Shown: one piece after another, positions 1-64,000 of the stretch
Numbering within the stretch: the first letter of the stretch is position 1
How the letters are laid out: the number at the start of each line of letters is the position of its first letter
Assembly: GCA_016201865.1 (NCBI GenBank)
Contig: JACQCA010000012.1
Location: 4,447-68,446 of the forward strand
Direction: 5' to 3'
Source of the DNA: Nitrospirota bacterium
GTDB lineage: Bacteria; Nitrospirota; Nitrospiria; JACQBZ01
DNA length: 64,000 bases
The notes under the pieces: generated by a model
The model's database searches: none
The model's input: only the letters and a program-made list of their open reading frames with translations
Told to the model about the DNA's origin: nothing
Made by a program: the position numbers and the translations under genes

Positions 1-816
1 ATAGAGAAACCCACTGGGGCTAAAGGTAATAGACTTGGGATAGCTGAACTCTCCTGTTTTAATTCCTTCTCGGCCCCATTCCGAAAGGAATGCCCCATCG
101 CCGGTGAATTTTTGAATCCGATGATTATAGGTGTCGGCCACATACACATGACCCGTTTGATCCACGGCCACTCCAAACGGCCTGAAGAATTCTCCCGACT
201 TATTCCCTGGTTTTCCCCAAGCGCTAAGGAGCTTTCCCGTCTTATCAAATTTCACGATCCGGTGATTATCGGTATCGGCCACATAAACCATGCCGTCAGC
301 GGAGAGGGCCAGTCCTATTGGGATCAATAATTCTCCGGCAGGGGTATCCGATCCATTCCACATCGAGCGAAAGATGCCTTCCGGTGTGAAGACCTGGATG
401 CGACTGTTACCGGAATCAGCGACATAGATCAAGCCGTCGGGACCGATAGCAATTCCCAAGGGATTTCTAAAATCACCGGCCTCACCCCCCTCTTTTCCCC
501 ATTCTTGCAGTAAATTCCCCTGCGGACCAAACACACGAATTCGACTGGCTCCTGAATCGGCCACGTACACCCGTTTATTATCGGGAGCAACCGCGATGCC
601 ATGAGGGTACAAGAACAACCTCTGCTCAATCGAAGATCCTTTTCCTAATTGTGAAACATACCGATACCTTTCTCCTATCTGGATCCTATAGGAATCGCTT
701 TCGGGAGATTCGTGGGTTCCTCTTTCGCCTTTCTCGAAAGAGAACGCAGCCGGAAGGAAACCTATCGCTACGATTCCTATTGTCAGCAAGATCGTCTTGA
801 ACCGGTGTCTATTCAT
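1..816 (-). CDS. NHL-repeat beta-propeller protein, secreted (partial; C-terminal part runs off the window start)
   Basis: Absent from the ORF track because it is edge-truncated. ATG near 816 (complement) gives MNRHRFKTILLTIGIVAIGFLPAAFS (signal peptide). Blades then carry the NHL signature, e.g. VYVADSGASRIRVF, IYVADSGNSRIQVF, VYVADTDNHRIVKF, VYVADTYNHRIQKF. The frame stays open to position 1. Confidence 0.7.
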   Translation of the reverse strand, partial: MNRHRFKTILLTIGIVAIGFLPAAFSFEKGERGTHESPESDSYRIQIGERYRYVSQLGKGSSIEQRLFLYPHGIAVAPDNKRVYVADSGASRIRVFGPQGNLLQEWGKEGGEAGDFRNPLGIAIGPDGLIYVADSGNSRIQVFTPEGIFRSMWNGSDTPAGELLIPIGLALSADGMVYVADTDNHRIVKFDKTGKLLSAWGKPGNKSGEFFRPFGVAVDQTGHVYVADTYNHRIQKFTGDGAFLSEWGREGIKTGEFSYPKSITFSPSGFLY

Positions 817-851
817 TAAGTGACCTGCACAAAAGGTTTTGTCGGTGTCAT

Positions 852-2798
852 TTACAAGCCTGGTGTTTGAACCTTGGTAAAGATTTGAACACGGTTGTTA
901 AAGGAATCGGTTACATAGACGGTAGCGCCGTCCCGGGTCACGGCCAAATCGATCGGCAAGTTAAACTCTCCCTCACCGGAACCAAAATCCCCAAACTCGG
1001 TTACAAACATTCCATCGGAAGAAAATTTCTGAATGCGGTGATTTCCGGAATCGGCTACATAAACGGCCCCGTCGCCATCCACATCGATGCCAAGCGGAGT
1101 CTGGAATTGGCCGGGGCCGCCACCGAATCGGCCCCATTGATGAAGCAGGGTTCCTTCCTTATCGTATTTCAAGACGCGATGATTGCCGGCATCCAACACG
1201 TACAGACTTCCATCGGCCGACGCCGCGATACCGATGCAGTCTTCAAACTGCCGCTCTCCAAGGCCATGGGTGTTGACCGGCCTGACGAGTGGAGCGGCCG
1301 CGTCCGGGCGGGGCATAAAATCGAACGGAAGCCTTTCGTCCGGAATGTTGTTGAGGCCGCTTAACGAGCGGGTATCTTTCTCTTCATGGGTGCCGAAGCC
1401 CCTCCACTGTGCGAGAAAACCTCCGGTGGTGGTGAATTTCTGGACACGATGGTTTAGGGTATCCGTTACATAGAGAGCCTCTCCAAGGATCGTAACCGCC
1501 TCGGGAAAAGTGAATTTGCCCTCCCCCATTCCGGCACCACCCCAGGACAAGAGCGAATGTCCCTCCGGGTCAAACTTCTGAACGCGATGATTGCTGGCCT
1601 CCACGACGTAGAGCGCCCCCGTCTTATCCACCGTGAGACCAAACGGACCGTTAAGCTGACCCTTTTCCACGCCCGCCGTGCCGATTTTTCCCAACAAATG
1701 TCCCTGAAGGTCGAACTTTTGGACCCGGCTGTTCGCCATCTCGGCGACAAAGACCGCTCCCCGTGTTTCATCAAGCGCGATGCCGGCCGGAATGCTGAAG
1801 GCCCCGGGTTCGGAGCCGGCGGACTTGCCGATCGTAAGCAACGGTTTGCCCTTGGAGGAAAATTTCTGAATGCGGTTGTTTCCCGAATCGGCCAGATAGA
1901 TGTCGCCCTGCAAATCAACGGCGAGGCCGGACGGCACCAGGATTTCTCCCTTGCCCGCACCCGGCCTTCCCCAATGGTCCAGCAGCTTTCCGTCGGAACT
2001 AAACTTGAACAGCCGGTGCTCGCGCATATCGCTTACATAGACAAACCCTTTATCATCCACCGCGATCCCGTGCGGAAGACCGTCCACCAGCCAGGTCGCA
2101 AGGAAATGTCCATCGGCATCGAATTTCTGGACGCGGCGGTTATGCCGGTCGGCGACATACACGGCGTCTTTACCGTCCACCGCGACACCGGTCGGGAAGT
2201 TGAATTGGCCGTTGCGAATTCCAAATTGTCCGATCTGGCGTACAAATTTCCCATCGGGGGTGAATCTTTGGATGCGGTGATTAACCGTATCGGCCACGTA
2301 AACGGCTCCATCCGGGCCGACCGCAACAGCGGAGGGCACACGAAACTGTCCATCTCTATTCCCGGTTGAACCCCACTCGATCAGTAGTTTTCCTTCGGCC
2401 GAGAATTTCTTGATCCGATTGGTTGTGGCATCCGCGACATAGACGTTGCCCTCGCGGTCCACGGCAAGTCCGCGGGGTTCCCGCAATTGATCTGTGCCGA
2501 CATCGGCTCGCCCCCATGCGGCGAGAAATTGTCCGGAGGAAGAGAACTTCTGTATCCGATTATTGCGCAGATCGGCTACATAGACGAACCCGTCCGGGGA
2601 GACGGCCACGCTGACCGGTGTGCGAAATTCGCCATCCTGAGCGATGGCGCCCTTTGCCCATTGACCGAAGAAGCGGTAGGACTCGTCGGCAAGCGCGACC
2701 GGTGTTTGAGGCGAATGGAGGAGGCTAATGGTCAGATAAAACAATGATACACACGCGCTTTTCTTAAGCCCTTTTCCTTGTGTCGTTTTCCCCATCAC
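852..2798 (-). CDS. NHL-repeat beta-propeller protein (648 aa, roughly 12+ blades, two propellers), secreted
   Basis: Track ORF with hydrophobic signal peptide (LFYLTISLLHSPQTPVALA). Blade motif YV(A/T)D..N(H/N)R(I/V)QKF recurs many times (NNRIQKF, TNRIKKF, VNHRIQRF, HNRRVQKF, GNNRIQKF...). The track start 2798 is GTG; the ATG at 2795 with a GAGAGG upstream is the more likely start. Confidence 0.8.
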   Translation of the reverse strand: MMGKTTQGKGLKKSACVSLFYLTISLLHSPQTPVALADESYRFFGQWAKGAIAQDGEFRTPVSVAVSPDGFVYVADLRNNRIQKFSSSGQFLAAWGRADVGTDQLREPRGLAVDREGNVYVADATTNRIKKFSAEGKLLIEWGSTGNRDGQFRVPSAVAVGPDGAVYVADTVNHRIQRFTPDGKFVRQIGQFGIRNGQFNFPTGVAVDGKDAVYVADRHNRRVQKFDADGHFLATWLVDGLPHGIAVDDKGFVYVSDMREHRLFKFSSDGKLLDHWGRPGAGKGEILVPSGLAVDLQGDIYLADSGNNRIQKFSSKGKPLLTIGKSAGSEPGAFSIPAGIALDETRGAVFVAEMANSRVQKFDLQGHLLGKIGTAGVEKGQLNGPFGLTVDKTGALYVVEASNHRVQKFDPEGHSLLSWGGAGMGEGKFTFPEAVTILGEALYVTDTLNHRVQKFTTTGGFLAQWRGFGTHEEKDTRSLSGLNNIPDERLPFDFMPRPDAAAPLVRPVNTHGLGERQFEDCIGIAASADGSLYVLDAGNHRVLKYDKEGTLLHQWGRFGGGPGQFQTPLGIDVDGDGAVYVADSGNHRIQKFSSDGMFVTEFGDFGSGEGEFNLPIDLAVTRDGATVYVTDSFNNRVQIFTKVQTPGL

Positions 2799-2843
2799 CG
2801 GGCCTCTCGATCGATATGTTTTTGAACAGATAATCCTACCTTA

Positions 2844-2872
2844 AATCTATCAATAAATCCAGACTTTGTCAA
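2844..2872 (-). promoter_or_regulatory. candidate sigma70-type promoter for the NHL gene (852..2798)
   Basis: On the minus strand: TTGACA, 17-nt spacer (aagtctggatttattga), TAGATT. It lies in a 120-bp AT-rich gap between the BNR gene stop (2918) and the NHL gene start. Coordinates +/-2. Confidence 0.35.
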
Positions 2873-2917
2873 GGTTTCATAGAGGATAGTCCGCTTGAAA
2901 AATTATTCGAACCGCCC

Positions 2918-4150
2918 CTATAAATTAATGTTGATTCGCTTCCAGGTGGCCCCGGCATCCTGACTTTTCATGATGTATCCTAAAAAGGTCCCGGTGTAAA
3001 GGGTTGTATGCCGTAGCGTATCGATCGCAAGACTTGTAGTGTTATTACCTTGTTGGATCTCTCCATTGTCAATGTTCTCCCAGAAATTTCCTTCACTAAA
3101 ATAGTTCCTGGACAATCCATATACCCCCGCGTACAGAGCATCCTTGGCCCTCAACGCGTCGTCTGCCGGAGTATCGTTCAGATCCGGAATGGTCGGTGGG
3201 CATCGCGGCTCCTTCTGGATGCAAAAGGTCAGAACACGGACACTGAAACTCTGTACAGCAAACGGTATCGATACAACATTCCAACTCGTCCCCCCATTTG
3301 AACCTTTAAACAAGCTTCCCAGCGATTGACCTTCTCCCCCGCTGGTCCCCACATAAAGATCCGTCGGCACACGCGGATTGACGGCGATCACAAGAGGTGA
3401 GGCCGTCGTCTTTTCGCTCAGCCCCCCCAGAAGGGCCTCCTCCCATTTATTGCTGGTTCGGTTGAACCTGTAGAGATGGCCGCCTTCCGTCCCGGCATAA
3501 ATGTCCGAAGGCAACTTAATGTATGAGAAGACGGTCAACGCCGTCACGGTCATCTCGACAAGCCCGTTATTCATCTGGGTCCAATTAAGCCCATCGTCCT
3601 GGCTGACCCAGACGCCGCTTTCTTGGCTACCCACATAGAGACAGCGAGAAGGCGAACAGGGGGTAGACCATGGATCCACGGCGATCGCCGTAATGCTTTT
3701 GATGGTACCGGCAGAGGTCGACGGGTTAAACCAGTTCGCTCCGCCGTCGATCGTTTTAAATAATCCGTTATTCTCGGTGCCGGCATAAAGGGTCGCGGGA
3801 TCTTTTGGATCCATCACCAGTTTCGAAATATTCCATTCAATCAGCCCATCGACGATCCGGGTCCAGCTTCCTCCGCCATCCGGGCTTTTGAAGATGCCCC
3901 CGCCCGCCGTCGCCGCATAGACGGTGGGACAGTCCACCAGACCGGTGGAGCCATCCAAACTGCAACTGTTGGGGTCCAACAGAAGGGAAGTGATGGCATA
4001 GGAACTTCCGGTCTGCTTATTCGATGCGCTTCCCCAACAACCGCTTAAACTGATGGGAATCATGAATAATACGAATAAACCAACAATAAAACCGATACGG
4101 TTCATTCTACCTTTCCATCGAGACGACCGGAGAACTGGTGGACCGAACAA
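2918..4150 (-). CDS. BNR/Asp-box repeat beta-propeller lipoprotein (sialidase / xyloglucanase / Ycf48-like fold)
   Basis: Repeated YAGTENNGLFKTIDGGANW, YVGSQESGVWVSQDDGLNW, YVGTSGGEGQ...GSNGGTSW (S-x-D-G-G-x-(T/N)-W BNR signature). The probable start is the internal Met at ~4105 (MNRIGFIVGLFVLFMIPISLSGC, lipobox LSGC), which abuts the stop of the upstream gene at 4107. Confidence 0.65.
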   Translation of the reverse strand: MFGPPVLRSSRWKGRMNRIGFIVGLFVLFMIPISLSGCWGSASNKQTGSSYAITSLLLDPNSCSLDGSTGLVDCPTVYAATAGGGIFKSPDGGGSWTRIVDGLIEWNISKLVMDPKDPATLYAGTENNGLFKTIDGGANWFNPSTSAGTIKSITAIAVDPWSTPCSPSRCLYVGSQESGVWVSQDDGLNWTQMNNGLVEMTVTALTVFSYIKLPSDIYAGTEGGHLYRFNRTSNKWEEALLGGLSEKTTASPLVIAVNPRVPTDLYVGTSGGEGQSLGSLFKGSNGGTSWNVVSIPFAVQSFSVRVLTFCIQKEPRCPPTIPDLNDTPADDALRAKDALYAGVYGLSRNYFSEGNFWENIDNGEIQQGNNTTSLAIDTLRHTTLYTGTFLGYIMKSQDAGATWKRININL

Positions 4151-5162
4151 CCTTTTGTCCGGCCATTTCGACTACGGTAATCTCACCGTAACGCTCTCCA
4201 TACGAAACGTAGAGCCGCCCGCCGTCCGAGGTGGTCGTCATGCATCGGGGGGAATACTTTAATGGAATCGTCACGACCGCCTCCTGCTTCGCCGGATCCA
4301 CGACCGAAATGCTCTGCGATTGATTATTGAGGACATAGATCGGTCCTCCGGCAACCGTCAGAACTTCCATCGGCCGTTCCCCGATCCGGATTTTCCGAAT
4401 CACCTTCAGATCGTCCGTTCGAACGACGTTGAGCGTGCCGACATGGGCATCGCTCACAAACAGGAGCTGTCCGTCTTCCGAGACGGCTACATCGGTCGGG
4501 AATTCTCCCACGGAAGCTTTCCGAATCACCTCGAAGGAAGCGATCTCCACCACGGACAGATCGCCCGTGCCGCGATGCAGCACATACGCGTACCGACCTT
4601 CCGGATGAATGGCCATATCGGCGGGACGACCTCCTAACGAAAGGGTCTTCAGAACCTTGAGGGTATTCTTATCAATGACGGACAGGGTATCGGAGCCGTA
4701 GTTCGTAACGAAAAGATAGGGGGTTCGGGCCGATGTGGCGGCTCGAATTGGACGGTGCCCGACCGGGATTGTTTTCACCGCCTCCGGCGTTTTGAGGTTG
4801 ACGACCGTCACGTCATCCGAAAGGTAATTCACCACATACCCGATCTCACCGTCCATCGCCATCGCGATCGGCTTCCGGCCGACCGGAATTCGGTGAAGCG
4901 GACGAGCGGTCGCCGCATCCAAGATGAGCAGGCCGCTTTGCGGTTCGGAGTCGCGCAGCAGGTACAGGCGGGCATCATCGGGGGAAACGACGACGCGCAT
5001 AAACCCTTCCGGGATATCCGCCCAGGCCGCCTCGCCGGGATCATCCGGTGTGTGCGGTGCGGGGCTTGCGGTAAGCGTCGACAAGGCGCAACCCATTAAG
5101 ATCAATGATAAGGACGCTGCTGCTTGAACCATGACCCCGTTTCGCTTGAGTCGTTTTTTCAT
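4107..5162 (-). CDS. YVTN-family beta-propeller repeat lipoprotein (351 aa)
   Basis: Lipobox LILMGCALS. Blades of the 40-residue YVTN type: YVVNYLSDDVTVVNL, FVTNYGSDTLSVIDK, YVLHRGTGDLSVVEI, LFVSDAHVGTLNVVR, YVLNNQSQSISVVD. Confidence 0.7.
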   Translation of the reverse strand: MKKRLKRNGVMVQAAASLSLILMGCALSTLTASPAPHTPDDPGEAAWADIPEGFMRVVVSPDDARLYLLRDSEPQSGLLILDAATARPLHRIPVGRKPIAMAMDGEIGYVVNYLSDDVTVVNLKTPEAVKTIPVGHRPIRAATSARTPYLFVTNYGSDTLSVIDKNTLKVLKTLSLGGRPADMAIHPEGRYAYVLHRGTGDLSVVEIASFEVIRKASVGEFPTDVAVSEDGQLLFVSDAHVGTLNVVRTDDLKVIRKIRIGERPMEVLTVAGGPIYVLNNQSQSISVVDPAKQEAVVTIPLKYSPRCMTTTSDGGRLYVSYGERYGEITVVEMAGQKVVRSTSSPVVSMER

Positions 5163-5217
5163 CTCTGACCCATTTACATGGCATCGTTATTGAAGCCGCA
5201 CCTGATGCTTAACGCAC

Positions 5218-6012
5218 TTAACGACCTTTCAGCACAAAATCAACCCGTGTCTCGTTCTTAGCCTTTACTTCAACCGGTTGGGTGATCCTATCGGGAGCGT
5301 CGTATACGGGTCGCTGTAACAGACCTGGGCCGGATTTTAATGAATCCTCATAGGAGGAACGGTTCGTCATCGTATAGCCTTCATGCCAGGCCACCAGCGT
5401 GTATTCTCCCGGCGGCACACCGGCGATTCTAAAACGTCCATTCTCTTCAGTAACTGAAAAGTAGGGGTGATCGAGTGAAACGGCCCATCCCTGCATGTGT
5501 GCGTGCGAATCACACTGGATATGAATGATACCGCCGCTTTTGATCGTCCTCTTTGCAACATGACCCATTTGGGGCAGCGCGAGGTTGAAAAGCGTGGCGC
5601 CCCGTTCATTGAATGCATGCACGTTGTGAAGCACCATGTCATTGCTATGAAACACGACAGGCCTATTTTTAAAAACGACCGATACATGGGGAACAAAAAG
5701 GCACTTAAAAGCGTCAATGGCCATGCCGGTTGGAATGGCTTTTCCTCGATGAATACCTTCAAGGTACACCACGGTATTCTTGACGCCCTTGTTGGAGGGA
5801 TTGACCACAAGCACCGGATCCCACACCGCCTCCCCGCAGAATTCAGGGTTCTTGACCACCGGAATGGCCGGGATATCGGGCACCGAACCCGCAAAAGTGA
5901 CTCGCCCGAAGATCGTGCCGCTTTCTACGACCTCCGTCTCATCGTAAGCCAAAGCTGCGCCCCAGGGATTCATGAGTAAGACTGTTATGGCAATCCAAAC
6001 AAACCGAGTCAT
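5218..6012 (-). CDS. cupredoxin-like (type-1 copper) domain protein with C-terminal CarbopepD_reg-like beta-sandwich, secreted (264 aa)
   Basis: Signal peptide MTRFVWIAITVLLMNPWGAALA. Candidate blue-copper ligand set: His in VVFHSNDMVLHNVH, then GGIIHIQCDSHAHMQGW (C-x2-H-x2-M, the amicyanin/pseudoazurin spacing in the G.Y...C..H..M.G context). The C-terminal GRFRIAGVPPGEYTLVAWHEGY is a typical carboxypeptidase-regulatory-like domain motif. Confidence 0.5.
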   Translation of the reverse strand: MTRFVWIAITVLLMNPWGAALAYDETEVVESGTIFGRVTFAGSVPDIPAIPVVKNPEFCGEAVWDPVLVVNPSNKGVKNTVVYLEGIHRGKAIPTGMAIDAFKCLFVPHVSVVFKNRPVVFHSNDMVLHNVHAFNERGATLFNLALPQMGHVAKRTIKSGGIIHIQCDSHAHMQGWAVSLDHPYFSVTEENGRFRIAGVPPGEYTLVAWHEGYTMTNRSSYEDSLKSGPGLLQRPVYDAPDRITQPVEVKAKNETRVDFVLKGR

Positions 6013-6022
6013 TTATGTCTCA

Positions 6023-7228
6023 TTAATAGCAACAGGTGTTTTCTCCCAAATCTACGAAATAGACAAACATTCCATCCGTGGCAATCTCTAAAGGTTTTTT
6101 GAAGCCGACTCCACTGGCCAACTCCATTTGTGCAGGAGGAGGGCCGCCTTTTCCGATGCTCTTAACCGATGCGCTCCATACCTCGCTCCAGTAGACTTTG
6201 TTGTTATCCACGGCTACATTCATAGGCCAACTCAGCGATTCCGCCAGCAAGGTGCAGGATAATGAAGCCGAACCGGTTCCACAATCGGCCGGTGTAATCG
6301 GGTTCATTGGATCGGCATTCACTCCCGTAAGTTTATAGATCCTGCCCGCATCGGGACGCCCGACGTTAAAGTCCGCAAAATAAAGGATGTTTATACCATT
6401 ATTCTGAACCTCCAGCACAGGCGGGTACGGCGTTGAAAGCCCGGTGATCAGATTTTCCTGAACCGGCGGTATCGTAGACGCCGTCCGGCTCATCCGAAAC
6501 ACCCTCCCGCCGTACATTTCAACGACATAGACATACTGGGAATCCACCGCCACACCGACAGGCACGCTGAGATTCCCGGCCAAGGTCTCGACGCCCGTAA
6601 TCGTTCCGTCACTTCCAACCCGAATCTTTTTGACCGCGCCATCGGTATAGCCGTTCGTCTGTGTGCCTCGCTCGGAAAAGTAGACCGAGACCCCATTTTG
6701 ATCCGTGATTGCGACGACGGCAAACGGCGAGTTAAGGCCCGTCGCAAGAACGGTCTTTATTCCGGTATTAAGGTTCACGCGATCAACGGCGCCGTTGTCG
6801 CCATACTCCGTGAAATAAAGATCCCCATTATTGACGAACGAACTCCTCGGATTATTTAGTCCCCCCACCAGCACCTCCGGCGCGGTCCCCTGTACTGCAT
6901 CCGCATGGAGTTTTAGGATGCGCCCCGTACAATTTCCTGTTCCATCCTCGGTGAAATAGAGCATGCCGTTATCTACGGTCACGTGCCATGTAAGATTGAG
7001 CTGACCCACAAGCCTTTCCGGAAACGGCCCTCCGTTGACGGGCACTTTATAGAGCGCGCTTTTGTCTGTTTGAAACACGGAATCGCATTGGACTGCTAAA
7101 GCATTATTGTTCGGATTGGTCGTATTCGTGTTGGATGAAGGCGAGCTCATACAACCTCCCACCACGCCAAGCGCAGCCGAAACCGCCAGCGCGAGACCCA
7201 TCAGCGCATATCGTATTTGAAGTCGCAT
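6023..7228 (-). CDS. beta-propeller repeat lipoprotein (YWTD / NHL-like blades), 401 aa
   Basis: Lipobox VVGGCMSS. Repeated (L/V)YF(T/S)E...G.(I/V).(K/R)(L/V) blades: MLYFTEDGTGNCTGRILKL, DLYFTEYGDNGAVDRVNL, VYFSERGTQ...VKKIRV, ILYFADFNVG...RIYKL, KVYWSEVWSASVKSI. Confidence 0.5.
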   Translation of the reverse strand: MRLQIRYALMGLALAVSAALGVVGGCMSSPSSNTNTTNPNNNALAVQCDSVFQTDKSALYKVPVNGGPFPERLVGQLNLTWHVTVDNGMLYFTEDGTGNCTGRILKLHADAVQGTAPEVLVGGLNNPRSSFVNNGDLYFTEYGDNGAVDRVNLNTGIKTVLATGLNSPFAVVAITDQNGVSVYFSERGTQTNGYTDGAVKKIRVGSDGTITGVETLAGNLSVPVGVAVDSQYVYVVEMYGGRVFRMSRTASTIPPVQENLITGLSTPYPPVLEVQNNGINILYFADFNVGRPDAGRIYKLTGVNADPMNPITPADCGTGSASLSCTLLAESLSWPMNVAVDNNKVYWSEVWSASVKSIGKGGPPPAQMELASGVGFKKPLEIATDGMFVYFVDLGENTCCY

Positions 7229-7287
7229 GATCCTTAATCCCCCCTTAACGGTCCATCCCTGATTTTACATCGACACGTTCACAACTC

Positions 7288-8475
7288 TTATTGAAGATAC
7301 GCGTATTTCAGAGCATTATTGGTGGTGTCGCGGTAGATGATGTGGATCGTCCCGTTGCCGTCCTCGGCCATGGCCGATGTCCGGCCCACGTCCCCCGCCT
7401 CGTCGATCGTCTGATACGTCCAACCGTTTGCCGTCAGCACGGCATGCTTTAAGTCCTGATGGGTCCCGTCGAAATAACTCAGACGCAACTGACCCAAATG
7501 ATCGATCAGGCTTGCCAGTTGCAAATAACCCGTCGATTGAACGCCATCGCTGACGTACGTCAGATCTCCCACGGCAGACACCATCTCGGGAGTGGTCCAT
7601 GCTCCGCCGGCTTTGACTGTGTGTTCCAACGTCTGCCCGGCAATATCATAAAAAACAATATGAGGAACCGTCCCAGCCAATCTCAATTCCATCCGGGTTT
7701 CGCCGACGAGAGGAGAGGTCGTGACGTCTTCGGGATTTGAAAAACCATTGCCGGCCCCGACCATGTATTTTATCTTTTTCTCGACGGCGTCAAAAAAGGC
7801 CAGATGAAGATTATTGTTGACGTCGATCTGGAGCGACATCTGCGTTACATCGGGGTCGAGCCAAACCGATGTGGGCGCCCATGTTCCCGTTGAATCCTTT
7901 TTCGCATAATACACGCCGGACCCTGTCACGCAGTATCCAATATAGACATTCCCAAGCGCATCCAGCCTCAAATCGGCGCCGGGGCAGACCCCTCCCGGAT
8001 TCGCGACAACCTCAAAGCTCCAGGGATTCCCGGTGCCCGACATCTGCGTTGTGTACAGCAGCCTCCCGTTTGTCACATCCCAGTAGGCCAGGTGAACCCG
8101 TCCAAGACCATCCACGGCAATGCTGGTGTATCGGCCGACATCCACCGAAGGATCGTAAATATTCCCATCCACGGTCTCGACCGTCCAGACACCGGACTGC
8201 ATCACGGCATGCCGCAGCGCGCCGCCGCCCGACGCGATCAAATCATTCTTGGCATAATAGCTCGCATGCAAACGGCCGTCCGGGGCTATGGCGAGTGACG
8301 GATAGGCCCCGATGCGATAGTCGGCATCCACGACAAAGGTTTTGAAGTTGTTTCCCGGCGTCGCTGAATGATTCGGCGCGGCGGCATCCATGCAGGAGGT
8401 CAGGCCGTAAACCATAACGGCCGAGAGGATCCCGGCGCCCAAAAGGGTTCGAACTTTACGTTCTTGAGAAATCAT
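7288..8475 (-). CDS. beta-propeller repeat lipoprotein, family unassigned (395 aa)
   Basis: Lipobox VYGLTSCMD. Periodic blades end in ...LHLAFFD..KKIKYMVG, ...LRLSYFD..QDLKHAV, ...IHIIYRD..NALKYAYL. Confidence 0.45.
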   Translation of the reverse strand: MISQERKVRTLLGAGILSAVMVYGLTSCMDAAAPNHSATPGNNFKTFVVDADYRIGAYPSLAIAPDGRLHASYYAKNDLIASGGGALRHAVMQSGVWTVETVDGNIYDPSVDVGRYTSIAVDGLGRVHLAYWDVTNGRLLYTTQMSGTGNPWSFEVVANPGGVCPGADLRLDALGNVYIGYCVTGSGVYYAKKDSTGTWAPTSVWLDPDVTQMSLQIDVNNNLHLAFFDAVEKKIKYMVGAGNGFSNPEDVTTSPLVGETRMELRLAGTVPHIVFYDIAGQTLEHTVKAGGAWTTPEMVSAVGDLTYVSDGVQSTGYLQLASLIDHLGQLRLSYFDGTHQDLKHAVLTANGWTYQTIDEAGDVGRTSAMAEDGNGTIHIIYRDTTNNALKYAYLQ

Positions 8476-8500
8476 TTTCCCTCTTTTTACTTTTCAATCC

Positions 8501-11500
8501 TTACGACGGCGGTATCCATTTGTTCGCTCTGACACGGATGTTCAGCGCGGGCAGAACGCTTCCGGAGGTCAACTCGCTCTCCAGGAACAACGTCCAGGCA
8601 TTGCCGCAGCCGGCACTCGTTACACAATTTGTCAAACTATTTGCGGGATTCGTCCCTTCCATCGCGATGGCCGGATTCCCGTAATAGTCATCGCCGACGG
8701 TATAGTTATCAATGGGGGTTCGGGTCGTGGTGTCGAACCCGGCGCCGGCTTTAAACCTCATCCCGTACACACGCCACCGACCGGACGCATCCTTTTGCGC
8801 CCAGACCGCCATGCCGTTCCCGGTCGAGTCCAGCGCCACTTGGGGAGAGAAGGCCACACGGCTCACGGCGGTATCGTTCAGCACGGCATAGGGAAGGTTG
8901 TAAGTGTCATTCGTGGCCGCACCAAGCGCCGGGATTGGAAAGGAGGACCGCCAGTCGGTGGCGGTCGCCGCCGCACCGCCACAGGTCGTTGCACCGACCA
9001 CCTCAAAACAGTCGGCATAGACATCGTAATACGACCCGCTCGCATCCTTCCAGAACCGCTCCCAGACCGCCAGCGCAGTGCCGCTGGCATCTCCCGCCAT
9101 CGCGATCTGCGGAACATTGAGCTGGCATTCGATCAGCCAGATGCTTATCTCGGTCTGCACGCGGGCCTGCGAGGGGCAGTTGTAAAATTGCTCGGCTCCT
9201 CCGCGGTTGGTCGGTTGACTGGCATGGGCAAAGAGAAATGTCTTGTTGCCCGTCCAGCTTGTGGCCGCCCAGCTTGTGCCGCTTGCATATCGCATCGCCG
9301 CAATCGCATTGCCGCTCCAGTTAACAATTGCGTAGTTGGACAGACCGACATGCGTTTCTCTATTGACGAAGGCACATCGACCATTGGCGCCGCAGCCATT
9401 AGCAATATCCTCTTCTTCTCTCCAATAAACCTTCACCACCACGATCGCATTTCCGTTTCGATCCATCGCGATCTGCGGCTGAGAAGCCGTAATGCAGGCC
9501 GTCGTTAGACCCGCAATGGCTGTCGCACTACCTTGAGCCTCTCCAGTAGCAAAACAAGGAGTAACCGCAACGGGCGCATCCGGATCGATATTCAGTGCTC
9601 CGTTCGCGCCCCCCCAATTCGGGGTCAGGGGGGTGATGTTATCAAACTGATTCACATACACCGCGCCGTCGAAACAGGTAAACGTACCAACATTGACGGC
9701 AAGGGGCAAACCTTTAGAGGTCGGCGCAAGGTCGCAGGTCGAGGCCACCTGGCGAATGAAGGCCGCAATCGCACCGCCCGAAGCATCCATCGCCACGACG
9801 GGGCTGCTGGCAGGAGTCACTGACGTGCCGCCGCTGATAAAGCAGATCCCGTCATCGGCACCGCTATTGGTCGGGCAGACGCCGGCATCGCTTATTTCCC
9901 AGCCGCCGGAAAACCGCCGGGCCATCGTCTGCCATCCGGCGGCATAGCTGAAGATGTCTCCGTCCGTATTGGCAGTAGAACCAAATCCAGTATATAATAG
10001 GCCGTCATAGACTGCCATTGAGAATACCGCCTCAAAACTACCTGTATCCAGACTGACGGTCCAGTCCGTCCCATCGCAGACCGAGCACCGCTTGATATCC
10101 CCGTCTCCGGCCGAGCCGGTCCCCAGCCCGATATATAAGAAGCCGTTATAAGAAACCATCGAGCGCACCGCTTCATAGGTCGTGTCGGTCGGACTTCCGT
10201 TGGTAAACACCGTCGTCCAGTCCGTCGTCGTGTTGCATGCGGAACACCGCATCACATCCCCGTCCCCGCTTCCATCCCCCAGCCCGACATAGAGCTGGTT
10301 ATTATAGACCGCCATCGACCGAACGGCATCATACGGCGATCCCGCGCTTAAAACCGTGGTCAAATCCCCCGCTGTCACCCCGTCGCATACGGTGCATCGC
10401 ATCACAACCGCGTCCGTACTGGCCGTGATTCCAAGGCCGATGTAAAGTTGGTTGCCGCCGACGCTGTTAAAGACCATCAGGGCCGTCACTTCCTCAAAGG
10501 CATTTGTTGCCGAGTCCACCACAAGCTGCCAGTCCGTCCCATCGCAAAGGGTGCAGCGATAGACATCCGCGTTGCCGGTCGAGGTGCCCGTGCCGATATA
10601 GAGCTGACCGTTATAGACCGTCATGGATCGCACCGATTGGTACTGCCCGGTGTTGGCGGCCGGGATTCCGGTATCAAACACGGTCGTCCAGGTATTCGTC
10701 GTCACATCATACGACTGGACATCCCCGTCCCCTGCCGCACTGTCTCCATACCCCACATACAGTTTCCCATTGTAGACCGCCATCGAGTCCACTTGATCGT
10801 ACGGGGCCCCATTGTCATGGATGTTGGACCAGGTGCCGCCGCCGGGATTGTAAACGTAAACATCCCCGTCTCCATCTGTGTTATCGCCCATGCCGGCATA
10901 GAGTTTGCCGTTGTAGACCGCCATTGAGCGCACCGAATCATAAGGACTGCCGGTATTAAGCGATACCTGCCAATCCGTCTGGTAATACTGCGACCAGACG
11001 GCCATCGCCGTTCCGCCGCCGTCCGGCTCGACCGCGATCGCGGGAGCCGAGGCATTGAAGGTGGTAAAATCGGTGGAATTATTAAGCTGCTGAATCGGCC
11101 CCCAACTCCCGGAACTAAACCGACGGGCATAGACCCGCTGGGCAACCGTCCCGTCTCCGCCTAAGGCGGACTGCTCCCAAACCACGATCGCATTCCCGTT
11201 GTCGTCCATCGAGATCTTGGGCGCCCATGCGCCGTATTGCGCGCTTCCTGTATCAATAAGGCAGATACCATCACCGGGTGGAGGAGAAGTAGGGTCTGGA
11301 TTGCCGAACGGACAGCCGCTGTCGCTCGTGACCCAGTTGGGCCCGGTGGCCCGGCGGGCAAACAGATGATAGACGGCCGGGAGTGTGTCAAAGGGGTCCA
11401 GATCCACAAGCTTGACCCAAACCGCGATCGCCGTACCGCTCCCGTTCGGCTGTACCGCGATCTGAGGAGTTGTGGACATCCCGGTTCCGGTGTCCAGATT

Positions 11501-11653
11501 TGTCGCCCCTTGAAAGCCCAGCGCCTGAACGCCTGTCGAAGACGATCCCTTCCCCGGATCGGTCTTAAACCCGCAGCCGCTCAGCAGATAAAGGCCGCCG
11601 AGCAGGGCTATAAAGGTTAAAAAGTTTAAAGGGTTATGGATTTTCATCTTCAT
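8501..11653 (-). CDS. large repeat lipoprotein (1050 aa) with about 10 Kelch-like ~45-aa repeats
   Basis: Lipobox LYLLSGCGF. Repeats of the form (V/A)RSMAVYN(G/N)(K/Q)LY(V/I)G.GD..(G/A).GDV..(Y/C)...(T/D)(T/D)W, e.g. VRSMAVYNGKLYAGMGDNTDGDGDVYVYNPGGGTW, SMAVYNGKLYVGYGDSAAGDGDVQSYDVTTNTW, VRSMTVYNGQLYIGTGTSTGNADVYRC. The N-terminal third has a different repeat type (..AIAVW.., ..AIVVW.., ..AMAVW..). Confidence 0.6.
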   Translation of the reverse strand: MKMKIHNPLNFLTFIALLGGLYLLSGCGFKTDPGKGSSSTGVQALGFQGATNLDTGTGMSTTPQIAVQPNGSGTAIAVWVKLVDLDPFDTLPAVYHLFARRATGPNWVTSDSGCPFGNPDPTSPPPGDGICLIDTGSAQYGAWAPKISMDDNGNAIVVWEQSALGGDGTVAQRVYARRFSSGSWGPIQQLNNSTDFTTFNASAPAIAVEPDGGGTAMAVWSQYYQTDWQVSLNTGSPYDSVRSMAVYNGKLYAGMGDNTDGDGDVYVYNPGGGTWSNIHDNGAPYDQVDSMAVYNGKLYVGYGDSAAGDGDVQSYDVTTNTWTTVFDTGIPAANTGQYQSVRSMTVYNGQLYIGTGTSTGNADVYRCTLCDGTDWQLVVDSATNAFEEVTALMVFNSVGGNQLYIGLGITASTDAVVMRCTVCDGVTAGDLTTVLSAGSPYDAVRSMAVYNNQLYVGLGDGSGDGDVMRCSACNTTTDWTTVFTNGSPTDTTYEAVRSMVSYNGFLYIGLGTGSAGDGDIKRCSVCDGTDWTVSLDTGSFEAVFSMAVYDGLLYTGFGSTANTDGDIFSYAAGWQTMARRFSGGWEISDAGVCPTNSGADDGICFISGGTSVTPASSPVVAMDASGGAIAAFIRQVASTCDLAPTSKGLPLAVNVGTFTCFDGAVYVNQFDNITPLTPNWGGANGALNIDPDAPVAVTPCFATGEAQGSATAIAGLTTACITASQPQIAMDRNGNAIVVVKVYWREEEDIANGCGANGRCAFVNRETHVGLSNYAIVNWSGNAIAAMRYASGTSWAATSWTGNKTFLFAHASQPTNRGGAEQFYNCPSQARVQTEISIWLIECQLNVPQIAMAGDASGTALAVWERFWKDASGSYYDVYADCFEVVGATTCGGAAATATDWRSSFPIPALGAATNDTYNLPYAVLNDTAVSRVAFSPQVALDSTGNGMAVWAQKDASGRWRVYGMRFKAGAGFDTTTRTPIDNYTVGDDYYGNPAIAMEGTNPANSLTNCVTSAGCGNAWTLFLESELTSGSVLPALNIRVRANKWIPPS

Positions 11654-11677
11654 TTTTAATTATACCACTTTTTCTTC

Positions 11678-13072
11678 TTAATTCGACCGCGCAAAGTAGA
11701 CGTCATCCCCCTCATCATCGCCGCCCAAGCCGCGGCTTGCAAACCGGTTGTTGCGCTCATCCGTCCAGATCAGATAGGCCCTTCCGTTGGGGTCCAGTGT
11801 CACGCTGGGATGGTATTGATCCGCCTTGCCGGCATCATCATTGACGCGCCGGTTCGGACCGAATGTCTTCCCCCCATCCGGACTCTTCGCGAGATAAATA
11901 TCGGCATCGCCGTTTCGGAAATCTTCCCAGGCCACGGCGACGACGCCCTGGGCATTGGCCGTCGCGCTGGGGAAGGCCTGAGCCGCCGTTCCCGGATCGT
12001 CATTCAGCCGGAGATTCGCCGAAAAGGTCGCGCCGCCGTCCGTGCTTCGGGCGAAATAGATATCGGCATTACCGGTTCGGGCGGCTTCCCAATGCTGCTC
12101 TTCACCGGTCGCGGAAGGGTGCGGGGGCATTGTAACGGCGCTGTTTCGGAAATCGCTCCAGGCTACGACGATTTCGCCCGACGGCCCGAGCGCAAGGCTG
12201 GGCGAGATCTGGGGCGCCGATCCGCCCGCCGACGGCGGGTCGTCATTCACTCTTCGATTGGCGCTGAAGGTCGCGCCGCCGTCGAAGCTTTTGGTGAAAT
12301 AGATGTCGAAATTGTCGTTGCGGAAGTCTTCCCAAGCCGCGTAGATGACGCCCTGAGCGTCCACGGCCACGGAAGGATGGGAATGGTCCGTCGCCTCCGG
12401 ATCGTCGTTGACGCGCCGGTTTGTCGAGAAGGTCCGCCCTTGATCCTTGCTGACCGTCATATAAATATCATCCTTACCGTTGCGGGCATCCGTCCAGGCC
12501 ACGACCGCCCACCCCTTGGAATTCACGGCCAGTGTCGGGTTTCCTTGATAGGCCGCGCCGCGGTCATCGTTGAGTTGGAGGTTTTTCGAAAATGTCTTTC
12601 CGCCGTCGGTGCTTCGGGCGAAAAAGATGTCGGCATTGCCCTTTCGCCCGTCCCGCCAGGCGACATAGATCGTCCCTTGCGCATCCACGCCGATGCCGGG
12701 TTTGTACTGGACCGACGTCGTGGTGTCGTCATTGACCCTCTTGTTCGGCCCGAAGGTCCGGCCCCCGTCCACGCTTCTGGCGAAAAAGACGTCCGCATTC
12801 CCGTTCCGGACATCATACCAGACCGCATAAAGGGTATCCCCCCATACGGCCATGCTGTGACCGCCAGAGGAAAAGGTATGGGTCCAATAATGGGCCGCTT
12901 CATAGTCCGAGATTCTCCGATTCGATTCGAAAGTCAAAGGCGGCAACGAGGCCGGGACGGTCTCAACGCCTGCCTGACGGGCAGGCAGGCCGTCGCTCTG
13001 CGCAATGCGCAGGCCGGCATAACCGGAGGCGATACCGATCAAGATCACCCATAGAATCACCTTGAGTTTCAT
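11678..13072 (-). CDS. BNR/Asp-box repeat beta-propeller protein (exo-sialidase-like fold), secreted, 464 aa
   Basis: Six or more repeats (Y/F)(F/M)(A/T)(R/K)S.DGG(R/K/A)TF(G/S).N.R(V/L)NDD: FFARSVDGGRTFGPNKRVNDD, FFARSTDGGKTFSKNLQLNDD, YMTVSKDQGRTFSTNRRVNDD, YFTKSFDGGATFSANRRVNDD, YFARSTDGGATFSANLRLNDD, YLAKSPDGGKTFGPNRRVNDD. N-terminal signal MKLKVILWVILIGIASGYAG. Confidence 0.65.
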   Translation of the reverse strand: MKLKVILWVILIGIASGYAGLRIAQSDGLPARQAGVETVPASLPPLTFESNRRISDYEAAHYWTHTFSSGGHSMAVWGDTLYAVWYDVRNGNADVFFARSVDGGRTFGPNKRVNDDTTTSVQYKPGIGVDAQGTIYVAWRDGRKGNADIFFARSTDGGKTFSKNLQLNDDRGAAYQGNPTLAVNSKGWAVVAWTDARNGKDDIYMTVSKDQGRTFSTNRRVNDDPEATDHSHPSVAVDAQGVIYAAWEDFRNDNFDIYFTKSFDGGATFSANRRVNDDPPSAGGSAPQISPSLALGPSGEIVVAWSDFRNSAVTMPPHPSATGEEQHWEAARTGNADIYFARSTDGGATFSANLRLNDDPGTAAQAFPSATANAQGVVAVAWEDFRNGDADIYLAKSPDGGKTFGPNRRVNDDAGKADQYHPSVTLDPNGRAYLIWTDERNNRFASRGLGGDDEGDDVYFARSN

Positions 13073-13079
13073 GGCCCCC

Positions 13080-14120
13080 TCACCTCTCTAAATCTCCATT
13101 TAGAAATGAAGACAAGCCCCGTCCATCGTTGGCCGGATTCCGCGTCAAGTTAAAGGGACGCGATCCGTCCGCGCCCATCAGGTACAGCTCCCAGTTCCCG
13201 TCCCGGTTGGTATGAAACTGGATCTCGTTGTTGGTCAACCAGATCGGATCGTGATCGTCCATCACCGTGCGGGTCAGATTGCGTTGATCGGACCCGTCCG
13301 CATTCATGACATAGATCTCCTCGTTCCCGTCCCGGTCCGAAACAAAAGCGATCCGGGTGCCGTCCGGCGACCAGTCCGGAAACCGATCCGATCCAGGGTG
13401 GCGGGTCAGGTTCGTCGTCGCGCCGCCGTCGGAACGCATCACGTAGATCTCGTCGTTCCCGTCGCGATCCGAGACAAAAGCGATCCGGGTCCCGTCCGGC
13501 GACCAGACCGGATACCAACTGTTGGCCTGGTCGCGGGTGAGGTTAAACGGCCTCCGCCCATCGGAATACATCACATAGATCTCCTGATGGCCGTTTCGGG
13601 TCGACTCGAAGGCGATGCGGGTCCCGTCCGGCGACCACTGCGCGTTTTCATCCTCGCCCTTATCGTGGGTCAGCCGCGTCTGATGAGACCCGTCCGCATC
13701 CATGACATAGATCTCCCAGTTTCGATCCCGATGAGAACCGAAGACGATCTTCTTGCCGTCCGGCGACCAGCGGGGGGAATCCTCATCCTCGCTTGTGAAG
13801 GTCAACCGGCGAGGATCCGAACCGTCCTCATTCATCCGATAGATCTCTTTGTTCCCGTCCCGATCCGTCAGAAACACCACCTGTTTTATTCCCAGTATTC
13901 CGACGCTGTAATATTCCGCGGCCTTCGTGTAGGTTAAGCGCTTGAGATGCGAGCCGTCCAGGTACATCATGTAGATCTCCGGATTCCCGTCGCGGTCCGA
14001 AATAAAATGGATCTTAAAATCGGCCGGCAGCTCGCGAATCCCGCGCAATGCCGTCGATAGACAACCGACGGTGACCATCAGCAAGACGATTCCCGCTCTG
14101 AATATCCGTCCCAGCCTCAC
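13080..14120 (-). CDS. TolB-like (PD40 / WD40-like) beta-propeller repeat protein, secreted (346 aa)
   Basis: Track start is GTG. Signal peptide GIVLLMVTVGCLS. PD40 blades: DGNPEIYMMYLDGSHLKRLT, DGNKEIYRMNEDGSDPRRLTF...PRWSPDG, DRNWEIYVMDADGSHQTRLTH, WSPDGTRIAF repeated. Confidence 0.75.
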   Translation of the reverse strand: MRLGRIFRAGIVLLMVTVGCLSTALRGIRELPADFKIHFISDRDGNPEIYMMYLDGSHLKRLTYTKAAEYYSVGILGIKQVVFLTDRDGNKEIYRMNEDGSDPRRLTFTSEDEDSPRWSPDGKKIVFGSHRDRNWEIYVMDADGSHQTRLTHDKGEDENAQWSPDGTRIAFESTRNGHQEIYVMYSDGRRPFNLTRDQANSWYPVWSPDGTRIAFVSDRDGNDEIYVMRSDGGATTNLTRHPGSDRFPDWSPDGTRIAFVSDRDGNEEIYVMNADGSDQRNLTRTVMDDHDPIWLTNNEIQFHTNRDGNWELYLMGADGSRPFNLTRNPANDGRGLSSFLNGDLER

Positions 14121-14228
14121 CGTGCACCGTCATAGGGGCTCGCGTCGCCCCCTCCATCCGCCTCAGGCGGACTGGAGTCTTCCCCTCTCGCTCGCTCCCG
14201 CTCGCTGGGTATCTATCCGTAGGTGTCG

Positions 14229-15317
14229 CTAATTCTTTCGGTCCAGACCGCTTTCATTATATAGCACCACACTGCGCATATCGTCGGCCGGATCATGGGT
14301 CAGGTTGACCAGCCCCGAACCGTCCCGGTTCATCGCGAACAGATCCCAATTCCCCTCCCGGTTTCCAACAAACAGAATCCGCCCGTCCGGAAGCCAGACC
14401 GGGTCGTCCTCTTCGGCGTTGGGCGTGCGGGTCAGGTTCTTGGGGATCGATCCGTCCGAGTTCATGATATAGATTTCCCGGTTCCCATCGCGGGTCGTCA
14501 CAAACGGGAGGTACCGCCCGTCCATGGACCAGGTAAACATCCCGCTCCCGTCATCCGCCGGATTGCGGGTGAGATTCGTCGGATGGGACCCGTCGGCGTT
14601 CATGGCATAAATCTCCCGGTTGCCGTCGCGGGTGGACACGAACCCGATTCGGGTCCCGTCCGGCGACCAGAACGGGTTCCAGTCCAGTCCGGCCGTATCC
14701 GTCAGATTGCGCTGGCCGGACCCGTCGGCATTCATGAGATAGATATCCTCATCCCCGCCCGCCCGCGTGGACACAAAGGCGATCTGTGTTCCGTCCGGCG
14801 ACCACTTGGCGTCGGACTCTTCGGCCTCCGTCCGGGTCAGGCGGGTCGGGTCGGACCCGTCGGCGTTCATCACGTAAACCTCGCGGTTTCCATCCCGCGC
14901 CGATATAAACACGATTTTTTTCTTGTCCGGCGACCAGCGGGGAAAGTCATCCGTTCCGGCGCGGGTCAGTTGACGCTGATCGGTCCCATCCGCCGCCATC
15001 GAATAGATATCCCGCTTTCCCTGATCGTTGTTCACATAGACGACCCGGCTGCCGTCCAATGTCACAACGGCAAAGTACTTGGACCCGCCGCTGTTCGTCA
15101 GCCGGATCGGGTGTTCCCCGTCCGCGTCCATACGGAACAGCTCCCTGCCGCCGGTTCGATTCGACGAGAAGTAGATCTTAAAATCGTTGGTCTCTTGTGG
15201 GATGATCGCTTTCGGCTTGGCCGTCATTCCGGCCATCTGTCCGCAACCGGATATTAACAGGCCCGCCATGATCGCGACCCCGCCCCACAGACTCATCCTT
15301 TTCATAAAACCCTCCAT
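14229..15317 (-). CDS. TolB-like PD40 beta-propeller lipoprotein (362 aa)
   Basis: Lipobox LLISGCGQ. Blades: GGRELFRMDADGEHPIRLT, RDGNREVYVMNADGSDPTRLT, DGNREIYAMNADGSHPTNLT, WSPDG. Confidence 0.8.
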   Translation of the reverse strand: MEGFMKRMSLWGGVAIMAGLLISGCGQMAGMTAKPKAIIPQETNDFKIYFSSNRTGGRELFRMDADGEHPIRLTNSGGSKYFAVVTLDGSRVVYVNNDQGKRDIYSMAADGTDQRQLTRAGTDDFPRWSPDKKKIVFISARDGNREVYVMNADGSDPTRLTRTEAEESDAKWSPDGTQIAFVSTRAGGDEDIYLMNADGSGQRNLTDTAGLDWNPFWSPDGTRIGFVSTRDGNREIYAMNADGSHPTNLTRNPADDGSGMFTWSMDGRYLPFVTTRDGNREIYIMNSDGSIPKNLTRTPNAEEDDPVWLPDGRILFVGNREGNWDLFAMNRDGSGLVNLTHDPADDMRSVVLYNESGLDRKN

Positions 15318-16397
15318 TTAATTGTACGTGCCCGGCTGCAGCCGGATCCCCCTCGTATCGTCGGCCGGGTTATGGGTCAGGTTGGTCACACCGGAACCGT
15401 CCCGGTTCATGGTGTACAGTTCCCAGTTCCCGTCCCGGTTCGTCAGGAACAGGATGCGCCCATCCGGAAGCCAGACCGGATCATCTTCGTCCGCGTTGGG
15501 TGTGTTGGTGATGTTCCTCGGGTTCGAACCGTCCGCATTCATGATGTAGATCTCGCGGTGCCCATCGCGGTTGGTCACGAACGGCAAAACCCGTCCGTCC
15601 GAGGACCAGGTGAACATCCCGCTCCCGTCGTCCGCCGGATTACGGGTCAGGTTGGTCGGATTGGACCCGTCGGCGTTCATCGCATAGATCTCCCGGTTGC
15701 CGTCTCGGGTAGACACAAATCCGATCCGTGTGCCGTCCGGCGACCAGAACGGATTCCAGTCCTCTGCGGGATTCTTGGTCAGGTTACGCTGATTGGACCC
15801 GTCGGGGTTCATCACATAGATCTCTTCGTTGCCGTCGCGGTTGGAGGTGAAGGCGACCGTGTTTCCGCGCGGGAGCCACTGAGGGTCATCCTCCATCCCG
15901 GCCGTGTGAGTCAAGCGCGTCTGATCGGTCCCGTCCTCATTCATGATATAGACCTCGCCGTTTCCATCCCGCTCCGAAATAAACACGATCCTTTTACCGT
16001 CGGGCGACCACCGGGGCGCATAGTCGTCCGCGCTGTTGTTCGTGAGCCGCACCCGATTGGAGCCGTCCGTGTTGATCCGGTAAATCTCGCGGTTGCCGTC
16101 GCCGTCCGTCACATAGACCGCCTTCTTCTCATCCGGCGAGGCCACGGCATAATCCACCTGACCCATCTTCCGGGTCAACCGGGTCTGTCGGCTTCCGTCC
16201 GGCTCCATCATGTAAAGCTCGCGAGCGCCGTCTCGGTAGGAGATAAAAAACAGCTTGAAATTCGAAGACGCCGCGTCTTGAGCGGAAACCTCCGCGGTGG
16301 TTCTGGCGGCCGGCGTCATCGCGGAACTGCAGCCGATCAATCCCAAGACCGTTAGGGCTCCGATCACGGCCTTAAAGAACTGCCCCTCCATCTTCAT
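15318..16397 (-). CDS. TolB-like PD40 beta-propeller lipoprotein (359 aa)
   Basis: Lipobox LGLIGCSSA. Blades DGARELYMMEPDGSRQTRLT, DGNREIYRINTDGSNRVRLT, DGNGEVYIMNEDGTDQTRLT. Its C-terminal half is nearly identical to the preceding paralog (DGNREIYAMNADGS(H/N)PTNLTRNPADDGSGMFTWS.DGR.LPFVT.RDG.REIYIMN.DGS.P.N.T.TPNA.EDDPVWLPDGRILF). Confidence 0.8.
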   Translation of the reverse strand: MKMEGQFFKAVIGALTVLGLIGCSSAMTPAARTTAEVSAQDAASSNFKLFFISYRDGARELYMMEPDGSRQTRLTRKMGQVDYAVASPDEKKAVYVTDGDGNREIYRINTDGSNRVRLTNNSADDYAPRWSPDGKRIVFISERDGNGEVYIMNEDGTDQTRLTHTAGMEDDPQWLPRGNTVAFTSNRDGNEEIYVMNPDGSNQRNLTKNPAEDWNPFWSPDGTRIGFVSTRDGNREIYAMNADGSNPTNLTRNPADDGSGMFTWSSDGRVLPFVTNRDGHREIYIMNADGSNPRNITNTPNADEDDPVWLPDGRILFLTNRDGNWELYTMNRDGSGVTNLTHNPADDTRGIRLQPGTYN

Positions 16398-16451
16398 GGG
16401 TCATCCTCCTGTTAAGCAACTCGATTCACGATCATCAACCCGACGCACGGC

Positions 16452-18401
16452 TTACGGGCGCATCTCGATCGCTTTCGTCAGCAATCGTTTTTGCGCCCCA
16501 TTGGGGTCCGAAATCCAGATTCGGTATTCCCCGCTCGCGTTCGTGACGTAGGCCAGCCACCGGCCGTCGGGACTGACGGTCGGATGCCAGATGCGGGTGC
16601 CGAGCTGCGCCACCGAACGCGTCAACGATACGATCTCCCCGGTTTCCAGATTCTTTCGATACAGTTCATCATGGCCGGCCTCTTCCGCGATAAAATAGAG
16701 ACCCTTTCCGTCCGGGGCCCAGGCCGGCAGTCGCGCCGACGGACCCTGCACGACGGCTTTCGCATCTCGGCCGTCCCGATCCATCACATAAATGGCGGAC
16801 GCTCCGTCGCGGTGCGAAGTAAACGCGATCCGACGGTCGTCGGGCGACCAGGCCGGTTGAACATCCGCGCCGGGGGCGGTCGTCAACCGCATCGGGGTCG
16901 ACCCATCGGACGCCGCGAGGTAGACCTCCCAATTGCCGTCGCGATTGGATTCAAACGCGACCCACTTTCCGTCATGAGACAGGACCGGATCTTCACCCGG
17001 CCCAATCGTATCGCGATGCATCCGTCCGTCGGCCGCCCCGGTCGCCGCGCGCTCGATCCGACCGGTTTCGATCTCCACGACATACCATTCCCGAACCCGA
17101 CCCCGGCCGGCCGCAAAGGTAATCCGGCGGCCGTCCGCAGACCAGACAGGGTGTTCTTCAAAGTAGCCTCCCGTTCCATGCGAGCCTTCCTCGTTCGAGC
17201 GGGCAGTAACGGCAATTTCCTGAAAATCCGCCATACGGATGGCATAAATTTCTTCCCGGCCTCCGCGGTTTGAGGAAAAATAAATTTTCGTTCCATCCGG
17301 CGACCAATACGGGCAGATATCGTTGCCGGGGTTGAATGTCAACCGAGTTTGGTTTGATCCGTCGGAATTCATGACATAGATTTCCGGATTCCCATCTCGG
17401 TATGAGGCAAACGCCACATGTCTCATGTCCGGGGAGAAAACCGGGCTGGATTCGGCCGCCGGGGTTTGCGTCAGCCGGACCCGGCCGGTCCCGTCCGCGC
17501 GGATCGTGTAGACATCCCAATTCCCGTCTTTATTCGATTCAAAAATGATCCTCTGCCCGTCGGAAGACCAGCGCGGGTGATCCTCGTCGGAGGGATAATC
17601 GGTCAGGTCAACGGCCTCGCCCCCCTCCGAGGGCATACGAAAGATGTCCCAATTCCCGCTGCGATTCGAAATGAAGGCCAAGTACCGGCCGTCCGGCGAA
17701 TAGACCGGCGCGTCATTGTCTTTTGGACTGGCCGTCAAGGCCTCCAGACCCGTCCCATCGGGACGGATCCGGTAGATCTGCCAACTCCCGCGCCGGTTCG
17801 ACGCAAAGGCCAGCCATCGGCCGTCCGGCGACCAGACGGGGTTATAATCCTGCGCCGGGGAATTCGTCACGCGCCGGAGGTCCCGTCCGTCCGGTTTCAC
17901 GGTATAGATGTCCCAATTCCCGCTGCGCCGGGAAGAGAAAACGATCCGGCTCCCGTCGGGGGACCAGGCATAACTGCCGTTTCCGTCCTCGGCGCGGTTC
18001 CGGGTCAAATTCACGGGGTTGGATCCATCCTCATTCATCACATACAGCTCGGTGTTGCCGTCCCGACCGGAGACGAAGGCGATGCGTTTTCCATCCGGCG
18101 AGGCCACGGGCCAGATGTAAACCGGTTTGCCCTCGCGAAGATCCATGGGCTGATCTTCCCCTTCCGAAGCATAGGGCTGATTCCCCTTCAATGGGTCTAT
18201 CAGGGAAGGGACCATGCTGCCGCATCCTAAGCTCAGCAGAACGGTTATTGGAATGATGAAGGCGACCAGTAAGGCCACTTGCTTTCTCCTTGCAATTGGG
18301 TCAGCCGCATGACATGGGACCCATCCGGATCCATCAGATGGATCTGATAACTTCCCTCCCGGTTTGAACTGAACGCGATCTGTTTTCCATCCGGCGACCA
18401 T
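16452..18401 (-). CDS. TolB-like PD40 repeat lipoprotein, double-length (about 13 blades)
   Basis: PD40 blades throughout (NTELYVMNEDGSNPVNLT, SWQIYRIRPDGTGLEALT, NPEIYVMNSDGSNQTRLTF...). The track ORF overlaps the upstream gene by 157 nt. A more plausible start is the GTG at ~18278, preceded by AGGAGA, giving (M)ALLVAFIIPITVLLSLGCGS (lipobox LSLGC). Confidence 0.7.
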   Translation of the reverse strand: MVAGWKTDRVQFKPGGKLSDPSDGSGWVPCHAADPIARRKQVALLVAFIIPITVLLSLGCGSMVPSLIDPLKGNQPYASEGEDQPMDLREGKPVYIWPVASPDGKRIAFVSGRDGNTELYVMNEDGSNPVNLTRNRAEDGNGSYAWSPDGSRIVFSSRRSGNWDIYTVKPDGRDLRRVTNSPAQDYNPVWSPDGRWLAFASNRRGSWQIYRIRPDGTGLEALTASPKDNDAPVYSPDGRYLAFISNRSGNWDIFRMPSEGGEAVDLTDYPSDEDHPRWSSDGQRIIFESNKDGNWDVYTIRADGTGRVRLTQTPAAESSPVFSPDMRHVAFASYRDGNPEIYVMNSDGSNQTRLTFNPGNDICPYWSPDGTKIYFSSNRGGREEIYAIRMADFQEIAVTARSNEEGSHGTGGYFEEHPVWSADGRRITFAAGRGRVREWYVVEIETGRIERAATGAADGRMHRDTIGPGEDPVLSHDGKWVAFESNRDGNWEVYLAASDGSTPMRLTTAPGADVQPAWSPDDRRIAFTSHRDGASAIYVMDRDGRDAKAVVQGPSARLPAWAPDGKGLYFIAEEAGHDELYRKNLETGEIVSLTRSVAQLGTRIWHPTVSPDGRWLAYVTNASGEYRIWISDPNGAQKRLLTKAIEMRP

Positions 18402-19312
18402 TGGGGTCCGATGTCGTCCGCCGGATGGTTTGTGAGGTTCCGCAGGCCTTGGCCCTCCACGTCGACGACGTAAATTTCGCCCTTGCCTTGCTGAATCGAC
18501 TCAAAGGCCAATCGGCGGCCGTCCGGCGACCAGGTCGGATTCGAATCGGCGCCGGCCATCCGCGTGAGGCGAATCAGATCAGATCCATCGGCGGCCATGA
18601 CATAGATTTCCCAGTTTCCATCCCGGTTCGATTCAAACGCGATTTTCTTCCCGTCCGGCGACCAGATCGGCGTTTCGCTATCCGCCGGCCCGTGGGTCAG
18701 GGGGACCGGATCGCCGCCGTTTCCATCCGGCCGCACCGCCACCCGATAGATCTCCCAGCGGCCCGCGGTATTGGACTCAAAGGCGATCGCCTCCCCATCC
18801 GGAGACCAGGCCGCCGCCACCTTATCACCCGGAAGATCCGTAAGCCGGGTTCTTGGCTGCCCGTCATTTCGCATGAGATAGATCTCCCGATGGCCCTCTT
18901 CCCCGACCACAAAGGCCAGCCGTCGGCCGTCCGGCGACCAGGCCGGTGAACCTTCCCGTTCCGGCGTCCGCGTCAGCTTGGTCTCTGCGAAATCCCGAAG
19001 GCTCATGCTGTAGATCTCCCAATTGCCGTCCCGGTTGCTGGCATAGGCCAGCCGTTCCCCGTCGGACGACCAGGAGGGCCAGATATTTTTACCGTGCCCC
19101 CGTGTCAGATTCGTCAAGTGGCGTCCATCCCGGTTGACGATGTAAATATCCCGACCTTCCCCATGCAGGAGCGTGAAGGCCAACCGGGGTCCCCGCAAAT
19201 CCGGGTCCGTGGATCCGGATTCACGACCCGCATTTCCCGTCGGCGCACAACCCGCATGGATCAACCCTAAACTCATTGTGAAAAGAGCCAACCGCCATAC
19301 AATTTCCTTCAT
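18245..19312 (-). CDS. TolB-like PD40 beta-propeller lipoprotein (355 aa)
   Basis: Lipobox GLIHAGCAP. Blades NWEIYSMSLRDFAETKLT, HREIYLMRNDGQPRTRLT, NWEIYVMAADGSDLIRLT, WSPDGKKIAF. Confidence 0.8.
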   Translation of the reverse strand: MKEIVWRLALFTMSLGLIHAGCAPTGNAGRESGSTDPDLRGPRLAFTLLHGEGRDIYIVNRDGRHLTNLTRGHGKNIWPSWSSDGERLAYASNRDGNWEIYSMSLRDFAETKLTRTPEREGSPAWSPDGRRLAFVVGEEGHREIYLMRNDGQPRTRLTDLPGDKVAAAWSPDGEAIAFESNTAGRWEIYRVAVRPDGNGGDPVPLTHGPADSETPIWSPDGKKIAFESNRDGNWEIYVMAADGSDLIRLTRMAGADSNPTWSPDGRRLAFESIQQGKGEIYVVDVEGQGLRNLTNHPADDIGPQWSPDGKQIAFSSNREGSYQIHLMDPDGSHVMRLTQLQGESKWPYWSPSSFQ

Positions 19313-19342
19313 CTCTCCCTCAGGGACCGCCGCAGCAAACGA

Positions 19343-20476
19343 TCAAGGCCTTTCCTGTCTGGCCTGCTGAATTCCCCAGAGGTGCATGAGAAAGATCTGC
19401 CACGGCCCGCTGTTTTCCTTCCCGATGAAACTGATCCGCGATCCGTCCGGCGACCAGGAAGGAACCTCCTTCTCCGAAACGGCATCCGTCATCGTCTTTT
19501 GAATGCGACCGGCCAGGTCCACGACGGAAATGGTTGCTCCCGCCGTTCCTTTCGAGACAAAGGCGATCATTTTCCCGTCGGGAGACCAACGCGGGCTGTC
19601 TTCTTCTTCCGGCGTCCGCGTCAGTTGCCGCTGATCCAAACCGTCCGCGTTCATCACGTACAGTTCCCAGTTGCCGGTCCGATTGGAAACAAAGGTCAGG
19701 TGTTTCCCGTCCGGGGACCAATTGGGACAGGTGCTCTCCCCCGCGCTCTTTGTGAGCGGCCGGACCGTCGAGCCCCCGCCGCCCATGATGTAGATCTCGT
19801 TGTGGCCGGTTTGATTCGAGACAAAGACGACGTGTTTCATGTCCGGCGACCATTTCTGGTTGTCCTCCACGGCCGCCGTCGCGGTGAGCCTCCGCGTGTC
19901 CGATCCGTCCGGATTCATCGAAAAAAGGTCCCAGCTTCCCGATCGGTCCGAAATAAACATGATCTTCACGCCGTTATTCGACGCCGGGGGAGACCAGATC
20001 GGCCAGCGATCGTTGGCGGCATTCCGGCTTAAATTTTTCTGATGCGAACCGTCCGAATCCATGAGATAGATCTCTTTATTCCCGTCCCGGTTTGAGACAA
20101 ACACCAGATGCTTGCCGTCGGGCGACCAGATCGGGTCGTCGTCCTCGGCCGGATTCTGCGTCAGGTTCCGCGCACGGCCGCCGTCGGCATCCATCGTGTA
20201 GATCTCCTTATTCCCGTCCCGTCCGGACTCGAAGGCCAGGCGGGTTCCGTCCGGCGACCAGACCGGATTCTCCTCATCCGTCTCGGTGCTCGTGAGCCGG
20301 ACGACCACCGGCGTTGTTCGGTTGATCCGCTCGGCTGCCGTTGCATCAAAACCGGATGGCTCGGTCGAGACCCCGCGCATCCCGCAACTCGTCAACACCG
20401 CAAGATTAAAAAGTTGCGCGAACACCAGGACGGCTCTCATCTTATGACTCATTTTATGACTCATTTCGGTCCCCAA
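19343..20476 (-). CDS. TolB-like PD40 beta-propeller lipoprotein (377 aa)
   Basis: Lipobox AVLTSCGM. Blades DGNKEIYTMDADGGRARNLT, DGNKEIYLMDSDGSHQKNLS, HNEIYIMGGGGSTVRPLT, NWELYVMNADGLDQRQLT. Confidence 0.8.
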   Translation of the reverse strand: MGTEMSHKMSHKMRAVLVFAQLFNLAVLTSCGMRGVSTEPSGFDATAAERINRTTPVVVRLTSTETDEENPVWSPDGTRLAFESGRDGNKEIYTMDADGGRARNLTQNPAEDDDPIWSPDGKHLVFVSNRDGNKEIYLMDSDGSHQKNLSRNAANDRWPIWSPPASNNGVKIMFISDRSGSWDLFSMNPDGSDTRRLTATAAVEDNQKWSPDMKHVVFVSNQTGHNEIYIMGGGGSTVRPLTKSAGESTCPNWSPDGKHLTFVSNRTGNWELYVMNADGLDQRQLTRTPEEEDSPRWSPDGKMIAFVSKGTAGATISVVDLAGRIQKTMTDAVSEKEVPSWSPDGSRISFIGKENSGPWQIFLMHLWGIQQARQERP

Positions 20477-21546
20477 AACGGCCAGGTATTGTCCGCCGCC
20501 GTGTCGGTCAGACGCTTCTGATGCGACCCGTCACGGTTCATGATATAGATCTCGTTATGTCCGTCCCGACCGGAGACAAAGGTGATCTGACCTCCGTCCG
20601 GCGACCAGGTCGGGATGTCCGCATCGGTCGGGCCGGCAGTCAAGCGTTTCACGTTCGACCCGTCGACGTTCATCAGGTAAACCTGCCAATTGCCGTCCCG
20701 GTTCGAAATCACCGTCAGTTGCCGGCTGTTCGGAGCCCAGAAAAAGGCCCCGCGGCCGTCCTCCCCTTTATGACGGGTCACGTTGGCAGCCTGCGACCCG
20801 TCGGCGTTCATGACATAGATCTCGTTGTTGCCGTCCCGGTTCGAGACGAAACCGATCTTCGTGCCGTCCGGCGACCATTTCGGGTTGAAATCGCTTCCGG
20901 CGCTCCGCGTTAAATTCCTCGGGTCGGTTCCATCGCTGTTCATGACGTAGATCTCGCTGTTTCCGTCCCGCTTGGACAGAAACGCGATCCGGGATCCGTC
21001 CGGCGACCAGAACGGTCGGGAGTCCTCGGCCGGATCATGGGTCAACCGATGGAGATCGGTTCCATCGCTCTTCACCACATAGATCTCGAAATTGCCGTCC
21101 CGTGTCGAGATGAATGCCAGCCGGCTTCCATCGGGAGACCAGAAAGGGTCTTCATCCTCCGCTGGATCGTGCGTCAATCGAACCGGATGCGAACCGTCCG
21201 CATTCATGATGTAGATTTCCTTGTTTCCATCCCGGTTTGAAACAAACGCCAATCGCCGGCCGTCGGCCGACCAGACCGGCCAGATGTCGTCGCCGGGGTT
21301 GCGGGTCAGGTTGATTTGACGGGACCCGTCCGCGTCCATCGTATAAATTTCCCAGTTTCCATCCCGATGGGACTCGAAGGCGATCTTCCGATCGTCGAGT
21401 CCCTGCTTGGCCGAGACAAACCAAGGCCCGGCCGGAATCAGAGCCGTCCCAAAAAGAATCATGACCGCCATCTTCTTCAAGAAGCCGACCCCAAAGAATC
21501 CCCGAAGAATCCGGAACGATCGCGGCAGGCCGTGCATCTTCATCAA
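20461..21546 (-). CDS. TolB-like PD40 beta-propeller protein, secreted (361 aa)
   Basis: Signal MAVMILFGTALIPAGPWFVSA (internal Met; the true start may be at ~21471). Blades DGNWEIYTMDADGSRQINLT, DGNKEIYIMNADGSHPVRLTH, DGNFEIYVVKSDGTDLHRLTH, DGNSEIYVMNSDGTDPRNLT, DGNNEIYVMNADGSQAANVT. Confidence 0.8.
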   Translation of the reverse strand: MMKMHGLPRSFRILRGFFGVGFLKKMAVMILFGTALIPAGPWFVSAKQGLDDRKIAFESHRDGNWEIYTMDADGSRQINLTRNPGDDIWPVWSADGRRLAFVSNRDGNKEIYIMNADGSHPVRLTHDPAEDEDPFWSPDGSRLAFISTRDGNFEIYVVKSDGTDLHRLTHDPAEDSRPFWSPDGSRIAFLSKRDGNSEIYVMNSDGTDPRNLTRSAGSDFNPKWSPDGTKIGFVSNRDGNNEIYVMNADGSQAANVTRHKGEDGRGAFFWAPNSRQLTVISNRDGNWQVYLMNVDGSNVKRLTAGPTDADIPTWSPDGGQITFVSGRDGHNEIYIMNRDGSHQKRLTDTAADNTWPFWGPK

Positions 21547-21564
21547 ACCTCCTTCATTTCAGCT

Positions 21565-22653
21565 TTAGTTCATCAACCACTGCGGATCGACCTTTTGTCC
21601 TCCGGCAGCGGTGACCTGCAGAACGTTGGAGCCGTCGGCATCCGCCACAAAAAGCTGCGTCGCCTCGACCTGATAGGCCACAAACAATAATCGTCGGCCA
21701 TCCCGCGACCAGACCGCCTTGGCCTCCTCCGGAAGCCGTCTCATGAGCCGTTTTTCATGCCGTCCGTCCGCATCCATGACATGAAGTTCTCGACGGCCGC
21801 TCTGCTTCAAGGCATACGCGATTTGACGACCGTCCGGCGACCAGACGGGGTCCGCCTCGTCGCCGCGGCTCCGGCTCAACCGGACCACTTCCGCGCCGTC
21901 CGCTGACATACGGTAAAGTTCCCAGTTACCGGTGCGATTCGAGACAAACAGCAGCTGCCGACCGTCCGGCGACCAGGCCGGGCATTGCTCATCGGCCGCG
22001 CTCCTCGTGAGATTCATCGAATCGGTTCCGTCCGCATTCATCGAAAAAATCTCCCAGGCCCCGTCCCGGCGAAATTCGTAGGCGATCCGGCGGCCGTCCG
22101 GCGACCAGACCGGGTTGGCCTCTTCCGACATCGTCTCCGTCAGTCTCCGCTCATTCGAGCCGTCCGCATCGATGCCGTAAAGCTCCCAGTTTCCATCTCG
22201 ATTCGATTCAAACACCAACCGACGGCTGTCCGGCGACCAGACCGGTCCTTCATCAATACCCTCGGCATAGGTCAGCCGGATCTGATCCGACCCGTCGGTG
22301 TTCATGATATAGATCTCGTAGTCCCCGTCGCGTCTTGAAACGAAGGCGATCTTGGTTCCATCGGGAGAAGGCACCAGCCCTTCCTCTTCGGCCGGGGTTG
22401 ACGTCAGTCGCTGCGCGTCTCGACCGTCGGTCGTAATGGAATAGATGTCCCAGGAACCGTCCTGGTTCGACGCATACACCACTCTGCCCACGGCCGTTTC
22501 CACCGACATCGGCGCAGGGAACACCCTTTCTTGCAAGAGAAGGTTTTGACCACAGCCCATCATCAGCACGGTCACGCCATACGCAACCAAGACCGTTGCT
22601 TTATTCACTCCACCGTTTCTATCCCAGACACGATCCCACATAGGACTACTCAC
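21565..22653 (-). CDS. TolB-like PD40 beta-propeller lipoprotein (362 aa)
   Basis: Lipobox TVLMMGCGQ. Blades GSWDIYSITTDGRDAQRLT, DGDYEIYIMNTDGSDQIRLTY, DGNWELYGIDADGSNERRLT, WSPDG. Confidence 0.8.
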   Translation of the reverse strand: MSSPMWDRVWDRNGGVNKATVLVAYGVTVLMMGCGQNLLLQERVFPAPMSVETAVGRVVYASNQDGSWDIYSITTDGRDAQRLTSTPAEEEGLVPSPDGTKIAFVSRRDGDYEIYIMNTDGSDQIRLTYAEGIDEGPVWSPDSRRLVFESNRDGNWELYGIDADGSNERRLTETMSEEANPVWSPDGRRIAYEFRRDGAWEIFSMNADGTDSMNLTRSAADEQCPAWSPDGRQLLFVSNRTGNWELYRMSADGAEVVRLSRSRGDEADPVWSPDGRQIAYALKQSGRRELHVMDADGRHEKRLMRRLPEEAKAVWSRDGRRLLFVAYQVEATQLFVADADGSNVLQVTAAGGQKVDPQWLMN

Positions 22654-23611
22654 CGCTCGATCGGATGGCCAGCCCGCTCGGCCTCACGCCCACTTTCACG
22701 GTCCGGATCAGATGCCCGGACGGAAGAGCGATGACCGACAGGTCGGATGATCCTTCATTCAAAACGTATGCATAGCGACCGTCCCGGCTGATCTTGATCT
22801 CCACGGGCGTTTTGCCAACCGGAATGCTCTTTACGACGCGGTAATCGCCGGCATCGATCACCGAAATATTGTCCGTGCTGACATTCGTCACATAAACAAA
22901 ACGTCCGTCCGGAGAAAAGGTCAGGCCCGCCGGAAAGCTGTCGACCGTTACCGTTCGGGCGATGGCTCTGGAAACCGTGTCGATGATCGTCACCCCGCGG
23001 GGATAATCGGCCACCCAAACGGTCCGACCGTCCGGAGAAACAGTGATCCCGGTCGGCATCTCACCCACCTTGATTCTTTGGATCACGGAGCTGGTCTCCG
23101 TTTCGATCACGACCACTTCGCTGGAGCTGCCGTTGCTGACGTAGACAAACCGCCCATCCGGCGTGACGTCGATCCAGTTCGGACCCAGCCCGACGGGAAT
23201 GGTCTTCACCGCCCGGCCGCTGCTCCGGTCGACAAGGGAAACGGTATTGGAAGAGCGATTGGTCACGTAGAGGAAACGGTCATCCGGCGTCAGCACCAGT
23301 CCCGTCGCTCCATTTCCGACTTCAATGGTATCGATTACTTGATTGGCGGCCGTATCCACCACGGTAACGGTGTTCGTGAAATTGGCTACATACAACCGCT
23401 GACCGTCCCGCGTCAGCGCCACGCCGCCCGGCATCGCGCCCACCGGCAATGTTTTGATCGGCCGATACCGCTGCGTATCGATGATGACCAGATCATTGGA
23501 CCCTTCATTCGTTACATAGAGATAACTTCCGGGGCCATTTTGACTGCCGAATGTCGCGCAACCGGCTAAAGCGATGAAACACAGCAGCGGGACGGTTTTA
23601 GCCAACGTCAT
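22646..23611 (-). CDS. YVTN-family beta-propeller repeat lipoprotein (321 aa)
   Basis: Lipobox FIALAGCAT. Seven blades: YVTNEGSNDLVIID, YVANFTNTVTVVD, YVTNRSSNTVSLVD, YVSNGSSSEVVVIE, WVADYPRGVTIID, YVTNVSTDNISVID, YVLNEGSSDLSVIA. It overlaps the next gene by 4 nt. Confidence 0.75.
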   Translation of the reverse strand: MTLAKTVPLLCFIALAGCATFGSQNGPGSYLYVTNEGSNDLVIIDTQRYRPIKTLPVGAMPGGVALTRDGQRLYVANFTNTVTVVDTAANQVIDTIEVGNGATGLVLTPDDRFLYVTNRSSNTVSLVDRSSGRAVKTIPVGLGPNWIDVTPDGRFVYVSNGSSSEVVVIETETSSVIQRIKVGEMPTGITVSPDGRTVWVADYPRGVTIIDTVSRAIARTVTVDSFPAGLTFSPDGRFVYVTNVSTDNISVIDAGDYRVVKSIPVGKTPVEIKISRDGRYAYVLNEGSSDLSVIALPSGHLIRTVKVGVRPSGLAIRSSGE

Positions 23612-24681
23612 TTTTGCGCCACTCCCTCATGAATGGTATCTCCCACGGCAAGCGATTTAACCACTTTTTCCGTCTCCAAGTCCAAGATCGTCACGTCGCT
23701 TGAATCACGGTGCGAGATAAAGGCCTTTCGCCCGTCATCGGTAAAAAGGATATCGACCGGAAATTTTCCTCCGGTGGGCAGCGTCTTCACCACGTCGTCC
23801 GTCGTCGAGTCGATCACGGAGATATTATTGTCCCGCTCATTGGCCACATAAACATACCGGCCGTCGGGGGCGAGCGAGACCCCGGCGGGCGCATCTCCGA
23901 CCTTGATGGTCTTCACCACGGTGAGTGTCCGAAGATCAATCACGGAGACGTCGTCGCTGACATTGTTCGCCACATAGGCCCGCGATTCATCGGGGGTGAG
24001 GACGATCCCCTCCGGAACCGTCCCAACCGTAATGTACCGGACGACCTCGATCCGGGAGGTGTCGATCACGGCCACATTGTTCGAATCGCAATTGGTCAGA
24101 TAGGCCGTTTTCCCGTCTCGACTGAAGACCAGATTATCCGGCGACTTTCCGACCGGCAGGGTTTTGACCACCGTCCAGTCCATCACCCGGATCACGGTCA
24201 GATCATTCGAGCCCGCATTCGCCACGTAGGTGAATCGTCCGTCCGGCGTCATCGTGACCCCGTCCGGTCCGATTCCGGCCGGAACGGTCCGGATCACCTT
24301 CAGGGATTTCAAGTCCACCACCGAAACATTGCTCGAGTCAAAATTGGCGGTCACCGCATAGAGACCGTTCTTCGTCAACGTAACGCCCAGCGGTCGCTTT
24401 CCGACACGAATCGTTTTAATGATCTGTTCGGTGACGGGGTCCACGATGGCCAGCTCGTCCGTCGCCGCGTTGGTCATATAGAAGAGCCCGTTGCCCTGAT
24501 GACCGGGTTTCACGACCGGTTGAGTCGTCGTGAGGGCGGCCTCGACCCGATGGCCGGACGGAGCGTTGCCGCTTTGATGGCTCGCCCAAACCCCGCCGGG
24601 AACAACAAACAGGATGGTGAATGTCAGAGCGGCAGCTAAAAAGTGGTCATCTGTCGTTTTCATGTCGTCTCTCTCTCGCAC
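23608..24681 (-). CDS. YVTN-family beta-propeller repeat protein, secreted (357 aa)
   Basis: Signal LAAALTFTILFVVPGGVWA. Blades FYMTNAATDELAIVD, YAVTANFDSSNVSVVD, YVANAGSNDLTVIR, YLTNCDSNNVAVID, YVANNVSDDVSVID, YVANERDNNISVID. Confidence 0.75.
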   Translation of the reverse strand: MRERDDMKTTDDHFLAAALTFTILFVVPGGVWASHQSGNAPSGHRVEAALTTTQPVVKPGHQGNGLFYMTNAATDELAIVDPVTEQIIKTIRVGKRPLGVTLTKNGLYAVTANFDSSNVSVVDLKSLKVIRTVPAGIGPDGVTMTPDGRFTYVANAGSNDLTVIRVMDWTVVKTLPVGKSPDNLVFSRDGKTAYLTNCDSNNVAVIDTSRIEVVRYITVGTVPEGIVLTPDESRAYVANNVSDDVSVIDLRTLTVVKTIKVGDAPAGVSLAPDGRYVYVANERDNNISVIDSTTDDVVKTLPTGGKFPVDILFTDDGRKAFISHRDSSDVTILDLETEKVVKSLAVGDTIHEGVAQK

Positions 24682-25717
24682 CTATTTTCAGCGTGATCAG
24701 CCAGATGTCGCTGTTTCCGGAGCGCAAGGAAGTATAAGCGATCTTCTTGCCGTCCGGACTCCAGGATGAGCGCCACCCGTCCACCATCCCGTCAACGGTC
24801 AACGGCGACGGACTCGATCCGTTGGAATCCATGATCCAGAGATTGGAGTCGGCCGTCCGAAACACGATGCGCTTCCCGTCCGGGCTCCAGGACGCCGCCG
24901 GATTATTATCGAACCGTTTGTCGGCCGCCAACCGGACCAGATTTCCCCCGCGCAGATCCGAAAGCCAGAGGCCCCATGCCCCGCTCATGTTCGATGAAAA
25001 AAGGACTTGTTGCCCGTCCGGACTGAACGAAGGATGCCAATGTTCGGCCATGCCGATGGAATGCGGCCACTGCTTTTGTGTCGCAAGATCCATGATCCAG
25101 TTCTCATCCTTGCCCGTTCGGTTCGAGGTAAAAATAATCATCGTCCCATCGCGGCTCCAGGAGGGATCGCGACTCCAGGTGGTTGGAAGAGGATCGGCCT
25201 GCGTCAAGGGTCGCGGGTTCGAGCCGTTCGCATCCATGAGCCAGATCTGGTTTGCCCCGCTGCGGTTCGACGTAAAGGCAATCGCCTTCCCATCCGGACT
25301 CCAGGCCGGCGACCAATTCCCGTTGGGACCGTTCGTCAGCGGGCGGGCATGGGTCCCGTCCAGATCCATCACCCAGATCTCTTCGCGACCGGTGGCGTAA
25401 GAAGTAAAGACCATCCGCTTCCCATCGGGGCTGAAGCTTGGGATGTAGTCCATCTCTTCGCTCGTCGTGAGCTGGACCTCGAAGGCCACAAGCGGACCGA
25501 GCGTACTCGGCCCCGGAGAACCTGCAACGGCCGCCGATGAATTCAGGATCATTACAACCATCAAGAGCCACAGGAATTTACGCATGGGATTCTCCCAATT
25601 CTTAATCAACTTAATCATCGCTCGGCGAGAACTGCTCCCTTCGTTTCGCCATACCCGCCGAGGCCTTCTTTCTCGGACCGGGGCCGGTATAAGCCACGTA
25701 GGCGATCTTTGAACCAT
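24647..25717 (-). CDS. WD40-like/PD40 (TolB C-terminal-like) beta-propeller protein, secreted
   Basis: WSPDGK..AF blades (FSPDGKRMVFTSYATGREEIWVMDLDGTHARPLT, WSPDGKAIAFTSNRSGANQIWLMDANGSNPRPLT...). The track ORF overlaps the upstream gene by 107 nt. The probable start is the internal Met at ~25585 (MRKFLWLLMVVMILNSSAAVA), preceded by GGGAG. Confidence 0.7.
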   Translation of the reverse strand: MVQRSPTWLIPAPVRERRPRRVWRNEGSSSRRAMIKLIKNWENPMRKFLWLLMVVMILNSSAAVAGSPGPSTLGPLVAFEVQLTTSEEMDYIPSFSPDGKRMVFTSYATGREEIWVMDLDGTHARPLTNGPNGNWSPAWSPDGKAIAFTSNRSGANQIWLMDANGSNPRPLTQADPLPTTWSRDPSWSRDGTMIIFTSNRTGKDENWIMDLATQKQWPHSIGMAEHWHPSFSPDGQQVLFSSNMSGAWGLWLSDLRGGNLVRLAADKRFDNNPAASWSPDGKRIVFRTADSNLWIMDSNGSSPSPLTVDGMVDGWRSSWSPDGKKIAYTSLRSGNSDIWLITLKIGARERRHENDR

Positions 25718-26774
25718 CGGGCGACCATCGATGCCGGTCCCGACCCTTGTCGGCCATCCCCCGGGTCAGCCGCCGCTGATCGGATCCGTCGGGGTTCATC
25801 ATATAAATCTCGTTGTGCCCGTCCCGATCGGAGATAAAAGCGATTTTGCGCCCGTCCGGCGACCAGAAGGGGTTAAAGTCCTTTGCCCGATTCGCGGTCA
25901 ACCGATGCGGATCGGCGCCGTCTGCATTCACCAGATAGATCTCCCAGTTTCCGTCCCGCCGCGACGTGTAAACGACGCGACTCCCGTCCGGCGACCAGGC
26001 CGGCCCCTCCGTCGGCGCAGGGAGAGGGCTGAGATTCCGCTGATGACCTCCGTCCGCGTCCATGCGGTACACCTGATAGGTTCCATCGCGATTCGAATCG
26101 AACAGGATCGAACGGCCGTCGGGGGACCACTCGTTCCAGCAGAATCCGTCCATCGCCGGATCATGCGTTAAGCGTTGTTCGTGTGTTCCGTCCGCCGCAA
26201 CGACATAAACCTCCCAATTCCCGTCCTTGTTGCTGACATACGAAAGGACGTGTCCATCGGGCGACCAGGCCGGATTGATGCTGTCGCCTGCAACCGTCCG
26301 AGTCAGACGGCGTTGTTCCGAACCGTCCGCCGCCATGGCATACAATTCCCAGTGACCGGTCTGATCCGACGTAAACACGATCCGGAAACCGTCCGGCGCC
26401 CATTCCGGATCATCCTCGTCGGCTTGATTGTATGTCAATCGAAGCCCATTGGATCCGTCCGCGTTCATCACATAAACTTCATCAGTCCCATCCCGATTTG
26501 AGATAAAGGCGAGTTTGGTCCCATCCGGAGACCAGGCCAGACTTCGTCCTTCCACGGGAGGAAGCGTTAAACGATAGGGACGAGAGTCCTCAACGGATGT
26601 CCAAAACAGCTCCCACCGACCGTCCGGCCGATGGTTTAAAGGACTCCGATGATTAAAAGCCCCTCCCTGATCCAATAGACCACACCCTGCCAACGCGAGA
26701 AGGCCCAAAAGCTTAATCGCGGGCAGGGGGATTTGACTCTTTGAATTTTGATCCATCATCGTTGGACTCTTCAT
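25611..26774 (-). CDS. TolB-like PD40 beta-propeller lipoprotein (387 aa)
   Basis: Lipobox LALAGCGL. Blades DGTDEVYVMNADGSNGLRLTY, GHWELYAMAADGSEQRRLT, DGNWEVYVVAADGTHEQRLTH, DGNWEIYLVNADGADPHRLT, DGHNEIYMMNPDGSDQRRLT. Confidence 0.8.
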   Translation of the reverse strand: MKSPTMMDQNSKSQIPLPAIKLLGLLALAGCGLLDQGGAFNHRSPLNHRPDGRWELFWTSVEDSRPYRLTLPPVEGRSLAWSPDGTKLAFISNRDGTDEVYVMNADGSNGLRLTYNQADEDDPEWAPDGFRIVFTSDQTGHWELYAMAADGSEQRRLTRTVAGDSINPAWSPDGHVLSYVSNKDGNWEVYVVAADGTHEQRLTHDPAMDGFCWNEWSPDGRSILFDSNRDGTYQVYRMDADGGHQRNLSPLPAPTEGPAWSPDGSRVVYTSRRDGNWEIYLVNADGADPHRLTANRAKDFNPFWSPDGRKIAFISDRDGHNEIYMMNPDGSDQRRLTRGMADKGRDRHRWSPDGSKIAYVAYTGPGPRKKASAGMAKRREQFSPSDD

Positions 26775-28618
26775 AATCCTGCGGCTTTGGGTGCCAGCCA
26801 GTGGCTTCCGCCGTCTTCCGTGTAACGAATCACTCCCCCTGTTCCTACCGCCGCCCCATGTTCATGATCCGAGAAATGAACGCTGTAAAAATCATTCGTC
26901 GTGTTTGATTTCTGAAACCGCCATCGCTTTCCGCCGTCTTCGGTCGCCAGAATCACGCCTTTATCTCCCACGATCCAACCGTGCCGGGTATCCGGAAAAT
27001 AGACATCGCCCAGTTTCTCAGTCGTGCCCACCGTCTCCCGGTTCCAGGCGGTTCCACCGTCCGTCGTATGGAGGACAACGCCGTCGCTCCCCACCGTCCA
27101 GCCGTTCTGCGTATCAACGAAATGGATATCGCCGAGCCATTTGCCGTCCGGGGCGCGTTGCATCCGCCAGGTTTTTCCGCCGTCTTCGGTCGAAAGAATC
27201 ACGCCGCCGCGACCGACCGCCCAGCCCCGAAGGTGATCCTGCATAAAAAGTCCGTCCAGCCAATCAGTCGTCCCGCTCTCTTGCTTCTCCCAGGTATCGC
27301 CCCCGTTTCGGGTGTGGAGAATGAGCCCATTGCGTCCGACCGCCCAGCCTGATTGTACATCCACAAACTGAATATCATAAATCCAGTTCTCCGTCGTCCC
27401 GCTGGTTTGTGCGGACCAGTGTCCGCCTCCGTCGCCTGTATGCCAGATCGCCCCGAAACCGCCCACCACCCAGCCGTTCTTCGGATCGATGAACTGAACA
27501 CCGCAGAGCCAGCGCATCGTCTCGATCGGCTGGGCCGTCCATCGTCTCCCGCCGTCCGTGGTATGAAGGATCACCCCGCTGTCTCCTGCCGCCCATCCGT
27601 TTTGAGAATCCGTGAAATGCACGCCGCATAACCAAGCCGCAACCTCCCGGCTTTGAGCGACCCAGGTTTCACCCGCATTGGTGGTATGCCGAATCGTCCC
27701 GCCGCGGCCGACAACCCAACCGTTCTGTCGGTCGGTAAAAAACACACCGAGCCAATTGGACGTCCCGCTGGACTGCAATTTCCACCGTTCTCCGCCATCG
27801 GTGGTATGAAGCACCGTTCCGGCAACACCGACCGACCATCCATGGCGCTCGTCTGCAAAATAGACGCTATAGAGGGAGCGATTGGTTCCGCTCACCTGGG
27901 GCCTCCACGTCCGACCACCGTCGCGGGTCGAGAGAATGACTCCATCCTTGCCCACGGCCCATCCCTGCTGATCATTCAAGAAAAAGACCTCATAAAGCCA
28001 GTCGTCCTGGGCCAGGGTTTCGGTCTTCCAGGTCTCGCCGCCGTCCACCGTATGGAGTATCAATCCGTCCCTCCCCACAATCCATCCCTTGCCCGCATCC
28101 GCAAAGGCAACACTATACAGATTCTTCTGCGTCCCGCTGGCCTGGGGCCGCCAGTGCCGCCCGCCGTCTTCGGTATGGAGAATCGCCCCATCACGTCCCA
28201 CAATCCAACCTTGTTTGGAATCGACAAAATGGAGACTGAAGAGGTGAGTGGTTGTTCCCGCATGCTGGGGCTGCCACCGCTTTCCTCCATCCAGGGACAT
28301 TAAGATGGTCCCGTTGTCGCCGATCGCCCATCCCTCCAGTGGATCCAAGAATTGGACGCCGCCCAGGCCGTTCTGTGTGCCGCTGTCCTGCATCGTCCAG
28401 TTCTCCCCGCCGTCTTCAGTATGAAGGATCAGCCCGCCCTTGCCTACGATCCAGCCTTTGGCCTTATCCAAGAAGAAGACACGATCCAGATCCTGTTGAG
28501 GCCAGGGCGGAGACTCCACCGTCTCGCGCCATAAAACACACCCTGAAGCGAGCGTCATCACAAGAATCATACCGACAAAGAACACAACCCAACGGTCACG
28601 GTCGACCATTTCATTCAA
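26771..28618 (-). CDS. Ycf48-like / BNR-repeat double beta-propeller protein (615 aa, about 14 blades), secreted
   Basis: About 14 repeats of G.ILHT(E/T)DGG..W......GT...L..V.F.D...GW.VG, e.g. LILHTEDGGENWTMQDSGTQNGLGGVQFLD, AILHTEDGGRHWRPQASGTQKNLYSVAFAD, VILSTRDGGRTWRPQVSGTNRSLYSVYFAD. Signal VVFFVGMILVMTLASGC. Confidence 0.7.
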   Translation of the reverse strand: MNEMVDRDRWVVFFVGMILVMTLASGCVLWRETVESPPWPQQDLDRVFFLDKAKGWIVGKGGLILHTEDGGENWTMQDSGTQNGLGGVQFLDPLEGWAIGDNGTILMSLDGGKRWQPQHAGTTTHLFSLHFVDSKQGWIVGRDGAILHTEDGGRHWRPQASGTQKNLYSVAFADAGKGWIVGRDGLILHTVDGGETWKTETLAQDDWLYEVFFLNDQQGWAVGKDGVILSTRDGGRTWRPQVSGTNRSLYSVYFADERHGWSVGVAGTVLHTTDGGERWKLQSSGTSNWLGVFFTDRQNGWVVGRGGTIRHTTNAGETWVAQSREVAAWLCGVHFTDSQNGWAAGDSGVILHTTDGGRRWTAQPIETMRWLCGVQFIDPKNGWVVGGFGAIWHTGDGGGHWSAQTSGTTENWIYDIQFVDVQSGWAVGRNGLILHTRNGGDTWEKQESGTTDWLDGLFMQDHLRGWAVGRGGVILSTEDGGKTWRMQRAPDGKWLGDIHFVDTQNGWTVGSDGVVLHTTDGGTAWNRETVGTTEKLGDVYFPDTRHGWIVGDKGVILATEDGGKRWRFQKSNTTNDFYSVHFSDHEHGAAVGTGGVIRYTEDGGSHWLAPKAAGL

Positions 28619-28630
28619 TCGGCTTTCTTT

Positions 28631-29662
28631 TCATTTCATTAACTGAGCCACTTGCAGCACGGCAATCTCTCCTCGACCCTCGTCATTCACACGCGTAAAT
28701 GCAAGGTCGCGACCGTCCGGGCTCCATGAGAGATAAAGGAAGCTCAAACCGTCGAAGACCTGTTTATCCACATTATATTTAAGCTCATGCGCTCCCAAGG
28801 CGCCCTTTGCAATGCGCCGCTCATTCTTTCCATCACGGTCCATCAGCCAGATATCCCGTCGGCCGTTCCGTTCCGAGACAAAGGCGATATGGCTTCCGTC
28901 CGGGCTCCAGGCCGGGAGAAAGTCCCGGCGGGTTTCCGTTTTCTGGGTCAATTGTTTAATCGTTCGCTCCGCCGTATCAATGATCCAGATATCGCTCTTG
29001 CCGCGCATCGAGGAAACGGCCGCCACGGATTTCCCATCCGGACTCCAAGCCGATACCCAATCGCCGCAGCGGATATTCGGCATCCCCTGGACGTTTCCGC
29101 CGTCCGCATCCATAACCCAAACGAGGACGTCCATGGATCGTGAAGAAACAAAGGCGATGCGTTTTCCATCCGGACTCCAGACGGGGGCGATATCCAGTCC
29201 ATTGAATTGTGTCAGCTGGCGGTTGTCGGTCCCGTCTAATTTCATGCTCCAGATATCCCAATTTCCGCTGCGATCCGACGCGTAAGCCAGCCGGGCGCCG
29301 TCCGGACTCCAAGAAGCAAAACGCTCATTGCTCGGATTATTCGTGATCTGCTTGAGCCCTGTCCCATCCCGGTTTATCGTCCAGATATCCCAATTTCCGG
29401 CCAGATCGCTTTCAAAAGCCAATGCCTTGCCGTCCGGGCTCCAGACCGGATGAATCGCGTTGGCCGGCAATGCACGGATCGGCATCACGGTCGCATTGCT
29501 CCACGCACAGCCCGCAATCAGCAAAAGAGGGATGAGGTATAAGGAGTAAGTGATCAGCGCATGGCTGATATTCGACCCGGACTTGATCTTTAGATGTCTT
29601 AACCCCTTCATTTTTGTTTCCCTCCTCATCCCGCGGCTTTTGCGTCGCTTCACGGCTGCCAT
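28631..29662 (-). CDS. WD40-like/PD40 beta-propeller protein, secreted (343 aa)
   Basis: Signal-anchor ITYSLYLIPLLLIAGCAWS (lipobox-like). Blades WSPDGKALAFESDLAGNWDIWTINRDGTGLKQIT, WSPDGARLAYASDRSGNWDIWSMKLDGTDNRQLT. Confidence 0.75.
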   Translation of the reverse strand: MAAVKRRKSRGMRRETKMKGLRHLKIKSGSNISHALITYSLYLIPLLLIAGCAWSNATVMPIRALPANAIHPVWSPDGKALAFESDLAGNWDIWTINRDGTGLKQITNNPSNERFASWSPDGARLAYASDRSGNWDIWSMKLDGTDNRQLTQFNGLDIAPVWSPDGKRIAFVSSRSMDVLVWVMDADGGNVQGMPNIRCGDWVSAWSPDGKSVAAVSSMRGKSDIWIIDTAERTIKQLTQKTETRRDFLPAWSPDGSHIAFVSERNGRRDIWLMDRDGKNERRIAKGALGAHELKYNVDKQVFDGLSFLYLSWSPDGRDLAFTRVNDEGRGEIAVLQVAQLMK

Positions 29663-30717
29663 CGGGGCGCACTGACCTCGCTACGGTTGAACGTCAACCG
29701 TTGCGGGTGATCCCCATTCGCATCCATGACGTAAACTTCCTCCGCACCGTCCCGGTTGGAGACAAAGGCGATCCGCTTCCCGTCCGGAGACCAGACCGGC
29801 TGGATATCCGCCGCCGGGTGTCGGGAAAGGTTCTTCACGTCGGAACCGTCCCGATTCATCGCATAGATCTCGCTGTTTCCGTCTCGCGTCGTTGTGAAGA
29901 GGATCTGCCGACCGTCCGGAGACCAGACCTGCATCCCCATTTGCTCATCTGATTTTGTCCGTGTCACGTTGCGCGGCCGGGAGCCGTCGGCATTCATCAC
30001 GTAGATCTCCCAGTTTCCATCCCGGTTCATGTCCCGATCGGTTCCCCAAGCAATCAGCATGCCGTCCGGAGACCAGGAATGGAAGCCCCGGCCGTCCTCG
30101 GCGGGATTCTGGGTGAGATTGATCGGATGGCCTCCATCGGCATCCATGGTATAGATCTCATAGTTGTCGTCCCGTCGGGAGACAAAGGCGATCTTCGATC
30201 CGTCCGGAGACCAGTGGGGGCTGTAATCCCGCGCTTCATTTCGGGTCAGTCGGCTCGGATGGCTGCCGTCGGCCGCCATCGAATAGATCTCTTGATTCCC
30301 GTCCCGATCCGAGACAAAGGCCAAGCGTCCCCCATCGGGAGACCACATCGGGTTATAGTCCTGTGCGCCGTTCCGCGTCAGGTTCGTCGGGTGCGAACCA
30401 TCGGCATTCATGATATAGATCTCTTTGTTTCCATCACGCTCCGAAACGAAGACGATCTTCTTTCCATCCGGGGACCAAAACGGGGAGCGGTTTTCGGCCT
30501 GGGTGTCGGTCAGACGCACGGCGTCTGTACCGTCGGCATTCATCATGTAGATTTCCCATTGACCGCTTTGCTTGGATTCGTAAACGATCTTTTTCTCTCC
30601 GGCCGCAACCGGGTTCGACAGAAACAGCACAACGGCGCCGATGATTAGCACCCCAAGACCCAAAGCGGATGCCCGACCGGCACGGCCTACCATTAAAATG
30701 TCCTTCATCGTTTTCAC
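29650..30717 (-). CDS. TolB-like PD40 beta-propeller protein, secreted (355 aa)
   Basis: Signal LGVLIIGAVVLFLSNPVAA. Blades SGQWEIYMMNADGTDAVRLT, DGNKEIYIMNADGSHPTNLT, DGNQEIYSMAADGSHPSRLT, DDNYEIYTMDADGGHPINLT, DGNSEIYAMNRDGSDVKNLS. Confidence 0.8.
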   Translation of the reverse strand: MKTMKDILMVGRAGRASALGLGVLIIGAVVLFLSNPVAAGEKKIVYESKQSGQWEIYMMNADGTDAVRLTDTQAENRSPFWSPDGKKIVFVSERDGNKEIYIMNADGSHPTNLTRNGAQDYNPMWSPDGGRLAFVSDRDGNQEIYSMAADGSHPSRLTRNEARDYSPHWSPDGSKIAFVSRRDDNYEIYTMDADGGHPINLTQNPAEDGRGFHSWSPDGMLIAWGTDRDMNRDGNWEIYVMNADGSRPRNVTRTKSDEQMGMQVWSPDGRQILFTTTRDGNSEIYAMNRDGSDVKNLSRHPAADIQPVWSPDGKRIAFVSNRDGAEEVYVMDANGDHPQRLTFNRSEVSAPRWQP

Positions 30718-30746
30718 TCCTTTATATATGCCTCAGGATATATGCC

Positions 30747-32966
30747 TCAGGGTTGCCAACGGGGGTAGTCTTCCCTCGTCCGCGTAAAGGTCAATTGGAC
30801 TTGATGCCTGCCGTCTGTATCCATGACATAGATCTCGTCAAAACCGGTCCGATTGGATACAAACGTCACCTTCTCCCCATCCGGGGACCAGAGCGGGACA
30901 TCATCCATCGCCGGGTTTCTCGAAAGATTCAAGGAACCGGTTCCATCCCCATTGACGACATACACCTCTTCGTTGTTGTCCCGGTTCGAAATAAAGGCGA
31001 TCTGTTGACCGTCCGGGGACCACACAAACATCCCGATCCCTTCCTCGGCCGGATGATGAGTCACATTGATTGGTTTAGAACCGTCCGCATTCATCACATA
31101 AATCTCCCAGTTTCCATCCCGGTTTGTAACCCAGGCAATCTTGGACCCGTCCGGCGACCAGGAATGACTTCCGCGGCCGTCTTCGGCGGAGTTTTTCGTC
31201 AGGTCTGTTTGCTCCGCTCCGTCCGGGTTCATGAGGTAGATCTCATTATTGCCGTCGCGATTGGAAACGAAGGCCACTCTTTTACCATCCGGAGACCAGT
31301 TGGGATTCCAGTTATCACCGGCCGCGGTCAAGCGGGATTGGCGCCGTCCTTCCGTGTCCATACGGTAGATCTCACGATGACTGTCCCGCTTGGAAACGAA
31401 TGTGATCCATTGACCGTCTGGCGACATGGAGGGACTGAAATCCTGTCCCTCGCTGCGGGTGAGGTTGCGCTGATCCGACCCGTCCGCATTCATCAGATAG
31501 ACTTCTTTATTCCCATCGCGGTCCGAAACAAATAGAATCGTACGCCCATCAGGAGACCAAAAGGGGGCCCGATTCTCAGCACGGGTATACGTCAGGCGGA
31601 CCTGGCCGGTCCCGTCTGCATTCATGAGATAGATTTCCCAGTTCCCGGATCGCCGCGATTCGAAGACGATCTTATGGCCCGGATCAGGCCGTAGAGAACC
31701 GCTGTGCTGAGCATCCGAGAATGTTCCGGCCAAGGCTTTATGGGCTCCGGTCTTCGCCGTCTCTCCTCGATCGAGAACGGTAAAAGCAAACGGAGCAAGA
31801 AACAGAACCGCAAAGAGGGCCGACACAAACGGGATATGTTTGATCCGACCTTTCTCTTTTTCTCTGCGCCATCGATACAGCATGCGCCGCAACCCTCTTG
31901 GGAAAATTCCCTTCACCGCCCCGAGCATGACGGTCGAAACGACTTTATAATGATCGGCGTCAATCACCGAAACGCTCGATGAGCCCTGGTTCACCACATA
32001 AATCGTCCTTCCATCCGGAGAAACGGTGATGTCCCATGGATCCTTTCCCACCGTAATCTTCTTGACGACCTTCTCCTGCACCGTATCGAGAACCGAGATC
32101 TCATTGGCGTCGCGGTGCGCGATGTAAAGATAGCGGCCGTCCGGCGATAGGGCCAGTCCGCCGGGATAGCTCCCGACCTTTACCATTTTCCGCATTTGGT
32201 TCGTTCGAGTATCCAAAATCGCAATTTCACCGCTGTCCTCAATCGCCGCATAGGCCGTCTTTCCATCCGGCGCCATCACAATATCCCTCGGCCCCCGAAG
32301 GACCTCTTCGCCATCCGGCAGGATGACGGTCCGAGCCGCATCGGAACTCGGATCCTTCAAGTCCAATCGGGCTTTAACGGCGCCGGTGGCCGTATCCACG
32401 ACGCGAATCGAATAGAAATCGGTTACGTAAACGGATTTTCCATCCGGCGTCATCGCCACATTCTGCGGCCCCACGCCGAGCGGAACGCGTTTCTTGACGG
32501 TACGGCTGGCCAGATCCACGATGGACAGGTTATTGCCGGATTCGGTCGCCACGTAGATCGTCCTCCCGTCCGGCGAGACGGCCATCCCGCCCGGATCCAT
32601 ATAACCGCCCTTTTCATCCTTTAATGAAATCTTGGCCCGGATGCTGTTGGAACGGGTGTCCACCACCGCGATCGCATCCGCCTCGCCCAACGCCACATAG
32701 AAATCCCGTCCATCTTGAGTAATGAAGCCGCCGCAGGGGGGAGAGTCGATCGACACCTTGCGGACCTGCGCGGGATCATTCCGGTCAATGATGTAGAACT
32801 GCCGGAGGCCTTTCAACGTCACGAAGAGTTGGGTCGGCCCATAAATGATCCGGCTGGCCGTATGCTTGGCCCAGACCGCGTCGGAACTTTGGAGCACAAG
32901 GCCCGCAGCAAAAATCATCCAGAGAAAGATCGTCTTCCGAGCCCTTATCTTCCCCATGACACCCAT
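30747..32966 (-). CDS. in-frame fusion ORF: N-terminal YVTN propeller (~350 aa) joined without a stop to a complete TolB-like PD40 propeller module carrying its own signal peptide
   Basis: The N-terminal half has YVTN-type blades (YVATESGNNLSIVD, YVTDFYSIRVVD, YIAHRDANEISVLD, YVVNQGSSSVSVID). At residue ~362 an internal Met (ATG ~31883, preceded by AGAGGG) opens MLYRWRREKEKGRIKHIPFVSALFAVLFLAPFAFTVL, a full signal peptide. PD40 blades follow (SGNWEIYLMNADGTGQVRLTY, DGNKEVYLMNADGSDQRNLT, DGNNEIYLMNPDGAEQTDLT...). Each half matches the size of the stand-alone paralogs. Confidence 0.6.
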   Translation of the reverse strand: MGVMGKIRARKTIFLWMIFAAGLVLQSSDAVWAKHTASRIIYGPTQLFVTLKGLRQFYIIDRNDPAQVRKVSIDSPPCGGFITQDGRDFYVALGEADAIAVVDTRSNSIRAKISLKDEKGGYMDPGGMAVSPDGRTIYVATESGNNLSIVDLASRTVKKRVPLGVGPQNVAMTPDGKSVYVTDFYSIRVVDTATGAVKARLDLKDPSSDAARTVILPDGEEVLRGPRDIVMAPDGKTAYAAIEDSGEIAILDTRTNQMRKMVKVGSYPGGLALSPDGRYLYIAHRDANEISVLDTVQEKVVKKITVGKDPWDITVSPDGRTIYVVNQGSSSVSVIDADHYKVVSTVMLGAVKGIFPRGLRRMLYRWRREKEKGRIKHIPFVSALFAVLFLAPFAFTVLDRGETAKTGAHKALAGTFSDAQHSGSLRPDPGHKIVFESRRSGNWEIYLMNADGTGQVRLTYTRAENRAPFWSPDGRTILFVSDRDGNKEVYLMNADGSDQRNLTRSEGQDFSPSMSPDGQWITFVSKRDSHREIYRMDTEGRRQSRLTAAGDNWNPNWSPDGKRVAFVSNRDGNNEIYLMNPDGAEQTDLTKNSAEDGRGSHSWSPDGSKIAWVTNRDGNWEIYVMNADGSKPINVTHHPAEEGIGMFVWSPDGQQIAFISNRDNNEEVYVVNGDGTGSLNLSRNPAMDDVPLWSPDGEKVTFVSNRTGFDEIYVMDTDGRHQVQLTFTRTREDYPRWQP

Positions 32967-34006
32967 TTCTCCTCCGCATCGGTATGCGTCAATCGTCGCG
33001 GGCGAGACCCGTCCCGGTCCATGACATAGACCTCCGAATTCCCATCCCGTGTTGAAGTAAACGCGATCTGTCTTCCGTCCGGAGACCAGACCGGCCAGAA
33101 ATGATCGCCAGGAGCGGTCGTCAGCGGCGTGAGTTCCGAGCCGTCCGGTCTTATCCGGTAAATTTCCTGGCGGCCGCTTCGATCGGACACAAAAAGAAGA
33201 TCGCGGCCGTCCGGAGACCAGACCGGTCCGTCATCCGCGGCCGGATGGTTCGTCGCGTTCCGCGCCCCGGATCCGTCGGACGCCATGACATAGATCTCGC
33301 GATTCGCGTCCCGTTCCGAAACGAACGCGATCTGTCTTCCGTCCGGAGACCAGACGTGGCTGTCCATGCCGTCGCTCGCCGAGTTGTACGTCAGCCGGAT
33401 CTGATTGGAACCGTCACGGTTCATGACATACACCTCAGGGTTTCCATCGCGGGTCGAGACAAACAGAATTTTCGTTCCATCCGGAGACCAAACCGGGATG
33501 GCATCCATGGCCGGGTCATGAGTCAATCGCCGCTCATGAAGCAAGGATGTTCGTTCATCGCCGCCGACGTCCACCGCGTAGATCTCTTCATTCCCATCGC
33601 GCAAGGATGTAAAGACGATCCGCTCCCCCTCCGGCGACCAGTCCGGATCCTCCTCATCGGCCTCGGTGTAGGTCAGCCGCGTCTGCCCTGTGCCGTCGGC
33701 CCGCATCAGATAAAGCTCCTTGTTGCCGTCACGGGTCGAGATGAAGGCGATGCGCGTCCCATCCGGAGACCCGGCCGGCCAGATGTCATCCCCGCGGCTT
33801 CGGGTCAGTCGTTCTTCTTTTCCGGTCGTCGCATCCATGAGATAAATTTCCCAGTCTCCGTCCCGGTTAGAACCGTAAACAAGTCGCGCATGGGGAGCAG
33901 GAGATTCGGAATGGATCCGAACCCCCATGCAGCCTGCCATCATCAATCCCAAAACCCCCAACCATTTCAGCACCGCTCTCGACTCTCGACTCACACTATT
34001 TGTCAA
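32945..34006 (-). CDS. TolB-like PD40 beta-propeller lipoprotein (353 aa)
   Basis: Lipobox LMMAGCMG. Blades DGDWEIYLMDATTGKEERLT, DGNKELYLMRADGTGQTRLTY, DGNEEIYAVDVGGD, DGNPEVYVMNRDGSNQIRLTY, DGNSEVYVMDRDGSRPRRLTH. Confidence 0.8.
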   Translation of the reverse strand: MTNSVSRESRAVLKWLGVLGLMMAGCMGVRIHSESPAPHARLVYGSNRDGDWEIYLMDATTGKEERLTRSRGDDIWPAGSPDGTRIAFISTRDGNKELYLMRADGTGQTRLTYTEADEEDPDWSPEGERIVFTSLRDGNEEIYAVDVGGDERTSLLHERRLTHDPAMDAIPVWSPDGTKILFVSTRDGNPEVYVMNRDGSNQIRLTYNSASDGMDSHVWSPDGRQIAFVSERDANREIYVMASDGSGARNATNHPAADDGPVWSPDGRDLLFVSDRSGRQEIYRIRPDGSELTPLTTAPGDHFWPVWSPDGRQIAFTSTRDGNSEVYVMDRDGSRPRRLTHTDAEEKWVSWGR

Positions 34007-34872
34007 TCCTTAGCGCATCGAAACCCGTAGGTATAATCCGAGTGCCAACCGTCCGCCTCACGGGGCCCGACGGTCGGAAGAACCGCTAATCGCGCGGCGG
34101 TTCTTGAAAAAGCGGCGTCGGTTAAATACGATCCGCCCCGGATGATCTTGAACGATCCGGACCCGCTCACGGCTCGCGCGGTGTTGCCCGGATAGGACCG
34201 ATAGACCGTCGCCGTCCATTCTCTTACGTTGCCGGCCATATCGTACACACCGTACGGGCTGAGATCCTCCGGATGACTCCCAACCGGCGCCTTCCAACCC
34301 TTCACTCCGTAATGCTCTTGTCCTTCCGGCGACTTCCAGCGCGCACTGGTCTCCAAGGTATTCGCGCGACCGGGTTCAAACCGATTGCCCCACGGCCAGA
34401 GACGCCCATCCGTCCCCCGCGCGGCCTTTTCCCATTCCGCCTCGGTCGGCAGGCGTTTCCCGGCCCACCGGCAGTATTCGACCGCATCAAACCAGTCCAC
34501 ATCCGATACGGGATAGGTTTCATATCCTTCCGGAAAGGAATCCTCGCGGCCCGCTTCCTTCCAATAACCCGGATACTTTTTTGAGCCGGTCGCCTTCAAA
34601 AATTGAAGATACTCCGCCTCCGTAATCTCATAGCGGTCGATATAAAACGACCGAACATACATCTTTTGCTGCGGGAGCTCATCCACCCCGATCTCAAATC
34701 CGATCTTCCCATCCCGGTCGGTGCTGCCGATCAGAAACGAACCGCCGGGGACATAGACCATAGGAGTCATAGGAGTCGCAGAGCGAGGGTTCGGAACGGC
34801 GGGGGTCATAAAGACACACCCTCCCAGAACCGGCCACAAAAGCAGCATCGTTAACCGGATTCTTTTTCTCAT
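34003..34872 (-). CDS. FGE-sulfatase (formylglycine-generating enzyme) fold protein, secreted, lacking the catalytic Cys pair (289 aa)
   Basis: Signal LTMLLLWPVLGGC. Diagnostic FGE-family motifs RLPTEAEWEKAARGTDGRLWPWGN and IRGGSY. The C-terminal region reads RGGSYLTDAAFSRTAARL, without the CxxxxC of catalytic FGEs; it ends GFRCAKD. Confidence 0.8.
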   Translation of the reverse strand: MRKRIRLTMLLLWPVLGGCVFMTPAVPNPRSATPMTPMVYVPGGSFLIGSTDRDGKIGFEIGVDELPQQKMYVRSFYIDRYEITEAEYLQFLKATGSKKYPGYWKEAGREDSFPEGYETYPVSDVDWFDAVEYCRWAGKRLPTEAEWEKAARGTDGRLWPWGNRFEPGRANTLETSARWKSPEGQEHYGVKGWKAPVGSHPEDLSPYGVYDMAGNVREWTATVYRSYPGNTARAVSGSGSFKIIRGGSYLTDAAFSRTAARLAVLPTVGPREADGWHSDYTYGFRCAKD

Positions 34873-35700
34873 CTAATTCGCATCCTTCGCGCACCGGAAA
34901 CCGAAATCCGGCTGGGCGAGATCGGCCAGCCGGTAATGCCGGTGGGCCGCACGCGCAAACGGATTCGCCGGCATTTCCCATGAACCGCCCCGCAGGATCC
35001 GAAATTTCTTGTCCGGCGCAATCGTCCGGGGTGATCCCGGATAGGATTTTAGAATTGACGCGGTCCATTCCATCGCATTCCCGGCCAGATCAAATACTCC
35101 ATAGGAACTGGCGCCTTCCGGAAGGCTTCCGACCGGCGTCGTCCAGTTACGTTTCGAGTCCTCGGTGTTCATCCGCTTTAAATCCAGTTCATTCCCCCAA
35201 GGCCAGATCCGGCCGTCCGTCCCGCGCGCCGCCTTTTCCCATTCCTCCTCGGTCGGCAAGCGTTTCCCCGCCCATCGGCAGTAGGCCTCGGCATCATAGA
35301 AGTTCACGTCGATCACCGGGTGATGATCCTCCGGCGCCGGATAACCGAATTCCTTGTAGTCCTTCCAGATCGCCGGAGATTCATGACCGGTTGCGGTCAC
35401 GAACGGCCGATACGATCCGACCGAGACCTCATAACGATCGATCCAGAACGCTTTGACGGAAACCGCATGCTTCGGCATGGAATCCACCCCCACTTCGAAT
35501 CCGATCTTGCCGTCGTTCGCGTCGCTCCCCATCATGAATTCACCGGCCGGAATAAGCGCCATGTCCGACGGCGGCGGGGATGCGGAAGCGGCATCAGCAT
35601 ACTGTTGAAGTATTAAACCGGCCGAAAGCATGATCCATACTCCCACCCCCGCACCCCTTAATACTTCAACCCTTGGACTCATTTTAGATCCGCCGCGCAC
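34873..35700 (-). CDS. FGE-sulfatase fold protein, secreted, non-catalytic paralog (about 270 aa)
   Basis: RLPTEEEWEKAARGTDGRIWPWGN, LRGGSW...FARAAHRHYR, no Cys pair, ends FGFRCAKD. The likely start is the Met at ~35682 (MSPRVEVLRGAGVGVWIMLSAGLILQQYADAA), overlapping the upstream gene by 4 nt. Confidence 0.8.
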   Translation of the reverse strand: MRGGSKMSPRVEVLRGAGVGVWIMLSAGLILQQYADAASASPPPSDMALIPAGEFMMGSDANDGKIGFEVGVDSMPKHAVSVKAFWIDRYEVSVGSYRPFVTATGHESPAIWKDYKEFGYPAPEDHHPVIDVNFYDAEAYCRWAGKRLPTEEEWEKAARGTDGRIWPWGNELDLKRMNTEDSKRNWTTPVGSLPEGASSYGVFDLAGNAMEWTASILKSYPGSPRTIAPDKKFRILRGGSWEMPANPFARAAHRHYRLADLAQPDFGFRCAKDAN

Positions 35701-36503
35701 CGAAAACCGATCGACCGATGCCTTTTCCCGGGCTCGCGGGCCATGCTGCGACTGGCCGATCGGGCATATGGTTCGCCCGGCAAGGTGTAGGCGCCGCCTT
35801 TGACGACCTTGTTTTTGCCGAACGCGTTCCGAACGAGTTTACTCCCCGGATAGGCCTGATACCAGTCGGCCGTCCATTCGGCCACATTACCGGCCATGTC
35901 GTATACCCCGTACGGACTGACACCTTTCGGAAAGCTGCCCACGGGAAGCGTGCCCGCCGCTTTATACTCTTGAACATTGGCCTTTTGCGGATCGAACATA
36001 TTTCCCCATGGCCAGATCCGACCGTCCGTGCCGCGCGCAGCCTTTTCCCACTCCGCCTCGGTGGGCAATCGCATCCCGGCCCATTTGCAGTAAGCATCCG
36101 CATCGTCCCATGACACATAAATCACCGGATGGTTTTCAAACTCCTTCGGAACGCCGCCCTCGCGGGCCCATGGATAAATCTCCGGGAACCGCGGATCGCC
36201 GGGCGGCTTTCTTCCGGTCGCTTCGATAAATTTTCGATACTGCTTTGCTGCGACCTCATACCGGTCGATCGAGTACGCTTTCAGATCCACCGCGTGCTGA
36301 GGCAGCTCGTCCACCCCCACCGTAAAACCCACGCGACCGTCTTTGGGCTCGCTTCCCATCAAAAACGTCCCGGCCGGAATCGGCACCATGTCGGCTGTAG
36401 GTTGCGAGCGGGCCTGCCCCCCGAAAAGCAATGAGCACGTTACCGCTTGAGTCATGAGCAGACTCCACTTGAATAATGTTCCTCCACGACTCACAACTCT
36501 CAA
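35679..36503 (-). CDS. FGE-sulfatase fold protein, secreted, non-catalytic paralog (about 274 aa)
   Basis: RLPTEAEWEKAARGTDGRIWPWGN, VKGGAY...YARSASRSMAREPGKRHRSIGFRCAAD, no Cys pair. The track start is TTG; an ATG (MTQAVTCSLLFGG) preceded by GGAG is an alternative start. Confidence 0.8.
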   Translation of the reverse strand: MRVVSRGGTLFKWSLLMTQAVTCSLLFGGQARSQPTADMVPIPAGTFLMGSEPKDGRVGFTVGVDELPQHAVDLKAYSIDRYEVAAKQYRKFIEATGRKPPGDPRFPEIYPWAREGGVPKEFENHPVIYVSWDDADAYCKWAGMRLPTEAEWEKAARGTDGRIWPWGNMFDPQKANVQEYKAAGTLPVGSFPKGVSPYGVYDMAGNVAEWTADWYQAYPGSKLVRNAFGKNKVVKGGAYTLPGEPYARSASRSMAREPGKRHRSIGFRCAADLK

Positions 36504-36528
36504 CTCTCAATTTCCAGATCTCAACTCT

Positions 36529-39500
36529 TTACCCGCTCGTTCCCGGGTTTCTTCCTCCCGCGCACCACCGGGCGTTCGGCGTGCCGGTGTTGCTCGACTG
36601 ATAAGCGCAGGAATCCATCACTTCGTTATGACAACGGAGGTAGCACCGGAAACTGGTGCCGTCATAGAACCACATCGGCTTCTGGGCCGTGGTCCCTTCC
36701 GCCTGAGGACCGAAATTAATCAGATGCGTTCCGACCACCCCGTCCGTCATGCCGTCCACGCTGTCGGGCGGCAGCATCCCGCCGCGACCGTCGCCGAAGA
36801 TGGTATTGAGCGCTTCGACATTCGAATGGACATTGTAGTGGCATTCATGGCACATCGCGCCGGTCCACCGGAGGTGATACATATGCAGATTGCCGTTCCA
36901 CCAGGAATCCACACCGCCTGAACTTGCCGCCGTATTCAGACCGAAGAAATGGGTCCAACTCCGATCCTTATCCAGGGATGGGGTACCCGATTGACTATCA
37001 ATCGGGTTTCCGGCCGAAGGGTCGAACCCGCGGCGATCGTGGCATTGGAAACAGAGAAGAAATTTCCTAAAGTGGGTCGGATTGATTCCTCCCCCGCCTC
37101 CGGCGATGGCATGGGAGGGTGTTCCTCCGGGAGCGCTATACCCATCGCCCTCCTTCCCCGCGCAACTGATCTGAGGATTGTTCTGTTCAAAACACCGGAT
37201 AGGACTTAGAATATCGGTATCGTAATTGGCACGCAGGATGCGCCGGTTAATCGAACCGTGCGGACCGATCGGCTTGCCCGGCCGATCCGTCACGTAATTA
37301 AAACCGATGACGGCATTTAAGTCCGGCCAGACATCCGTAGGTCTCAGATTGGATTCGGTCAGCGGCCCACGGATGCCAGAATTATCTTGCGCCGCCGTTG
37401 CAGCATCGAGATTGGCCTGGTAAATATTGGAGTAAACGTCATACGCATTGTTGTTGTGACAATCCGTGCATTGAATCGTCAGATTGCTCAACGCGGCCGA
37501 GGCCGCGGCCGGATTGCCGGGAGCAGGCACGACGTTGCCCGGCCCGTTGCCGCAGTTTAAGCTAAAGGCAACGGCCAGTTGGTTGCATAACTGAAAGGCG
37601 CCGTTGCGACCGGGTTTTACCACGGGATGGTAGGCCGGGTTTTTTATTTGCTGGGTATGTGAAAAGACCACTTGGCCATAGCGGGTCAGATCGATGCTCA
37701 ACATCGCAGGCGTTTCGACATCGGCCGTTTGGGGATTCAGTTCCCGCCATTTGTTGCTGAAGCCGCGGAACGAGAAGGCGGTGCCCGTGGCCCCATTGGT
37801 CGGATCGGTCCTGGGTGAAAACAGGGTCGTCTTGTAAGAGGCAAAACCATCCGGCACCGCAAGGCTGGTCACATCGTTGGGGTAGCGCAGGTTGGGCGTG
37901 CCTGTATCCGGACCGAAGACTTTTTCATAGCTGTTGCCGTGGCAACGGAAACAGACTTCGTAGACGTAGGGATCTCGATTGGCTGAGGTGCCGTCGACCG
38001 TGGTGTCCCTTCCACAGATCACATAGCCGGGCAGACACCGGCTTACCACCACGGGCCGCGTCCCCGTGATGTCGATGCCGACCCCCTTCGCCCCCTTCAA
38101 TCGTGCTCCTTGTCCGTTCGCGCCGGGACTTCCGATTCCGCCCGGAGGATTCGGGGCGCCATTGTAAGACAGCGCCGCCAAGTTGGGACTGTTCACTTGG
38201 TGGGGGTTGTGGCAGTCCACGCATTCCACATGGGTCGTATCAAGCGTCGTGATGCCGGGCGTCGTCTCGTTGTTCACCGGAACAAGCGCGGCTCCCTCGC
38301 TCCTGAGCTGGACTCCTTCTTGGGAGCGGGATATGATGACCGGCTCATGCCCGCCGGCCAACTGCAGACACATCGCGCTTCCCCCTCCCGATCCTCCCAA
38401 GCAGATCGCGCTGTCTTTGGCAAATTCGCTGTAGATATCGGGAGCGACGCGCGCCGAACCGGAACTGCCGCAGGCGCCGGACGTGTTGGTTCCGTCGCAG
38501 AACCGGTGATTCACATTTTGGACCGTGGGATCGCCGGCCGGAAGGAAGACGTTGGACACCGTTTGGTTGTTGGGCGAATGACAGAGGAAACAGGTGTTTT
38601 CCACGGCATCCCCGGCTCCAAAGGCCGTGACGCCTTCCCGGTGAAGCCTCTTCGCCCCCTGAGCGGTGTGGGGATCATGACAGTTTCGGCAGGCATACGC
38701 CGCAACTGTGTGGCCTCCGTCAAAATCATACGGGCTGCTCGCGCCGGGATAGGCCGCATGAACGGCCTGGCTGATATCATGCGTGCTGTTATCCCAGCCG
38801 GGTTTGCTGTGGCAATAGAGGCAGATGATTTGGCCGGCGGGAGCCACACGAGCAGGCTCGCCCACTAAATATCCCGTCTCGGTCGCGTCCTGGAACCGCG
38901 GCGCCCGAAGAAACTTGGGGTAGGTCACCGCATGGGGATTGTGGCAGGAGGTGCATTGGACTTTGTTGAAGTCGAGGGGGTCCGCGGGGTTGTTTCCCGG
39001 ATACCGTTTCACACCGGTCTGGTATCCCCCGGCCGGGGCCAAGGGGGTAATGGAGCTCAGAGCGGCGGGCGGTCCGGGATCCACCAGCTCCGCATCCACA
39101 TTGACCGCGAGGTTCGAATCAAACGAAAACGAGATCGGATGGTCGTTCTGAAGATTGGTGCCGAGCACGCGCGTGTCGCCGGTCAGCAGTCCCGCCCCAA
39201 CGGCCCCGGCTTGAGTAGACATGGCCCCGACTCCTAAGAAATCCGTCGTGGGCGTCTCTGTGCCGTATCCCCCCGATCCCGGTTTATTGATCACGCTGCC
39301 GATGGCGATCACCCCGTCGTGACACGAAAGACACAACCGGGAATAGCCGGTCGGCTTGCTCGGATCGTTCAGCGCTCCTTCGAATGAAAAGCTCCAGGCC
39401 TGATCATATAAGACATACGCCGTGGTATCCCGATAGGAAAGGTTCCGGTTCCAGATCGGCGCCTTAATCGCAGGAAGAGTGGAAGACGCTCCGACACTGC

Positions 39501-39843
39501 TCGCCCCGTGAGGGGTGTGACAGAAAACACAGACCTCGGACTGGCTCGCCGAGTGGGTCGTCCCGAACCCTGAAGAGGAAAGGTTATGTCGGCTGAGCCT
39601 GATATCCTCCTCGACAGCCACCGTCCCCGGCGGCAACGGCGGACATTCGGAACCGCCCGGACATGTGGCCCAGGCCTGCGAGTCGAGTATTGGGAGTTGA
39701 ACGTTGAAAGTTGAGAGCAAGGCGAAAATAAACCAAAAGAATACCACCTTGCCAGCGGCTGGGGACAGATTTGAAATCTGTCCCCTCCCGATTTTCAAAT
39801 CCGTCCCCTCCCGGTTCATCACTCTTCGATCCTTCCCTTTCAT
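36529..39843 (-). CDS. multiheme c-type cytochrome, 1104 aa, 11 CXXCH plus 1 CXXXCH heme-binding motifs, signal-anchored/secreted
   Basis: Motifs CVFCH, CLSCH, CTSCH, CLYCH, CRNCH, CFLCH, CVDCH, CFRCH, CTDCH, CFQCH, CHECH and CYLRCH. The N-terminal module (CVFCHTPHGAS...APIWNRNL...CLSCHDG...NDHPISF) matches the first module of the four smaller cytochromes at 57.9-63.6 kb. Strong RBS GGAGGAAGG before the ATG; hydrophobic segment VVFFWFIFALLSTF. Confidence 0.85.
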   Translation of the reverse strand: MKGKDRRVMNREGTDLKIGRGQISNLSPAAGKVVFFWFIFALLSTFNVQLPILDSQAWATCPGGSECPPLPPGTVAVEEDIRLSRHNLSSSGFGTTHSASQSEVCVFCHTPHGASSVGASSTLPAIKAPIWNRNLSYRDTTAYVLYDQAWSFSFEGALNDPSKPTGYSRLCLSCHDGVIAIGSVINKPGSGGYGTETPTTDFLGVGAMSTQAGAVGAGLLTGDTRVLGTNLQNDHPISFSFDSNLAVNVDAELVDPGPPAALSSITPLAPAGGYQTGVKRYPGNNPADPLDFNKVQCTSCHNPHAVTYPKFLRAPRFQDATETGYLVGEPARVAPAGQIICLYCHSKPGWDNSTHDISQAVHAAYPGASSPYDFDGGHTVAAYACRNCHDPHTAQGAKRLHREGVTAFGAGDAVENTCFLCHSPNNQTVSNVFLPAGDPTVQNVNHRFCDGTNTSGACGSSGSARVAPDIYSEFAKDSAICLGGSGGGSAMCLQLAGGHEPVIISRSQEGVQLRSEGAALVPVNNETTPGITTLDTTHVECVDCHNPHQVNSPNLAALSYNGAPNPPGGIGSPGANGQGARLKGAKGVGIDITGTRPVVVSRCLPGYVICGRDTTVDGTSANRDPYVYEVCFRCHGNSYEKVFGPDTGTPNLRYPNDVTSLAVPDGFASYKTTLFSPRTDPTNGATGTAFSFRGFSNKWRELNPQTADVETPAMLSIDLTRYGQVVFSHTQQIKNPAYHPVVKPGRNGAFQLCNQLAVAFSLNCGNGPGNVVPAPGNPAAASAALSNLTIQCTDCHNNNAYDVYSNIYQANLDAATAAQDNSGIRGPLTESNLRPTDVWPDLNAVIGFNYVTDRPGKPIGPHGSINRRILRANYDTDILSPIRCFEQNNPQISCAGKEGDGYSAPGGTPSHAIAGGGGGINPTHFRKFLLCFQCHDRRGFDPSAGNPIDSQSGTPSLDKDRSWTHFFGLNTAASSGGVDSWWNGNLHMYHLRWTGAMCHECHYNVHSNVEALNTIFGDGRGGMLPPDSVDGMTDGVVGTHLINFGPQAEGTTAQKPMWFYDGTSFRCYLRCHNEVMDSCAYQSSNTGTPNARWCAGGRNPGTSG

Positions 39844-39923
39844 CCTTCCTCCGCTTTTAACCCACGGGACAAACAGCCGCCATCCACTATATCACACTTA
39901 ATCCTTTCATATCGATGGTCTTC

Positions 39924-42900
39924 TCACGGACCCGGAATAATCAGCTCATATGTATTCGTATCGCCACTGCCGTTTCCGGCCTGGATGAAATAGCCTTTCC
40001 ACGGCTCTAAGATCGCCTGCGGGGCGCTGTACACATCCGGCAAGGCCGGTGCCAGATAAATATAGTTGGCGCCCTTCAATTCATAAATGGCGCCCGCGTT
40101 TTGGATCCAGTTATTGGGATAGGGATTAGTGTACGCAGCAGTGTAGGTAACACAGCTTGCGTCATTGTTAAATATTCGAACCTTACTGTTCGTTAAATCC
40201 TTCCGTGTGGTGAACGGATTGCCAATCATGTTCCAACCCTTACTCAAGTGAATGGCGAAACTGTTGGCCACACCACAATATGTCCCATAGTTCACATCGC
40301 CCGCCTGCAGCGCACGCGATCCCACCGGCACATCAATCACGGGATTGTACGGTCCGCCGATTAAGAAGTAGCCTTCGCCGGGCTGAATCAGTAACGTTGT
40401 CGTCGTAAGGGGACCGGTGGCCGTGGCATGGGCCCAAATCTCGCTTGAGGTCAGCGCCCGGTTCCAGATCGCGACTTCGTCAACGGTGCCGGCCAAGAAT
40501 TGACTTTGTGTTCCGACCGCATCCCAAGCCGCCCCGATCGTGAGATTTCTGATTGTCGTCAGATTCGCCCCGATCAGGCTTGGGTTGGTCTGATTTATTT
40601 CTAACGCACCGTCAACATACACGAGAAGTTGACCTGTTGTGCTGTTCCATGTCATGGCAATGTGATGCCACTGCCCATCATTGATTACTTTTGTGGAAAG
40701 AGCAGGGACACCGTAATTTGCTCCTGTATTGGTTGTCACACCCGAATAAATGGAAGCGCTGAGTCCATTGTCAACGACAACATTATTTAATGTTGAAGCG
40801 CCGGAGATTTGCCAGCCCGCGGTGGTGCCTGCGTTTCCTGTGCCCCGTTTTTGGACAAGCCGCCATTGAGTCCCCTGGGTCGTTTTGATCCAGCCTTCAA
40901 CCGTAAAGCTCTGGGCGTTAAAATTCAAGACATTGCCCATATCCACATATTGCGTCGCCCCGTTCAAGGAAAGGGCACTGGTGAATTTACCCGCACCGTA
41001 TGAAGGACCGCCAACTAATGTGCCGTTATTTGCATACCCGCTCGAATCCGGCGTCGGACTTCCACCATCCAAATGCCACACGCCCACGGCATCCGATGAC
41101 AGGCCGTAGCCGGTATAAGTGGCATTATAGTTTATAAAGGAGCCGTTATCGGCGTTGAAGCCGGTTGAATTCCACCGGAAGAGCTGCGGCGCCCCGCTAA
41201 TGTCATCCTCGAAGATGACCATCGGATTCGGGCTGGCCGGCTTGAGCGGCACTGAGATAAGGTTGAAGTTCGTCCGAAGCGCCGTGCGGCCGGCCTTGCT
41301 GCCGTCGGTCGTGTTGTCGCCGCAGGAGGTCGTCGTCCCGGCGCAGTATGCGACGTTGGACATCAGCGACTGTCCCGTCGGAAATCCTCGCTCATCCGCG
41401 GCCTTGAGCGCAAAGTAGTAAATCGTATTTGTTGCCAGACCGGTCACCGTAAACGTTTCGGGAGACCCGGCTAATTGGGGCGCGGGTTCACCTGTGGCCT
41501 GCACCACGCAATCTACCGGCTTGGTGGAATCGGCGCAGGCAAGGTTGCTCCAGTCCACCTGATTGGCGCCGGGAGTTCCATCCACAATCGGCAGCATGGA
41601 GTACCGCACGTCGTAACTGGCGGCCGAGCCCACACCGGGCGCATCGAAATCATCTGGCGGCGCGGTCCAAGTCAGCGTAATGGAATCTTTGCGCTGTTCT
41701 CCCTGCTTGATGGTAAGATCCGTAACCGCTGCAGGAGCCTTCGTATCCGAACTTCCGGAGGTGGGGTTCGGAGCCTGAGCCTGGTTCGAGTAGGCCGAAT
41801 TGATATCCTGCGAGCCGTCTGAAGCCGCCCACACAGGACGAACAAAAGCTCTCACTTGATAGCAATATTTCTTCCCGGGTGTAAGCCCCGTGTCGGGATA
41901 ATAGACAAGGCCGCCGGTCGACGCCGACTGAACGGTGTCGCTCAAGACTTCTTTGATCTGGGTGAAGCCCGTGGTCGTACCCGGACAGACCCCGGTCCCG
42001 GTTATATCCAACCGCTCCACTTTAAACCCGGTTTCCGGATCCGGCGGACTGTTGGCGGAGCCGGAGTTGTCCACCCAGGTCAGATTAAGCTGCGTCTGAC
42101 TTAACGTCGCATCGGGCGGATTCGTGACCGTCAGGTTCGGCGCCCTGATCTGGGAAGCGGTGGGCGCAATGGCCGCAACGGCCTTGACCGAGTCGGGATT
42201 CGCAGCCATCGCAGCGTTTACTACGAGACCGCTGGTGGCTGCGGCATGGGCCTGAATTTCAGTCAGGGTCAGCGCCCGGTTCCAGATCACAACTTCGTCA
42301 ATGGAGCCGAGGAATGGGGACATGAAACCCGTGACCCCGGACACCCCGATCTTCAGGCTCCCCGTGGTGGCCACGCGAGGTTCTCCAACAATGGCTTGCG
42401 TCGTGCCATTCCGTGCCTCATTCACATAGAAGGTCACATTCCCGCCGCTCACTACCGCGGCGACATACTGCCAGATGCCTGGCGTCAATGAAGCGCCGTT
42501 GGAGATCGTATCCTGTGATGTTGCGCTCTTTCGATGGCTGAAATTGAGCAGGCCCGCCGAGGTAATACTTAATCGATATTCCGCATCGAAATTACCGCTC
42601 GGTTGCGCCTTGGATAAAATCCACCGCGTCGCGGCAAAATTAGTCGGATTCACCCATGCTTCAAGCGTGAGATCGCCGGTCAGTTGCAGGGGGGCCGCGT
42701 TCGGCACCTCCACATAATCATCCACGCCGTCGAAGGAGAGCGCGTTGACGAATCCTGATTTACCGGTGGTCCATGTAGGCATGGTAGAGACTCTGGTAAA
42801 GCTCAATTCATCCACCCAGCCATTGCCTGCAGGAGTGCCATCCGCAAAGCATCGGACATTAACGCTTGTCGTCCCCACCGGAATGAGTACAGTCTCAGTT

Positions 42901-45900
42901 GCAAACGTCCAATCGGCGTTGACATCCAGCCGTATGCCAGAAGAATCGATCCCTGTGCCCTGCACATCGCATTGCAAAAACTTATTCGTGCTGGTCAGTG
43001 AATTTCTCAACCAACCGCGCAGCACATATTGAGCATTGGCCGTCACGGCGACTGCCTGTTGTCTACCGAATGCCGCAGAGGTGCCGTTAAAGACAAGTTT
43101 CATGCTCTGCAAGCCGCCGTGTTGCACGGTGGCGTCCACATTTGACGAAGTGCCGGTGCCGATGACAACAGTCCAACTCGTCGGAGCCCCGGAAGTGGGA
43201 GTTTCAAAGCTGGGGTTTAATAAGAGGTTGGTTGCCGAAAGATACCCCGTATTGTTGTTGGTCGTTCCATCAGAAGTTGTCACGCCACTGCCCTCATCAA
43301 AATGCCACAGGCTTGCAGCAACACCCGATGTACAGGCCGAGGTGGTCGGGACGATGTTCACAATGATCTGCTCAGTCACAGCCCCAGAGAGCGGTGGTGT
43401 CGCCTTCAAGGTATACATCGCCGAAGCCCCCGGCAATATACTTCCTGTCGGATAGGATCCGTTGGATGTCTCGGTTGTGCCGTCGGTTACAGAGACGGTC
43501 CAGTTCGTGGGAGTGATCCAACTTAACGTGAATGTCGTCGCCGTAATCTGCTCGTTCTGGACCGATAACGCATAAGAAGACGTCGCGCCGGGCGTCACGG
43601 TCAGCGTCTGCGAGCCTCCGAGCCCGCTCCCCGTAGCGTCGTACACATTATCGCCGTTGCCGCCGATGATTCCATCCGCGCGGCAGGGAGCCGTGAAATC
43701 AGCATCCGCCGGAGTGGTTGGCGGACTGCCGTCGCTGTTGCTTCCGAACGAGACCCAGCCGCTGATTCCATCCGAACGTGCCGTGTCATCCAGCGCCCGC
43801 GCGCGCCAGTGATAACTTCCGCCCAAGGTCAGCCCGTTGACCGCTATGGCTTTGACGCCCGGCGCACCGTAAGTTGTCGAAGAAGGATTATAATGCGTCG
43901 CCGTTCCCGTAAAGGACGCCCCGACCGGCTGGACCTCGATTTCCAATCGAATATTGTTGGTCGGAAGCGTGTTCGTATCCGATACGGCCGCCTCAAGGCA
44001 GATGCCGGATGTGCTGATGACCCCTCCTACGGCCACCCCGGCTTCATTGCCGTCGCACGACCCATCATAGAACCGTTGTAGGAGGGAGATAACCGGCGTC
44101 GCATTCACCACCATAAAGTCCGTGTTCCCCGATGTCCCGAACTCGGTCCAGCCGGTGAACCCTCCCGCGCTGTCCACCGCGCGGTACTTCCAATGATAAC
44201 TCGTCCCATAGGACAACGACCCCACTTCGACCTTTGCAACCGTCCCGGACTTGACCGCAAGGCTGCTTGCGGTGACGTTACCGATAAAGGTCGAGCTCAT
44301 CGGCACGACCTCCACCTGCAACTGGAGCTCCTGAGGCGGGAGGGTATTGACATCCACCAGCGTCGCATTCATGCAGATGGTTTGCTGTAAGATGGCGCCC
44401 GCCGCGGCGGCGCCCACCTGCTCAACCACCGTCGCTTCATTCGCATCACACGAACCGTCATACACCCGCTGCCGGACCGTCGCGGCATTAATCGTGGGCG
44501 TTGCATTCGTCACGGTGAAATCGGTATTGTTCACCGTCCCGAACTCGGTCCAGTCGCTGGCCCCGCCCGCGCTGTCCACCGCGCGGTACTTCCAATGATA
44601 ACTCGTCCCATAAGAAAGACTGCCCGTATCAAAAGCGCGGGTATAGTGGTCGGTGATTTGGTCCGGGTTCAGGGGAATGTTGAAGATGGCCACTTCGTCC
44701 ATGCGGCCGTCGAATGGCCAACCCGGCAAGTCCGGACGGTATCCGATATCAACCGTATCGACTGTATCCCCAACACCTCCCGTAAAGGTCCCGGTCGCAT
44801 CGAGGATTGCATTCAGATACAAATTGATATTGGTTCCGTCATACGTCATGGCCACATGATACCAGTTACCGGGAACCAGAGGAGTGCCTCCTGTGACCTC
44901 AGCGCTCAACCCAAATGCTACCCCGCCATCTCCTATATAACCAGCTAACAGTCCATCCGGTCGGACCGCGAGTACATAGTTTAACTCTTTGGCAACAATG
45001 GTCTGAGGATCTGGGGTTGGGGTCAAGGAATTGAGATTGACCCATGCTTCCACACTCATATTGGTCATCCCATCCAGGGTCGGACTATCCGGCACCACCA
45101 CGTGATCGAGCGTCGCGGCAGCGAAACTGCCCGCGGCCGCGCCCAGTCGGGATGCGATCGTAAAGGTTGCGCCATTGACGGCCGTTCCGTTGTTGACGGG
45201 GATATTGAGCGAGCTGTCCAACCAGTCATTATTCATATGCCACAAGGCCATAAGATTCGAGTTCAACACGCCGGGGCCCAAATCACCGGGGGCCAACCCC
45301 CTCCCCGGTGTCCCGGAAGGCCCTGAAACACGGGCTATCCCCCCGTCGATCACGAGCCCGCTCGTTGACGATGCCGTTCCGGTAAAGGTCTGGCTCACCG
45401 GCTTGACTTCCACCTCCAGCGTGATCGTCTGGGACGGCAGCGTGCTTGTGTCCCGCAGAGAAGCTTCAAAGCAGATATTCTGCTGAAAAATGCTGGTATT
45501 TTCGGGCACGACCGCGCCGCTTCCGTTGCAAGGAGAGGGAATGCTATTATACACCCGTTGGTTTGCCGTTCCGGCCTGAATCGTCGGCAGCGCATTCACC
45601 ACTTTGAAATCGGTGTTCCCCGACGTCCCGAATTCGGTCCAGACGCTGGCGGCATTCAACTGATCCACCGCGCGGTATCGCCAGTGATAGCTCGTCCCAT
45701 AGGACAGCGACCCCACCTCTATCGTTGCCACACCTCCGTCGCTGACCGGGCCGCTCGTCGCCACGGCCCCCCCAAAGGTCGAGGTAACCGGCTGCACCTC
45801 CACCTGCAGCGTGATCGTATCGCCCACATTGACATCCGACAGCGTCGCGTTCAAGCAGATGCTCAATTCCCCGATGGTGCCCGCCGGGGTGGCGCCCGCC

Positions 45901-48233
45901 TGTTCAGCCACCGTGCTCCCGGCCAACGTCGGACAACTTCCAAGGTCCTTCCGTTGCTGCACCGTGGCGGGATTGATCGTTGGGGCCGCATTCCCCACGC
46001 TAAAGCTCGCGCCGCTCACATCCGTCCCAAATGAGGTCCAGGCGCTGTATCCATCCGCGTCACGCAAGGTGGAGTCCTTCGCGCGATACTGCCAGTGATA
46101 ACTGCCGTCGGCAAGCCCGCTCACACGGACCCGTCCAATGATTCCGTCCGTCACGGCGGTGCCGCGGCTTACGGTCGTCGCATTGCAGGCCCCTGTCCCC
46201 GTGCAGCTAAAGGTCGACGTCGTCGGCTGCACTTCGACCTCTAACGTGATCGTCTGGCTCGGAAGCGTGTTCGCATCCGACAGCGTCGCATTAAAACAGA
46301 TATTCCCCACACTGACGACGCCTCCGACGATAACCGTTGTCTCGCCCGGAACAGTACTCCCATTGCAGACCCCGTCGTCATCCACCCGTTGCTGCGCCAG
46401 AGTCGCCGTGGGCGTCTTATTCACGACATTAAAATCCGGATCATTCGGATCGAAATTCGTCGCAAACGAGGTCCAGCCGCTCTCGAGACCGGTCGGATCC
46501 ACCGCCCGCGCCTGCCAGTGATAACTCGTGCCGTAGGCCAAAGGCGCACCGCCGCGAAGATAGTGATCGGCGATCTGCGGCGCCGTGAGGGGAGCGCTAA
46601 AGATGGCGACCTCGTCAATGAAGCCGTTGAAAAAATCGCTGCATGTCGTGCTGGCGACACCACTGCATGCCGCTCCGATTTGGTTGTCTCTTGTAGAATT
46701 GTTGATGGTCCTTGCTGCGGAGTTCCTTAGCGTCCCGTCCACATAAATATAACCGTTTGTCCCATCCCATACACCTGCGATGTGATGCCATGCCCCGTCA
46801 GAAACAGACACGCCCGAATCTAATGTGCTCCCGCCAATTACGACCGCGGCATTACTCCATGTAAAAGGGCGTCCTGATTGTAGATAAAGTTGATATCCAC
46901 TCCCGCCGTCATAGGTTGAGAATACCACCTGAGTCGTTGCACTGGTTGTTTTGACCCACGCCTCTACTGTTTTAGTGGTGCCGGTATTTATGGCTGACGC
47001 ATTACCTACTATTACAAAATTACTGCCGCCGTTAAACGAAAGGGCTCGGTTAAATCTGCCCGCGGTGGTCCAGGCCGTGCCGCCGGTCAACGTCCCTGTA
47101 TCCGCCGGCACGTTTCCACTGTCGGCCGCCGTCAACCCCGTCCCTTCATCGAAATGCCATAGGGCCAGAAGGCTCGAATCCGCTACACCCGGCCCTAAGT
47201 TGCCGGGAATGGACAATGGATTTATAGGTCCTACTTGTATTACAGTACCTACCCCCACGCTTCCACTGTTGAGCGGGTCAATCGCCACCGTCGCAGTATT
47301 GGAAAACGCCGTCCCCACCGGCTGCACTTCAACCTCCACGCGAACGGTCGCACTATCAAGATCATCTGCCTTCGTCTCCAAGCAGATGGTCTGCTGAAGA
47401 ATATCGCCGCCCACTCTCACCGTCGTCTCGTCGCCGTTGCAGGCAACTCCATCCCAGACCCGCTGCTGCAATGCGCTGATGGTCGGCGGGAACTTTGTCG
47501 GGATAAAGTCCGTGTCGAACGGATCGAAATTCGTCCCGAAGGAGGTCCAGGCGCTGGCTGCTCCGATGCTATCCAGGCCGCGTGCCTGCCAGTGATACGC
47601 CGTGTTAAAGGTGAGGGCGCTGAACGTGATCCGCGCCACCGTCCCGCTGTTCACGGCGCCGCTCGTCACCACCTGCGGCGATGCCGCGCAGGTTCCCGTC
47701 CCCGTACAGCCGAAGGTCGTCGCCGTCGGCTGCACCTCCACCTGCAACTGGATCGTCTGGGGCGGATTCGTATTGGTATCGTTTACGGTCGCCTCAAGGC
47801 AGATCGTCGTTTGATCAATATTGCCGCCCACCCCCACCGTCGTCTCGATGCCGTCGCATGAGCCGTCGTAAATCCGTTGCTGAAGACCCGTGACCGACGG
47901 CGCCGCATTCACCACCGTAAAGTCCGTGTTCAGCGCCGTCAAATATTCCGTCCAACCGGTCTGCCCATCCGTCCGAGCCGTCGAGTCCAACGCACGGTAC
48001 TGCCAATGATAGCTCGTCCCGTACGACAACGACCCCGCCCGCACCCGCGCGATCTGCCCGGTGTTCACGGTGCCGCTCGTCACCACCTTCGCCGACGCCG
48101 TGCAGGTCCCCGTCGCCGGACAGCCGCAACTCCCCGATCGTCCCCGTGATCTCGGCCACCACGTTCCCGGCCGTCGTCGGACAACTTCCCAGGTCCTCCC
48201 GCTGCTCGACGAACGCCAGCGTCGGCGTCGCAT
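39924..48233 (-). CDS. giant repetitive surface/adhesin-like protein, distal 2769-aa portion (FN3-like repeats, LamG domains, 2 FN3, C-terminal domain)
   Basis: About 8 repeats carrying the ...LSYGTSYHW(Q/K/R)(Y/A)RA(V/L)D...W(T/V)(E/S)FG signature (FN3-like F-G strand pattern). LamG (Laminin_G_3-type) modules: LALWHFDEGTG...VEAWVKTT...IDEVAIFSAPLTAPQIADHY, MALWHMNNDW...VEAWVNLN...MDEVAIFNIPLNPDQITDHY, LSFDGVDDYVEV...LEAWVNPTN...IDEVVIWNRALTLTEIQAH, VGVWHLDGG...VEGWIKTT...VDEVAIWNRALTSSEIWAH. FN3: LTVTNPP...KKYCYQVRAFV and TDLTIKQGEQ...TIYYFALKAADERG. The first 35 residues (MRRRRWRSSSSGRTW...) are an out-of-frame read of a duplicated repeat segment, so this is not a real N-terminus. Confidence 0.7.
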   Translation of the reverse strand: MRRRRWRSSSSGRTWEVVRRRPGTWWPRSRGRSGSCGCPATGTCTASAKVVTSGTVNTGQIARVRAGSLSYGTSYHWQYRALDSTARTDGQTGWTEYLTALNTDFTVVNAAPSVTGLQQRIYDGSCDGIETTVGVGGNIDQTTICLEATVNDTNTNPPQTIQLQVEVQPTATTFGCTGTGTCAASPQVVTSGAVNSGTVARITFSALTFNTAYHWQARGLDSIGAASAWTSFGTNFDPFDTDFIPTKFPPTISALQQRVWDGVACNGDETTVRVGGDILQQTICLETKADDLDSATVRVEVEVQPVGTAFSNTATVAIDPLNSGSVGVGTVIQVGPINPLSIPGNLGPGVADSSLLALWHFDEGTGLTAADSGNVPADTGTLTGGTAWTTAGRFNRALSFNGGSNFVIVGNASAINTGTTKTVEAWVKTTSATTQVVFSTYDGGSGYQLYLQSGRPFTWSNAAVVIGGSTLDSGVSVSDGAWHHIAGVWDGTNGYIYVDGTLRNSAARTINNSTRDNQIGAACSGVASTTCSDFFNGFIDEVAIFSAPLTAPQIADHYLRGGAPLAYGTSYHWQARAVDPTGLESGWTSFATNFDPNDPDFNVVNKTPTATLAQQRVDDDGVCNGSTVPGETTVIVGGVVSVGNICFNATLSDANTLPSQTITLEVEVQPTTSTFSCTGTGACNATTVSRGTAVTDGIIGRVRVSGLADGSYHWQYRAKDSTLRDADGYSAWTSFGTDVSGASFSVGNAAPTINPATVQQRKDLGSCPTLAGSTVAEQAGATPAGTIGELSICLNATLSDVNVGDTITLQVEVQPVTSTFGGAVATSGPVSDGGVATIEVGSLSYGTSYHWRYRAVDQLNAASVWTEFGTSGNTDFKVVNALPTIQAGTANQRVYNSIPSPCNGSGAVVPENTSIFQQNICFEASLRDTSTLPSQTITLEVEVKPVSQTFTGTASSTSGLVIDGGIARVSGPSGTPGRGLAPGDLGPGVLNSNLMALWHMNNDWLDSSLNIPVNNGTAVNGATFTIASRLGAAAGSFAAATLDHVVVPDSPTLDGMTNMSVEAWVNLNSLTPTPDPQTIVAKELNYVLAVRPDGLLAGYIGDGGVAFGLSAEVTGGTPLVPGNWYHVAMTYDGTNINLYLNAILDATGTFTGGVGDTVDTVDIGYRPDLPGWPFDGRMDEVAIFNIPLNPDQITDHYTRAFDTGSLSYGTSYHWKYRAVDSAGGASDWTEFGTVNNTDFTVTNATPTINAATVRQRVYDGSCDANEATVVEQVGAAAAGAILQQTICMNATLVDVNTLPPQELQLQVEVVPMSSTFIGNVTASSLAVKSGTVAKVEVGSLSYGTSYHWKYRAVDSAGGFTGWTEFGTSGNTDFMVVNATPVISLLQRFYDGSCDGNEAGVAVGGVISTSGICLEAAVSDTNTLPTNNIRLEIEVQPVGASFTGTATHYNPSSTTYGAPGVKAIAVNGLTLGGSYHWRARALDDTARSDGISGWVSFGSNSDGSPPTTPADADFTAPCRADGIIGGNGDNVYDATGSGLGGSQTLTVTPGATSSYALSVQNEQITATTFTLSWITPTNWTVSVTDGTTETSNGSYPTGSILPGASAMYTLKATPPLSGAVTEQIIVNIVPTTSACTSGVAASLWHFDEGSGVTTSDGTTNNNTGYLSATNLLLNPSFETPTSGAPTSWTVVIGTGTSSNVDATVQHGGLQSMKLVFNGTSAAFGRQQAVAVTANAQYVLRGWLRNSLTSTNKFLQCDVQGTGIDSSGIRLDVNADWTFATETVLIPVGTTSVNVRCFADGTPAGNGWVDELSFTRVSTMPTWTTGKSGFVNALSFDGVDDYVEVPNAAPLQLTGDLTLEAWVNPTNFAATRWILSKAQPSGNFDAEYRLSITSAGLLNFSHRKSATSQDTISNGASLTPGIWQYVAAVVSGGNVTFYVNEARNGTTQAIVGEPRVATTGSLKIGVSGVTGFMSPFLGSIDEVVIWNRALTLTEIQAHAAATSGLVVNAAMAANPDSVKAVAAIAPTASQIRAPNLTVTNPPDATLSQTQLNLTWVDNSGSANSPPDPETGFKVERLDITGTGVCPGTTTGFTQIKEVLSDTVQSASTGGLVYYPDTGLTPGKKYCYQVRAFVRPVWAASDGSQDINSAYSNQAQAPNPTSGSSDTKAPAAVTDLTIKQGEQRKDSITLTWTAPPDDFDAPGVGSAASYDVRYSMLPIVDGTPGANQVDWSNLACADSTKPVDCVVQATGEPAPQLAGSPETFTVTGLATNTIYYFALKAADERGFPTGQSLMSNVAYCAGTTTSCGDNTTDGSKAGRTALRTNFNLISVPLKPASPNPMVIFEDDISGAPQLFRWNSTGFNADNGSFINYNATYTGYGLSSDAVGVWHLDGGSPTPDSSGYANNGTLVGGPSYGAGKFTSALSLNGATQYVDMGNVLNFNAQSFTVEGWIKTTQGTQWRLVQKRGTGNAGTTAGWQISGASTLNNVVVDNGLSASIYSGVTTNTGANYGVPALSTKVINDGQWHHIAMTWNSTTGQLLVYVDGALEINQTNPSLIGANLTTIRNLTIGAAWDAVGTQSQFLAGTVDEVAIWNRALTSSEIWAHATATGPLTTTTLLIQPGEGYFLIGGPYNPVIDVPVGSRALQAGDVNYGTYCGVANSFAIHLSKGWNMIGNPFTTRKDLTNSKVRIFNNDASCVTYTAAYTNPYPNNWIQNAGAIYELKGANYIYLAPALPDVYSAPQAILEPWKGYFIQAGNGSGDTNTYELIIPGP

Positions 48234-48664
48234 TCACCACCGTAAAGTCCGTGTTCCCGGACGTTAAATACTCCGTCCAGCCGCTGGCTATTGCTTGGTC
48301 ATCCAACGCACGGTACTGCCAATGATAGCTCGTCCCGTACGACAACGACCCCGCCCGCACCCGCGCGATCTGCCCGGTGTTCACGGTGCCGCTCGTCACC
48401 ACCTTCGCCGACGCCGTGCAGGTCCCCGTCGCCGGACAGCCGCGCCGTGCAGGTCCCCGTCGCCGGACAGCCGAAGGTCGTCGCCGTCGGCTGCACCTCC
48501 ACCTGCAACTGGATTGTCTCGGCCACATGGACATCCGACAGCGTCGCATTAAAGCAGATGCTCAACTCCCCGATCGTCCCCGTGATCTCGGCCACCACGT
48601 TCCCGGCCGTCGTCGGACAACTTCCCAGGTCCTCCCGCTGCTCGACGAACGCCAGCGTCGGCGG
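47987..48664. repeat. perfect local tandem duplication inside the giant gene: 141-bp unit X (about 47987-48127 and 48303-48443) and 101-bp unit Y (about 48128-48228 and 48564-48664), plus a ~31-bp direct duplication (about 48413-48443 / 48444-48474)
   Basis: The identical peptide GCPATGTCTASAKVVTSGTVNTGQIARVRAGSLSYGTSYHWQYRALD is encoded twice (N-terminus of the 2769-aa ORF and inside the 244-aa ORF 47815..48549). TLAFVEQREDLGSCPTTAGNVVAEITGTIGEL is also encoded twice (244-aa ORF and the C-terminus of the 1519-aa ORF). Copy 1 joins X directly to Y, lacking the ~89-bp segment Z (about 48475-48563) present in copy 2. Copy 2 carries the extra ~31-bp duplicate. Both changes shift the frame; the 1519-aa ORF ends in the out-of-frame reading RLSGDGDLHGVGEGGDERHREHRADRAGAGGVVVVRDELSLAVPCVG. 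Unit boundaries +/-2 nt. Confidence 0.7.
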
Positions 48665-51600
48665 CGTATTCGTCACCTTAAAATCCGAATTCGCCTCGGG
48701 ATTCCCCCCAAAGGACGTCCAGGCGCTGACCACGTTGTTGTTGTCCACGCCGCGGTACTGCCAATGATAGTTGGTGCCGTACGTGCGCCCGGAAACAGCC
48801 ACCGTAATAACGACACCCTGGGTCGTAAAACCGGAACAATCCGGCGAACAGAACTGTGCGGTATTGCTGAAGGTCGTCAAGACCGGTTGCACCTCCACTT
48901 CCAGCCGGACAGAGTTTCCTTCGACATCGGCCACATTGGCCTCAAGACAGATGGAGGTCTCGTTAATCTCGCCCCCCACCGGCACCGTCGTTTCGCTGCC
49001 CAAACAGACTGAGTCGGCAAACACATCCACACGCTGCTGCACCGTCGAGGCGTTGATCGTCGGCGGGAAATTATTCATTCTAAAATCGGTATTGTTCGCC
49101 GCTCCAAACTCGGTCCAGACGGTGGCCGCTCCACGGTCGTCCACCCCACGGTACTTCCAGTGATAACTGGTCCCGGAGACCAGCCCGCCCACCGAAATAA
49201 TTTTAGTCCCGCCGGAGGCAAAGGAACCGAGAGGCGGTTCGGAATGCGTGGCTGTTCCAGAAAAAGTGCTGGTGGTCGGCTCCACCTCGACCTCGAGACG
49301 AACCGGATTTAGGTCCGGATCGGTTATATTCCCCTGAAGGCATATGGTGGTTGTAAGAACGTCAGTCCCCTCCGGAATGACGATCCCGCTCCCAACGGCA
49401 CAAGTTCCGTTGAAGAGGTTCCGCTGCAGCGGCGGCGACGTTGTCGTGTCGATGATCGGCGGGTGATTCGTCACGGTAAAATCGGTATTGTTCGCCGTCC
49501 CGAACTCGGTCCAGGCGCTGATTCCATCGGCACGCGTCGTATCATCCACCGCGCGATACTGCCAGTGATAGCTCGTACCGGACTGGAGCGGACCCACCGT
49601 CACCCGCGCCACAGGGGCAGACTCGGTCACGGCCGTGCTTGTCCAGTTCTGAGTACCCGAGAAGGTCGACGTGGTCGGCTGGACTTCCACCTGCAACGTG
49701 ATCGTCTGATTGCTCGTCAAACCGGATAGCGGCAACTTGTTATTGGGATCCGAAAGCGTCGCATTAAGACAGATGCTTGTCTGGTCAATTGCGCGGCCTT
49801 CCACCACGGTGACTTCCCCGGCCCCCAATCCGTCGCACGCTCCGTCATATACCCGCTGCTCGACGGCCGATGCCGTCGGCGGCAAGTTCACCACTTTGAA
49901 ATCCGTGTTCCCCGCCGTTCCAAACTCGGTCCAGCCGGTGGCCGCGTTCAGGTTATCCACCCCACGCGCCTGCCAGTGATAAGAACTGCCATAGGAACGT
50001 CCGCTGATCGTCACAATTTTTTGGCCCTGTGCCGATGTGCCGGCACAGGTGGAAGCGTCGTCGCAGAAAATATTTGTGGTGCCGTCAAAGGTAGACCCTG
50101 TCGGCTTCACCTCCACCTCAAGACGGATGGTCTGTACGGGATCGATATCGGTCACATTCACATCAAGGCAGATCGTCGTGGTTCCAACGCTGCCTTGCTC
50201 CGACACCGTGGTCTCATTGCCTTTGCAGCGTAAGCTGTTATCGAAAATCCGCTGCAGCATTGTGATCATCGTAGGAGGCAGGTTGACCGCGCTGAAATCA
50301 ATCCCAGACGGCTCGGGATTCGCCCCAAACAAGATCCAGCCGCTGGGCGCTCCCTGTTCATCCACCGCACGTGCCTGCCAGTGATATTTTGTGCCGTAAG
50401 AAACAGTAACCGGCAAATACTTGCCGGTCTGCAAGTCAAAGGAACCGGTCGTAGTAGCGGCATTGCCAAAGGTCGTCCCGATCGGCTGCACCTCCAACTC
50501 AAGACGGGTTTGCTGGGTTGAATCCGTATCGTTCACAGTCGCTTCAAGGCAGATGGTCTGCGCATTAATGCTGCCCCCCACAACCACCGTGCTCTCATTG
50601 CCTTTGCAGCGCAAGCTGTTATCGAAAATCCGCTGGTTCAGGCTGCCGGCGATGATTGTAGGCGGCACATTGACCGGTATAAAATCGACGTTCGAGGGAT
50701 AAACTGCGCCGTCATTATTCCCAAAGTCGCTCCAGCCGCTGTCTGCTCCAAAGCTGTCCACCCCACGCGCCTGCCAGTGATATTCCGTGCCGTAGGAAAG
50801 CCCTCTGATCGTCACAATTTTTTGGCCCCCTGTCGATGTGCCGGTACAGGTGGAAATGTCGTCGCAGAAAATATCGGTGACAGTGTCAAAGGGCTTGACC
50901 AACGGCTTTACTTCCACCTCCAACCGGACGGCATTACCGTCAGGATCGGTGACATCTGCGTCAAGGCAGATAACCCGCGTGTTAATGCTGCCCCCCACAA
51001 CCACCGTGGTCTCATTGCCTTTGCAGCGCAAGCTGGTATCGAAAATCCGCTGCAGCATGGCGCTGATCGCGGGCCGGGTATTACCCACGGTGAAATCGGA
51101 CGCCGCAGAAACGGTCGGAGGATTGCCGTCGCTGTTGTTCCCAAAGGAGAACCAAGATGTGGTCGTCCCCCCGGGGAAATCCACCACACGCGCGCGCCAG
51201 TGATAGCTTTTACCGTTGGCAAGCCCGGTCACCGTCACAATTTTTTGGCCCTGTGCCGATGTGCCGGCACAGGTGGAAAGGTCGTCGCAGAAAAGATTGG
51301 TGGCGCCGTCAAAGGACGTTCCCACCTCCTTTACTTCAACTTCGAGACGGACACTTTGGCCGGCGGCATCGGTCACATCCGCCTCAAGGCAGATGGTCTG
51401 TGTTCCAATGCTGCCCCCCACGGCCACCGTGGTCTCATTGCCTTTGCAGCGCAAGCTGGTATCGAAAATCCGCTGCAGCATGGCGCTGATCGTGGGAGAA
51501 GGAGAGCCTATACTAAAATCCGGATCAAACGGATCGGTATTCGTCCCAAACGAGGTCCAGGCGCTGACACCATCGGTGCGCCCCGTATCATCCACCCCAC

Positions 51601-52858
51601 GCGCCCGCCAGTGATAAGCCGTGCCGGAGGAAAGCCCGGTCACCGTCACAATTTTTTGGCCCTGCCCCGATGTGCCGGCACAGGTGGAAAGGTCGTCGCA
51701 GAAAAGATTGGTGGTGCCGTTGAAGGTCACGCCGACCGGCTTCACCTCCACCTCAAGACGGACACCGTTTCCGGCGGCATCCTGCACATCTGCATCAAGG
51801 CAGATGGCCTGTGTATTAATAGTGCTCCCCATGTCCACCGTTGTCTCATTGCCTTTGCAGCGTAAGCTGGTATCGAAAATCCGCTGCGTCATTGCGCCGA
51901 GGGTGGGCGGCGTATTCACCGTCTTGAAATCGGTATTCCCCGCCGTTCCAAACTCGGTCCAGCCGGTGGCCAAACCTACCATATCCACTCCACGCGCGCG
52001 CCAGTGATAAGAACTGCCGTAGGAAAGGCCGGTCACCATGGCAGGGAACGGAGTCTGGACACCCGTGGTGACGCAGTCATTTGAAGGTGAGCAGAAAATA
52101 TTGGTGGTGCCGTTAAAGGTCGCCCCTGCCGGTTTTACTTCGACCTCCAGCCGGACGGTATCGCCGGCAACATCCTCCACAGTCGAATCAACGCAGATGC
52201 TCCGCGTATTAATCGTGCCTTGCTCCGACACCGTGAACTCATTGCCCTTGCAGCGTGCGGTGGCATCGAAAATCCGCTGGTTCATTGCGCCGATGGTGGG
52301 CGGCGTATTCACGGCGGTGAAATCCGGATCCGAGGGCAATGGATTCCGATCGATATTCGTCCCAAACGAGGTCCAGGCACTGGCCGCTCCCGTGAAATCC
52401 ACCCCCCGCGCGCGCCAGTGATAAGAACTGCCGTAGGAAAGGCCGGTCACCGTGGCAACATAAGTAGTGTTCTGGATGCCGGTGGTGATACAATCAGATG
52501 AAGGTGAGCAGAAAATTTTGGTGGTGCCGTCAAAGGTTATGCCGACCGGTTTCACTTCGACCTCAAGCCGGACGGTATCGCCATCGCCGTCGGTAATATT
52601 GGCCTCAAGGCAAACGGTCTGTGTATTAATAGTGCTCCCCATGGCCACCGTTGTCTCATTGCCTTTGCAGCGTCCGGTGGTATCGAAAATCCGCTGCAGC
52701 ACACTGCCCGGGGTGATCGTAGGGGCAACGGCCGAGGAGGCGGTTCCGCTGAAGATGATTGGAAGAAGTTGGAGGGCAAAGAAGGCCGTCACCCCTACTG
52801 CTTTGAGGAGCAGAGGTCCTTTCAGAACAGTTCGCCCTCTGTCGGCTTGCAATCTCAT
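48299..52858 (-). CDS. giant repetitive surface/adhesin-like protein, proximal 1519-aa portion with signal peptide and about 11 FN3-like repeats
   Basis: N-terminus MRLQADRGRTVLKGPLLLKAVGVTAFFALQLLPIIFSGTASSA (signal peptide). Repeats each carry L(R/C)CKGNETTV....I.T..ICL(E/D)A.V.D..G..VRLEVEVKP.G..F.GTT..FC.......G.......V.GLS.G(S/T).YHW(R/Q)ARGVD. The last repeat is truncated by the frameshift. Confidence 0.7.
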   Translation of the reverse strand: MRLQADRGRTVLKGPLLLKAVGVTAFFALQLLPIIFSGTASSAVAPTITPGSVLQRIFDTTGRCKGNETTVAMGSTINTQTVCLEANITDGDGDTVRLEVEVKPVGITFDGTTKIFCSPSSDCITTGIQNTTYVATVTGLSYGSSYHWRARGVDFTGAASAWTSFGTNIDRNPLPSDPDFTAVNTPPTIGAMNQRIFDATARCKGNEFTVSEQGTINTRSICVDSTVEDVAGDTVRLEVEVKPAGATFNGTTNIFCSPSNDCVTTGVQTPFPAMVTGLSYGSSYHWRARGVDMVGLATGWTEFGTAGNTDFKTVNTPPTLGAMTQRIFDTSLRCKGNETTVDMGSTINTQAICLDADVQDAAGNGVRLEVEVKPVGVTFNGTTNLFCDDLSTCAGTSGQGQKIVTVTGLSSGTAYHWRARGVDDTGRTDGVSAWTSFGTNTDPFDPDFSIGSPSPTISAMLQRIFDTSLRCKGNETTVAVGGSIGTQTICLEADVTDAAGQSVRLEVEVKEVGTSFDGATNLFCDDLSTCAGTSAQGQKIVTVTGLANGKSYHWRARVVDFPGGTTTSWFSFGNNSDGNPPTVSAASDFTVGNTRPAISAMLQRIFDTSLRCKGNETTVVVGGSINTRVICLDADVTDPDGNAVRLEVEVKPLVKPFDTVTDIFCDDISTCTGTSTGGQKIVTIRGLSYGTEYHWQARGVDSFGADSGWSDFGNNDGAVYPSNVDFIPVNVPPTIIAGSLNQRIFDNSLRCKGNESTVVVGGSINAQTICLEATVNDTDSTQQTRLELEVQPIGTTFGNAATTTGSFDLQTGKYLPVTVSYGTKYHWQARAVDEQGAPSGWILFGANPEPSGIDFSAVNLPPTMITMLQRIFDNSLRCKGNETTVSEQGSVGTTTICLDVNVTDIDPVQTIRLEVEVKPTGSTFDGTTNIFCDDASTCAGTSAQGQKIVTISGRSYGSSYHWQARGVDNLNAATGWTEFGTAGNTDFKVVNLPPTASAVEQRVYDGACDGLGAGEVTVVEGRAIDQTSICLNATLSDPNNKLPLSGLTSNQTITLQVEVQPTTSTFSGTQNWTSTAVTESAPVARVTVGPLQSGTSYHWQYRAVDDTTRADGISAWTEFGTANNTDFTVTNHPPIIDTTTSPPLQRNLFNGTCAVGSGIVIPEGTDVLTTTICLQGNITDPDLNPVRLEVEVEPTTSTFSGTATHSEPPLGSFASGGTKIISVGGLVSGTSYHWKYRGVDDRGAATVWTEFGAANNTDFRMNNFPPTINASTVQQRVDVFADSVCLGSETTVPVGGEINETSICLEANVADVEGNSVRLEVEVQPVLTTFSNTAQFCSPDCSGFTTQGVVITVAVSGRTYGTNYHWQYRGVDNNNVVSAWTSFGGNPEANSDFKVTNTPPTLAFVEQREDLGSCPTTAGNVVAEITGTIGELSICFNATLSDVHVAETIQLQVEVQPTATTFGCPATGTCTARLSGDGDLHGVGEGGDERHREHRADRAGAGGVVVVRDELSLAVPCVG

Positions 52859-52865
52859 GGCTGTT

Positions 52866-53510
52866 CTATGACACCCTCAACACAAAATGCCGAATCTGCC
52901 CGTCAGCGGCGTAGGTAAGCGGGCCGCTCGCGCAGAGATCCGTTTGGGGCAGTTGTCCTTCTGTGTTCCAGAGCATAAACTGATGGGTGGCGCAGCTTAC
53001 CCCGCCGGCAGGCGGAACCCAGGAAACCGTGACGGTTCTCCCCGATGCCGCAACCACCTCGATCCGCCATTCCGCAGGCAGATTGAGCGATCGGAGATCC
53101 TGCCACAGTTGTTGGCTGTTCGTGTCGTAACCGGCATCGCCGGCATGAGCGAAATAGGCCTGAATCGGCGCATCGGTGTACAAGAGGGCTCGGACATCCC
53201 CTGCGTTGTCAAACCCGTCTGTTGCAGTTTCTCCTACTCCGGCCGACAGACGGTTATACGCCACGCCGCCGTCCGCCCCACTCTCCGGCACCGATATCTG
53301 AAGTGTCAACCGCCAGCCCGCGGGCTTGGAGCCAATTTGAGGCGCCGCTCCCCCATCGGGCGAAGAGGATGAACCCCGATCCTGGCATGCAAACAGCCCA
53401 AGCATCCCGAATACTAAAACGAGCCCATGAATCGCGCGCGTCATTTGGTTTATGCTTGACGGTTTGTGGTTGAGGGCTGCCGTAAGGGTATGCATCACAC
53501 CTCCAAACAT
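52866..53510 (-). CDS. small lipoprotein of unknown function (about 190-214 aa), 8 nt upstream of the giant gene
   Basis: Lipobox-containing signal MTRAIHGLVLVFGMLGLFACQDRG. The likely start is the second ATG (about 53495), preceded by GGAGG. No recognisable domain. Co-directional and nearly abutting the giant gene start. Confidence 0.45.
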   Translation of the reverse strand: MFGGVMHTLTAALNHKPSSINQMTRAIHGLVLVFGMLGLFACQDRGSSSSPDGGAAPQIGSKPAGWRLTLQISVPESGADGGVAYNRLSAGVGETATDGFDNAGDVRALLYTDAPIQAYFAHAGDAGYDTNSQQLWQDLRSLNLPAEWRIEVVAASGRTVTVSWVPPAGGVSCATHQFMLWNTEGQLPQTDLCASGPLTYAADGQIRHFVLRVS

Positions 53511-53565
53511 TCTAATTTAAGATTTTCCCCTATGTTACGGCAATAAAAGAGATTTTCCCTTTTTA

Positions 53566-53593
53566 ATCTTACCACTTTTAGACCTGCTGTCAA
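53566..53593 (-). promoter_or_regulatory. candidate sigma70-type promoter for the lipoprotein + giant-gene transcription unit
   Basis: On the minus strand: TTGACA, 16-nt spacer (gcaggtctaaaagtgg), TAAGAT. It sits in a 96-bp AT-rich gap after the NHL gene stop (53607). Coordinates +/-2. Confidence 0.35.
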
Positions 53594-53606
53594 CGACAAA
53601 CAGGCC

Positions 53607-54716
53607 TTATTGTATTGGATTTTTTGTTCCTTCAACAGCGCCTCCGGCCGGTTGTGGCTGAGAAGCCGACGCATCTTCTTTAGGACTGCCTAAAAATAGA
53701 AATACCTGGACCCGTTGGTTATAAGTGTCCGCCACGTAAATCCGGTTCTTGTCGTCAATCGCGATCCCCGCCGGAAGGTAGAAATCCCCTTCTTTTTCAC
53801 CTGTTTGACCGAAATTCATCAATAAATCCCCTGTGCGGTCGAAGATCTGAATCGTGTCGAAGATCCCGTCCACAACGTAAATATGCCCTTCCAAATCCAC
53901 GGCGACGCCCTTCGGCTTTGAAAAACTACCGAGGATATTGCCCATTTGACCTAACTTTCCCTGAAATTTTCCTTCCGAGTCGAAAATCTGCACGCGGAAA
54001 TTCATCGAGTCCGTAATGTAGAGGGCGCCTTTGGAATCAACCGCAATGTGGGTCGGAAAATTTAATTCGCCCTCTTTTTCGCCCCGTTGGCCGAAGGTCG
54101 TTACCACGTTGCCGTCCGGATCGAATACCGTTACCCGATGGGCCGCGGTATCCACCGCGTAGAGGCGGCGCAACTTCGGATGATACGCGATGCCGGTCAG
54201 CCGCTGGAACTGCCCCGGTTCGCCGATCGTCTTTACCAATCGTCGTCTTTTGGGTTCGTAGACAAAGATACGGTTGAGTTGGGAATCGGAAACATAAAGC
54301 AACCCCTTTTCATCCAGCGCCACGCCCACCGGCGACATCAACCGGGACCGGCCCCGGACAATCCAGAAGATTTGCTGATAGCTCTTCGATGGAAAATCGT
54401 AGATGTGGACCGTCTGTAGACCGGTGTCCGCCACATAAACGCGGCCGGAACCATCCGTTGCCACGGCATACGGACGAAGCATATGAGGGCTGCCTTCCTC
54501 GCCGAACAGAAATTCGACGGCCTTCATGAACCAACTCCGCTTGGCCCCCATGTCCTTCGGTTCGGAGAAACTATTCAGATACGAAATCACGGGAGGATCC
54601 GGCGGCGTCGGCCAAGACCGCTCGACACGAGATCGGACCGGTTCCATGGCGGCGCACGCCGATAGAACGACGACGATGCCGATCCCGATAACCGTCTGAA
54701 TCGCCCGCTTCATCAC
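53607..54716 (-). CDS. NHL-repeat beta-propeller lipoprotein (369 aa)
   Basis: Track start is GTG followed by ATG: MMKRAIQTVIGIGIVVVLSACAAME (lipobox LSAC). NHL blades: VYVADTGLQTVHIYD, LYVSDSQLNRIFVYE, LYAVDTAAHRVTVFD, LYITDSMNFRVQIFD, IYVVDGIFDTIQIFD, IYVADTYNQRVQVF. Confidence 0.8.
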   Translation of the reverse strand: MMKRAIQTVIGIGIVVVLSACAAMEPVRSRVERSWPTPPDPPVISYLNSFSEPKDMGAKRSWFMKAVEFLFGEEGSPHMLRPYAVATDGSGRVYVADTGLQTVHIYDFPSKSYQQIFWIVRGRSRLMSPVGVALDEKGLLYVSDSQLNRIFVYEPKRRRLVKTIGEPGQFQRLTGIAYHPKLRRLYAVDTAAHRVTVFDPDGNVVTTFGQRGEKEGELNFPTHIAVDSKGALYITDSMNFRVQIFDSEGKFQGKLGQMGNILGSFSKPKGVAVDLEGHIYVVDGIFDTIQIFDRTGDLLMNFGQTGEKEGDFYLPAGIAIDDKNRIYVADTYNQRVQVFLFLGSPKEDASASQPQPAGGAVEGTKNPIQ

Positions 54717-56683
54717 TAAAATGCCCGGCTGGCTCGACCCATAACGGACCGGGATCCAAATCGCTTCCCGGCCGTTCGGGTTTCGACCTCTTGATACTGC
54801 GCTCCCAATGTTACGGCGCCGAGTTGATAACCAAGGTTCAGGTTGCCCTCCACGACATTGACGTCCGCCTGGTAACGATTGTCTTCCACGGAATCCCTTG
54901 CCGATATCAACGTGTTGATGCGCGAGAAGAGATACGTTGCGTACTGAACCTGCGTGGTGAGGACTTGCCGGTCCAAATGAAGCTCGGTCGGGTAATTGTC
55001 GATATGGTAGTTGGCTGTGGCGGAAAAACCGATCAAGGTGCCGTAGCTCGCAGTCAACTCACCGGACATGACCCTTCCTTCCACCCCGAAACCGGAGGTG
55101 TGGGAGTAACTGCCCCCGCCCCGGAGCCCCACGCTATCCCCAATCAGGATCAGATTCCTAAAATAAGAGCTGTCGGCCGATAACTGAATCAAATAGCTGC
55201 TCTGTTCCGACTTCACCGATTCGGTGACACGTTGGATGTCGCTAAAGGTCGCGCCAAGTCCCGCATGGATCTTTTCGGCGTTCGTGTTATCCACGCCGAA
55301 GTTGACGCTATTCCCCAAATCCCTTGAACTAAAACCGCCCGGCCGCGTGTCCGATTCACCGTAATTGATATTATAAGCCGCTCGGTACTGAAAGCGTTGC
55401 CACGGTTTGGTGTAACTGATGCTGGACTGGTAGTGCTGAAAGAGATTGTCCGTGTTTGCGGTGCCGGTCGCGCGCATTGACGTCATTCCCCCGCTCCCGC
55501 TCAATCCGGTGGTCAAACCGAAAAAGGGACGGTAATTTAGGCTCGCATCGGCCGATTCGGAGTTGACGGTCGAATCGGTAGAGGAAACGAGCAGGTATCG
55601 AGCGCCGAAGCCCGAGTCCGTTTTTTCGTTATAGCGCAGATTGGCCGAACCCTGCACGGCATGGCTCTTAAAGTCATTCACAAAGGGATTCTCGCTGTAG
55701 TTGTAAGAAGCGCTGCCGTCCCACCAGTACAACGGCGGCCGATAGAATATTCCCATCCCGGCGCTCCGCTCTTGAAAGAGGGTGACTCCGGGCGTCTGTA
55801 CATTTTCAGGAAGATGACTGCTCGAGTACCGACCGTAGGCCGTTACGATCAGGCTGGTGGTCAACTGGGAACTGGTGTCGATATTAACTCCGTGCGAACG
55901 GGACGTCCCGCCCGGGGGGGCTTCGGTCGTGCTCAACTGGTAACCGACGGCAATGCGGGTGACTCCGACCGATGTATCGGTAAAGGCGCTGTAAGCATGG
56001 CTGGTCGATCTCCCGCCCGGATGCGTCGCCGTCTCCTGGTAACTCAAAACCAACCGCGGCAGATGGCTGATACTCATGACCCAATTGGCGCCGAGAGAAT
56101 CAATGCGGTCTTTGGTCGTGACCCTCAAGGTGGCGAGCTCCAAGTCGGTCTTCCGCACGGTTCGTTGACCGGTCAGACCGAGCGGCGACCATTGCGGAAA
56201 CAAATTCAGCGCAAGCCGGTAACTCGTCACGCTAAAACGGTTCTTCTGATCCGTCGTCTCGACATTCACGGTCTGATTCAACAATGAGACCTCCCCGTTG
56301 TAACTACCCACGCGATAGGCGTCTCCGGACAGATTAAGATTGGCCTGCAGGCCGGACGAGTTGACCGCGGAATTTCCGTTGTCGGCCAAGGTGATGGCCC
56401 GACTGTAATTCACGTTCAACGATCCGCCGAGATTGAGAATCCGCGCTTCCGCGGTAGAGACCGGCCACGGCATCTCTCCGCCCATGACGATGCTGAAAAC
56501 GGCCCCGATCCAGAACCAAAACCATGGACCCCGGCGGCGGTTAACGGCCGGCTTCGCGCAAGGGCAATCCACACCCTCGTTTCGATGGGGGCAGGCGTTC
56601 GATTCACCCTTGCAACGGGTCACATCCAACGACCGGAATCGACTTTTCACGCAATGGGATCCCTTGCTCGTCTTTCGTATCAA
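54716..56683 (-). CDS. predicted large outer-membrane beta-barrel protein (porin-like, up to 655 aa)
   Basis: Composition and pattern typical of an OMP barrel: Gly/Ser/Thr/Tyr/Asn-rich, alternating hydrophobic residues, many short Y.x.Y/(S/T).x.(S/T) strands, C-terminus ...VMGRASRAF ending in Phe. A hydrophobic signal-like segment WFWFWIGAVFSIVMGGEMPWPVSTAEA lies about 60 aa into the track ORF, so the first ~50 Cys/Arg-rich residues are probably not translated and the true start is near 56540. Confidence 0.55.
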   Translation of the reverse strand: MIRKTSKGSHCVKSRFRSLDVTRCKGESNACPHRNEGVDCPCAKPAVNRRRGPWFWFWIGAVFSIVMGGEMPWPVSTAEARILNLGGSLNVNYSRAITLADNGNSAVNSSGLQANLNLSGDAYRVGSYNGEVSLLNQTVNVETTDQKNRFSVTSYRLALNLFPQWSPLGLTGQRTVRKTDLELATLRVTTKDRIDSLGANWVMSISHLPRLVLSYQETATHPGGRSTSHAYSAFTDTSVGVTRIAVGYQLSTTEAPPGGTSRSHGVNIDTSSQLTTSLIVTAYGRYSSSHLPENVQTPGVTLFQERSAGMGIFYRPPLYWWDGSASYNYSENPFVNDFKSHAVQGSANLRYNEKTDSGFGARYLLVSSTDSTVNSESADASLNYRPFFGLTTGLSGSGGMTSMRATGTANTDNLFQHYQSSISYTKPWQRFQYRAAYNINYGESDTRPGGFSSRDLGNSVNFGVDNTNAEKIHAGLGATFSDIQRVTESVKSEQSSYLIQLSADSSYFRNLILIGDSVGLRGGGSYSHTSGFGVEGRVMSGELTASYGTLIGFSATANYHIDNYPTELHLDRQVLTTQVQYATYLFSRINTLISARDSVEDNRYQADVNVVEGNLNLGYQLGAVTLGAQYQEVETRTAGKRFGSRSVMGRASRAF

Positions 56684-56792
56684 CGGCCTCGCGCCCAGGA
56701 TTCATGTCGCTGCTGACGAATTAAATGGCGATCTATTTATCCCGCCGCCTCGTCCTAACGAAACGGCGTTCCCACGGTTTTTTACGCTTGAA

Positions 56793-57767
56793 TCAGTAAA
56801 TCTTGATCTCGGCCTTCGTCTTCAGGCCCGCAGCCCACTCCGCAAAACGTTTTTCGATGGCCGACGTCTTCATTTCTCTTCGTAATAACTCTTTATCCAC
56901 CTCCTCGTAACTCAACGGCTTGGAGGGACGTTTTTCCTCGATCTTGAACACGACATAGCCTTGAAGCAGTCTCACCGGATCGACGACGTCGCCGACCTTC
57001 CGTGAGAATGCCGCCTCCTCCATATCCGTAAACGGCAGACGACCCTGATGGAGCAAACCGGTGTCTCCTCCGTTCACCTTCGTTTCGTCATCCTCCGAAA
57101 ATTCAGCGGCCAACGAGGCCGCGTCCTCGCCCGCGCGGATTCGATCCGCAAGCCCCTGGGCTTTTTTACGGCCTTCTTCCCAGTCCGGCTCGCTCCCGCC
57201 GGGCTCGACCTTGATCAGGATCATTCGTAGACGAATCGCATCGGGTATGACAAACTGCTCCCGATGCCCGTCGTAGTAGGTTTTGAGCTCGTCGTCCGTG
57301 AGCACAATCTTGGAACGAACCTCTTGTTCCGTCACCTTTCGGATCATCAGATAACGCCCAAGCCCCTCGCGGACGTCGGACGGCGTCAGGCCCTGTCGAT
57401 CCAGGTTTTCCTTAAACTGCTTCTCGGAAGGGAAACGGCCCGCAATCCTGGAAAATTCGGCTTCCACCTCATTGGATTCAACCTTGATCCCAAGCCGAAT
57501 GGCTTCCTGATAAATCAGTTCCCTCACGATGAGCTTATTCAATTCTTCCTGTCGAATCTCGAAGAGACGATTTTGGGATAAAGATCGGTGGCCGGTGGCC
57601 GGAATTCGCTCTTCGATCGCCTGCTTCAACATCTTTACCGTAATGGGCGTATTATTGACTTTGGCGATCGGATCGGAATCCTTCTTTCCGCCTGCGGCGG
57701 ACGATTCCGCGGCCCGGCCCGTTCCGGCCAACACCAAGAACATAAGACAGGCGATGATGGTCCTCAT
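56793..57767 (-). CDS. SurA-like periplasmic chaperone / PpiC (parvulin)-type peptidyl-prolyl cis-trans isomerase (324 aa)
   Basis: Signal MRTIIACLMFLVLAGTGRA. The SurA_N-like region (PITVKMLKQAIEERIP...ELNKLIVRELIYQEA) is followed by one parvulin rotamase domain (EFSEDDETKVNGGDTGLLHQGRLPFTDMEEAAFSRKVGDVVDPVRLLQGYVVFKIEEKR). RBS AGGAG about 9 nt before the ATG. Confidence 0.75.
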   Translation of the reverse strand: MRTIIACLMFLVLAGTGRAAESSAAGGKKDSDPIAKVNNTPITVKMLKQAIEERIPATGHRSLSQNRLFEIRQEELNKLIVRELIYQEAIRLGIKVESNEVEAEFSRIAGRFPSEKQFKENLDRQGLTPSDVREGLGRYLMIRKVTEQEVRSKIVLTDDELKTYYDGHREQFVIPDAIRLRMILIKVEPGGSEPDWEEGRKKAQGLADRIRAGEDAASLAAEFSEDDETKVNGGDTGLLHQGRLPFTDMEEAAFSRKVGDVVDPVRLLQGYVVFKIEEKRPSKPLSYEEVDKELLRREMKTSAIEKRFAEWAAGLKTKAEIKIY

Positions 57768-57804
57768 GACTTGTTTGCTCCTAATGAATCAAAAATACCG
57801 TAAC

Positions 57805-57893
57805 TCATATACAAAAGCGGGTAATCCTCCCCGACGTCGCATCGGGGAGGATTACCCAAGCTTCTGTAGGGGTTTGATTAATCAAACCCCTAC
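57805..57893 (-). terminator. rho-independent terminator region after the tetraheme cytochrome gene 57915..58952: two perfect hairpins, the second followed by a U-tract
   Basis: Hairpin A at about 57866-57893: gtaggggtttgattaatcaaacccctac (28-nt perfect palindrome). Hairpin B at about 57819-57857: gggtaatcctccccga-cgtcgca-tcggggaggattaccc (16-bp stem). On the transcript hairpin B is followed by GCUUUUGUAUAU. It lies between the cytochrome stop (57915) and the SurA start (57767). Confidence 0.55.
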
Positions 57894-57914
57894 AACACAA
57901 GGGCATTGCGCCCC

Positions 57915-58952
57915 TTATTTCTCATGGCAGGACAGGCAGACCGCGCTCCCCGCGTTCGGATTATCCGCGATCTTGGTGCTGTCAATAATGCCAAGCACCG
58001 TGCCCACCGTCGTGGTTCCGCCGCCCTTTTCGATGCCGCCGGGTACAGCAGTAGTGGTCGGCAACCTTAAGAACAGAGGCCTCGGCGCATGCGGGTTGTG
58101 GCAGGAGGCGCACTCCACCCATGTCCCCACAGTGGTACTTCCACCGCTTGCAGGATAGAGCCGTAGCGCATCCCGTCTATCTTGCGGCGGCAAAGCCCCG
58201 GTCCGGCCTATCTTCTGGATAAGGCCGTCCGTAACAAGAGCGCCGCTCAGGAGCACGTCACTGAACTGTGGATCACCGGCAGGCATCGGGAAGCTGATCG
58301 GATGGTCATCCGACAGATCCTTTGTCAGGTTCGGGAACGGAATGGCGCCTCCCAGAATCGTCCCGTAGTTCGGACCGGTATCGGTACGATCCGGCGTGCC
58401 TAAGGCTGCGCCCTCCATCGACAGATCGAGATCCAAAAACGCGCTGCCAGCGGGCTTTGTGATCGCACCGGTCGAGGTGGTGTTGGTCTTCCCGAAGAAC
58501 TTACCCGAGCCGCCTCCGTTGATAAAGGCATCCAACGCGGCCACGCCGTCATGGCAGGAAAGACAGGCAAGTGAAACGCCCATCGGTTGGCCCGCGCTGC
58601 CCTGATCGAAGTTGGGGCTGGTGTAGGTCGAGTAGCCCGAACTGGTCGGGATGGCCCGGTTCCACAGAGGCGCGGCCGCCGTGCCTACATTGGCGCCGTG
58701 CGGCGTATGGCAGAAGACGCAGACCTCGGTCGTCGGGCTGCCGCCCGCGCCGATGTTCGTTCCGGCGACCGGGTTGGATGTGCTCAGGTTATGGAGCGTA
58801 TTTCTTACATTCTCCGCCGGCCAGCTCGTATGGGCTATGCCCAAATGCAGCGCCCATGCGGAGATCGGGGCGGTGATGAAAAACGCCCCTGCAATGAGCA
58901 GAGTCAGGGCGAAAGACCTTCCGCTCCTGCTCCGGCTTTTTGGGTGTTCCAT
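57915..58952 (-). CDS. tetraheme c-type cytochrome, secreted (345 aa)
   Basis: CVFCHTPHG, CLSCHDG, CASCHNPHA, CLSCHEK, plus the family motifs APLWNR and LSDDHPISFP. Signal FALTLLIAGAFFITAPISAWA. Strong RBS AAAAAGGAGGGAAUAAG before the AUG. Confidence 0.85.
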   Translation of the reverse strand: MEHPKSRSRSGRSFALTLLIAGAFFITAPISAWALHLGIAHTSWPAENVRNTLHNLSTSNPVAGTNIGAGGSPTTEVCVFCHTPHGANVGTAAAPLWNRAIPTSSGYSTYTSPNFDQGSAGQPMGVSLACLSCHDGVAALDAFINGGGSGKFFGKTNTTSTGAITKPAGSAFLDLDLSMEGAALGTPDRTDTGPNYGTILGGAIPFPNLTKDLSDDHPISFPMPAGDPQFSDVLLSGALVTDGLIQKIGRTGALPPQDRRDALRLYPASGGSTTVGTWVECASCHNPHAPRPLFLRLPTTTAVPGGIEKGGGTTTVGTVLGIIDSTKIADNPNAGSAVCLSCHEK

Positions 58953-59279
58953 CTTATTCCCTCCTTTTTATTTTTTCCCGTTTCGAGATCCGGCTCTCGA
59001 GTGGCCCGATCTCGGTTGGTTCACAGTTCACAGCTTCATGGTCGCCGTGCCTGTCCTATGATCCGAGGCGCCATGCATTGCGCCTCTTTACTTATGGCGA
59101 TCCATGAATCGCCCGCGACAAACCGGGGTCCAGCCCCTCATCTTGGGCGCAATGAATTGCGCTCCTGCATTTCATAACATTTCCTCCTTTCTTGTATTTT
59201 TGTCTTGTGTTCTTGGTTCATCTTTTCCAATGGCCGCGGAGATAAACTCCGCGCTGTATCGGGCGCAATGAATTGCGCG
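58953..59279 (-). promoter_or_regulatory. 327-bp intergenic spacer carrying three copies of a GC-rich palindromic motif (consensus GCGCAAT-GA-ATTGCGC) and a possible 27-codon small ORF
   Basis: Copies at about 59263-59278 (gcgcaatgaattgcgc, 2 nt after the stop of gene 59280..60437), 59147-59162 (gcgcaatgaattgcgc) and 59065-59086 (gaggcgc-catgcatt-gcgcctc variant). An additional hairpin cgcggag-ataaa-ctccgcg is at about 59237-59255. A minus-strand small ORF, about 59092-59175 (MKCRSAIHCAQDEGLDPGLSRAIHGSP), has RBS AAAGGAGGA and overlaps the middle motif. Confidence 0.4.
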
Positions 59280-60437
59280 TTACTTCTGATGACAGGACAG
59301 ACAAATGGCGCTCCCTGAGTTCGGTTTCTGCCCCCAGGTTACCCCGGCATCCGTCGCAGACCACGCTGTATCAATCGTATCCGTCGGGCCGGTAATGTGC
59401 CAGTAATCAAGCGGATTATCAATTACACCCGTAGTCCTAATATCTTTTCTAATGGAGCTTGGGAGTCTTAAGAACGAGACCCTCGGCGTATGCGGGTTGT
59501 GGCATGAGGCGCATTCAACATAGTATCGGTTAGTGGGATAATCTGAGGGATAGAGCCGGATTCGATCCCGTTTGTCGGTTGCTAACTGTCCATCCTTCGT
59601 AACAAACATCACGCTCGAGCCGGCGGTGCCGCCGTCTAATGATGAGTTTTTTCCGATAAGAGAGAACTGCGGATCGAACGACGCGCATAGCCCTCCACAA
59701 AACCTGGGATCCGGCACCGCCATTCCGATGGGATGGTCATCCGAGAGATCGATGTCCAAGTTGGGAAAGGGATACGCGCTCTCGATAGGGCTTGCTCCGC
59801 CAATGACACCGGTAATGGTGTCATGAATACCCCCTGAATAAGGGCTTAGAGAAGTGAGGTTTGTTTCAGTGCCATTCCGGTAGTCGGGTGGCAATGCTCC
59901 TCCTCTCATACTGGAATCAGTATCGATGATTCCACCGCCGAAGTCGATAGCGGGAATGCTTATATTGCCGGTAATGCCTAAGTTCAATTTCTCAAATCCG
60001 CCGGAACCCGGCGCATTGATCAGCGCATCAACAGCGATCGTGCCGTCATGGCAGGATAAACAGGCCAGCGAGACCCCCTTCGGTTTTCCTGGGGTGTTCC
60101 CGCCTCTATCAAAGTTAACCGCGTTGTACTCTTTGTATGTTCCTGAATCCGGAAGGTTCCGGTTCCATAACGGGGCCAAAGCCTGGGTCGCCCCGTTTGC
60201 GCCGTGGGGCGTATGGCAGAAGACGCAGACCTCAGACATCGGGGGAAATGTTGTCGCCCCCCTGGCCAGGACATCCGGGTTTCCGATCATGTAATGTTTT
60301 GTATTTCTGATATCCTCCGTTTCGGTCACGGTATGGGTCGCCATGACTTCCGAGGCCACAAACCCACAGGCGGATATCATCAGCAGAGGAAGCGCATATC
60401 GCCGCAGGCCCTTGCTCTTCCCTTGAAAGGATTTCAT
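59280..60437 (-). CDS. tetraheme c-type cytochrome, secreted (385 aa), paralog of 57915..58952
   Basis: CVFCHTPHGANG, CLSCHDG, CASCHNPH, CLSCHQK, APLWNRNL, LSDDHPIGMAVP. Signal YALPLLMISACGFVASEVMA. Confidence 0.85.
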   Translation of the reverse strand: MKSFQGKSKGLRRYALPLLMISACGFVASEVMATHTVTETEDIRNTKHYMIGNPDVLARGATTFPPMSEVCVFCHTPHGANGATQALAPLWNRNLPDSGTYKEYNAVNFDRGGNTPGKPKGVSLACLSCHDGTIAVDALINAPGSGGFEKLNLGITGNISIPAIDFGGGIIDTDSSMRGGALPPDYRNGTETNLTSLSPYSGGIHDTITGVIGGASPIESAYPFPNLDIDLSDDHPIGMAVPDPRFCGGLCASFDPQFSLIGKNSSLDGGTAGSSVMFVTKDGQLATDKRDRIRLYPSDYPTNRYYVECASCHNPHTPRVSFLRLPSSIRKDIRTTGVIDNPLDYWHITGPTDTIDTAWSATDAGVTWGQKPNSGSAICLSCHQK

Positions 60438-60517
60438 TTTCTTCCCTCCCTATGTCGGTTCACCGTTGCCGCACGGACAACGGCTCGCCGCGCCAAAGAC
60501 AAACACACGATCTCGGT

Positions 60518-61618
60518 CTACTTCTCATGACAACTCAGGCAAATGGCGCTGCTGGCATTCGGTTGCTGACCCCAATTCTTTCCTCCGGGATGCCCGAGAC
60601 TGTCCGTCGGCGAAAGATTCGTCCTCACCAAATCCGGCACTCCGCTCGGCAATCTTAAGAATGAAACCCGAGGCGCATGCGGGTTATGGCATGAAGCGCA
60701 TTCGATAAAGTAACGCCCGGGCTGATCGGTCGAGGGATAAGCCCGAAGCCGGTCTCGTTTCTCAAGCGGCCAGATCACCGATCGGTCCGGGGATGTCCGG
60801 CTGATGAAGGCCACGCTGGTTCCATCCGTTCCTCCGTCCAACTTTGAGGCCGTCAATTCTTCGCAGATCTCGCTGAACTGGCTGTCGGTTATACATGGAA
60901 TCTCCATTCCGACCGGATGGTCATCCCGAAGGTCCTGGCCCAGATTCGGAAAAGGCTGGGCGCCTTCGCTGCCTTTTCCGACGCCGCGCACGAGATCATG
61001 AAGGCCTCCTGAATAAGGGCTTTCCGCCGTCGGCTCAACCTCTGTGGAATCTCTTAAACCCTCGGCAAACGTGTCGCTGGCATCCACAATCCCGCCCCCC
61101 AGAAAACTGATCTTGGGATCGCCGATTCCAGGACCCCGTCCTACGCCCAGATTGGCCGGAACGAATCCGCCCGAGCCGGATCCATTGATGAGGGAATCAA
61201 ACGCAATGCTTCCATCATGGCAGGACAGACAGGCCAGGGACACCCCTTTGGGCCGATGGGTTCCCAGGATATCTTGCGCGTCGAAATTAGGTGAACTGTA
61301 AACCTCATAGCTGGAATCGTCCGGAAGCAGCCGGTTCCAAAGGGGGGCGTGGCCCGGAGCGGCCATGTTGCCGCCGTGCGGGGTGTGACAGAAAACGCAG
61401 ATCTCGGTCGTGCCGATCGCGTTAATGTCCGGATTGGAGGAAAGATTGTGCTTTGTTTGGCTCACGTCTTCCGACAACCTCACATCATGACTTGCAATCG
61501 CCCATGTTCCCCCTAATAACAACAGGAGCACGTAAGTCATCGCTGGTAGCAAATAAACTGTTTTCGGCCGCATCGTTGCTCGTCCGCTTCGGGGGCCGTT
61601 GCCGCTCGCTGCTTTCAC
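60518..61618 (-). CDS. tetraheme c-type cytochrome, secreted (366 aa), paralog
   Basis: CVFCHTPHGG, CLSCHDG, CASCHNPHAPR, CLSCHEK, APLWNRLL, LRDDHPVGMEIP. Signal VYLLPAMTYVLLLLLGGTWAIA. RBS AGGGAGGGAAG. Confidence 0.85.
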   Translation of the reverse strand: MKAASGNGPRSGRATMRPKTVYLLPAMTYVLLLLLGGTWAIASHDVRLSEDVSQTKHNLSSNPDINAIGTTEICVFCHTPHGGNMAAPGHAPLWNRLLPDDSSYEVYSSPNFDAQDILGTHRPKGVSLACLSCHDGSIAFDSLINGSGSGGFVPANLGVGRGPGIGDPKISFLGGGIVDASDTFAEGLRDSTEVEPTAESPYSGGLHDLVRGVGKGSEGAQPFPNLGQDLRDDHPVGMEIPCITDSQFSEICEELTASKLDGGTDGTSVAFISRTSPDRSVIWPLEKRDRLRAYPSTDQPGRYFIECASCHNPHAPRVSFLRLPSGVPDLVRTNLSPTDSLGHPGGKNWGQQPNASSAICLSCHEK

Positions 61619-61636
61619 TTTCGTTTCCTCGCGACT

Positions 61637-62761
61637 CTACTTTTTACCCTCCACGCCGGACCCCACAACCTTTGCTTTGTATTTTTCGCCCATGTATTGA
61701 TAGATATTAATACGGTGATTGTATTGATCGGCTACGTAAATCTGGTCGTCCTCATCAATCGCCATGCCGGCTGGTAACCAGAGTTGTCCCGGTCTGCTTC
61801 CAAACCCCCCGAAGAAAAGGAGAAGCTGGCCTTGTTGATCAAAGATCTGAATGTTGCTGAAAGCGGCATCCACCACATAGACATGCCCCTCGGAGTCCAA
61901 GGCAATCCCCTTCGGTTTCGCGAAATGCCCGAGGGCGGTGCCGACGCCTCCGAATTTCGCTTGAAACTTTCCATCCGCGTCAAAAACCTGGACCCGAAAA
62001 TTAAACGTGTCCATGACAAACAGCTTGCCGTCCTTGTCGACGGCGATGTTGGTCGGCCAATTGAATAGGCCGTCCTCAACCCCTCGACCCCCGATCTCGA
62101 AAAGGAATTTCCCTTCGTCGGCATCAAAGACCGAAACTTTGTGTTTTTTGGTGTCCGCGATATAGACGCGTTTCAACGCGTCGTTCACTGCAATCCCCAC
62201 CGGTTGGTCGAAGCGGCCTTTTTCACCCATCGCCAGCAAGAAATTGCCGCTGTGATCATACACCACGGCCCGGTTTTGAACGACGTCGGTGACGTAGATC
62301 CGCCCGGCGGCATCCGTGGTCACCCCCATCGGCTTGGCCAAGACGCCCGGTCCCTCCAACCCGATCAATGTGAACTGTTGATTCTTGGTGTCAAAAACTA
62401 AAACGCTGGCCCATCCGCTGTCCGTCACCAGCAACCGGCCTTCTCGATCCATATGAACGGCGTACGGCTTGGCCAAACGCGCGCTCGGTTGGGCGCCGAC
62501 AATCAGCTCTCCGACTTGTTTCCAGAACGTTTGTTTTTCGACGTCGCGCGAGCCGGTGATGCTCTTTACAAACTTGATCTTCGGCTCCTCCGGCGGCAGC
62601 GGCCAGATCACCTCGGCCGGTTTCGGCGTCGCACAACCGGCCGATATTGATAAAGCACAAAAAAGCAGTAGAAACCCTATTCGTCTATCTTTTGCGCCTT
62701 GGAACACCGATCGGACCTCCCCCCTGTTCTTTTTTAACCTATGAAGCCTTGACTCTCTCAT
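61637..62761 (-). CDS. NHL-repeat beta-propeller lipoprotein (374 aa)
   Basis: Lipobox LLFCALSISAGCAT. NHL blades LLVTDSGWASVLVFD, IYVTDVVQNRAVVYD, VYIADTKKHKVSVFD, LFVMDTFNFRVQVFD, VYVVDAAFSNIQIFD, IYVADQYNHRINIY. It lies 18-19 nt from the cytochrome genes on both sides. Confidence 0.8.
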   Translation of the reverse strand: MRESRLHRLKKNRGEVRSVFQGAKDRRIGFLLLFCALSISAGCATPKPAEVIWPLPPEEPKIKFVKSITGSRDVEKQTFWKQVGELIVGAQPSARLAKPYAVHMDREGRLLVTDSGWASVLVFDTKNQQFTLIGLEGPGVLAKPMGVTTDAAGRIYVTDVVQNRAVVYDHSGNFLLAMGEKGRFDQPVGIAVNDALKRVYIADTKKHKVSVFDADEGKFLFEIGGRGVEDGLFNWPTNIAVDKDGKLFVMDTFNFRVQVFDADGKFQAKFGGVGTALGHFAKPKGIALDSEGHVYVVDAAFSNIQIFDQQGQLLLFFGGFGSRPGQLWLPAGMAIDEDDQIYVADQYNHRINIYQYMGEKYKAKVVGSGVEGKK

Positions 62762-62780
62762 TGTTTTAACCTTTTACCCC

Positions 62781-63650
62781 TCATTTCTGGTGACATGTCA
62801 AGCATAAAGCGCTGAATCGGTTCGATGCCCGTAAAAACGGATCCCGCCCTTCAATATTCTTTTCATCCGGATTATGGGGATCATGACAGGATGCGCACTG
62901 AACCTTGTCGTCATCAAACGTCTGAACTCCGTTCGGAAAGGTGCGACCCCCATCCTCCTTCGCGATGGGAGGCTGGTTAAAGGCCGAGTCTTTGCTGAAT
63001 GTCGGGTAAGTGATCGAGATGGGGTGATCGTCTTTGAGGTTCTTGGTCAAGTATCGGATCGTCGCATCGTGGGCGCCGCTCAATCCCGCGTAGGCCCCCC
63101 GTTGCCGGTTATGGCATTTTCCGCAACTGTCCGAACCGACCGCTCCCTCCGGACTCATACGATAGTGAACACCGGAATCAAACCAGTCATGAAATTTTGG
63201 TTTGTTGATCACGGCATCCACCGCCACCGATCCATCGTGACAGGACAAACAGCCCAAGGAAATGCCGTCCGGCGCATGGGGCGCGGCCGAATCGAAGTTG
63301 GGGCTGGAATACATCTGGTAGCCGTTGCCGTTCAGATCCGGAAGTTGGCGGTTCCAGAGGGGGGCCATCGTACTCGCCTTATGGGGTGTGTGACAATAGA
63401 CGCAGGTTTCCCGGTAGTCGTTGAAGGAGCCGCCGGTCATCGGACCGGTCTCGCTGCCGTAACCTCTCATATTCAACGCAGACAGATCATGCCGGGAACC
63501 GATGACGGATCCGCCCATAGAGGAAATCGCTGCTACAAACAGCCCTCCACCCACAACAACGGCCGATGCGACAAACCGAGAGATCTTCACGGCCCCCTCC
63601 TCTGATTCTCCCTTATTTATGATGATAGAAGAAGAACGGTGATCGGTCAA
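62781..63650 (-). CDS. pentaheme c-type cytochrome, secreted (289 aa), first gene of the cluster
   Basis: CVYCHTPH, CLSCHDG, CGKCHNRQ, CASCHDPH, CLTCHQK, APLWNRQL, LKDDHPISITYP. Signal FVASAVVVGGGLFVAAISSMGG. Confidence 0.85.
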   Translation of the reverse strand: MTDHRSSSIIINKGESEEGAVKISRFVASAVVVGGGLFVAAISSMGGSVIGSRHDLSALNMRGYGSETGPMTGGSFNDYRETCVYCHTPHKASTMAPLWNRQLPDLNGNGYQMYSSPNFDSAAPHAPDGISLGCLSCHDGSVAVDAVINKPKFHDWFDSGVHYRMSPEGAVGSDSCGKCHNRQRGAYAGLSGAHDATIRYLTKNLKDDHPISITYPTFSKDSAFNQPPIAKEDGGRTFPNGVQTFDDDKVQCASCHDPHNPDEKNIEGRDPFLRASNRFSALCLTCHQK

Positions 63651-63897
63651 GGGAAGTATGGATAAATCTCTTCACATGGTTACCAGTCCCTCATCAGGCA
63701 ATTGCAATGACCTATATCATATATCATAGGAGAGAAAACGATACAGAATTTATCAGAATCTGTCAAGAAAAAAGACCGCACAATCCTGTGGTATGTCTTT
63801 TGTTTGTAGCGGATGAAATACCCGCCTGTGAAAAATACAACCCCTGCGAACTTTAAGCATGGAACACACCACAAATTTTATTATGAAGTTGGAGGCG
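63651..63897 (-). promoter_or_regulatory. AT-rich upstream region of the cytochrome/NHL/porin cluster (probable promoter region)
   Basis: Markedly lower GC than the rest of the window. A possible -35 TTGACA on the minus strand is at about 63761-63766, with a weak -10 (TATCGT) 17 nt downstream. Direct repeat atatcatatatcat. The track ORF 63680..63874 lies here and is probably spurious. Confidence 0.3.
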
Positions 63898-64000
63898 TTA
63901 CTGCGGGGAAAACCCTTCCAATTTGCTGATGCCTTTTAACGTGCCAAACCATTTAAATCCAAGAGGATCCGTAACCACGGTGAAGACCCCGTCATCCACC
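63898..64000 (-). CDS. 3-prime end of a minus-strand CDS entering from beyond the window end; product unknown
   Basis: Open frame on the minus strand ending in a TAA at about 63898-63900: ...VDDGVFTVVTDPLGFKWFGTLKGISKLEGFSPQ*. Only about 34 codons are visible; codon usage is GC-rich, as in the neighbours. Confidence 0.3.
   Translation of the reverse strand, partial: VDDGVFTVVTDPLGFKWFGTLKGISKLEGFSPQ

What the first reader, a model, noticed from the sequence alone, without database searches (positions are those of the whole stretch)
36529..39843. 1104-aa cytochrome with 11 CXXCH + 1 CXXXCH sites directly downstream of the giant surface protein and upstream of three FGE-fold genes
Seen in the sequence: twelve heme-binding motifs across 1100 aa with long Gly/Pro/Asn-rich linkers. 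The N-terminal module is shared with the four small cytochromes at 57.9-63.6 kb, so all five belong to one family. There is one non-canonical CYLRCH site. A perfect 10-12 bp hairpin (ggggacagatttgaaatctgtcccc, about 39761-39786) with a neighbouring 22-nt direct repeat lies inside the N-terminal coding region, before the hydrophobic segment. Inference: a large, probably extracellular, electron-transfer protein, possibly docking on the giant repeat protein.
Basis: partly seen in the sequence, partly recalled or inferred. Interest (0 to 1): 0.6.

Follow-up and report, generated by a model that had tools for sequence, protein, structure and literature searches.

The report
Twelve-heme UetJ-type electron-conduit cytochrome
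This gene encodes an exported cytochrome with twelve heme sites that belongs to an already described but untested family (UetJ/OccP) thought to move electrons between bacteria and minerals, and its first four hemes copy the subunit of a known protein "nanowire".

Summary
ORF 36529-39843 (-) encodes 1104 aa with 11 CXXCH plus one CYLRCH, all conserved in homologues. There is one N-terminal hydrophobic segment with an AWA|T cleavage site. The hairpin and tandem repeat are real.

The protein is not an orphan. It is the Nitrospirota branch of the UetJ/OccP "undecaheme" family. All 11 CXXCH motifs align one-to-one with ~800-aa cytochromes from proteobacterial loci that show the published uet gene order.

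The window carries the same core: an OmcE-like pentaheme, an NHL lipoprotein, three OmcE-like tetrahemes, a SurA-type PPIase, a UetC-like barrel, a second NHL lipoprotein, the big cytochrome, then three FGE-fold genes. Ca. Manganitrophus noduliformans has the identical order, with its 12-heme protein predicted extracellular.

Residues 74-347 are homologous to the OmcE nanowire subunit (PDB 7tfs, E 3e-18). All eight heme ligands are kept.

In the closest relatives the cytochrome follows the NHL gene directly, so the giant-protein genes look inserted. Docking on them is unsupported. The hairpin is absent from four related loci.

Verdict: a new member of a known, uncharacterised kind. The OmcE-module link yields a testable filament-adaptor hypothesis.

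The parts
36529..39843 (-). Dodecaheme c-type cytochrome, 1104 aa, UetJ/OccP family (Nitrospirota branch)
   Evidence: It is 100% identical to NCBI MAG protein HY204_01520, annotated 'hypothetical'. Its 11 CXXCH motifs align one-to-one with UetJ-position cytochromes.
39667..39843 (-). Signal peptide, residues 1-59: long basic n-region, hydrophobic core 26-53, predicted cleavage AWA|T
   Evidence: Homologues align with ...AWA|Q at the same place. The exact start is uncertain: ATG 39843 has a GGAGG 5 nt upstream; alternatives are ATG 39819 and TTG 39798.
38803..39624 (-). OmcE-like tetraheme module, residues 74-347 (hemes 1-4). Conserved non-motif His: 86, 112, 235, 304
   Evidence: Profile versus PDB: 7tfs E 3e-18 and 9yuq E 7e-19. 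Blastp against Geobacter OmcE E 5e-18. All 4 CXXCH and 4 further His are conserved in 16 of 16 sequences.
36532..38802 (-). Family-specific extension, residues 348-1104, carrying hemes 5-12
   Evidence: In the AF2 model most 10-residue blocks from 580 to 1090 have mean pLDDT 60-95, with dips to ~50 around 810-860. There is no match among solved structures.
36628..36645 (-). Non-canonical CX3CH site (C1067-YLR-C1071-H1072), putative 12th heme
   Evidence: Invariant in 113 homologues. Present in the Nitrospirota, L058, L059 and L038 forms and absent from proteobacterial UetJ-type proteins.
39761..39785 (.). Perfect 12+12 palindrome; as RNA, about -24 kcal/mol in a 39-nt context
   Evidence: Not found in related loci. 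No Rfam match.
39770..39815 (.). 23-nt tandem direct repeat. On the coding strand each unit contains GGGAGGGGAC, the Shine-Dalgarno-like string that precedes the ATG in L007
   Evidence: An alternative pairing of repeat copy 1 with the right arm of the palindrome gives -26 to -32 kcal/mol.
35679..36503 (-). FGE-fold protein 1 (274 aa); no FGE Cys pair
34873..35700 (-). FGE-fold protein 2 (275 aa)
34003..34872 (-). FGE-fold protein 3 (289 aa) with a lipobox (LGGC)
53607..54716 (-). NHL beta-propeller lipoprotein B (UetH/I-like). In relatives it sits directly upstream of the big cytochrome
   Evidence: It is 35% identical to the Geobacter omcE-cluster NHL protein (E 1e-65).
54716..56683 (-). UetC-like outer-membrane beta-barrel candidate (655 aa; no Pfam hit; C-terminal ...RAF)
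   Evidence: hhalign probability 99.5%, E 6e-23, over 537 columns against proteins at the UetC position in proteobacterial loci. The barrel fold itself was not tested.
56793..57767 (-). SurA-like peptidyl-prolyl isomerase (UetB-like)
57915..58952 (-). OmcE/UetA-like tetraheme cytochrome (345 aa)
59280..60437 (-). OmcE/UetA-like tetraheme cytochrome (385 aa)
60518..61618 (-). OmcE/UetA-like tetraheme cytochrome (366 aa)
61637..62761 (-). NHL beta-propeller lipoprotein A
62781..63650 (-). OmcE-like pentaheme cytochrome (289 aa)
39924..52858 (-). Giant Ig-like/LamG surface-protein gene(s): ORFs of 1519, 244 and 2769 aa, probably one gene broken by frame changes. It lies between NHL-B and the cytochrome only in this lineage
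52866..53510 (-). 214-aa lipoprotein of unknown function that travels with the giant gene (also in L011, L019, L036)

Best explanation
The ORF encodes a Sec-exported c-type cytochrome with 12 heme sites. It is the large cytochrome of a Uet-type ("undecaheme electron transfer") extracellular electron-transfer cluster, in its Nitrospirota form. Shown here: all 11 CXXCH motifs align one-to-one with UetJ-position cytochromes. The window holds the same partner genes, namely OmcE/UetA-like tetrahemes, a PPIase, a UetC-like protein and two NHL lipoproteins. Residues 74-347 are a complete OmcE-type tetraheme module. Inferred: after export and heme attachment the protein forms a long heme chain at or beyond the outer membrane. 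Working with the UetC-like barrel and the NHL lipoproteins, it carries electrons between periplasmic carriers and the extracellular OmcE-like cytochromes or a mineral. The direction of flow cannot be read from this window. The family has been proposed for electron uptake in Tenderiales, Mn(III) reduction in Ca. Dechloromonas occultata and Mn(II) oxidation in Ca. Manganitrophus.
For: Heme sites and their conservation. Export signal and absence of other hydrophobic segments. The conserved gene order 5-heme / NHL / 4-heme / PPIase / ~600-aa protein / NHL / big cytochrome / FGE occurs in Nitrospirota loci L001, L002, L004, L006 and L007 and many more. Among 43 loci with at least 8 kb of upstream sequence, 37 carry NHL genes, 30 a small OmcE-like cytochrome and 28 the PPIase. 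Proteobacterial loci L083 (Sedimenticola hydrogenitrophicus), L062 and L069 show the published uetA-J order followed by genes resembling ccsBA (compared). Their 11-heme proteins align heme-for-heme with this one. The 655-aa protein is homologous to proteins at the UetC position. OmcE homology. Ca. Manganitrophus noduliformans genes Ga0306812_1011436 (5 hemes), _1011437 (NHL), _1011438 (4 hemes), _1011441 (NHL), _1011442 (12 hemes, predicted extracellular, about the 82nd expression percentile) and _1011443 (FGE) follow the same order. Published descriptions of UetJ and OccP.
Against: No member of this family has been purified, localised or knocked out. Extracellular location rests on other groups' predictions and on the signal peptide here. 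The window cluster lacks the triheme c7 genes, the cupredoxin and the ccsAB/bat genes of the type uet cluster. It has FGE-fold genes instead. I could not compare directly with Ca. Tenderia electrophaga UetJ or with OccP, because their sequences did not surface. The link therefore rests on loci that show the uet gene order. AF2 confidence for the N-terminal half is low. No solved structure matches the model.
Confidence: 0.7

Rival explanations
1. Filament adaptor or cap (a refinement of the main explanation). The N-terminal OmcE-like module plugs the big cytochrome onto one end of a filament, or a short oligomer, of the OmcE-like tetrahemes. His86 in the conserved (K/R)HNLS motif would ligate the open C-terminal heme of the neighbouring tetraheme. 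The cytochrome's own heme 4 would be satisfied internally, so the wire is extended by 8 more hemes and polymerisation stops at that end.
For: All 8 OmcE heme ligands are conserved in the module. The small cytochromes end 2 residues after the heme-4 motif, whereas here the chain runs on for 757 residues. Conserved histidines: the tetraheme family (n=34) has 4 CXXCH plus 4 other His. UetJ-type proteins have 11 CXXCH plus 12 other His conserved across the superfamily. That is the one-extra-His pattern proposed for a filament stopper in bioRxiv 10.1101/2025.10.22.684050. [quoted passage not shown] Here there are three tandem tetraheme genes and a single big-cytochrome gene.
Against: It is an assumption that every conserved His is a heme ligand. 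Which OmcE His crosses the subunit interface could not be checked because the structure paper was not held. The pentaheme family also has one extra His (5+6), so the count does not single out this protein. No filament has been seen in any Uet-type organism. No multimer model could be run.
Confidence: 0.3
2. Terminal metal oxidoreductase. The big cytochrome itself binds and oxidises or reduces Mn or Fe species. The extra conserved His residues and the unusual CX3CH heme would form the reactive site.
For: [quoted passage not shown] Porin-dodecaheme (PCC) complexes were proposed as the first electron acceptors in Mn(II) oxidation by Ca. Manganitrophus; whether the homologous cluster found there is one of these PCCs is my inference. 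The 12-heme forms have 14 conserved non-motif His for 12 hemes.
Against: There is no CXXCK or other known catalytic heme motif. Similarity to NrfA-type enzymes is marginal (E 0.003-0.8). Proteobacterial members lack the CX3CH site yet keep the rest of the protein. This reading is compatible with the main explanation rather than exclusive of it.
Confidence: 0.2
3. Self-polymerising nanowire subunit. The 1104-aa protein forms its own homopolymer through the OmcE-type His-to-heme hand-over.
For: It retains the N-terminal His and the complete OmcE module. Eddie et al. raise polymerisation as a possibility for UetA or UetJ.
Against: In OmcE-type subunits the heme-4 motif lies at the extreme C-terminus. 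Here 757 further residues follow it, so the equivalent interface is probably occupied. The His count is n+1, not n.
Confidence: 0.08
4. One reading: the cytochrome docks on the giant Ig-like/LamG surface protein encoded just upstream.
For: Giant Ig-like genes lie next to or near the big cytochrome in the window and in L002, L004, L009, L011, L013, L019 and L036.
Against: Adjacency is absent in the closest relatives and in most loci, and the position varies between upstream of the cytochrome and downstream of the FGE genes. Nothing points to an interaction. The giant gene in the window appears broken by frame changes.
Confidence: 0.08
5. The hairpin and tandem repeat form a translational control element for the cytochrome.
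For: The structure is very stable: -24 kcal/mol for the palindrome and -32 kcal/mol for the 67-nt region. An alternative pairing would sequester a Shine-Dalgarno-like GGGAGGGG and an in-frame TTG at 39798.
Against: It is absent upstream of, or inside, the homologous genes in L006, L007, L008 and L022. It occurs only once in the window. There is no Rfam match. The whole-region z-score is only -2.2. ATG 39843 has its own GGAGG and lies 58 nt upstream of the palindrome (about 30 nt upstream of the whole paired region).
Confidence: 0.12

Closest known systems
UetJ, the undecaheme cytochrome of the uetABCDEFGHIJ cluster of Ca. Tenderia electrophaga / Tenderiales (Eddie et al. 2022, mSphere 7:e00223-22; bioRxiv 10.1101/2022.05.06.490989); also reported in Gallionella (PMC10734462)
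   Same: It has eleven CXXCH motifs with no other recognised domain, a signal peptide and a large size. Its neighbours are a tetraheme cytochrome, a PPIase, a large beta-barrel candidate and two NHL proteins. The motifs align one-to-one with cytochromes from loci that show the uet gene order.
   Different: It has an extra conserved CX3CH site (12th heme) and is 200-300 aa longer. The window cluster has no triheme c7 genes, cupredoxin, ccsAB or bat genes. Instead it has a pentaheme OmcE-like gene, tetraheme genes in triplicate and 3 FGE-fold genes followed by a long run of beta-propeller genes. The host is Nitrospirota, not Proteobacteria.
OccP, the ~100-kDa (922 aa) extracellular undecaheme of the occ cluster of Ca. 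Dechloromonas occultata (Szeinbaum et al. 2020; bioRxiv 10.1101/695007)
   Same: It is a large undecaheme predicted to be extracellular, encoded in a cytochrome-rich cluster with 6-NHL-repeat proteins. A PPIase appears in the same paper's protein table.
   Different: OccP was proposed as a Mn(III) reductase in a heterotroph or mixotroph. The occ cluster has 19 genes, 10 of them cytochromes.
The 12-heme cytochrome Ga0306812_1011442 of Ca. Manganitrophus noduliformans Mn1. [quoted passage not shown] 2022 (PMC9040806)
   Same: The gene order is identical: 5-heme, NHL, 4-heme, (two genes not seen in the truncated table), NHL, 12-heme, FGE. Manganitrophaceae loci L026 and L031 encode proteins 35% identical over residues 102-1077 (L026) and 102-1058 (L031). 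In L026 all 12 motifs are in register; in L031 the gene is split into two ORFs.
   Different: The 35% identity makes it a different subclade. That paper states PCC_1 is restricted to Manganitrophaceae. Equating this cluster with PCC_1 is my inference, because the locus tags for PCC_1 were not in the held text.
OmcE, the tetraheme nanowire subunit of Geobacter sulfurreducens (PDB 7tfs) and Desulfuromonas soudanensis (PDB 9yuq)
   Same: Residues 74-347 are homologous (E 3e-18 and 7e-19). All four CXXCH motifs and all four other heme-ligating His are conserved. The NHL lipoprotein of the omcE locus is homologous to both NHL proteins in the window.
   Different: OmcE ends 2 residues after heme 4, whereas this protein continues with 8 more hemes. 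The two other multiheme cytochromes of the Geobacter omcE locus (370 and 330 aa) are not homologous to that extension beyond generic heme motifs. The Geobacter locus has glycosyltransferase genes, not FGE-fold genes.

Membership tests
UetJ / Uet cluster (Eddie et al. 2022) | Large cytochrome with eleven CXXCH motifs, no other conserved domain, and a signal peptide | tested here: met
   11 CXXCH plus one extra CX3CH. Pfam finds only generic heme-motif families. One N-terminal hydrophobic segment with an AXA site.
UetJ / Uet cluster (Eddie et al. 2022) | Sequence homology to UetJ itself | tested here: inconclusive
As a proxy, the 11-heme proteins at the UetJ position in loci with the full uet order (L083, L062, L069) align with all 11 motifs in register. 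tblastn gives E 1e-58 to 1e-66.
UetJ / Uet cluster (Eddie et al. 2022) | Co-located tetraheme UetA, PPIase UetB, beta-barrel UetC and NHL proteins UetH/I | tested here: met
   Window genes at 57915-61618 (tetrahemes), 56793-57767 (PPIase), 54716-56683 (UetC-like, hhalign 99.5%), and 53607-54716 and 61637-62761 (NHL).
UetJ / Uet cluster (Eddie et al. 2022) | Triheme c7 proteins UetD/E/G, cupredoxin UetF, and downstream ccsAB-nrfG-batABD | tested here: not met
   None of these lies between 25 kb and 64 kb of the window. FGE-fold and beta-propeller genes follow the cytochrome instead. L002 and L004 have two c7 genes divergently upstream. The window ends at 64000, just beyond the pentaheme gene.
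OmcE-type nanowire subunit | Four CXXCH motifs plus four further conserved heme-ligating His | tested here: met
   Residues 74-347 carry C105, C171, C297 and C341 motifs plus H86, H112, H235 and H304. These are conserved in 16 of 16 aligned sequences, including Geobacter OmcE.
OmcE-type nanowire subunit | Small subunit (~220-390 aa) ending right after the heme-4 motif | tested here: not met
   757 further residues with 8 more heme sites follow H345. The protein contains an OmcE module but is not an OmcE-type subunit.
OmcE-type nanowire subunit | Polymerises into filaments with a His donated across the subunit interface | not testable with these tools
   This needs cryo-EM or heme-aware multimer modelling. 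Only indirect counts of conserved His are available.
Formylglycine-generating enzyme (the three downstream genes) | Catalytic cysteine pair near the C-terminus (established knowledge of FGE) and CxPxR substrates | tested here: not met
   Each protein has only 2-3 Cys and none forms the C-x4-C pair. No CxPxR motif occurs in the 17 window proteins checked. The fold assignment is solid (Pfam E 1e-55 to 1e-58). All NCBIfam equivalog scores fall far below their cut-offs.
MtrC/OmcA outer-membrane decahemes | Pfam MtrC-MtrF domain II/IV above the gathering score | tested here: not met
   20.1 bits against a cut-off of 30.
Catalytic multiheme enzymes (NrfA/ONR/HAO type) | Catalytic heme motif (CXXCK or equivalent) and significant homology | tested here: not met
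   No CXXCK. PDB profile hits to NrfA are only E 0.003-0.8 over ~70 residues.

The most novel reading that the evidence does not exclude
UetJ/OccP/PCC-type big cytochromes are the missing end pieces of OmcE-type cytochrome nanowires. Their N-terminal OmcE module docks onto a filament of UetA/OmcE-like tetrahemes by donating His86 to the open terminal heme. The remaining 7-8 hemes form the contact to the mineral, or the connection through the UetC barrel. This would unite four separately named systems (Geobacter omcE clusters, Uet, Occ, Manganitrophus PCC) into one ancient nanowire machinery spread over at least five phyla. It would also name a candidate for the filament terminus that the OmcE structural papers say is unknown.
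Probability: 0.3. Interest if true: 0.75.

Novelty: new member of a known kind. Interest (0 to 1): 0.45.

Why it matters
The family is abundant: 2611 representatives at 50% identity, and 571 tblastn-confirmed matching stretches in genomes representing GTDB species. It sits in lithotrophs proposed to oxidise Mn(II), Fe(II) or cathodes, yet it has no Pfam or NCBIfam model and no solved structure. It carries three unrelated names in the literature.

Two results here give a concrete structural hypothesis for how such systems are built. The Nitrospirota "hypothetical protein" is the same component as UetJ. Every member starts with a complete OmcE nanowire module.

The work also points to culturable carriers for testing: Sedimenticola hydrogenitrophicus SN1189 and Rubrivivax sp. 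A210. For this particular window, however, the gene is an ordinary member of that family.

Tried and rejected
1. AlphaFold2 with a 20-sequence alignment failed (mean pLDDT 32). With 113 sequences it gave pLDDT 58 and pTM 0.63, with only the C-terminal half confident.
3. The PDB profile search found only OmcE-type chains for the N-terminal module and nothing for residues 350-1104.
4. Rfam found only two far-sub-threshold miRNA-family matches at the hairpin (E 0.25 and 0.83, bit scores far below gathering).
5. The OmcE structure paper (PMC9357133) is not held. Which OmcE His crosses the subunit interface therefore remains my inference.
6. The last homologue search, seeded with the Rubrivivax protein, returned 120 close unnamed relatives. 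It did not surface Tenderia UetJ, OccP or Leptothrix by name.
7. I considered homology between the Geobacter omcE-locus cytochromes (370 and 330 aa) and the C-terminal extension and rejected it. The matches are heme-motif-level only (E 1e-7 or worse).
8. I considered and rejected a true formylglycine-generating function for the FGE-fold genes.
9. I considered a membrane-anchored topology. Only the N-terminal segment is hydrophobic.
10. Homology between the Geobacter 752-aa barrel and the window's 655-aa protein is unresolved (hhalign probability 47%).

Full report
**1. The observation**

The longest ORF on the minus strand, 36529..39843, is 1104 codons. A motif count finds CXXCH at residues 105, 171, 297, 341, 385, 418, 541, 631, 792, 931 and 998. 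It also finds one CX3CH, CYLRCH, at 1067. There is no CXXCK. Shuffled sequences of the same composition average 0.04 CXXCH motifs.

The protein is rich in Gly (11.3%), Pro (7.5%) and Asn (6.7%). It is 100% identical to an NCBI MAG protein annotated only as hypothetical, from a Nitrospirae bacterium (HY204_01520). More than 1200 homologues were scored, and those carrying source names come from Nitrospirota MAGs.

In alignments of 20 and 113 homologues, all twelve heme sites are invariant or nearly so, including C1067, C1071 and H1072. Several Gly/Pro/Asn stretches, for example residues ~550-580, are insertions specific to the closest clade. "Linkers" is therefore only partly apt.

**2. Export**

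Only residues 26-53 are hydrophobic. They are followed by AWA|T, which aligns with AWA|Q or similar in homologues. There is no lipobox.

The start codon is uncertain. ATG 39843 has a GGAGG 5 nt upstream. ATG 39819 and TTG 39798 are alternatives. All three leave the hairpin inside the n-region of the signal peptide.

**3. The hairpin**

The 25-nt palindrome at 39761-39785 and the 23-nt tandem repeat at 39770-39815 are real and not expected by chance.

As RNA, the palindrome folds at about -24 kcal/mol. A competing pairing of the first repeat copy with the right arm gives -26 to -32 kcal/mol. On the coding strand each repeat unit carries GGGAGGGGAC. In the related locus L007 that string is the Shine-Dalgarno region just upstream of the ATG. 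The repeat therefore looks like a local duplication of the ribosome-binding region.

The structure is absent from four related loci: L006, L007, L008 and L022. It occurs once in the window. Rfam gives only two far-sub-threshold miRNA-family matches. I treat it as a lineage-specific feature of unknown and probably minor significance.

**4. The small cytochromes and OmcE**

Residues ~74-347 match the four small cytochromes at 57.9-63.6 kb (E 1e-21 to 4e-27). Three of them have 4 hemes and one has 5.

A profile of the family hits only two solved structures convincingly. These are 7tfs, the OmcE nanowire of Geobacter sulfurreducens (E 3e-18), and 9yuq, the OmcE bundle of Desulfuromonas soudanensis (E 7e-19).

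An alignment was built from Geobacter OmcE, the window's small cytochromes, UetA-position tetrahemes and the N-terminal parts of big cytochromes. It shows all four CXXCH motifs and four further His in 16 of 16 sequences. In this protein those His are H86, H112, H235 and H304.

The small cytochromes end two residues after the fourth motif. This protein continues for 757 residues.

**5. Gene context**

All genes in the window lie on the minus strand. Read 5' to 3', the relevant stretch encodes:

- a pentaheme OmcE-like cytochrome
- NHL lipoprotein A
- three OmcE-like tetrahemes
- a SurA-type PPIase
- a 655-aa protein with no Pfam hit
- NHL lipoprotein B
- a 214-aa lipoprotein
- giant Ig-like/LamG gene(s)
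- the 1104-aa cytochrome
- three FGE-fold genes
- about 22 beta-propeller genes

In Nitrospirota loci fetched through homologues the same order recurs, including a Leptospirillia MAG and Ca. Manganitrophaceae. In those loci the big cytochrome directly follows NHL-B. The 214-aa gene and the giant genes therefore look inserted in this lineage. Giant genes lie elsewhere, or are absent, in most loci.

The Geobacter omcE locus (L005) shares the OmcE gene and a homologous NHL lipoprotein (35% identity, E 1e-65). It also has a large protein ending in Phe. Its two other cytochromes are not homologous to the extension.

**6. Family identification**

A scan of GTDB species genomes returned full-length relatives in Nitrospirota. 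It also returned ~800-aa relatives with 11 CXXCH in Gamma-, Beta- and Alphaproteobacteria, Magnetococcales, Gemmatimonadota and others.

In L083 (Sedimenticola hydrogenitrophicus), L062 and L069 (Rubrivivax) the gene order is as follows:

- tetraheme cytochrome
- PPIase
- a ~600-aa protein, ending in Phe in L083 and L069
- small tri- and tetraheme cytochromes (3-4 CXXCH)
- two ~300-aa proteins
- further triheme cytochromes
- an NHL protein
- the 11-heme cytochrome
- genes resembling ccsBA

This is the published uetABCDEFGHIJ-ccsAB order of Ca. Tenderia electrophaga (Eddie et al. 2022). In that scheme UetJ is an undecaheme with no other domain, predicted extracellular and bar-shaped.

The eleven CXXCH motifs of this protein align one-to-one with those proteins. 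The window's 655-aa protein is homologous to the proteins at the UetC position (hhalign 99.5%, E 6e-23) and ends in ...RAF.

Two other literatures describe what looks like the same system. The first is the occ cluster with the 922-aa undecaheme OccP in a Mn(III)-reducing enrichment. The second is the "porin-dodecaheme cytochrome c" complexes proposed for Mn(II) oxidation in Ca. Manganitrophus.

In the Manganitrophus core-genome table, the genes Ga0306812_1011436 (5 hemes), _1011437 (NHL), _1011438 (4 hemes), _1011441 (NHL), _1011442 (12 hemes, predicted extracellular) and _1011443 (FGE) reproduce the window's order. I found no paper that links Uet to Nitrospirota or that notes the OmcE module in UetJ.

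**7. What differs from the type Uet cluster**

The Nitrospirota branch has a twelfth, CX3CH site. That site is also present in short forms from Gemmatimonadota and two other MAGs and is absent from Proteobacteria. The branch lacks the c7, cupredoxin, ccsAB and bat genes in the cluster. It is followed by 2-3 FGE-fold genes, seen in 18 of 43 loci, all but one (L038) Nitrospirota-labelled.

These FGE-fold proteins lack the FGE cysteine pair, and none of the neighbouring proteins checked has a CxPxR motif. One of them is a lipoprotein. They resemble EgtB, PvdO and GldK about equally and all far below the curated cut-offs. Their role is open.

**8. Mechanism**

*Shown.* The protein is an exported 12-site cytochrome. 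It is homologous throughout to UetJ-position proteins, begins with an OmcE module, and is embedded in a conserved cluster with a barrel candidate, two NHL lipoproteins, a PPIase and OmcE-like tetrahemes.

*Inferred.* It forms a long heme chain at or beyond the outer membrane. This chain connects periplasmic carriers to extracellular cytochromes or minerals. The direction of flow is unknown.

*A sharper hypothesis.* The tetraheme family has 4 motifs plus 4 other conserved His (n=34), as expected for a polymer in which one His is handed to the neighbouring subunit. UetJ-type proteins have 11 motifs plus 12 other His conserved across the superfamily. The 12-heme forms add H499 and H1006.

One extra His is what the 2025 OmcE-bundle preprint predicts for a filament "stopper". 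[quoted passage not shown] The big cytochrome fits that description, and the tetraheme gene is triplicated here against a single big-cytochrome gene.

*Caveats.* Not every conserved His need be a ligand. The pentaheme family also shows 5+6. I could not verify which OmcE His crosses the interface.

**9. Structure attempts**

**10. Verdict**

The docking idea and the hairpin's importance are not supported.

The gene is a new member, from the Nitrospirota 12-heme branch, of a family already described bioinformatically under three names. That family has never been characterised biochemically. It is large: 2611 representatives at 50% identity with E of 1e-3 or better, and 117 at 1e-30. The value added here is the unification of those names and the recognition of the OmcE module, which gives a testable adaptor model.

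Noticed in passing
window ~850-34006, minus strand: About 22 consecutive same-strand genes encode beta-propeller proteins: roughly 15 PD40/TolB-like, plus YncE/YVTN-like, BNR/Ycf48-like, a 648-aa NHL protein and a 1050-aa Kelch-like protein. They lie directly downstream of the FGE-fold genes. Shorter runs of PD40/propeller genes follow the FGE genes in L006, L007, L008, L016, L017, L022 and L025.
   Followed up: partly
window 47815-48549 and the junctions at ~48233 and ~48299: The 1519-aa ORF has a signal peptide. The 2769-aa ORF has none and begins with an Arg-rich N-terminus that looks like junk. A third 244-aa ORF in another frame spans the junction and reads like a genuine repeat domain. 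Together they look like one ~4300-aa Ig-like/LamG giant gene broken by frame changes inside DNA-level repeats, either a pseudogene or an assembly error. Giant genes of at least 4094 and 4378 aa, both cut off by the end of the fetched locus, occur in L002 and L004.
   Followed up: partly
window 57915-61618: The OmcE/UetA-like tetraheme gene is present in three tandem, diverged copies (40-48% identical). Most related loci have one or two copies.
   Followed up: partly
window 62781-63650 and its homologues in 20 loci: The pentaheme OmcE-like family conserves 5 CXXCH plus 6 other His and several Met. This is one more His than hemes, like the big cytochrome and unlike the tetrahemes.
   Followed up: partly
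window 39824-39849: A second small tandem repeat (13 nt, 85% identical: CTTCGATCCTTCC / CTTTCATCCTTCC on the + strand) overlaps the annotated ATG and its Shine-Dalgarno. The whole 5' end of the gene is built from short duplications.
   Followed up: no
window 39886-39915, minus strand: A sigma-70-like promoter match (TCGATA, 18-nt spacer, TATAGT, with an extended -10 TG) lies in the 80-nt gap between the giant gene's stop and the cytochrome's ATG. The count of such matches in the region is no higher than in shuffled sequence.
   Followed up: no
L038 (contig labelled Thermoplasmata archaeon) and L019 (labelled Vicingus sp.): Uet-type clusters with a big cytochrome appear on contigs binned to an archaeon and to a Bacteroidota genus. 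These are likely binning errors rather than real occurrences.
   Followed up: no
L011 and L013 (same MAG, NC_groundwater_1764): One Nitrospirota genome carries at least two paralogous big cytochromes. Each lies next to a giant Ig-like gene and an FGE-fold gene, and no tetraheme, PPIase or barrel genes were detected in the upstream sequence available.
   Followed up: no

What the first reader, a model, noticed from the sequence alone, without database searches (positions are those of the whole stretch)
39924..53510. Giant (~4300 aa if contiguous) FN3-like/LamG repeat surface protein with a distinctive SYGTSYHW..RA.D repeat, preceded by a small lipoprotein and followed by a 12-heme cytochrome
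Seen in the sequence: a signal peptide only at the 52858 end. About 20 tandem ~105-135 aa repeats carry the nearly invariant SYGTSYHW(Q/R/K)(A/Y)R(A/G)(V/L)D ... W(T/S)(E/S)FG motif and a conserved CKGNETTV / ICL(E/D)A segment. Four to five LamG (concanavalin-like) modules have the LALWHFDEG...DEVAIF/W N..L signature. There are two clear FN3 domains and a ~120-aa C-terminal domain of unknown type. No sortase (LPXTG) or PEP-CTERM tail was seen. Repeat units differ at the protein level, so they diverged rather than collapsed in assembly, except at 48 kb. Inference: an extracellular adhesin or S-layer-like scaffold. Its position in the same apparent transcription string as a 12-heme cytochrome suggests a matrix that positions cytochromes at the cell surface or on a mineral substrate. 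I do not recognise the repeat signature as a named domain family.
Basis: partly seen in the sequence, partly recalled or inferred. Interest (0 to 1): 0.7.

Follow-up and report, generated by a model that had tools for sequence, protein, structure and literature searches.

The report
Giant FN3-LamG surface protein gene
A groundwater Nitrospirota bacterium encodes a secreted protein of about 4,330 residues, built from 19 divergent fibronectin-III-like domains and four lectin-like LamG domains; with a small partner protein it forms an optional insert in an electron-transfer (porin-cytochrome) gene cluster, and it is most likely an adhesin-type protein rather than a new kind of system.

Summary
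On the minus strand, 39924-52858 is one giant gene. GenBank annotates it as two hypothetical proteins, HY204_01530 and HY204_01525 (Nitrospirae MAG). It is split near 48.1-48.5 kb by a 31-nt tandem duplication and an 89-nt skip. Undoing both gives a single 4,330-aa ORF with 19 "YHW" units.

What defines this protein family is something else: a conserved C-terminal cassette (beta-sandwich, two FN3, and a ~215-aa terminal domain with no Pfam/NCBIfam or PDB sequence match) and a small upstream partner protein.

In the window this two-gene module sits between an NHL propeller gene and a 12-haem cytochrome gene. The surrounding cluster resembles the Uet porin-cytochrome cluster in gene content. Four other related loci have the giant at the same position. 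Six related clusters lack it, and one close relative lies beside pyrimidine-biosynthesis genes.

Verdict: a variable, adhesin-like accessory of an extracellular-electron-transfer cluster. The cytochrome-scaffold idea is only partly supported.

The parts
52866..53510 (-). Small exported partner protein (214 aa; lipobox-like LGLFAC). It ends 8 nt before the giant gene starts.
   Evidence: Translation. No Pfam, NCBIfam or PDB match. It is 42% identical (E 3e-30) to the ORF directly upstream of the related giant in L092. It is absent from all six giant-less cytochrome clusters.
39924..52858 (-). The giant gene as a whole: 4,330 aa after repair of two lesions. GenBank annotates it as HY204_01530 plus HY204_01525.
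52727..52858 (-). N-terminal signal peptide region (aa 1-44).
   Evidence: It holds the only strongly hydrophobic 19-mers of the protein, at residues 11-38. The repeats start at residue 45.
43737..52726 (-). Array of 19 divergent FN3-like 'YHW' units (period 123-154 aa). Two of them carry nested LamG domains.
48412..48473 (-). 31-nt tandem duplication (two copies of cggctgtccggcgacggggacctgcacggcg). This is the first frame break.
48126..48127 (-). Junction that skips 89 nt relative to the neighbouring unit. This is the second frame break.
   Evidence: The 142-nt block is 100% identical at 47986-48127 and 48302-48443.
46539..47216 (-). LamG-1, nested inside FN3-like unit B247-604.
   Evidence: Pfam Laminin_G_3. 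Insertion point after reference residue 90.
44619..45311 (-). LamG-2, nested inside FN3-like unit B880-1242.
43299..43751 (-). Beta-sandwich-like module (weak DUF11 match). It is the first element of the conserved C-terminal cassette.
   Evidence: Pfam DUF11, E 0.014, below cut-off. 47% identical to L092. Present in L082 and L087.
42219..43316 (-). LamG-3, carrying a ~150-aa insert (42759-43241) of unknown family.
   Evidence: Laminin_G_3 best stretch at aa 1835-1994. The insert has no Pfam or PDB match.
41334..42161 (-). Two canonical FN3 domains.
   Evidence: Pfam fn3, 29 bits and 16 bits. 46% identical to L092. Conserved in L086.
40419..41096 (-). LamG-4, inserted into the C-terminal domain.
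   Evidence: Laminin_G_2 and Pentaxin hits at aa 2508-2601. The homologues in L082, L086, L087 and L092 lack this insert.
41079..41297 (-). C-terminal domain, first part (GRTALRTNFNLISVPL...).
   Evidence: Alignment A2.
39927..40436 (-). C-terminal domain, second part (GYFLIGG..NPVIDVP ... GWNMIGNPF ... EPWKGYF ... YELIIPGP, then stop).
   Evidence: 50 cluster representatives at E<=1e-3 among 1.84 billion. Nearly all carry it at their extreme C-terminus. No Pfam, NCBIfam or PDB match.
36529..39843 (-). 12-haem c-type cytochrome (1104 aa), 80 nt downstream of the giant gene.
   Evidence: 11 CXXCH plus 1 CX3-4CH. Pfam Paired_CXXCH_1. 100% identical to MBI3609365.1.
53607..54716 (-). NHL beta-propeller lipoprotein. 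It forms the upstream boundary of the insert.
   Evidence: Pfam NHL, E 3.5e-37. In giant-less relatives it lies directly before the cytochrome gene.
54716..56683 (-). 655-aa protein with no family match. It ends in ...RAF and is a putative outer-membrane beta-barrel.
   Evidence: Translation. Conserved at this position in all complete related clusters, 27-57% identical. The barrel is inferred, not tested.
56793..57767 (-). SurA-like peptidyl-prolyl isomerase.
57915..63650 (-). Four small multihaem cytochromes (4, 4, 4 and 5 CXXCH) and a second NHL propeller.

Best explanation
WHAT IT IS. 39924-52858 encodes one Sec-exported modular protein of about 4,330 aa. In this assembly it is broken by two small lesions inside near-identical repeats.

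ANATOMY
- The N-terminal 3,000 aa form a long stalk of 19 divergent, probably disulfide-stapled FN3-fold domains.
- Lectin-like LamG domains are nested in two of these units.
- The C-terminal ~1,300 aa hold a cassette conserved across relatives: a beta-sandwich, two FN3 domains and a ~215-aa terminal domain with no Pfam/NCBIfam or PDB sequence match. In this protein two further LamG domains are interposed in that stretch.

FAMILY AND LOCATION
- The gene and the small exported protein encoded just upstream form a two-gene module.
- The named members carrying this C-terminal domain are all Nitrospirota.
- In one clade the module is inserted between the NHL-propeller gene and the extracellular-type 12-haem cytochrome gene. 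The surrounding porin-cytochrome cluster resembles Uet in gene content.

PROPOSED FUNCTION (inferred)
- The conserved C-terminal cassette, possibly with the small partner, handles export or attachment to the cell envelope.
- The variable FN3/LamG stalk projects outwards and binds a glycan or solid surface.
- Placement inside the electron-transfer cluster would co-express attachment with the electron conduit.
- The module is an optional accessory, not a core part of the conduit.

SHOWN: the gene structure, the folds, the family distribution and the synteny pattern. INFERRED: surface location, anchoring role, ligand binding and co-expression.
For: ONE GENE. Two edits restore a 4,330-aa ORF.

EXPORT
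- The only hydrophobic segment is an N-terminal signal peptide.
- The protein is acidic and rich in Thr, Gly and Ser, with 74 Cys.
- Each repeat has two invariant Cys.

FOLDS
- Pfam finds four Laminin_G_3 stretches.
- The nesting of LamG in the repeats is shown by alignment. It recurs in the L082 homologue.

CONSERVED CASSETTE, VARIABLE STALK
- L092 is 46-47% identical over sandwich-FN3-FN3 and 42% over the C-terminal domain. It has no YHW repeats or Pfam hits in its first ~1,550 aa.
- L086 shares the FN3 pair and C-terminal domain but shows no YHW units in its visible 1,523 aa.
- The C-terminal domain is at the extreme end of nearly all 50 representatives found.
- The named members are all Nitrospirota.

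PARTNER PROTEIN
- It is present upstream of the giant in both loci where the 5' end is visible: the window and L092 (42% identity, E 3e-30).
- It is absent from all six giant-less clusters.

SYNTENY
- The giant lies directly upstream of the orthologous cytochrome in the window, L082/L083, L086, L087 and L089.
- It is three accession numbers from a cytochrome homologue in MAG HZA12.
- The cluster content (small multihaem cytochromes, PPIase, barrel-like protein, two NHL propellers, an 11-12-haem cytochrome) matches the published Uet gene list (bioRxiv 10.1101/2022.05.06.490989; PMC10734462).
Against: - No experiment or structure places the protein on the cell surface or shows any ligand.
- The route across the outer membrane is unknown. 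There is no barrel, RTX motif, T9SS tail, LPXTG or PEP-CTERM.
- The fold of the C-terminal domain could not be obtained (pLDDT 33).
- The gene may be inactive in this genome, given the two frame breaks.
- The module is missing from six of eleven related cytochrome clusters.
- It occurs away from cytochromes in L092, so any functional tie to electron transfer is at most facultative.
- Promoter-like matches lie in both flanking intergenic regions, but their number is no higher than chance. Co-transcription with the cytochrome gene is therefore unproven.
Confidence: 0.5

Rival explanations
1. Dedicated cytochrome scaffold. The giant protein would be a functional subunit of the electron conduit. 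It would bind and position the 12-haem cytochrome, or cytochrome polymers, at the cell surface or on a mineral.
For: - The giant has the same position, directly upstream of the orthologous cytochrome, in five independent loci.
- The two genes are near neighbours in a more distant MAG.
- The named members of the C-terminal domain family are all Nitrospirota, the phylum that carries this cytochrome cluster.
Against: - Six related clusters, including four with cytochromes 62-68% identical to the window's, keep every other gene but lack the giant and its partner.
- L092 carries the module beside pyrR/pyrB/pyrC/carA with no multihaem ORF within 8-10 kb.
- The giant has no haem-binding motif.
- The stalk domains vary freely between homologues. 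That suits a variable binding or spacer function better than a fixed protein-protein scaffold.
Confidence: 0.15
2. Generic adhesin or matrix protein whose location is incidental. The two-gene module would be mobile or variable cargo that landed in an intergenic gap of a long one-strand operon. It would have no functional relation to electron transfer.
For: - The YHW FN3-like domain occurs in surface proteins of Gemmatimonadota, Patescibacteria and Planctomycetota. Multihaem ORFs are nearby in only 2 of 79 loci.
- Distant relatives of the C-terminal domain occur in 68 metagenome loci with no multihaem ORF.
- L092 lies in a housekeeping neighbourhood.
- The module is present or absent among close relatives.
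Against: - The identical insertion point recurs in lineages whose cytochromes are only 63-72% identical.
- In an unbootstrapped NJ tree the four giant-less loci form one clade. This fits one ancestral placement followed by a single loss better than repeated random landings.
- A second, more distant lineage also keeps the two genes close together.
Confidence: 0.25
3. Decaying pseudogene. The two frame breaks would be real, and the gene would be inactive in this organism. This reading concerns the gene's state. It is compatible with any of the functional readings for intact homologues.
For: - The deposited sequence carries a +31-nt and a -89-nt lesion that do not compensate each other.
- Neither junction shows long microhomology of the kind expected from a simple k-mer mis-join.
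Against: - Apart from the two lesions, 13 kb reads through without a single stop.
- Both lesions abut a 142-nt perfect repeat. Other contigs of this groundwater project are named k141, and repeats of that size are what short-read assemblers scramble.
- In every other locus the contig ends inside the giant gene. This shows the region is hard to assemble.
Confidence: 0.25

Closest known systems
FN3-like N-terminal domains of purple acid phosphatase, PhoD and alpha-L-rhamnosidase Rha78A (Pfam PF16656, PF16655, PF25788), and classical FN3 (PF00041)
   Same: - The summed weak matches of the 19 units lift whole-protein scores above the Pfam cut-offs (57.7 and 51.3 bits).
- The Y-x-W-R-x-R-x-x-D ... 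W motif lies on the F-G hairpin, as it does in those families (the family comparison is from memory, not tested here).
   Different: - A single unit reaches no Pfam cut-off (0 hits, or 16 bits against 30).
- The units are longer (about 131-141 aa).
- They carry two invariant Cys and an extra Cys-rich loop.
- They are not attached to any enzyme domain.
Laminin_G_3 / concanavalin-A-like lectin domains (Pfam PF13385) in bacterial surface proteins, including the TafC fimbrial protein (NF052521)
   Same: Four clear Laminin_G_3 stretches (E 9.5e-96). There is a partial match to TafC (122 bits).
   Different: - The TafC score is far below its cut-off (122 against 410).
- Here the LamG domains are nested: two inside FN3-like units, one inside the C-terminal domain, and one hosts its own insert.
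Giant repetitive bacterial adhesins (RTX adhesins such as LapA and MpIBP; SiiE; invasin/intimin with Big_1 repeats). Comparison from general knowledge.
   Same: The size is several thousand residues. There is a long array of Ig/FN3-fold spacer domains. Lectin-like modules are interspersed. The anchoring end appears conserved while the stalk varies.
   Different: - It has a Sec-type N-terminal signal peptide.
- It has no RTX nonapeptides, no T1SS genes nearby, no beta-barrel, and no Big_1 or Invasin domains.
- Its C-terminal cassette and its partner protein are not those of any of these families.
Uet (undecahaem electron transfer) cluster of Ca. Tenderia electrophaga and Gallionella, and the porin-dodecahaem PCC clusters of Ca. 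Manganitrophus. This comparison concerns the neighbourhood, not the giant protein itself.
   Same: The gene content matches: small multihaem cytochromes, a peptidyl-prolyl isomerase next to a putative beta-barrel, two NHL propellers, and a large 11-12-haem cytochrome following an NHL gene (papers).
   Different: - No FN3/LamG giant is listed in the published Uet cluster.
- No cupredoxin (UetF) was seen here.
- The small cytochromes have 4-5 haem motifs rather than 3.
- Three FGE-sulfatase genes and a long array of PD40 propeller genes follow the cytochrome.
- Sequence homology to Tenderia or Manganitrophus proteins was not tested.

Membership tests
Fibronectin type III fold (E-set beta-sandwich) | Seven-stranded beta-sandwich of about 90-130 aa that superposes on solved FN3 domains. 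| tested here: met
   [not shown]
Pfam fn3 / Pur_ac_phosph_N / Ig_Rha78A_N (sequence families) | A single domain copy scores above the family's gathering threshold. | tested here: not met
   Unit 1 gave no family at E<=1. Unit 14 scored 16.4 bits against a cut-off of 30. Only the sum over 19 copies passes.
Laminin_G_3 (PF13385) | HMM match above the gathering threshold. | tested here: met
   318 bits against a cut-off of 27.6, in four stretches.
RTX / T1SS adhesins | No Sec signal peptide; C-terminal GGxGxD nonapeptide repeats; T1SS genes adjacent. | tested here: not met
   The N-terminus has a hydrophobic signal peptide. There are zero GGxGxD motifs. No HemolysinCabind hit appeared. None of the neighbouring genes scanned matched a transporter family.
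T9SS cargo | C-terminal Por_Secre_tail (TIGR04183) or type B C-terminal domain. | tested here: not met
   NCBIfam gave no such hit. The tail is ...TYELIIPGP. Distant relatives of the C-terminal domain do carry T9SS-type tails further downstream, but this protein does not.
Sortase, PEP-CTERM and other CTERM-sorted proteins | A sorting motif followed by a C-terminal membrane helix and a basic tail. | tested here: not met
   No LPXTG and no hydrophobic C-terminal segment. No NCBIfam CTERM model matched.
Autotransporter / inverse autotransporter (intimin, invasin) | A membrane beta-barrel domain within the same polypeptide. | tested here: not met
   No barrel family was found in Pfam or NCBIfam. 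The repeats begin at residue 45.
S-layer protein | An SLH or other known S-layer anchoring or lattice domain. | tested here: not met
   No such Pfam or NCBIfam hit. Lattice formation itself cannot be tested with these tools.
Uet-type porin-cytochrome cluster (neighbourhood) | An extracellular cytochrome with about 11 haems. | tested here: met
   11 CXXCH plus 1 CX3-4CH in the 1104-aa protein, with a Paired_CXXCH_1 match. Extracellular location is not testable here.
Uet-type porin-cytochrome cluster (neighbourhood) | PPIase (UetB), NHL propellers (UetH/I) and small periplasmic multihaem cytochromes in the same cluster. | tested here: met
   A SurA-like rotamase, two NHL proteins, and four cytochromes with 4-5 CXXCH motifs.
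Uet-type porin-cytochrome cluster (neighbourhood) | An outer-membrane beta-barrel (UetC). | tested here: inconclusive
   The 655-aa protein next to the PPIase gene has no family match. It ends in ...RAF and is conserved in all related clusters. No structure was predicted.
Uet-type porin-cytochrome cluster (neighbourhood) | Sequence homology to the Tenderia UetA-J proteins. | not tested
Nitrospirota giant-protein family proposed here | C-terminal cassette: sandwich, FN3, FN3, CGD..TDG..GRTALR, then a terminal domain ending EPWKGYW...ELI.P. | tested here: met
   Alignments A2 and A3. 42-49% identity to L082, L086, L087 and L092. 17 representatives at E<=1e-10.
Nitrospirota giant-protein family proposed here | A small exported partner protein encoded immediately upstream. 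| tested here: inconclusive
   It is present in both loci where the 5' end is visible, the window and L092. All the other loci are cut by contig ends.

The most novel reading that the evidence does not exclude
The small partner protein and the giant protein would form a previously undescribed, Nitrospirota-specific surface-attachment system. The conserved C-terminal cassette would be a new export or anchoring module. It would dock, perhaps through the partner or the NHL propellers, onto the Uet-like porin-cytochrome conduit. The variable FN3/LamG stalk would tether the cell, or the 12-haem cytochrome, to solid Mn/Fe phases or other solid electron donors or acceptors. Attachment and extracellular electron transfer would then be physically coupled.
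Probability: 0.15. Interest if true: 0.7.

Novelty: new variant of a known kind. Interest (0 to 1): 0.4.

Why it matters
Giant FN3/Ig-repeat proteins are common in uncultured bacteria and are almost never characterised. By itself, this one is an ordinary example with an unusually long and regular FN3-like array.

Three things make it worth recording:
- The "unnamed" repeat turns out to be an FN3 fold. It belongs to a widespread sequence family that Pfam does not capture per copy.
- The protein belongs to a small family that, among its named members, is confined to Nitrospirota. The family is defined by a conserved C-terminal cassette and a partner protein, neither of which matched Pfam, NCBIfam or PDB sequences. 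This may point to an unknown way of exporting or anchoring very large proteins in diderm bacteria.
- The module recurs at one exact position inside a conserved, Uet-like extracellular-electron-transfer cluster of groundwater Nitrospirota. Relatives of this phylum are proposed Mn(II) or Fe(II) lithotrophs (PMC9040806).

If the module couples attachment to solid substrates with electron uptake, it would give a handle on how these uncultured organisms engage minerals. If not, it remains a useful marker of a variable site in that cluster.

Tried and rejected
SEARCHES THAT FOUND NOTHING USEFUL
- An exact look-up of the cytochrome translation found nothing. The homology search later gave the 100% GenBank match.
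- A word-indexed homology search with the last 175 aa found nothing.
- The first metagenome scan, using a 3-sequence C-terminal alignment, found nothing. A second scan with an 18-sequence alignment found 68 mostly distant loci.
- The PDB sequence searches found nothing meaningful: the C-terminal profile search had a best E of 0.17, the LamG-3 insert a best E of 0.35, and the small partner no match.
- Pfam and NCBIfam gave nothing for the small partner, the 655-aa barrel-like protein, the LamG-3 insert or the C-terminal domain.

STRUCTURE PREDICTION
- Single-sequence AlphaFold of the C-terminal domain with the LamG removed failed (pLDDT 33). It was not used.

READINGS REJECTED
- RTX adhesin, T9SS cargo, sortase or PEP-CTERM substrate, autotransporter and S-layer protein. 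See the membership table.
- My reading of the LamG-3 insert as a CBM4/9-like module rests on memory of motifs only. No tool supports it.

WEAK OR UNCHECKED
- The promoter and terminator scan was no better than chance.
- The Manganitrophaceae paper does not mention these MAGs. Assignment of the window to that family was not established.

Full report
1. WHAT IS IN THE SEQUENCE

All genes in the region lie on the minus strand. ORF A is 48299-52858 (1519 aa). ORF B is 39924-48233 (2769 aa). A third ORF, 47815-48549, bridges them in another frame and also carries repeat sequence.

Reading the DNA shows two lesions:
- A 31-nt tandem duplication at 48473-48443 / 48442-48412.
- A junction at 48127|48126 that skips 89 nt present in the neighbouring unit.

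Both lesions abut a 142-nt block that is 100% identical at 47986-48127 and 48302-48443. Deleting one 31-nt copy and restoring the 89 nt gives a single ORF of 4,330 aa with 19 YHW units.

GenBank holds the same sequence as two hypothetical proteins, HY204_01530 and HY204_01525. The cytochrome is HY204_01520. All lie on a 79,922-bp contig of a 'Nitrospirae bacterium' MAG.

I cannot tell whether the lesions are assembly artefacts or real. Three points favour an artefact:
- 13 kb of otherwise stop-free reading frame.
- A perfect repeat of about k+1 length for a k141 assembly. Other contigs of the project carry 'k141' in their names.
- In all four other loci the contig ends inside the homologous gene.

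2. ANATOMY OF THE PROTEIN

Overall properties:
- The only strongly hydrophobic stretch is at residues ~14-38, a Sec-type signal peptide.
- There is no LPXTG, no RTX motif and no C-terminal hydrophobic tail.
- The protein is acidic (pI 4.5), rich in Thr, Gly, Ala, Val and Ser, and has 74 Cys.

The repeat array:
- Residues 45 to about 3,000 are 19 units of 123-154 aa.
- Fifteen units align with 36-64% identity to the first.
- Invariant positions include two Cys, L..EV, F, YHW, R, D and W..FG.

LamG domains:
- Two units are 358 and 363 aa long because a LamG domain is inserted after reference residue 90, just before the strand that carries SYGTSYHW.
- The same nested arrangement is seen in the homologue in L082.
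- Pfam finds four Laminin_G_3 stretches in all.
- The third LamG hosts a ~150-aa insert with no family match.
- The fourth sits inside the C-terminal domain. Alignment with homologues that lack the insert shows this.

Between the repeat array and the C-terminus lie a beta-sandwich-like module (a sub-threshold DUF11 match) and two FN3 domains.

3. WHAT THE REPEAT IS

At sequence level, the whole protein scores above the cut-offs of Pur_ac_phosph_N, Ig_Rha78A_N and PhoD_N. That is only through summation. Single units reach no cut-off.

The family is widespread. The motif YHW[QRK][AY]R[GA][VL]D, confirmed by tblastn, marks 79 loci in species-representative genomes. Most are Gemmatimonadales. Others are Patescibacteria, Planctomycetota, Methylomirabilis, Rokubacteria, Ignavibacteria and Myxococcota. 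Identity is 29-45%.

In those genomes the strict motif occurs once or twice per protein. Two of three proteins scanned carry it alongside Big_1/Invasin or Big_13 modules. Only 2 of the 79 loci have an ORF with three or more CXXCH motifs within 10 kb. The 19-fold tandem amplification is what is unusual in the window.

4. WHAT DEFINES THE PROTEIN FAMILY

The last 175 aa find only 50 cluster representatives at E<=1e-3 among 1.84 billion proteins, and 17 at E<=1e-10. In nearly all of them the match is at the extreme C-terminus, with a conserved tail...Y.YNG..Y...LEPWKGYW...YELI.P.P. The named members are all Nitrospirota.

Full-length relatives show an FN3 just before the domain. In some, a LamG sits next to it. 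Evidence from individual homologues:
- L092 encodes a 2,291-aa protein. It is 46-47% identical over the sandwich-FN3-FN3 stretch and 42% over the terminal domain. It has no YHW units, and no Pfam hits at all in its first ~1,550 aa.
- L086 shares the FN3 pair and terminal domain. Its visible 1,523 aa contain no YHW units.

The C-terminal cassette is thus the conserved part, and the stalk is variable.

The small protein encoded 8 nt upstream (52866-53510) is 42% identical (E 3e-30) to the ORF directly upstream of the L092 giant. It is absent from every giant-less cluster. The unit is therefore a two-gene module.

A profile of the C-terminal domain finds nothing in the PDB by sequence. Single-sequence structure prediction failed.

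More distant relatives of the domain (25-35% identity; motifs GWNxIGNPF and EPWKGYW) occur in 68 metagenome loci. In many of them another ~260-330 aa follow, some ending in a T9SS-type tail (by eye). None has a multihaem ORF within 10 kb.

5. NEIGHBOURHOOD AND THE CYTOCHROME QUESTION

Reading along the minus strand, the window holds:
- a 5-haem cytochrome, an NHL propeller, and three 4-haem cytochromes;
- a SurA-like PPIase;
- a 655-aa protein with no family match that ends in ...RAF, a putative outer-membrane barrel (inferred);
- a second NHL propeller;
- the small partner and the giant;
- a 1104-aa cytochrome with 11 CXXCH plus 1 CX3-4CH;
- three FGE-sulfatase-like genes;
- then a long array of PD40 and BNR propeller lipoproteins.

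In gene content this matches the Uet cluster described for Ca. Tenderia electrophaga. That cluster has a tetrahaem UetA, PPIase UetB, barrel UetC, trihaem UetD/E/G, NHL proteins UetH/I and undecahaem UetJ (bioRxiv 10.1101/2022.05.06.490989; PMC10734462). It also recalls the porin-dodecahaem PCC complexes proposed for Mn(II) oxidation in Ca. Manganitrophus, a Nitrospirota (PMC9040806). I did not test sequence homology to those proteins.

The cytochrome has more than 1,000 homologues at E<=1e-10; those that carry an organism name are Nitrospirota. I read the contexts of ten of them.
- Giant present: a homologous giant gene lies directly upstream of the cytochrome in L082/L083, L086, L087 and L089. 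The contig start cuts it in every case.
- Giant absent: in L081, L084, L085 and L088 the NHL gene is followed directly by the cytochrome gene. The same holds in two outgroups, L090 and L091, whose cytochromes are 47% and 42% identical to the window's.

In an unbootstrapped NJ tree of the cytochromes, the four giant-less close relatives form one clade nested among giant-bearing lineages. That fits one acquisition and one loss, but the tree is only suggestive.

In a more distant Nitrospirae MAG (HZA12), a 2,010-aa family member (MBI5756480.1) and a cytochrome homologue (MBI5756483.1) are three accession numbers apart on one 34,649-bp contig.

Against an obligate link, the L092 module sits beside pyrR, pyrB, pyrC and carA-type genes, with no multihaem ORF within the 8-10 kb held on either side.

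6. MOST LIKELY FUNCTION

Shown:
- An exported 452-kDa protein made of FN3-fold spacers and lectin-like LamG modules.
- A conserved C-terminal cassette and a conserved small partner.
- Recurrent but facultative placement between the NHL gene and the 12-haem cytochrome gene of a conserved cluster.

Inferred:
- The cassette, perhaps with the partner, mediates export or attachment to the envelope.
- The variable stalk projects from the cell and binds glycans or solid surfaces, as in other giant bacterial adhesins.
- Being embedded in the electron-transfer cluster co-expresses attachment with the conduit.

I put this at about 0.5. The alternatives are:
- A dedicated cytochrome scaffold (about 0.15). 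The six giant-less clusters and L092 weaken it.
- A purely incidental location (about 0.25). The repeated identical position weakens it.
- Independently of function, about a 0.25 chance that the gene is a pseudogene in this genome.

7. NOVELTY AND SCORE

Giant FN3/LamG surface proteins are a known kind, and the repeat is a known fold. New here are the unannotated C-terminal cassette with its partner protein, the domain-in-domain LamG architecture, and the recurrent insertion into a Uet-like cluster. I rate it a new variant of a known kind, with interest 0.4.

Noticed in passing
window 13080-34006 (minus strand): At least 14 consecutive genes encode ~350-aa (some 615-739-aa) exported or lipoprotein beta-propellers of PD40/TolB-like and BNR/Ycf48-like type. 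The same array follows the three FGE-sulfatase genes in orthologous loci L081, L082, L086 and L087. Nearly every long ORF of the 64-kb window lies on one strand.
   Followed up: partly
window 34003-36503 (minus strand): Three tandem FGE-sulfatase (formylglycine-generating-enzyme-like) genes lie immediately downstream of the 12-haem cytochrome. They are conserved in all eleven related clusters, including the outgroups. Their role next to a cytochrome is unexplained.
   Followed up: partly
window 54716-56683 (minus strand): A 655-aa protein with no Pfam or NCBIfam match ends in ...RAF and is conserved (27-57% identity) next to the PPIase gene in all complete related clusters. It is probably the outer-membrane barrel of the conduit, but no structure was predicted.
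   Followed up: partly
L092:2770-10462 (JGI Ga0335085_10004096): An intact 2,291-aa member of the giant family sits with the partner protein directly upstream. Here the partner lacks a lipobox and carries an extra FN3-like tail. The pair lies beside pyrimidine-biosynthesis genes and a molybdopterin oxidoreductase gene, with no cytochromes nearby.
   Followed up: yes
L093-L159 (68 metagenome loci): Distant relatives of the C-terminal domain (motifs GWNxIGNPF and EPWKGYW) are widespread. In about 40 loci the domain is internal and followed by ~260-330 aa, some ending in what looks (by eye) like a T9SS-type tail or in a recurrent '...QAILPMVVTR' ending. The domain seems to be a more general, unnamed module of large secreted proteins.
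   Followed up: partly
L090:22629-22994 onwards (GCA_036397255.1, Nitrospiria): In an outgroup cluster that lacks the giant at the usual position, a 3,225-aa fn3/Pur_ac_phosph_N protein gene starts about 10 kb downstream of the cytochrome gene. I did not check whether it carries the C-terminal cassette.
   Followed up: no
L031:2573-15905 (Planctomycetota NC_groundwater_668): A 2,862-aa Big_13/Ig_Rha78A_N protein with the YHW motif lies 3 kb from an ORF with 13 CXXCH motifs. This is one of only two cytochrome-adjacent cases among the 79 loci.
   Followed up: no
window 53566-53593 and 39886-39915 (minus strand): Sigma-70-like promoter matches lie in the intergenic regions upstream of the small partner gene (10 of 12 positions, with a TG extension) and upstream of the cytochrome gene (9 of 12). 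The number of matches in the region is no higher than chance.
   Followed up: no

What the first reader, a model, noticed from the sequence alone, without database searches (positions are those of the whole stretch)
47987..48664. Giant gene is broken at a perfect tandem duplication: ~141-bp and ~101-bp units repeated 316/436 nt apart, plus a ~31-bp microduplication and an ~89-bp deletion, yielding three overlapping ORFs
Seen in the sequence and ORF track: the peptide GCPATGTCTASAKVVTSGTVNTGQIARVRAGSLSYGTSYHWQYRALD is encoded twice, and TLAFVEQREDLGSCPTTAGNVVAEITGTIGEL twice. ORFs 48299..52858, 47815..48549 and 39924..48233 overlap in three different frames. The 1519-aa ORF terminates while reading a duplicated segment out of frame. 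The 2769-aa ORF begins inside the duplication with an Arg-rich out-of-frame read-through and no signal peptide. Two adjacent 100%-identical repeat units are a hotspot for replication slippage (genuine phase-variable or pseudogenised adhesin) and equally for short-read mis-assembly. Either way the annotated protein boundaries here are wrong.
Basis: seen in the sequence. Interest (0 to 1): 0.6.

Follow-up and report, generated by a model that had tools for sequence, protein, structure and literature searches.

The report
Scaffolding scar splits a giant gene
A 13-kb gene for a giant secreted repeat protein looks broken into three overlapping reading frames, but both breaks sit exactly where two assembler contigs would end on the same 141-base k-mer, so the break is most likely a join error made while scaffolding a metagenome, not biology.

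Summary
The minus-strand gene 52858..39924 is built of about 405-nt (135-aa) FN3-like units. It carries a 31-nt exact tandem duplication and lacks 89 nt in the next unit. Each lesion shifts the frame by +1, giving three overlapping ORFs. Undoing both lesions gives one 4330-aa open frame.

The two lesions are not independent. On the + strand both abnormal joins (48126|48127 and 48442|48443) come directly after the same 141-nt sequence, and neither join has microhomology.

The window is 100% identical to Logan contigs of run SRR12113410. It also shares an exact protein (MBI3609371.1) with a 79.9-kb NCBI Nitrospirae MAG contig. Both point, circumstantially, to BioProject PRJNA640378. That project used 150-nt reads, MEGAHIT with default settings (largest k = 141) and IDBA-UD scaffolding.

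Best reading (about 0.85): a scaffolding or local assembly error inside the only repeat that k=141 cannot resolve. A genuine recent pseudogene or a switchable gene remains possible (about 0.1). Reads were not available. Interest is low.

The parts
39924..52858 (-). Whole giant gene locus. As assembled it is three overlapping ORFs. Repaired, it is one 4330-aa secreted protein: a signal-peptide-like N-terminus, about 17 FN3-like 135-aa units, 4 Laminin_G_3 matches, fn3 and a C-terminal region.
   Evidence: signal peptide judged by eye only
48299..52858 (-). ORF 1 (1519 aa). It is in the true frame up to the first copy of the 31-mer. It then reads the duplicated 31-mer and the 141-nt repeat out of frame to a stop at 48299..48301.
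47815..48549 (-). ORF 2 (244 aa). It is in the true frame only between the two bad joins (rest of unit A, the linker and the start of unit B). No Pfam hit.
39924..48233 (-). ORF 3 (2769 aa). It begins with an Arg-rich out-of-frame reading of the second 101-nt copy. It is in the true frame from 48126 downstream.
48563..48663 (-). P, copy 1 of the 101-nt exact repeat (unit A)
48127..48227 (-). P, copy 2 of the 101-nt exact repeat (unit B)
48474..48562 (-). S, the 89-nt segment present only in unit A. It encodes SICFNATLSDVHVAETIQLQVEVQPTATTF, which covers the invariant Cys and the LEVEV-P strand conserved in the aligned units.
48443..48473 (-). X, first copy of the 31-mer CGGCTGTCCGGCGACGGGGACCTGCACGGCG. 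This is the extra copy that makes the tandem duplication.
48302..48442 (-). R, copy 1 of the 141-nt exact repeat. It starts with the second copy of X. On the + strand it ends at the abnormal join 48442|48443.
47986..48126 (-). R, copy 2 of the 141-nt exact repeat. It starts with the third copy of X. On the + strand it ends at the abnormal join 48126|48127.
48228..48301 (-). U, the unique 74-nt linker between unit A and unit B (DDQAIASGWTEYLTSGNTDFTVVNAT). It is found nowhere else in the window, which implies that at least two units really exist.
48126..48127 (.). Join J2: P joined directly to R, with the 89 nt missing and no microhomology.
48442..48443 (.). Join J1: X joined to X (31-nt duplication), with no microhomology.

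Best explanation
The break is a scaffolding or local assembly error in a short-read metagenome assembly, not a feature of the organism.

The real gene most likely has two (or more) adjacent FN3-like units that are identical over a tract of at least 141 nt. The most parsimonious tract is 331 nt: P, then S, then R. In a de Bruijn graph with k = 141 that tract cannot be resolved. Read on the + strand, the contig arriving from the downstream part of the gene and the short contig carrying the linker U both stop on the same 141-mer, at 47986..48126 and 48302..48442.

A paired-end scaffolder then joined the pieces using insert-size distance estimates rather than true overlaps. One join lost 89 nt. 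The other kept 31 nt twice. Each error shifts the frame by +1, so a continuous gene of about 4330 aa appears as three overlapping ORFs.

Shown: the anatomy, the 141-nt coincidence, the lack of homology at the joins, the k=141 prediction and the published pipeline. Inferred: that this MAG came from that pipeline, and how the scaffolder trimmed the incoming contigs.
For: 1. Both abnormal joins lie immediately after the same 141-nt sequence on the + strand.
The predicted contig ends match both joins to the base. k=119 and k=99 place the ends at 48104 and 48084 instead.
3. Neither join has any microhomology, and the exact duplication length is 31 with no extension. Slippage would normally use microhomology.
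4. Provenance. The window matches Logan contigs of SRR12113410 at 100% over 5472 nt and 2538 nt. The SurA-like ORF is identical to MBI3609371.1 from a 'Nitrospirae bacterium' MAG, on a 79,922-nt NCBI contig. SRR12113421 is stated to be source data for a MAG from He et al. 2021, the BioProject PRJNA640378 study.
5. That study used 150-nt paired reads with 400-600 bp inserts, MEGAHIT 1.2.9 with default parameters, and then the IDBA-UD scaffolding function. The curation script ra2.py does not occur in its main text.
6. PMC10914622 reports that MEGAHIT contigs broken at repeats share end sequences of length maxK, uses the k-list ending in 141, and warns of errors introduced by IDBA_UD scaffolding.
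7. PMC7111523 describes local assembly errors unsupported by any read, duplicated sequence at scaffold joins, and an error in a repeat-containing protein gene.
8. The scars occur only at the one repeat of 141 nt or more. About ten internal repeats of 31-69 nt in the same gene are crossed cleanly.
9. There is no other stop or frameshift in 12.9 kb, and the 101- and 141-nt copies are 100% identical. That is no decay at all.
Against: - No reads were available, so absence of read support for the two joins is not shown.
- The link from the window to PRJNA640378 is circumstantial: neighbouring SRR numbers, the accession series and the organism name.
- Only the left side of each join is predicted by the k=141 model. 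The right sides need the scaffolder to have trimmed the incoming contigs by 40 and 110 nt. I assume this from memory of the IDBA code and could not verify it.
- The join from the repeat contig into the upstream contig is seamless, which the model does not explain.
- MEGAHIT alone cannot create joins without supporting k-mers, so the whole argument depends on the scaffolding step.
Confidence: 0.85

Rival explanations
1. The gene is a genuine, very recent pseudogene. Two real indels, a 31-nt tandem duplication and an 89-nt deletion, arose in vivo in two near-identical adjacent units. They split the giant surface-protein gene into a secreted 1519-aa N-terminal fragment and untranslated or unexported remainders.
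For: The sequence as given contains both lesions. Near-identical tandem units are known hotspots for rearrangement (general knowledge). De Bruijn assemblers themselves do not invent junction k-mers. No protein from this gene is on record although a neighbouring protein from the same NCBI contig is. That is compatible with the public annotation treating the gene as frameshifted.
Against: Two independent events would have to share one breakpoint, and that breakpoint would have to lie exactly 141 nt from the end of the identical tract. That is roughly a 1-in-300 coincidence at best. Neither join has microhomology. No significant DNA hairpin lies at either join (z = -1.3 to +1.2). There is no further decay in 12.9 kb.
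Confidence: 0.07
2. This is a hybrid. One lesion is real, for example the 89-nt deletion in unit B, which would then define where the exact repeat begins. The other lesion is an assembly scar made at that repeat boundary.
For: A real deletion would make the left edge of the exact repeat coincide with the first base of the 31-mer. An assembler scar at that same edge would then be expected.
Against: The repeat would still need to be exactly 141 nt long by chance. The k=141 model already explains both joins with a single cause.
Confidence: 0.05
3. This is a phase-variable (contingency) gene. Copy-number change of the 31-nt repeat, or recombination between the 31-mers, switches expression of the giant adhesin-like protein on and off.
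For: Recombination between the first and third 31-mer (a 347-nt loss) would restore a 4195-aa open frame.
Against: Removing one 31-nt copy alone does not restore the frame; the first stop is then at codon 1670. Recombination between the long repeats (losing 316 or 436 nt) also leaves the frame broken. A 31-nt unit present twice is not a typical slippage tract. Unit B lacks the conserved core strands.
Confidence: 0.02

Closest known systems
Local assembly or scaffolding errors in repeat-containing genes of short-read MAGs, as described by Chen et al. 2020 (PMC7111523) and in the COBRA paper (PMC10914622)
   Same: The error sits inside a protein gene with internal repeats. Contigs are broken at a repeat and share an end sequence of length maxK (141 for default MEGAHIT). 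Sequence is duplicated or lost at a scaffold join. The consensus is expected to lack support from any read.
   Different: The joins here carry no N run. Whether reads support them could not be checked.
Frameshifted pseudogenes of giant repetitive surface proteins
   Same: A very long repeat-rich gene is split into several ORFs by indels in near-identical units.
   Different: There is no other degeneration. The breakpoints coincide with an assembler k-mer length. No independent assembly shows the same lesions.
Slipped-strand phase-variable (contingency) genes
   Same: A direct repeat inside a surface-protein ORF changes the reading frame.
   Different: The unit is 31 nt, is present only twice and has no flanking homology. 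Changing its copy number alone cannot reopen the gene.
Giant bacterial extracellular proteins built of FN3/Ig-like repeats with LamG (Laminin_G_3) modules
   Same: The repaired product has a signal-peptide-like N-terminus, about 17 all-beta 135-aa units matching the Pur_ac_phosph_N and Ig_Rha78A_N Pfam models, four Laminin_G_3 matches and fn3. An AlphaFold model of one unit (pLDDT 87) resembles FN3 domains.
   Different: The nearest relatives in 5.8 billion proteins are only 30-36% identical. The fold matches are weak (E about 2e-3, TM 0.35-0.5). Function is unknown.

Membership tests
Scaffolding/local assembly error (MEGAHIT k=141 contigs joined by a paired-end scaffolder) | The abnormal join lies at the end of a sequence of length maxK that is shared by two contig ends | tested here: met
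   The same 141-mer (47986..48126 and 48302..48442) precedes both joins. A k=141 graph of the repaired gene predicts both ends to the base.
Scaffolding/local assembly error (MEGAHIT k=141 contigs joined by a paired-end scaffolder) | The join is not homology-mediated (butt join or mis-trimmed overlap) | tested here: met
   Both joins have 0 nt of microhomology, and the duplication is exactly 2.0 copies.
Scaffolding/local assembly error (MEGAHIT k=141 contigs joined by a paired-end scaffolder) | The sequence was produced by such a pipeline | tested here: inconclusive
   The window is identical to Logan contigs of SRR12113410 and shares an exact protein with an NCBI Nitrospirae MAG (MBI3609371.1). 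SRR12113421 belongs to the He et al. 2021 study, which used MEGAHIT default plus IDBA-UD scaffolding. The link for this exact run and MAG is by adjacency of accession numbers only.
Scaffolding/local assembly error (MEGAHIT k=141 contigs joined by a paired-end scaffolder) | No read supports the junction, and repeat depth is about twice that of the flanks | not testable with these tools
   There is no access to reads or to Logan unitigs.
Phase-variable contingency locus | A multi-copy short tandem repeat whose copy-number change restores the frame | tested here: not met
   There are only two copies of a 31-nt unit. Removing one leaves a stop at codon 1670.
Frameshifted pseudogene | Frame-disrupting lesions in the sequence | tested here: met
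   There are two +1 shifts and three overlapping ORFs.
Frameshifted pseudogene | The lesions are reproduced in independent data, or other signs of decay are present | tested here: not met
   No other stop occurs in 12.9 kb once the two scars are undone. No second assembly of the gene was found in any collection.
Programmed ribosomal frameshifting or bypassing | Recoding would yield a complete, foldable product | tested here: not met
   Unit B lacks 89 nt encoding the invariant Cys and the LEVEV-P strand. No recoding event can supply these.
FN3-like/LamG giant extracellular repeat protein | FN3-like beta-sandwich repeats plus LamG domains | tested here: met
   Pfam hits are Pur_ac_phosph_N, Ig_Rha78A_N, fn3 and Laminin_G_3 (E = 9.5e-96, 4 stretches). 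An AlphaFold model of one unit has pLDDT 87 and its best PDB matches are FN3 domains, though weak.

The most novel reading that the evidence does not exclude
Both junctions are real. In that case a groundwater Nitrospirota carries a giant FN3/LamG surface-protein gene that was switched off very recently by two linked rearrangements at one site in two identical repeat units. It could be switched back on by a 347-nt deletion between 31-nt repeats, which yields a 4195-aa open frame. That would be an unusual recombination-based on/off switch for a giant adhesin-like protein.
Probability: 0.06. Interest if true: 0.3.

Novelty: not a real feature. Interest (0 to 1): 0.07.

Why it matters
The main value is as a caution. 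The three ORFs should not be read as three proteins, as a pseudogene or as a phase-variable adhesin. The organism most likely encodes one secreted protein of about 4330 aa.

The case also gives a reusable sequence-only diagnostic. Non-homologous joins that directly follow an exact repeat whose length equals the assembler's largest k (141 for default MEGAHIT) mark scaffolding scars in public MAGs. Such scars propagate truncated or frameshifted giant genes into protein databases.

Tried and rejected
**Look-ups and searches that gave nothing**
- Exact-protein look-ups of the 1519-aa ORF and five neighbouring ORFs found nothing. Only two neighbours were found, both on short Logan contigs.
- A search with the repaired two-unit region found only 30-36% identical relatives. 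No orthologue or second assembly exists to compare.
- A search with the full 4330-aa protein timed out.
- A protein scan and a flanking-DNA scan of the GTDB representative genomes found nothing.
- Two degenerate DNA scans of JGI metagenomes found nothing.
- I tried to fetch the predicted Logan unitig next to the repeat through its partial protein.

**Ideas rejected**
- *The 31-nt duplication is an untrimmed k=31 overlap.* About ten other internal repeats of 31 nt or more in the same gene carry no scar, and the likely pipeline has no k=31 step.
- *A hairpin or replication-stall site explains the shared breakpoint.* Folding energies of both strands at both joins are no better than shuffled sequence (z = -1.26, -0.73, +0.93, +1.15). 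Only two weak 17-nt inverted repeats more than 1 kb apart were found.
- *A simple recent 405-nt tandem duplication.* The 74-nt linker U is unique, so the identical tract (331 nt when repaired) is shorter than the period.
- *Programmed frameshifting.* The missing 89 nt encode conserved core residues.
Full report
**Observation.** The finding's coordinates and arithmetic hold. Read on the minus strand, the region has this order:
- upstream unit
- P, 101 nt, 48663..48563
- S, 89 nt, 48562..48474
- X, a 31-mer, 48473..48443
- R, 141 nt beginning with a second copy of X, 48442..48302
- U, a unique 74-nt linker, 48301..48228
- P again, 48227..48127
- R again, 48126..47986
- downstream unit

Unit A therefore carries one extra X. 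Unit B lacks S. Each lesion shifts the frame by +1. This yields ORFs 48299..52858, 47815..48549 and 39924..48233 in three frames.

Deleting one X and restoring S gives a single 12,993-nt open frame of 4330 aa. Collapsing the 347 nt between the first and third X also opens the frame, at 4195 aa. Every other single edit leaves the gene broken.

The 31-nt duplication is the only exact tandem duplication of period 15-300 in the window. P and R are the two longest exact repeats; the next longest is 69 nt. Units A and B are 94% identical at the DNA level, against 79% for the next-best pair and a median of 68%.

**What the gene is.** The repaired product has a signal-peptide-like N-terminus, judged by eye. 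It contains about 17 tandem 135-aa units with two invariant cysteines and an invariant YHW..R..D motif. It also contains four Laminin_G_3 matches, fn3 and a long C-terminal region.

An AlphaFold model of one unit (pLDDT 87, pTM 0.81) is all-beta. Its best PDB matches are FN3 domains, but they are weak (E about 2e-3, TM 0.35-0.5).

The missing segment S encodes the invariant Cys and the LEVEV-P strand found in the aligned units. Unit B as assembled could therefore not fold, whatever the frame.

The closest relatives among 5.8 billion proteins are only 30-36% identical.

The gene sits in a 64-kb block in which every gene is on the minus strand. The block encodes PD40, NHL and YncE-like beta-propellers, three FGE-sulfatase-like proteins, a multihaem cytochrome and a SurA-like chaperone.

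**Provenance.** Two Logan contigs of run SRR12113410 match the window at 100% identity, over 2538 nt and 5472 nt. One of them ends exactly 30 nt into a 45-nt internal repeat of the giant gene, as a k=31 unitig should. The reads of that run therefore agree with the window outside the scars.

The SurA-like protein is identical to NCBI MBI3609371.1, 'MAG... [Nitrospirae bacterium]', on a 79,922-nt contig.

A preprint names SRR12113421 as source data for a MAG from He et al. 2021, the BioProject PRJNA640378 study. SRR12113410 lies 11 accession numbers away. That project's supplementary tables list several Nitrospirae MAGs with GC of 56-58%, and the window's GC is about 57%. The link is circumstantial, but I consider it likely.

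He et al. used 150-nt paired reads with 400-600 bp inserts and MEGAHIT 1.2.9 with default parameters. [quoted passage not shown] The term ra2 (ra2.py, the lab's local-error script) does not occur in the paper's main text.

**The decisive pattern.** On the + strand both abnormal joins, 48126|48127 and 48442|48443, come directly after the same 141-nt sequence (47986..48126 = 48302..48442). The 142nd matching base is a 1-in-4 chance identity across the join.

The largest k-mer of default MEGAHIT is 141. That is my own knowledge, and the k-list '21,29,39,59,79,99,119,141' for v1.2.9 is quoted in PMC10914622. The same paper reports that contigs fragmented at repeats carry shared end sequences of length maxK for MEGAHIT. 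[quoted passage not shown]

The converging node falls at exactly window 47986..48126 and 48302..48442. Two contigs are therefore predicted to end at 48126 and 48442, which are the two joins. With k=119 or k=99 the ends would be at 48104 or 48084.

Neither join has any microhomology. DNA folding around them is no better than shuffled sequence. About ten other internal repeats of 31-69 nt are crossed without damage. This fits an assembler that fails only at the one repeat of 141 nt or more.

Chen et al. 2020, from the same laboratory, describe exactly these error classes. [quoted passage not shown]

**Mechanism proposed.** The following is inferred.
1. The real gene has at least two adjacent units that are identical across a tract of at least 141 nt, most simply the 331-nt P-S-R tract.
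2. MEGAHIT broke the assembly there.
3. The downstream contig and the short U-bearing contig both ended on the terminal 141-mer.
4. The scaffolder ordered the pieces correctly from read pairs but joined them by estimated distance.
5. One join lost 89 nt, and the other left 31 nt of a 141-nt overlap untrimmed.

The presence of the unique linker U, flanked by R and P, implies that two units really exist. The true copy number cannot be known without read depth.

**What the model does not explain.** Only the left side of each join is predicted. The right sides need the incoming contigs to have been trimmed by 40 and 110 nt. I attribute that to distance-based trimming in the IDBA scaffolder, but this is from memory and unverified. 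The join from the repeat contig into the upstream contig is clean, which I cannot account for.

**Rivals.**
- *Genuine recent pseudogene.* This needs two non-homologous events sharing one breakpoint that happens to lie exactly 141 nt from the end of the identical tract. It also needs zero further decay in 12.9 kb. I give it about 0.07.
- *Hybrid of one real lesion and one scar.* About 0.05.
- *Phase variation.* This fails its own test. Removing the 31-nt copy alone leaves a stop at codon 1670, and recombination between the long repeats leaves the frame broken. Only a 31-nt-homology deletion of 347 nt would restore a frame. About 0.02.
- *Programmed recoding.* Excluded, because the missing 89 nt encode core residues.

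**What led nowhere.**
- Exact-protein look-ups for six ORFs.
- The 4330-aa homology search, which timed out.
- Both GTDB genome scans and both JGI metagenome scans.
- My early idea that the 31-nt copy was an untrimmed k=31 overlap. I dropped it because other repeats of 31 nt or more show no scars and the likely pipeline has no k=31 step.

**Verdict.** The hedged interpretation resolves towards mis-assembly, specifically a scaffolding scar at the only repeat that k=141 cannot resolve. Confidence is about 0.85, short of certainty because no reads could be examined and the provenance is circumstantial.

As biology the feature is probably not real and interest is low. The practical points are that the gene should be treated as one ORF of about 4.3 thousand codons, and that non-homologous joins directly abutting a maxK-length exact repeat are a usable sequence-only flag for such scars in public MAGs.

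Noticed in passing
window 13080..30717 (minus strand): There is an array of at least 12 paralogous genes of about 355 aa encoding PD40/TolB-like beta-propellers. Two YncE/lactonase-like propellers (22646..24681) and a 615-aa Ycf48/BNR-like protein (26771..28618) are interspersed. The whole 64-kb window is co-directional on the minus strand.
   Followed up: partly
window 34003..39843 (minus strand): Three tandem FGE-sulfatase (SUMF1-like) genes (34003..36503) lie directly next to a 1104-aa multihaem cytochrome with paired CXXCH motifs (36529..39843). That cytochrome lies immediately downstream of the giant gene.
   Followed up: partly
window 43752..52738 (minus strand): The 135-aa repeat unit of the giant protein has two invariant cysteines and an invariant YHW..R..D motif. 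Its only relatives in 5.8 billion proteins are 30-36% identical. It may be an undescribed FN3-like repeat subfamily.
   Followed up: partly
window about 44523..44927 and 46470..46874 (minus strand): The LamG modules appear to be inserted into the unit array. Each is followed by only the C-terminal 'YGTSYHW...D' strand region of a unit, as if LamG replaces the N-terminal half of that unit.
   Followed up: no
window 39770..39813: A 23-nt tandem repeat (TTTCAAATCCGTCCCCTCCCGAT, 1.9 copies) lies at 39770..39813, within the 5' end of the listed cytochrome ORF (36529..39843) and just downstream of the giant gene's stop (39924).
   Followed up: no
window 50757..51887: A 423-nt period tandem array (2.7 copies, 77% matches) lies within the N-terminal units. 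It contains exact sub-repeats of up to 69 nt, all crossed in frame by the assembly.
   Followed up: partly
L002 (Logan SRR12113410_60985), equal to window 57893..52422: The Logan k=31 contig stops exactly 30 nt into a 45-nt internal repeat of the giant gene (52407..52451). This shows that Logan contigs behave as plain unitigs here. It also explains why no Logan protein covers the repeat region.
   Followed up: yes
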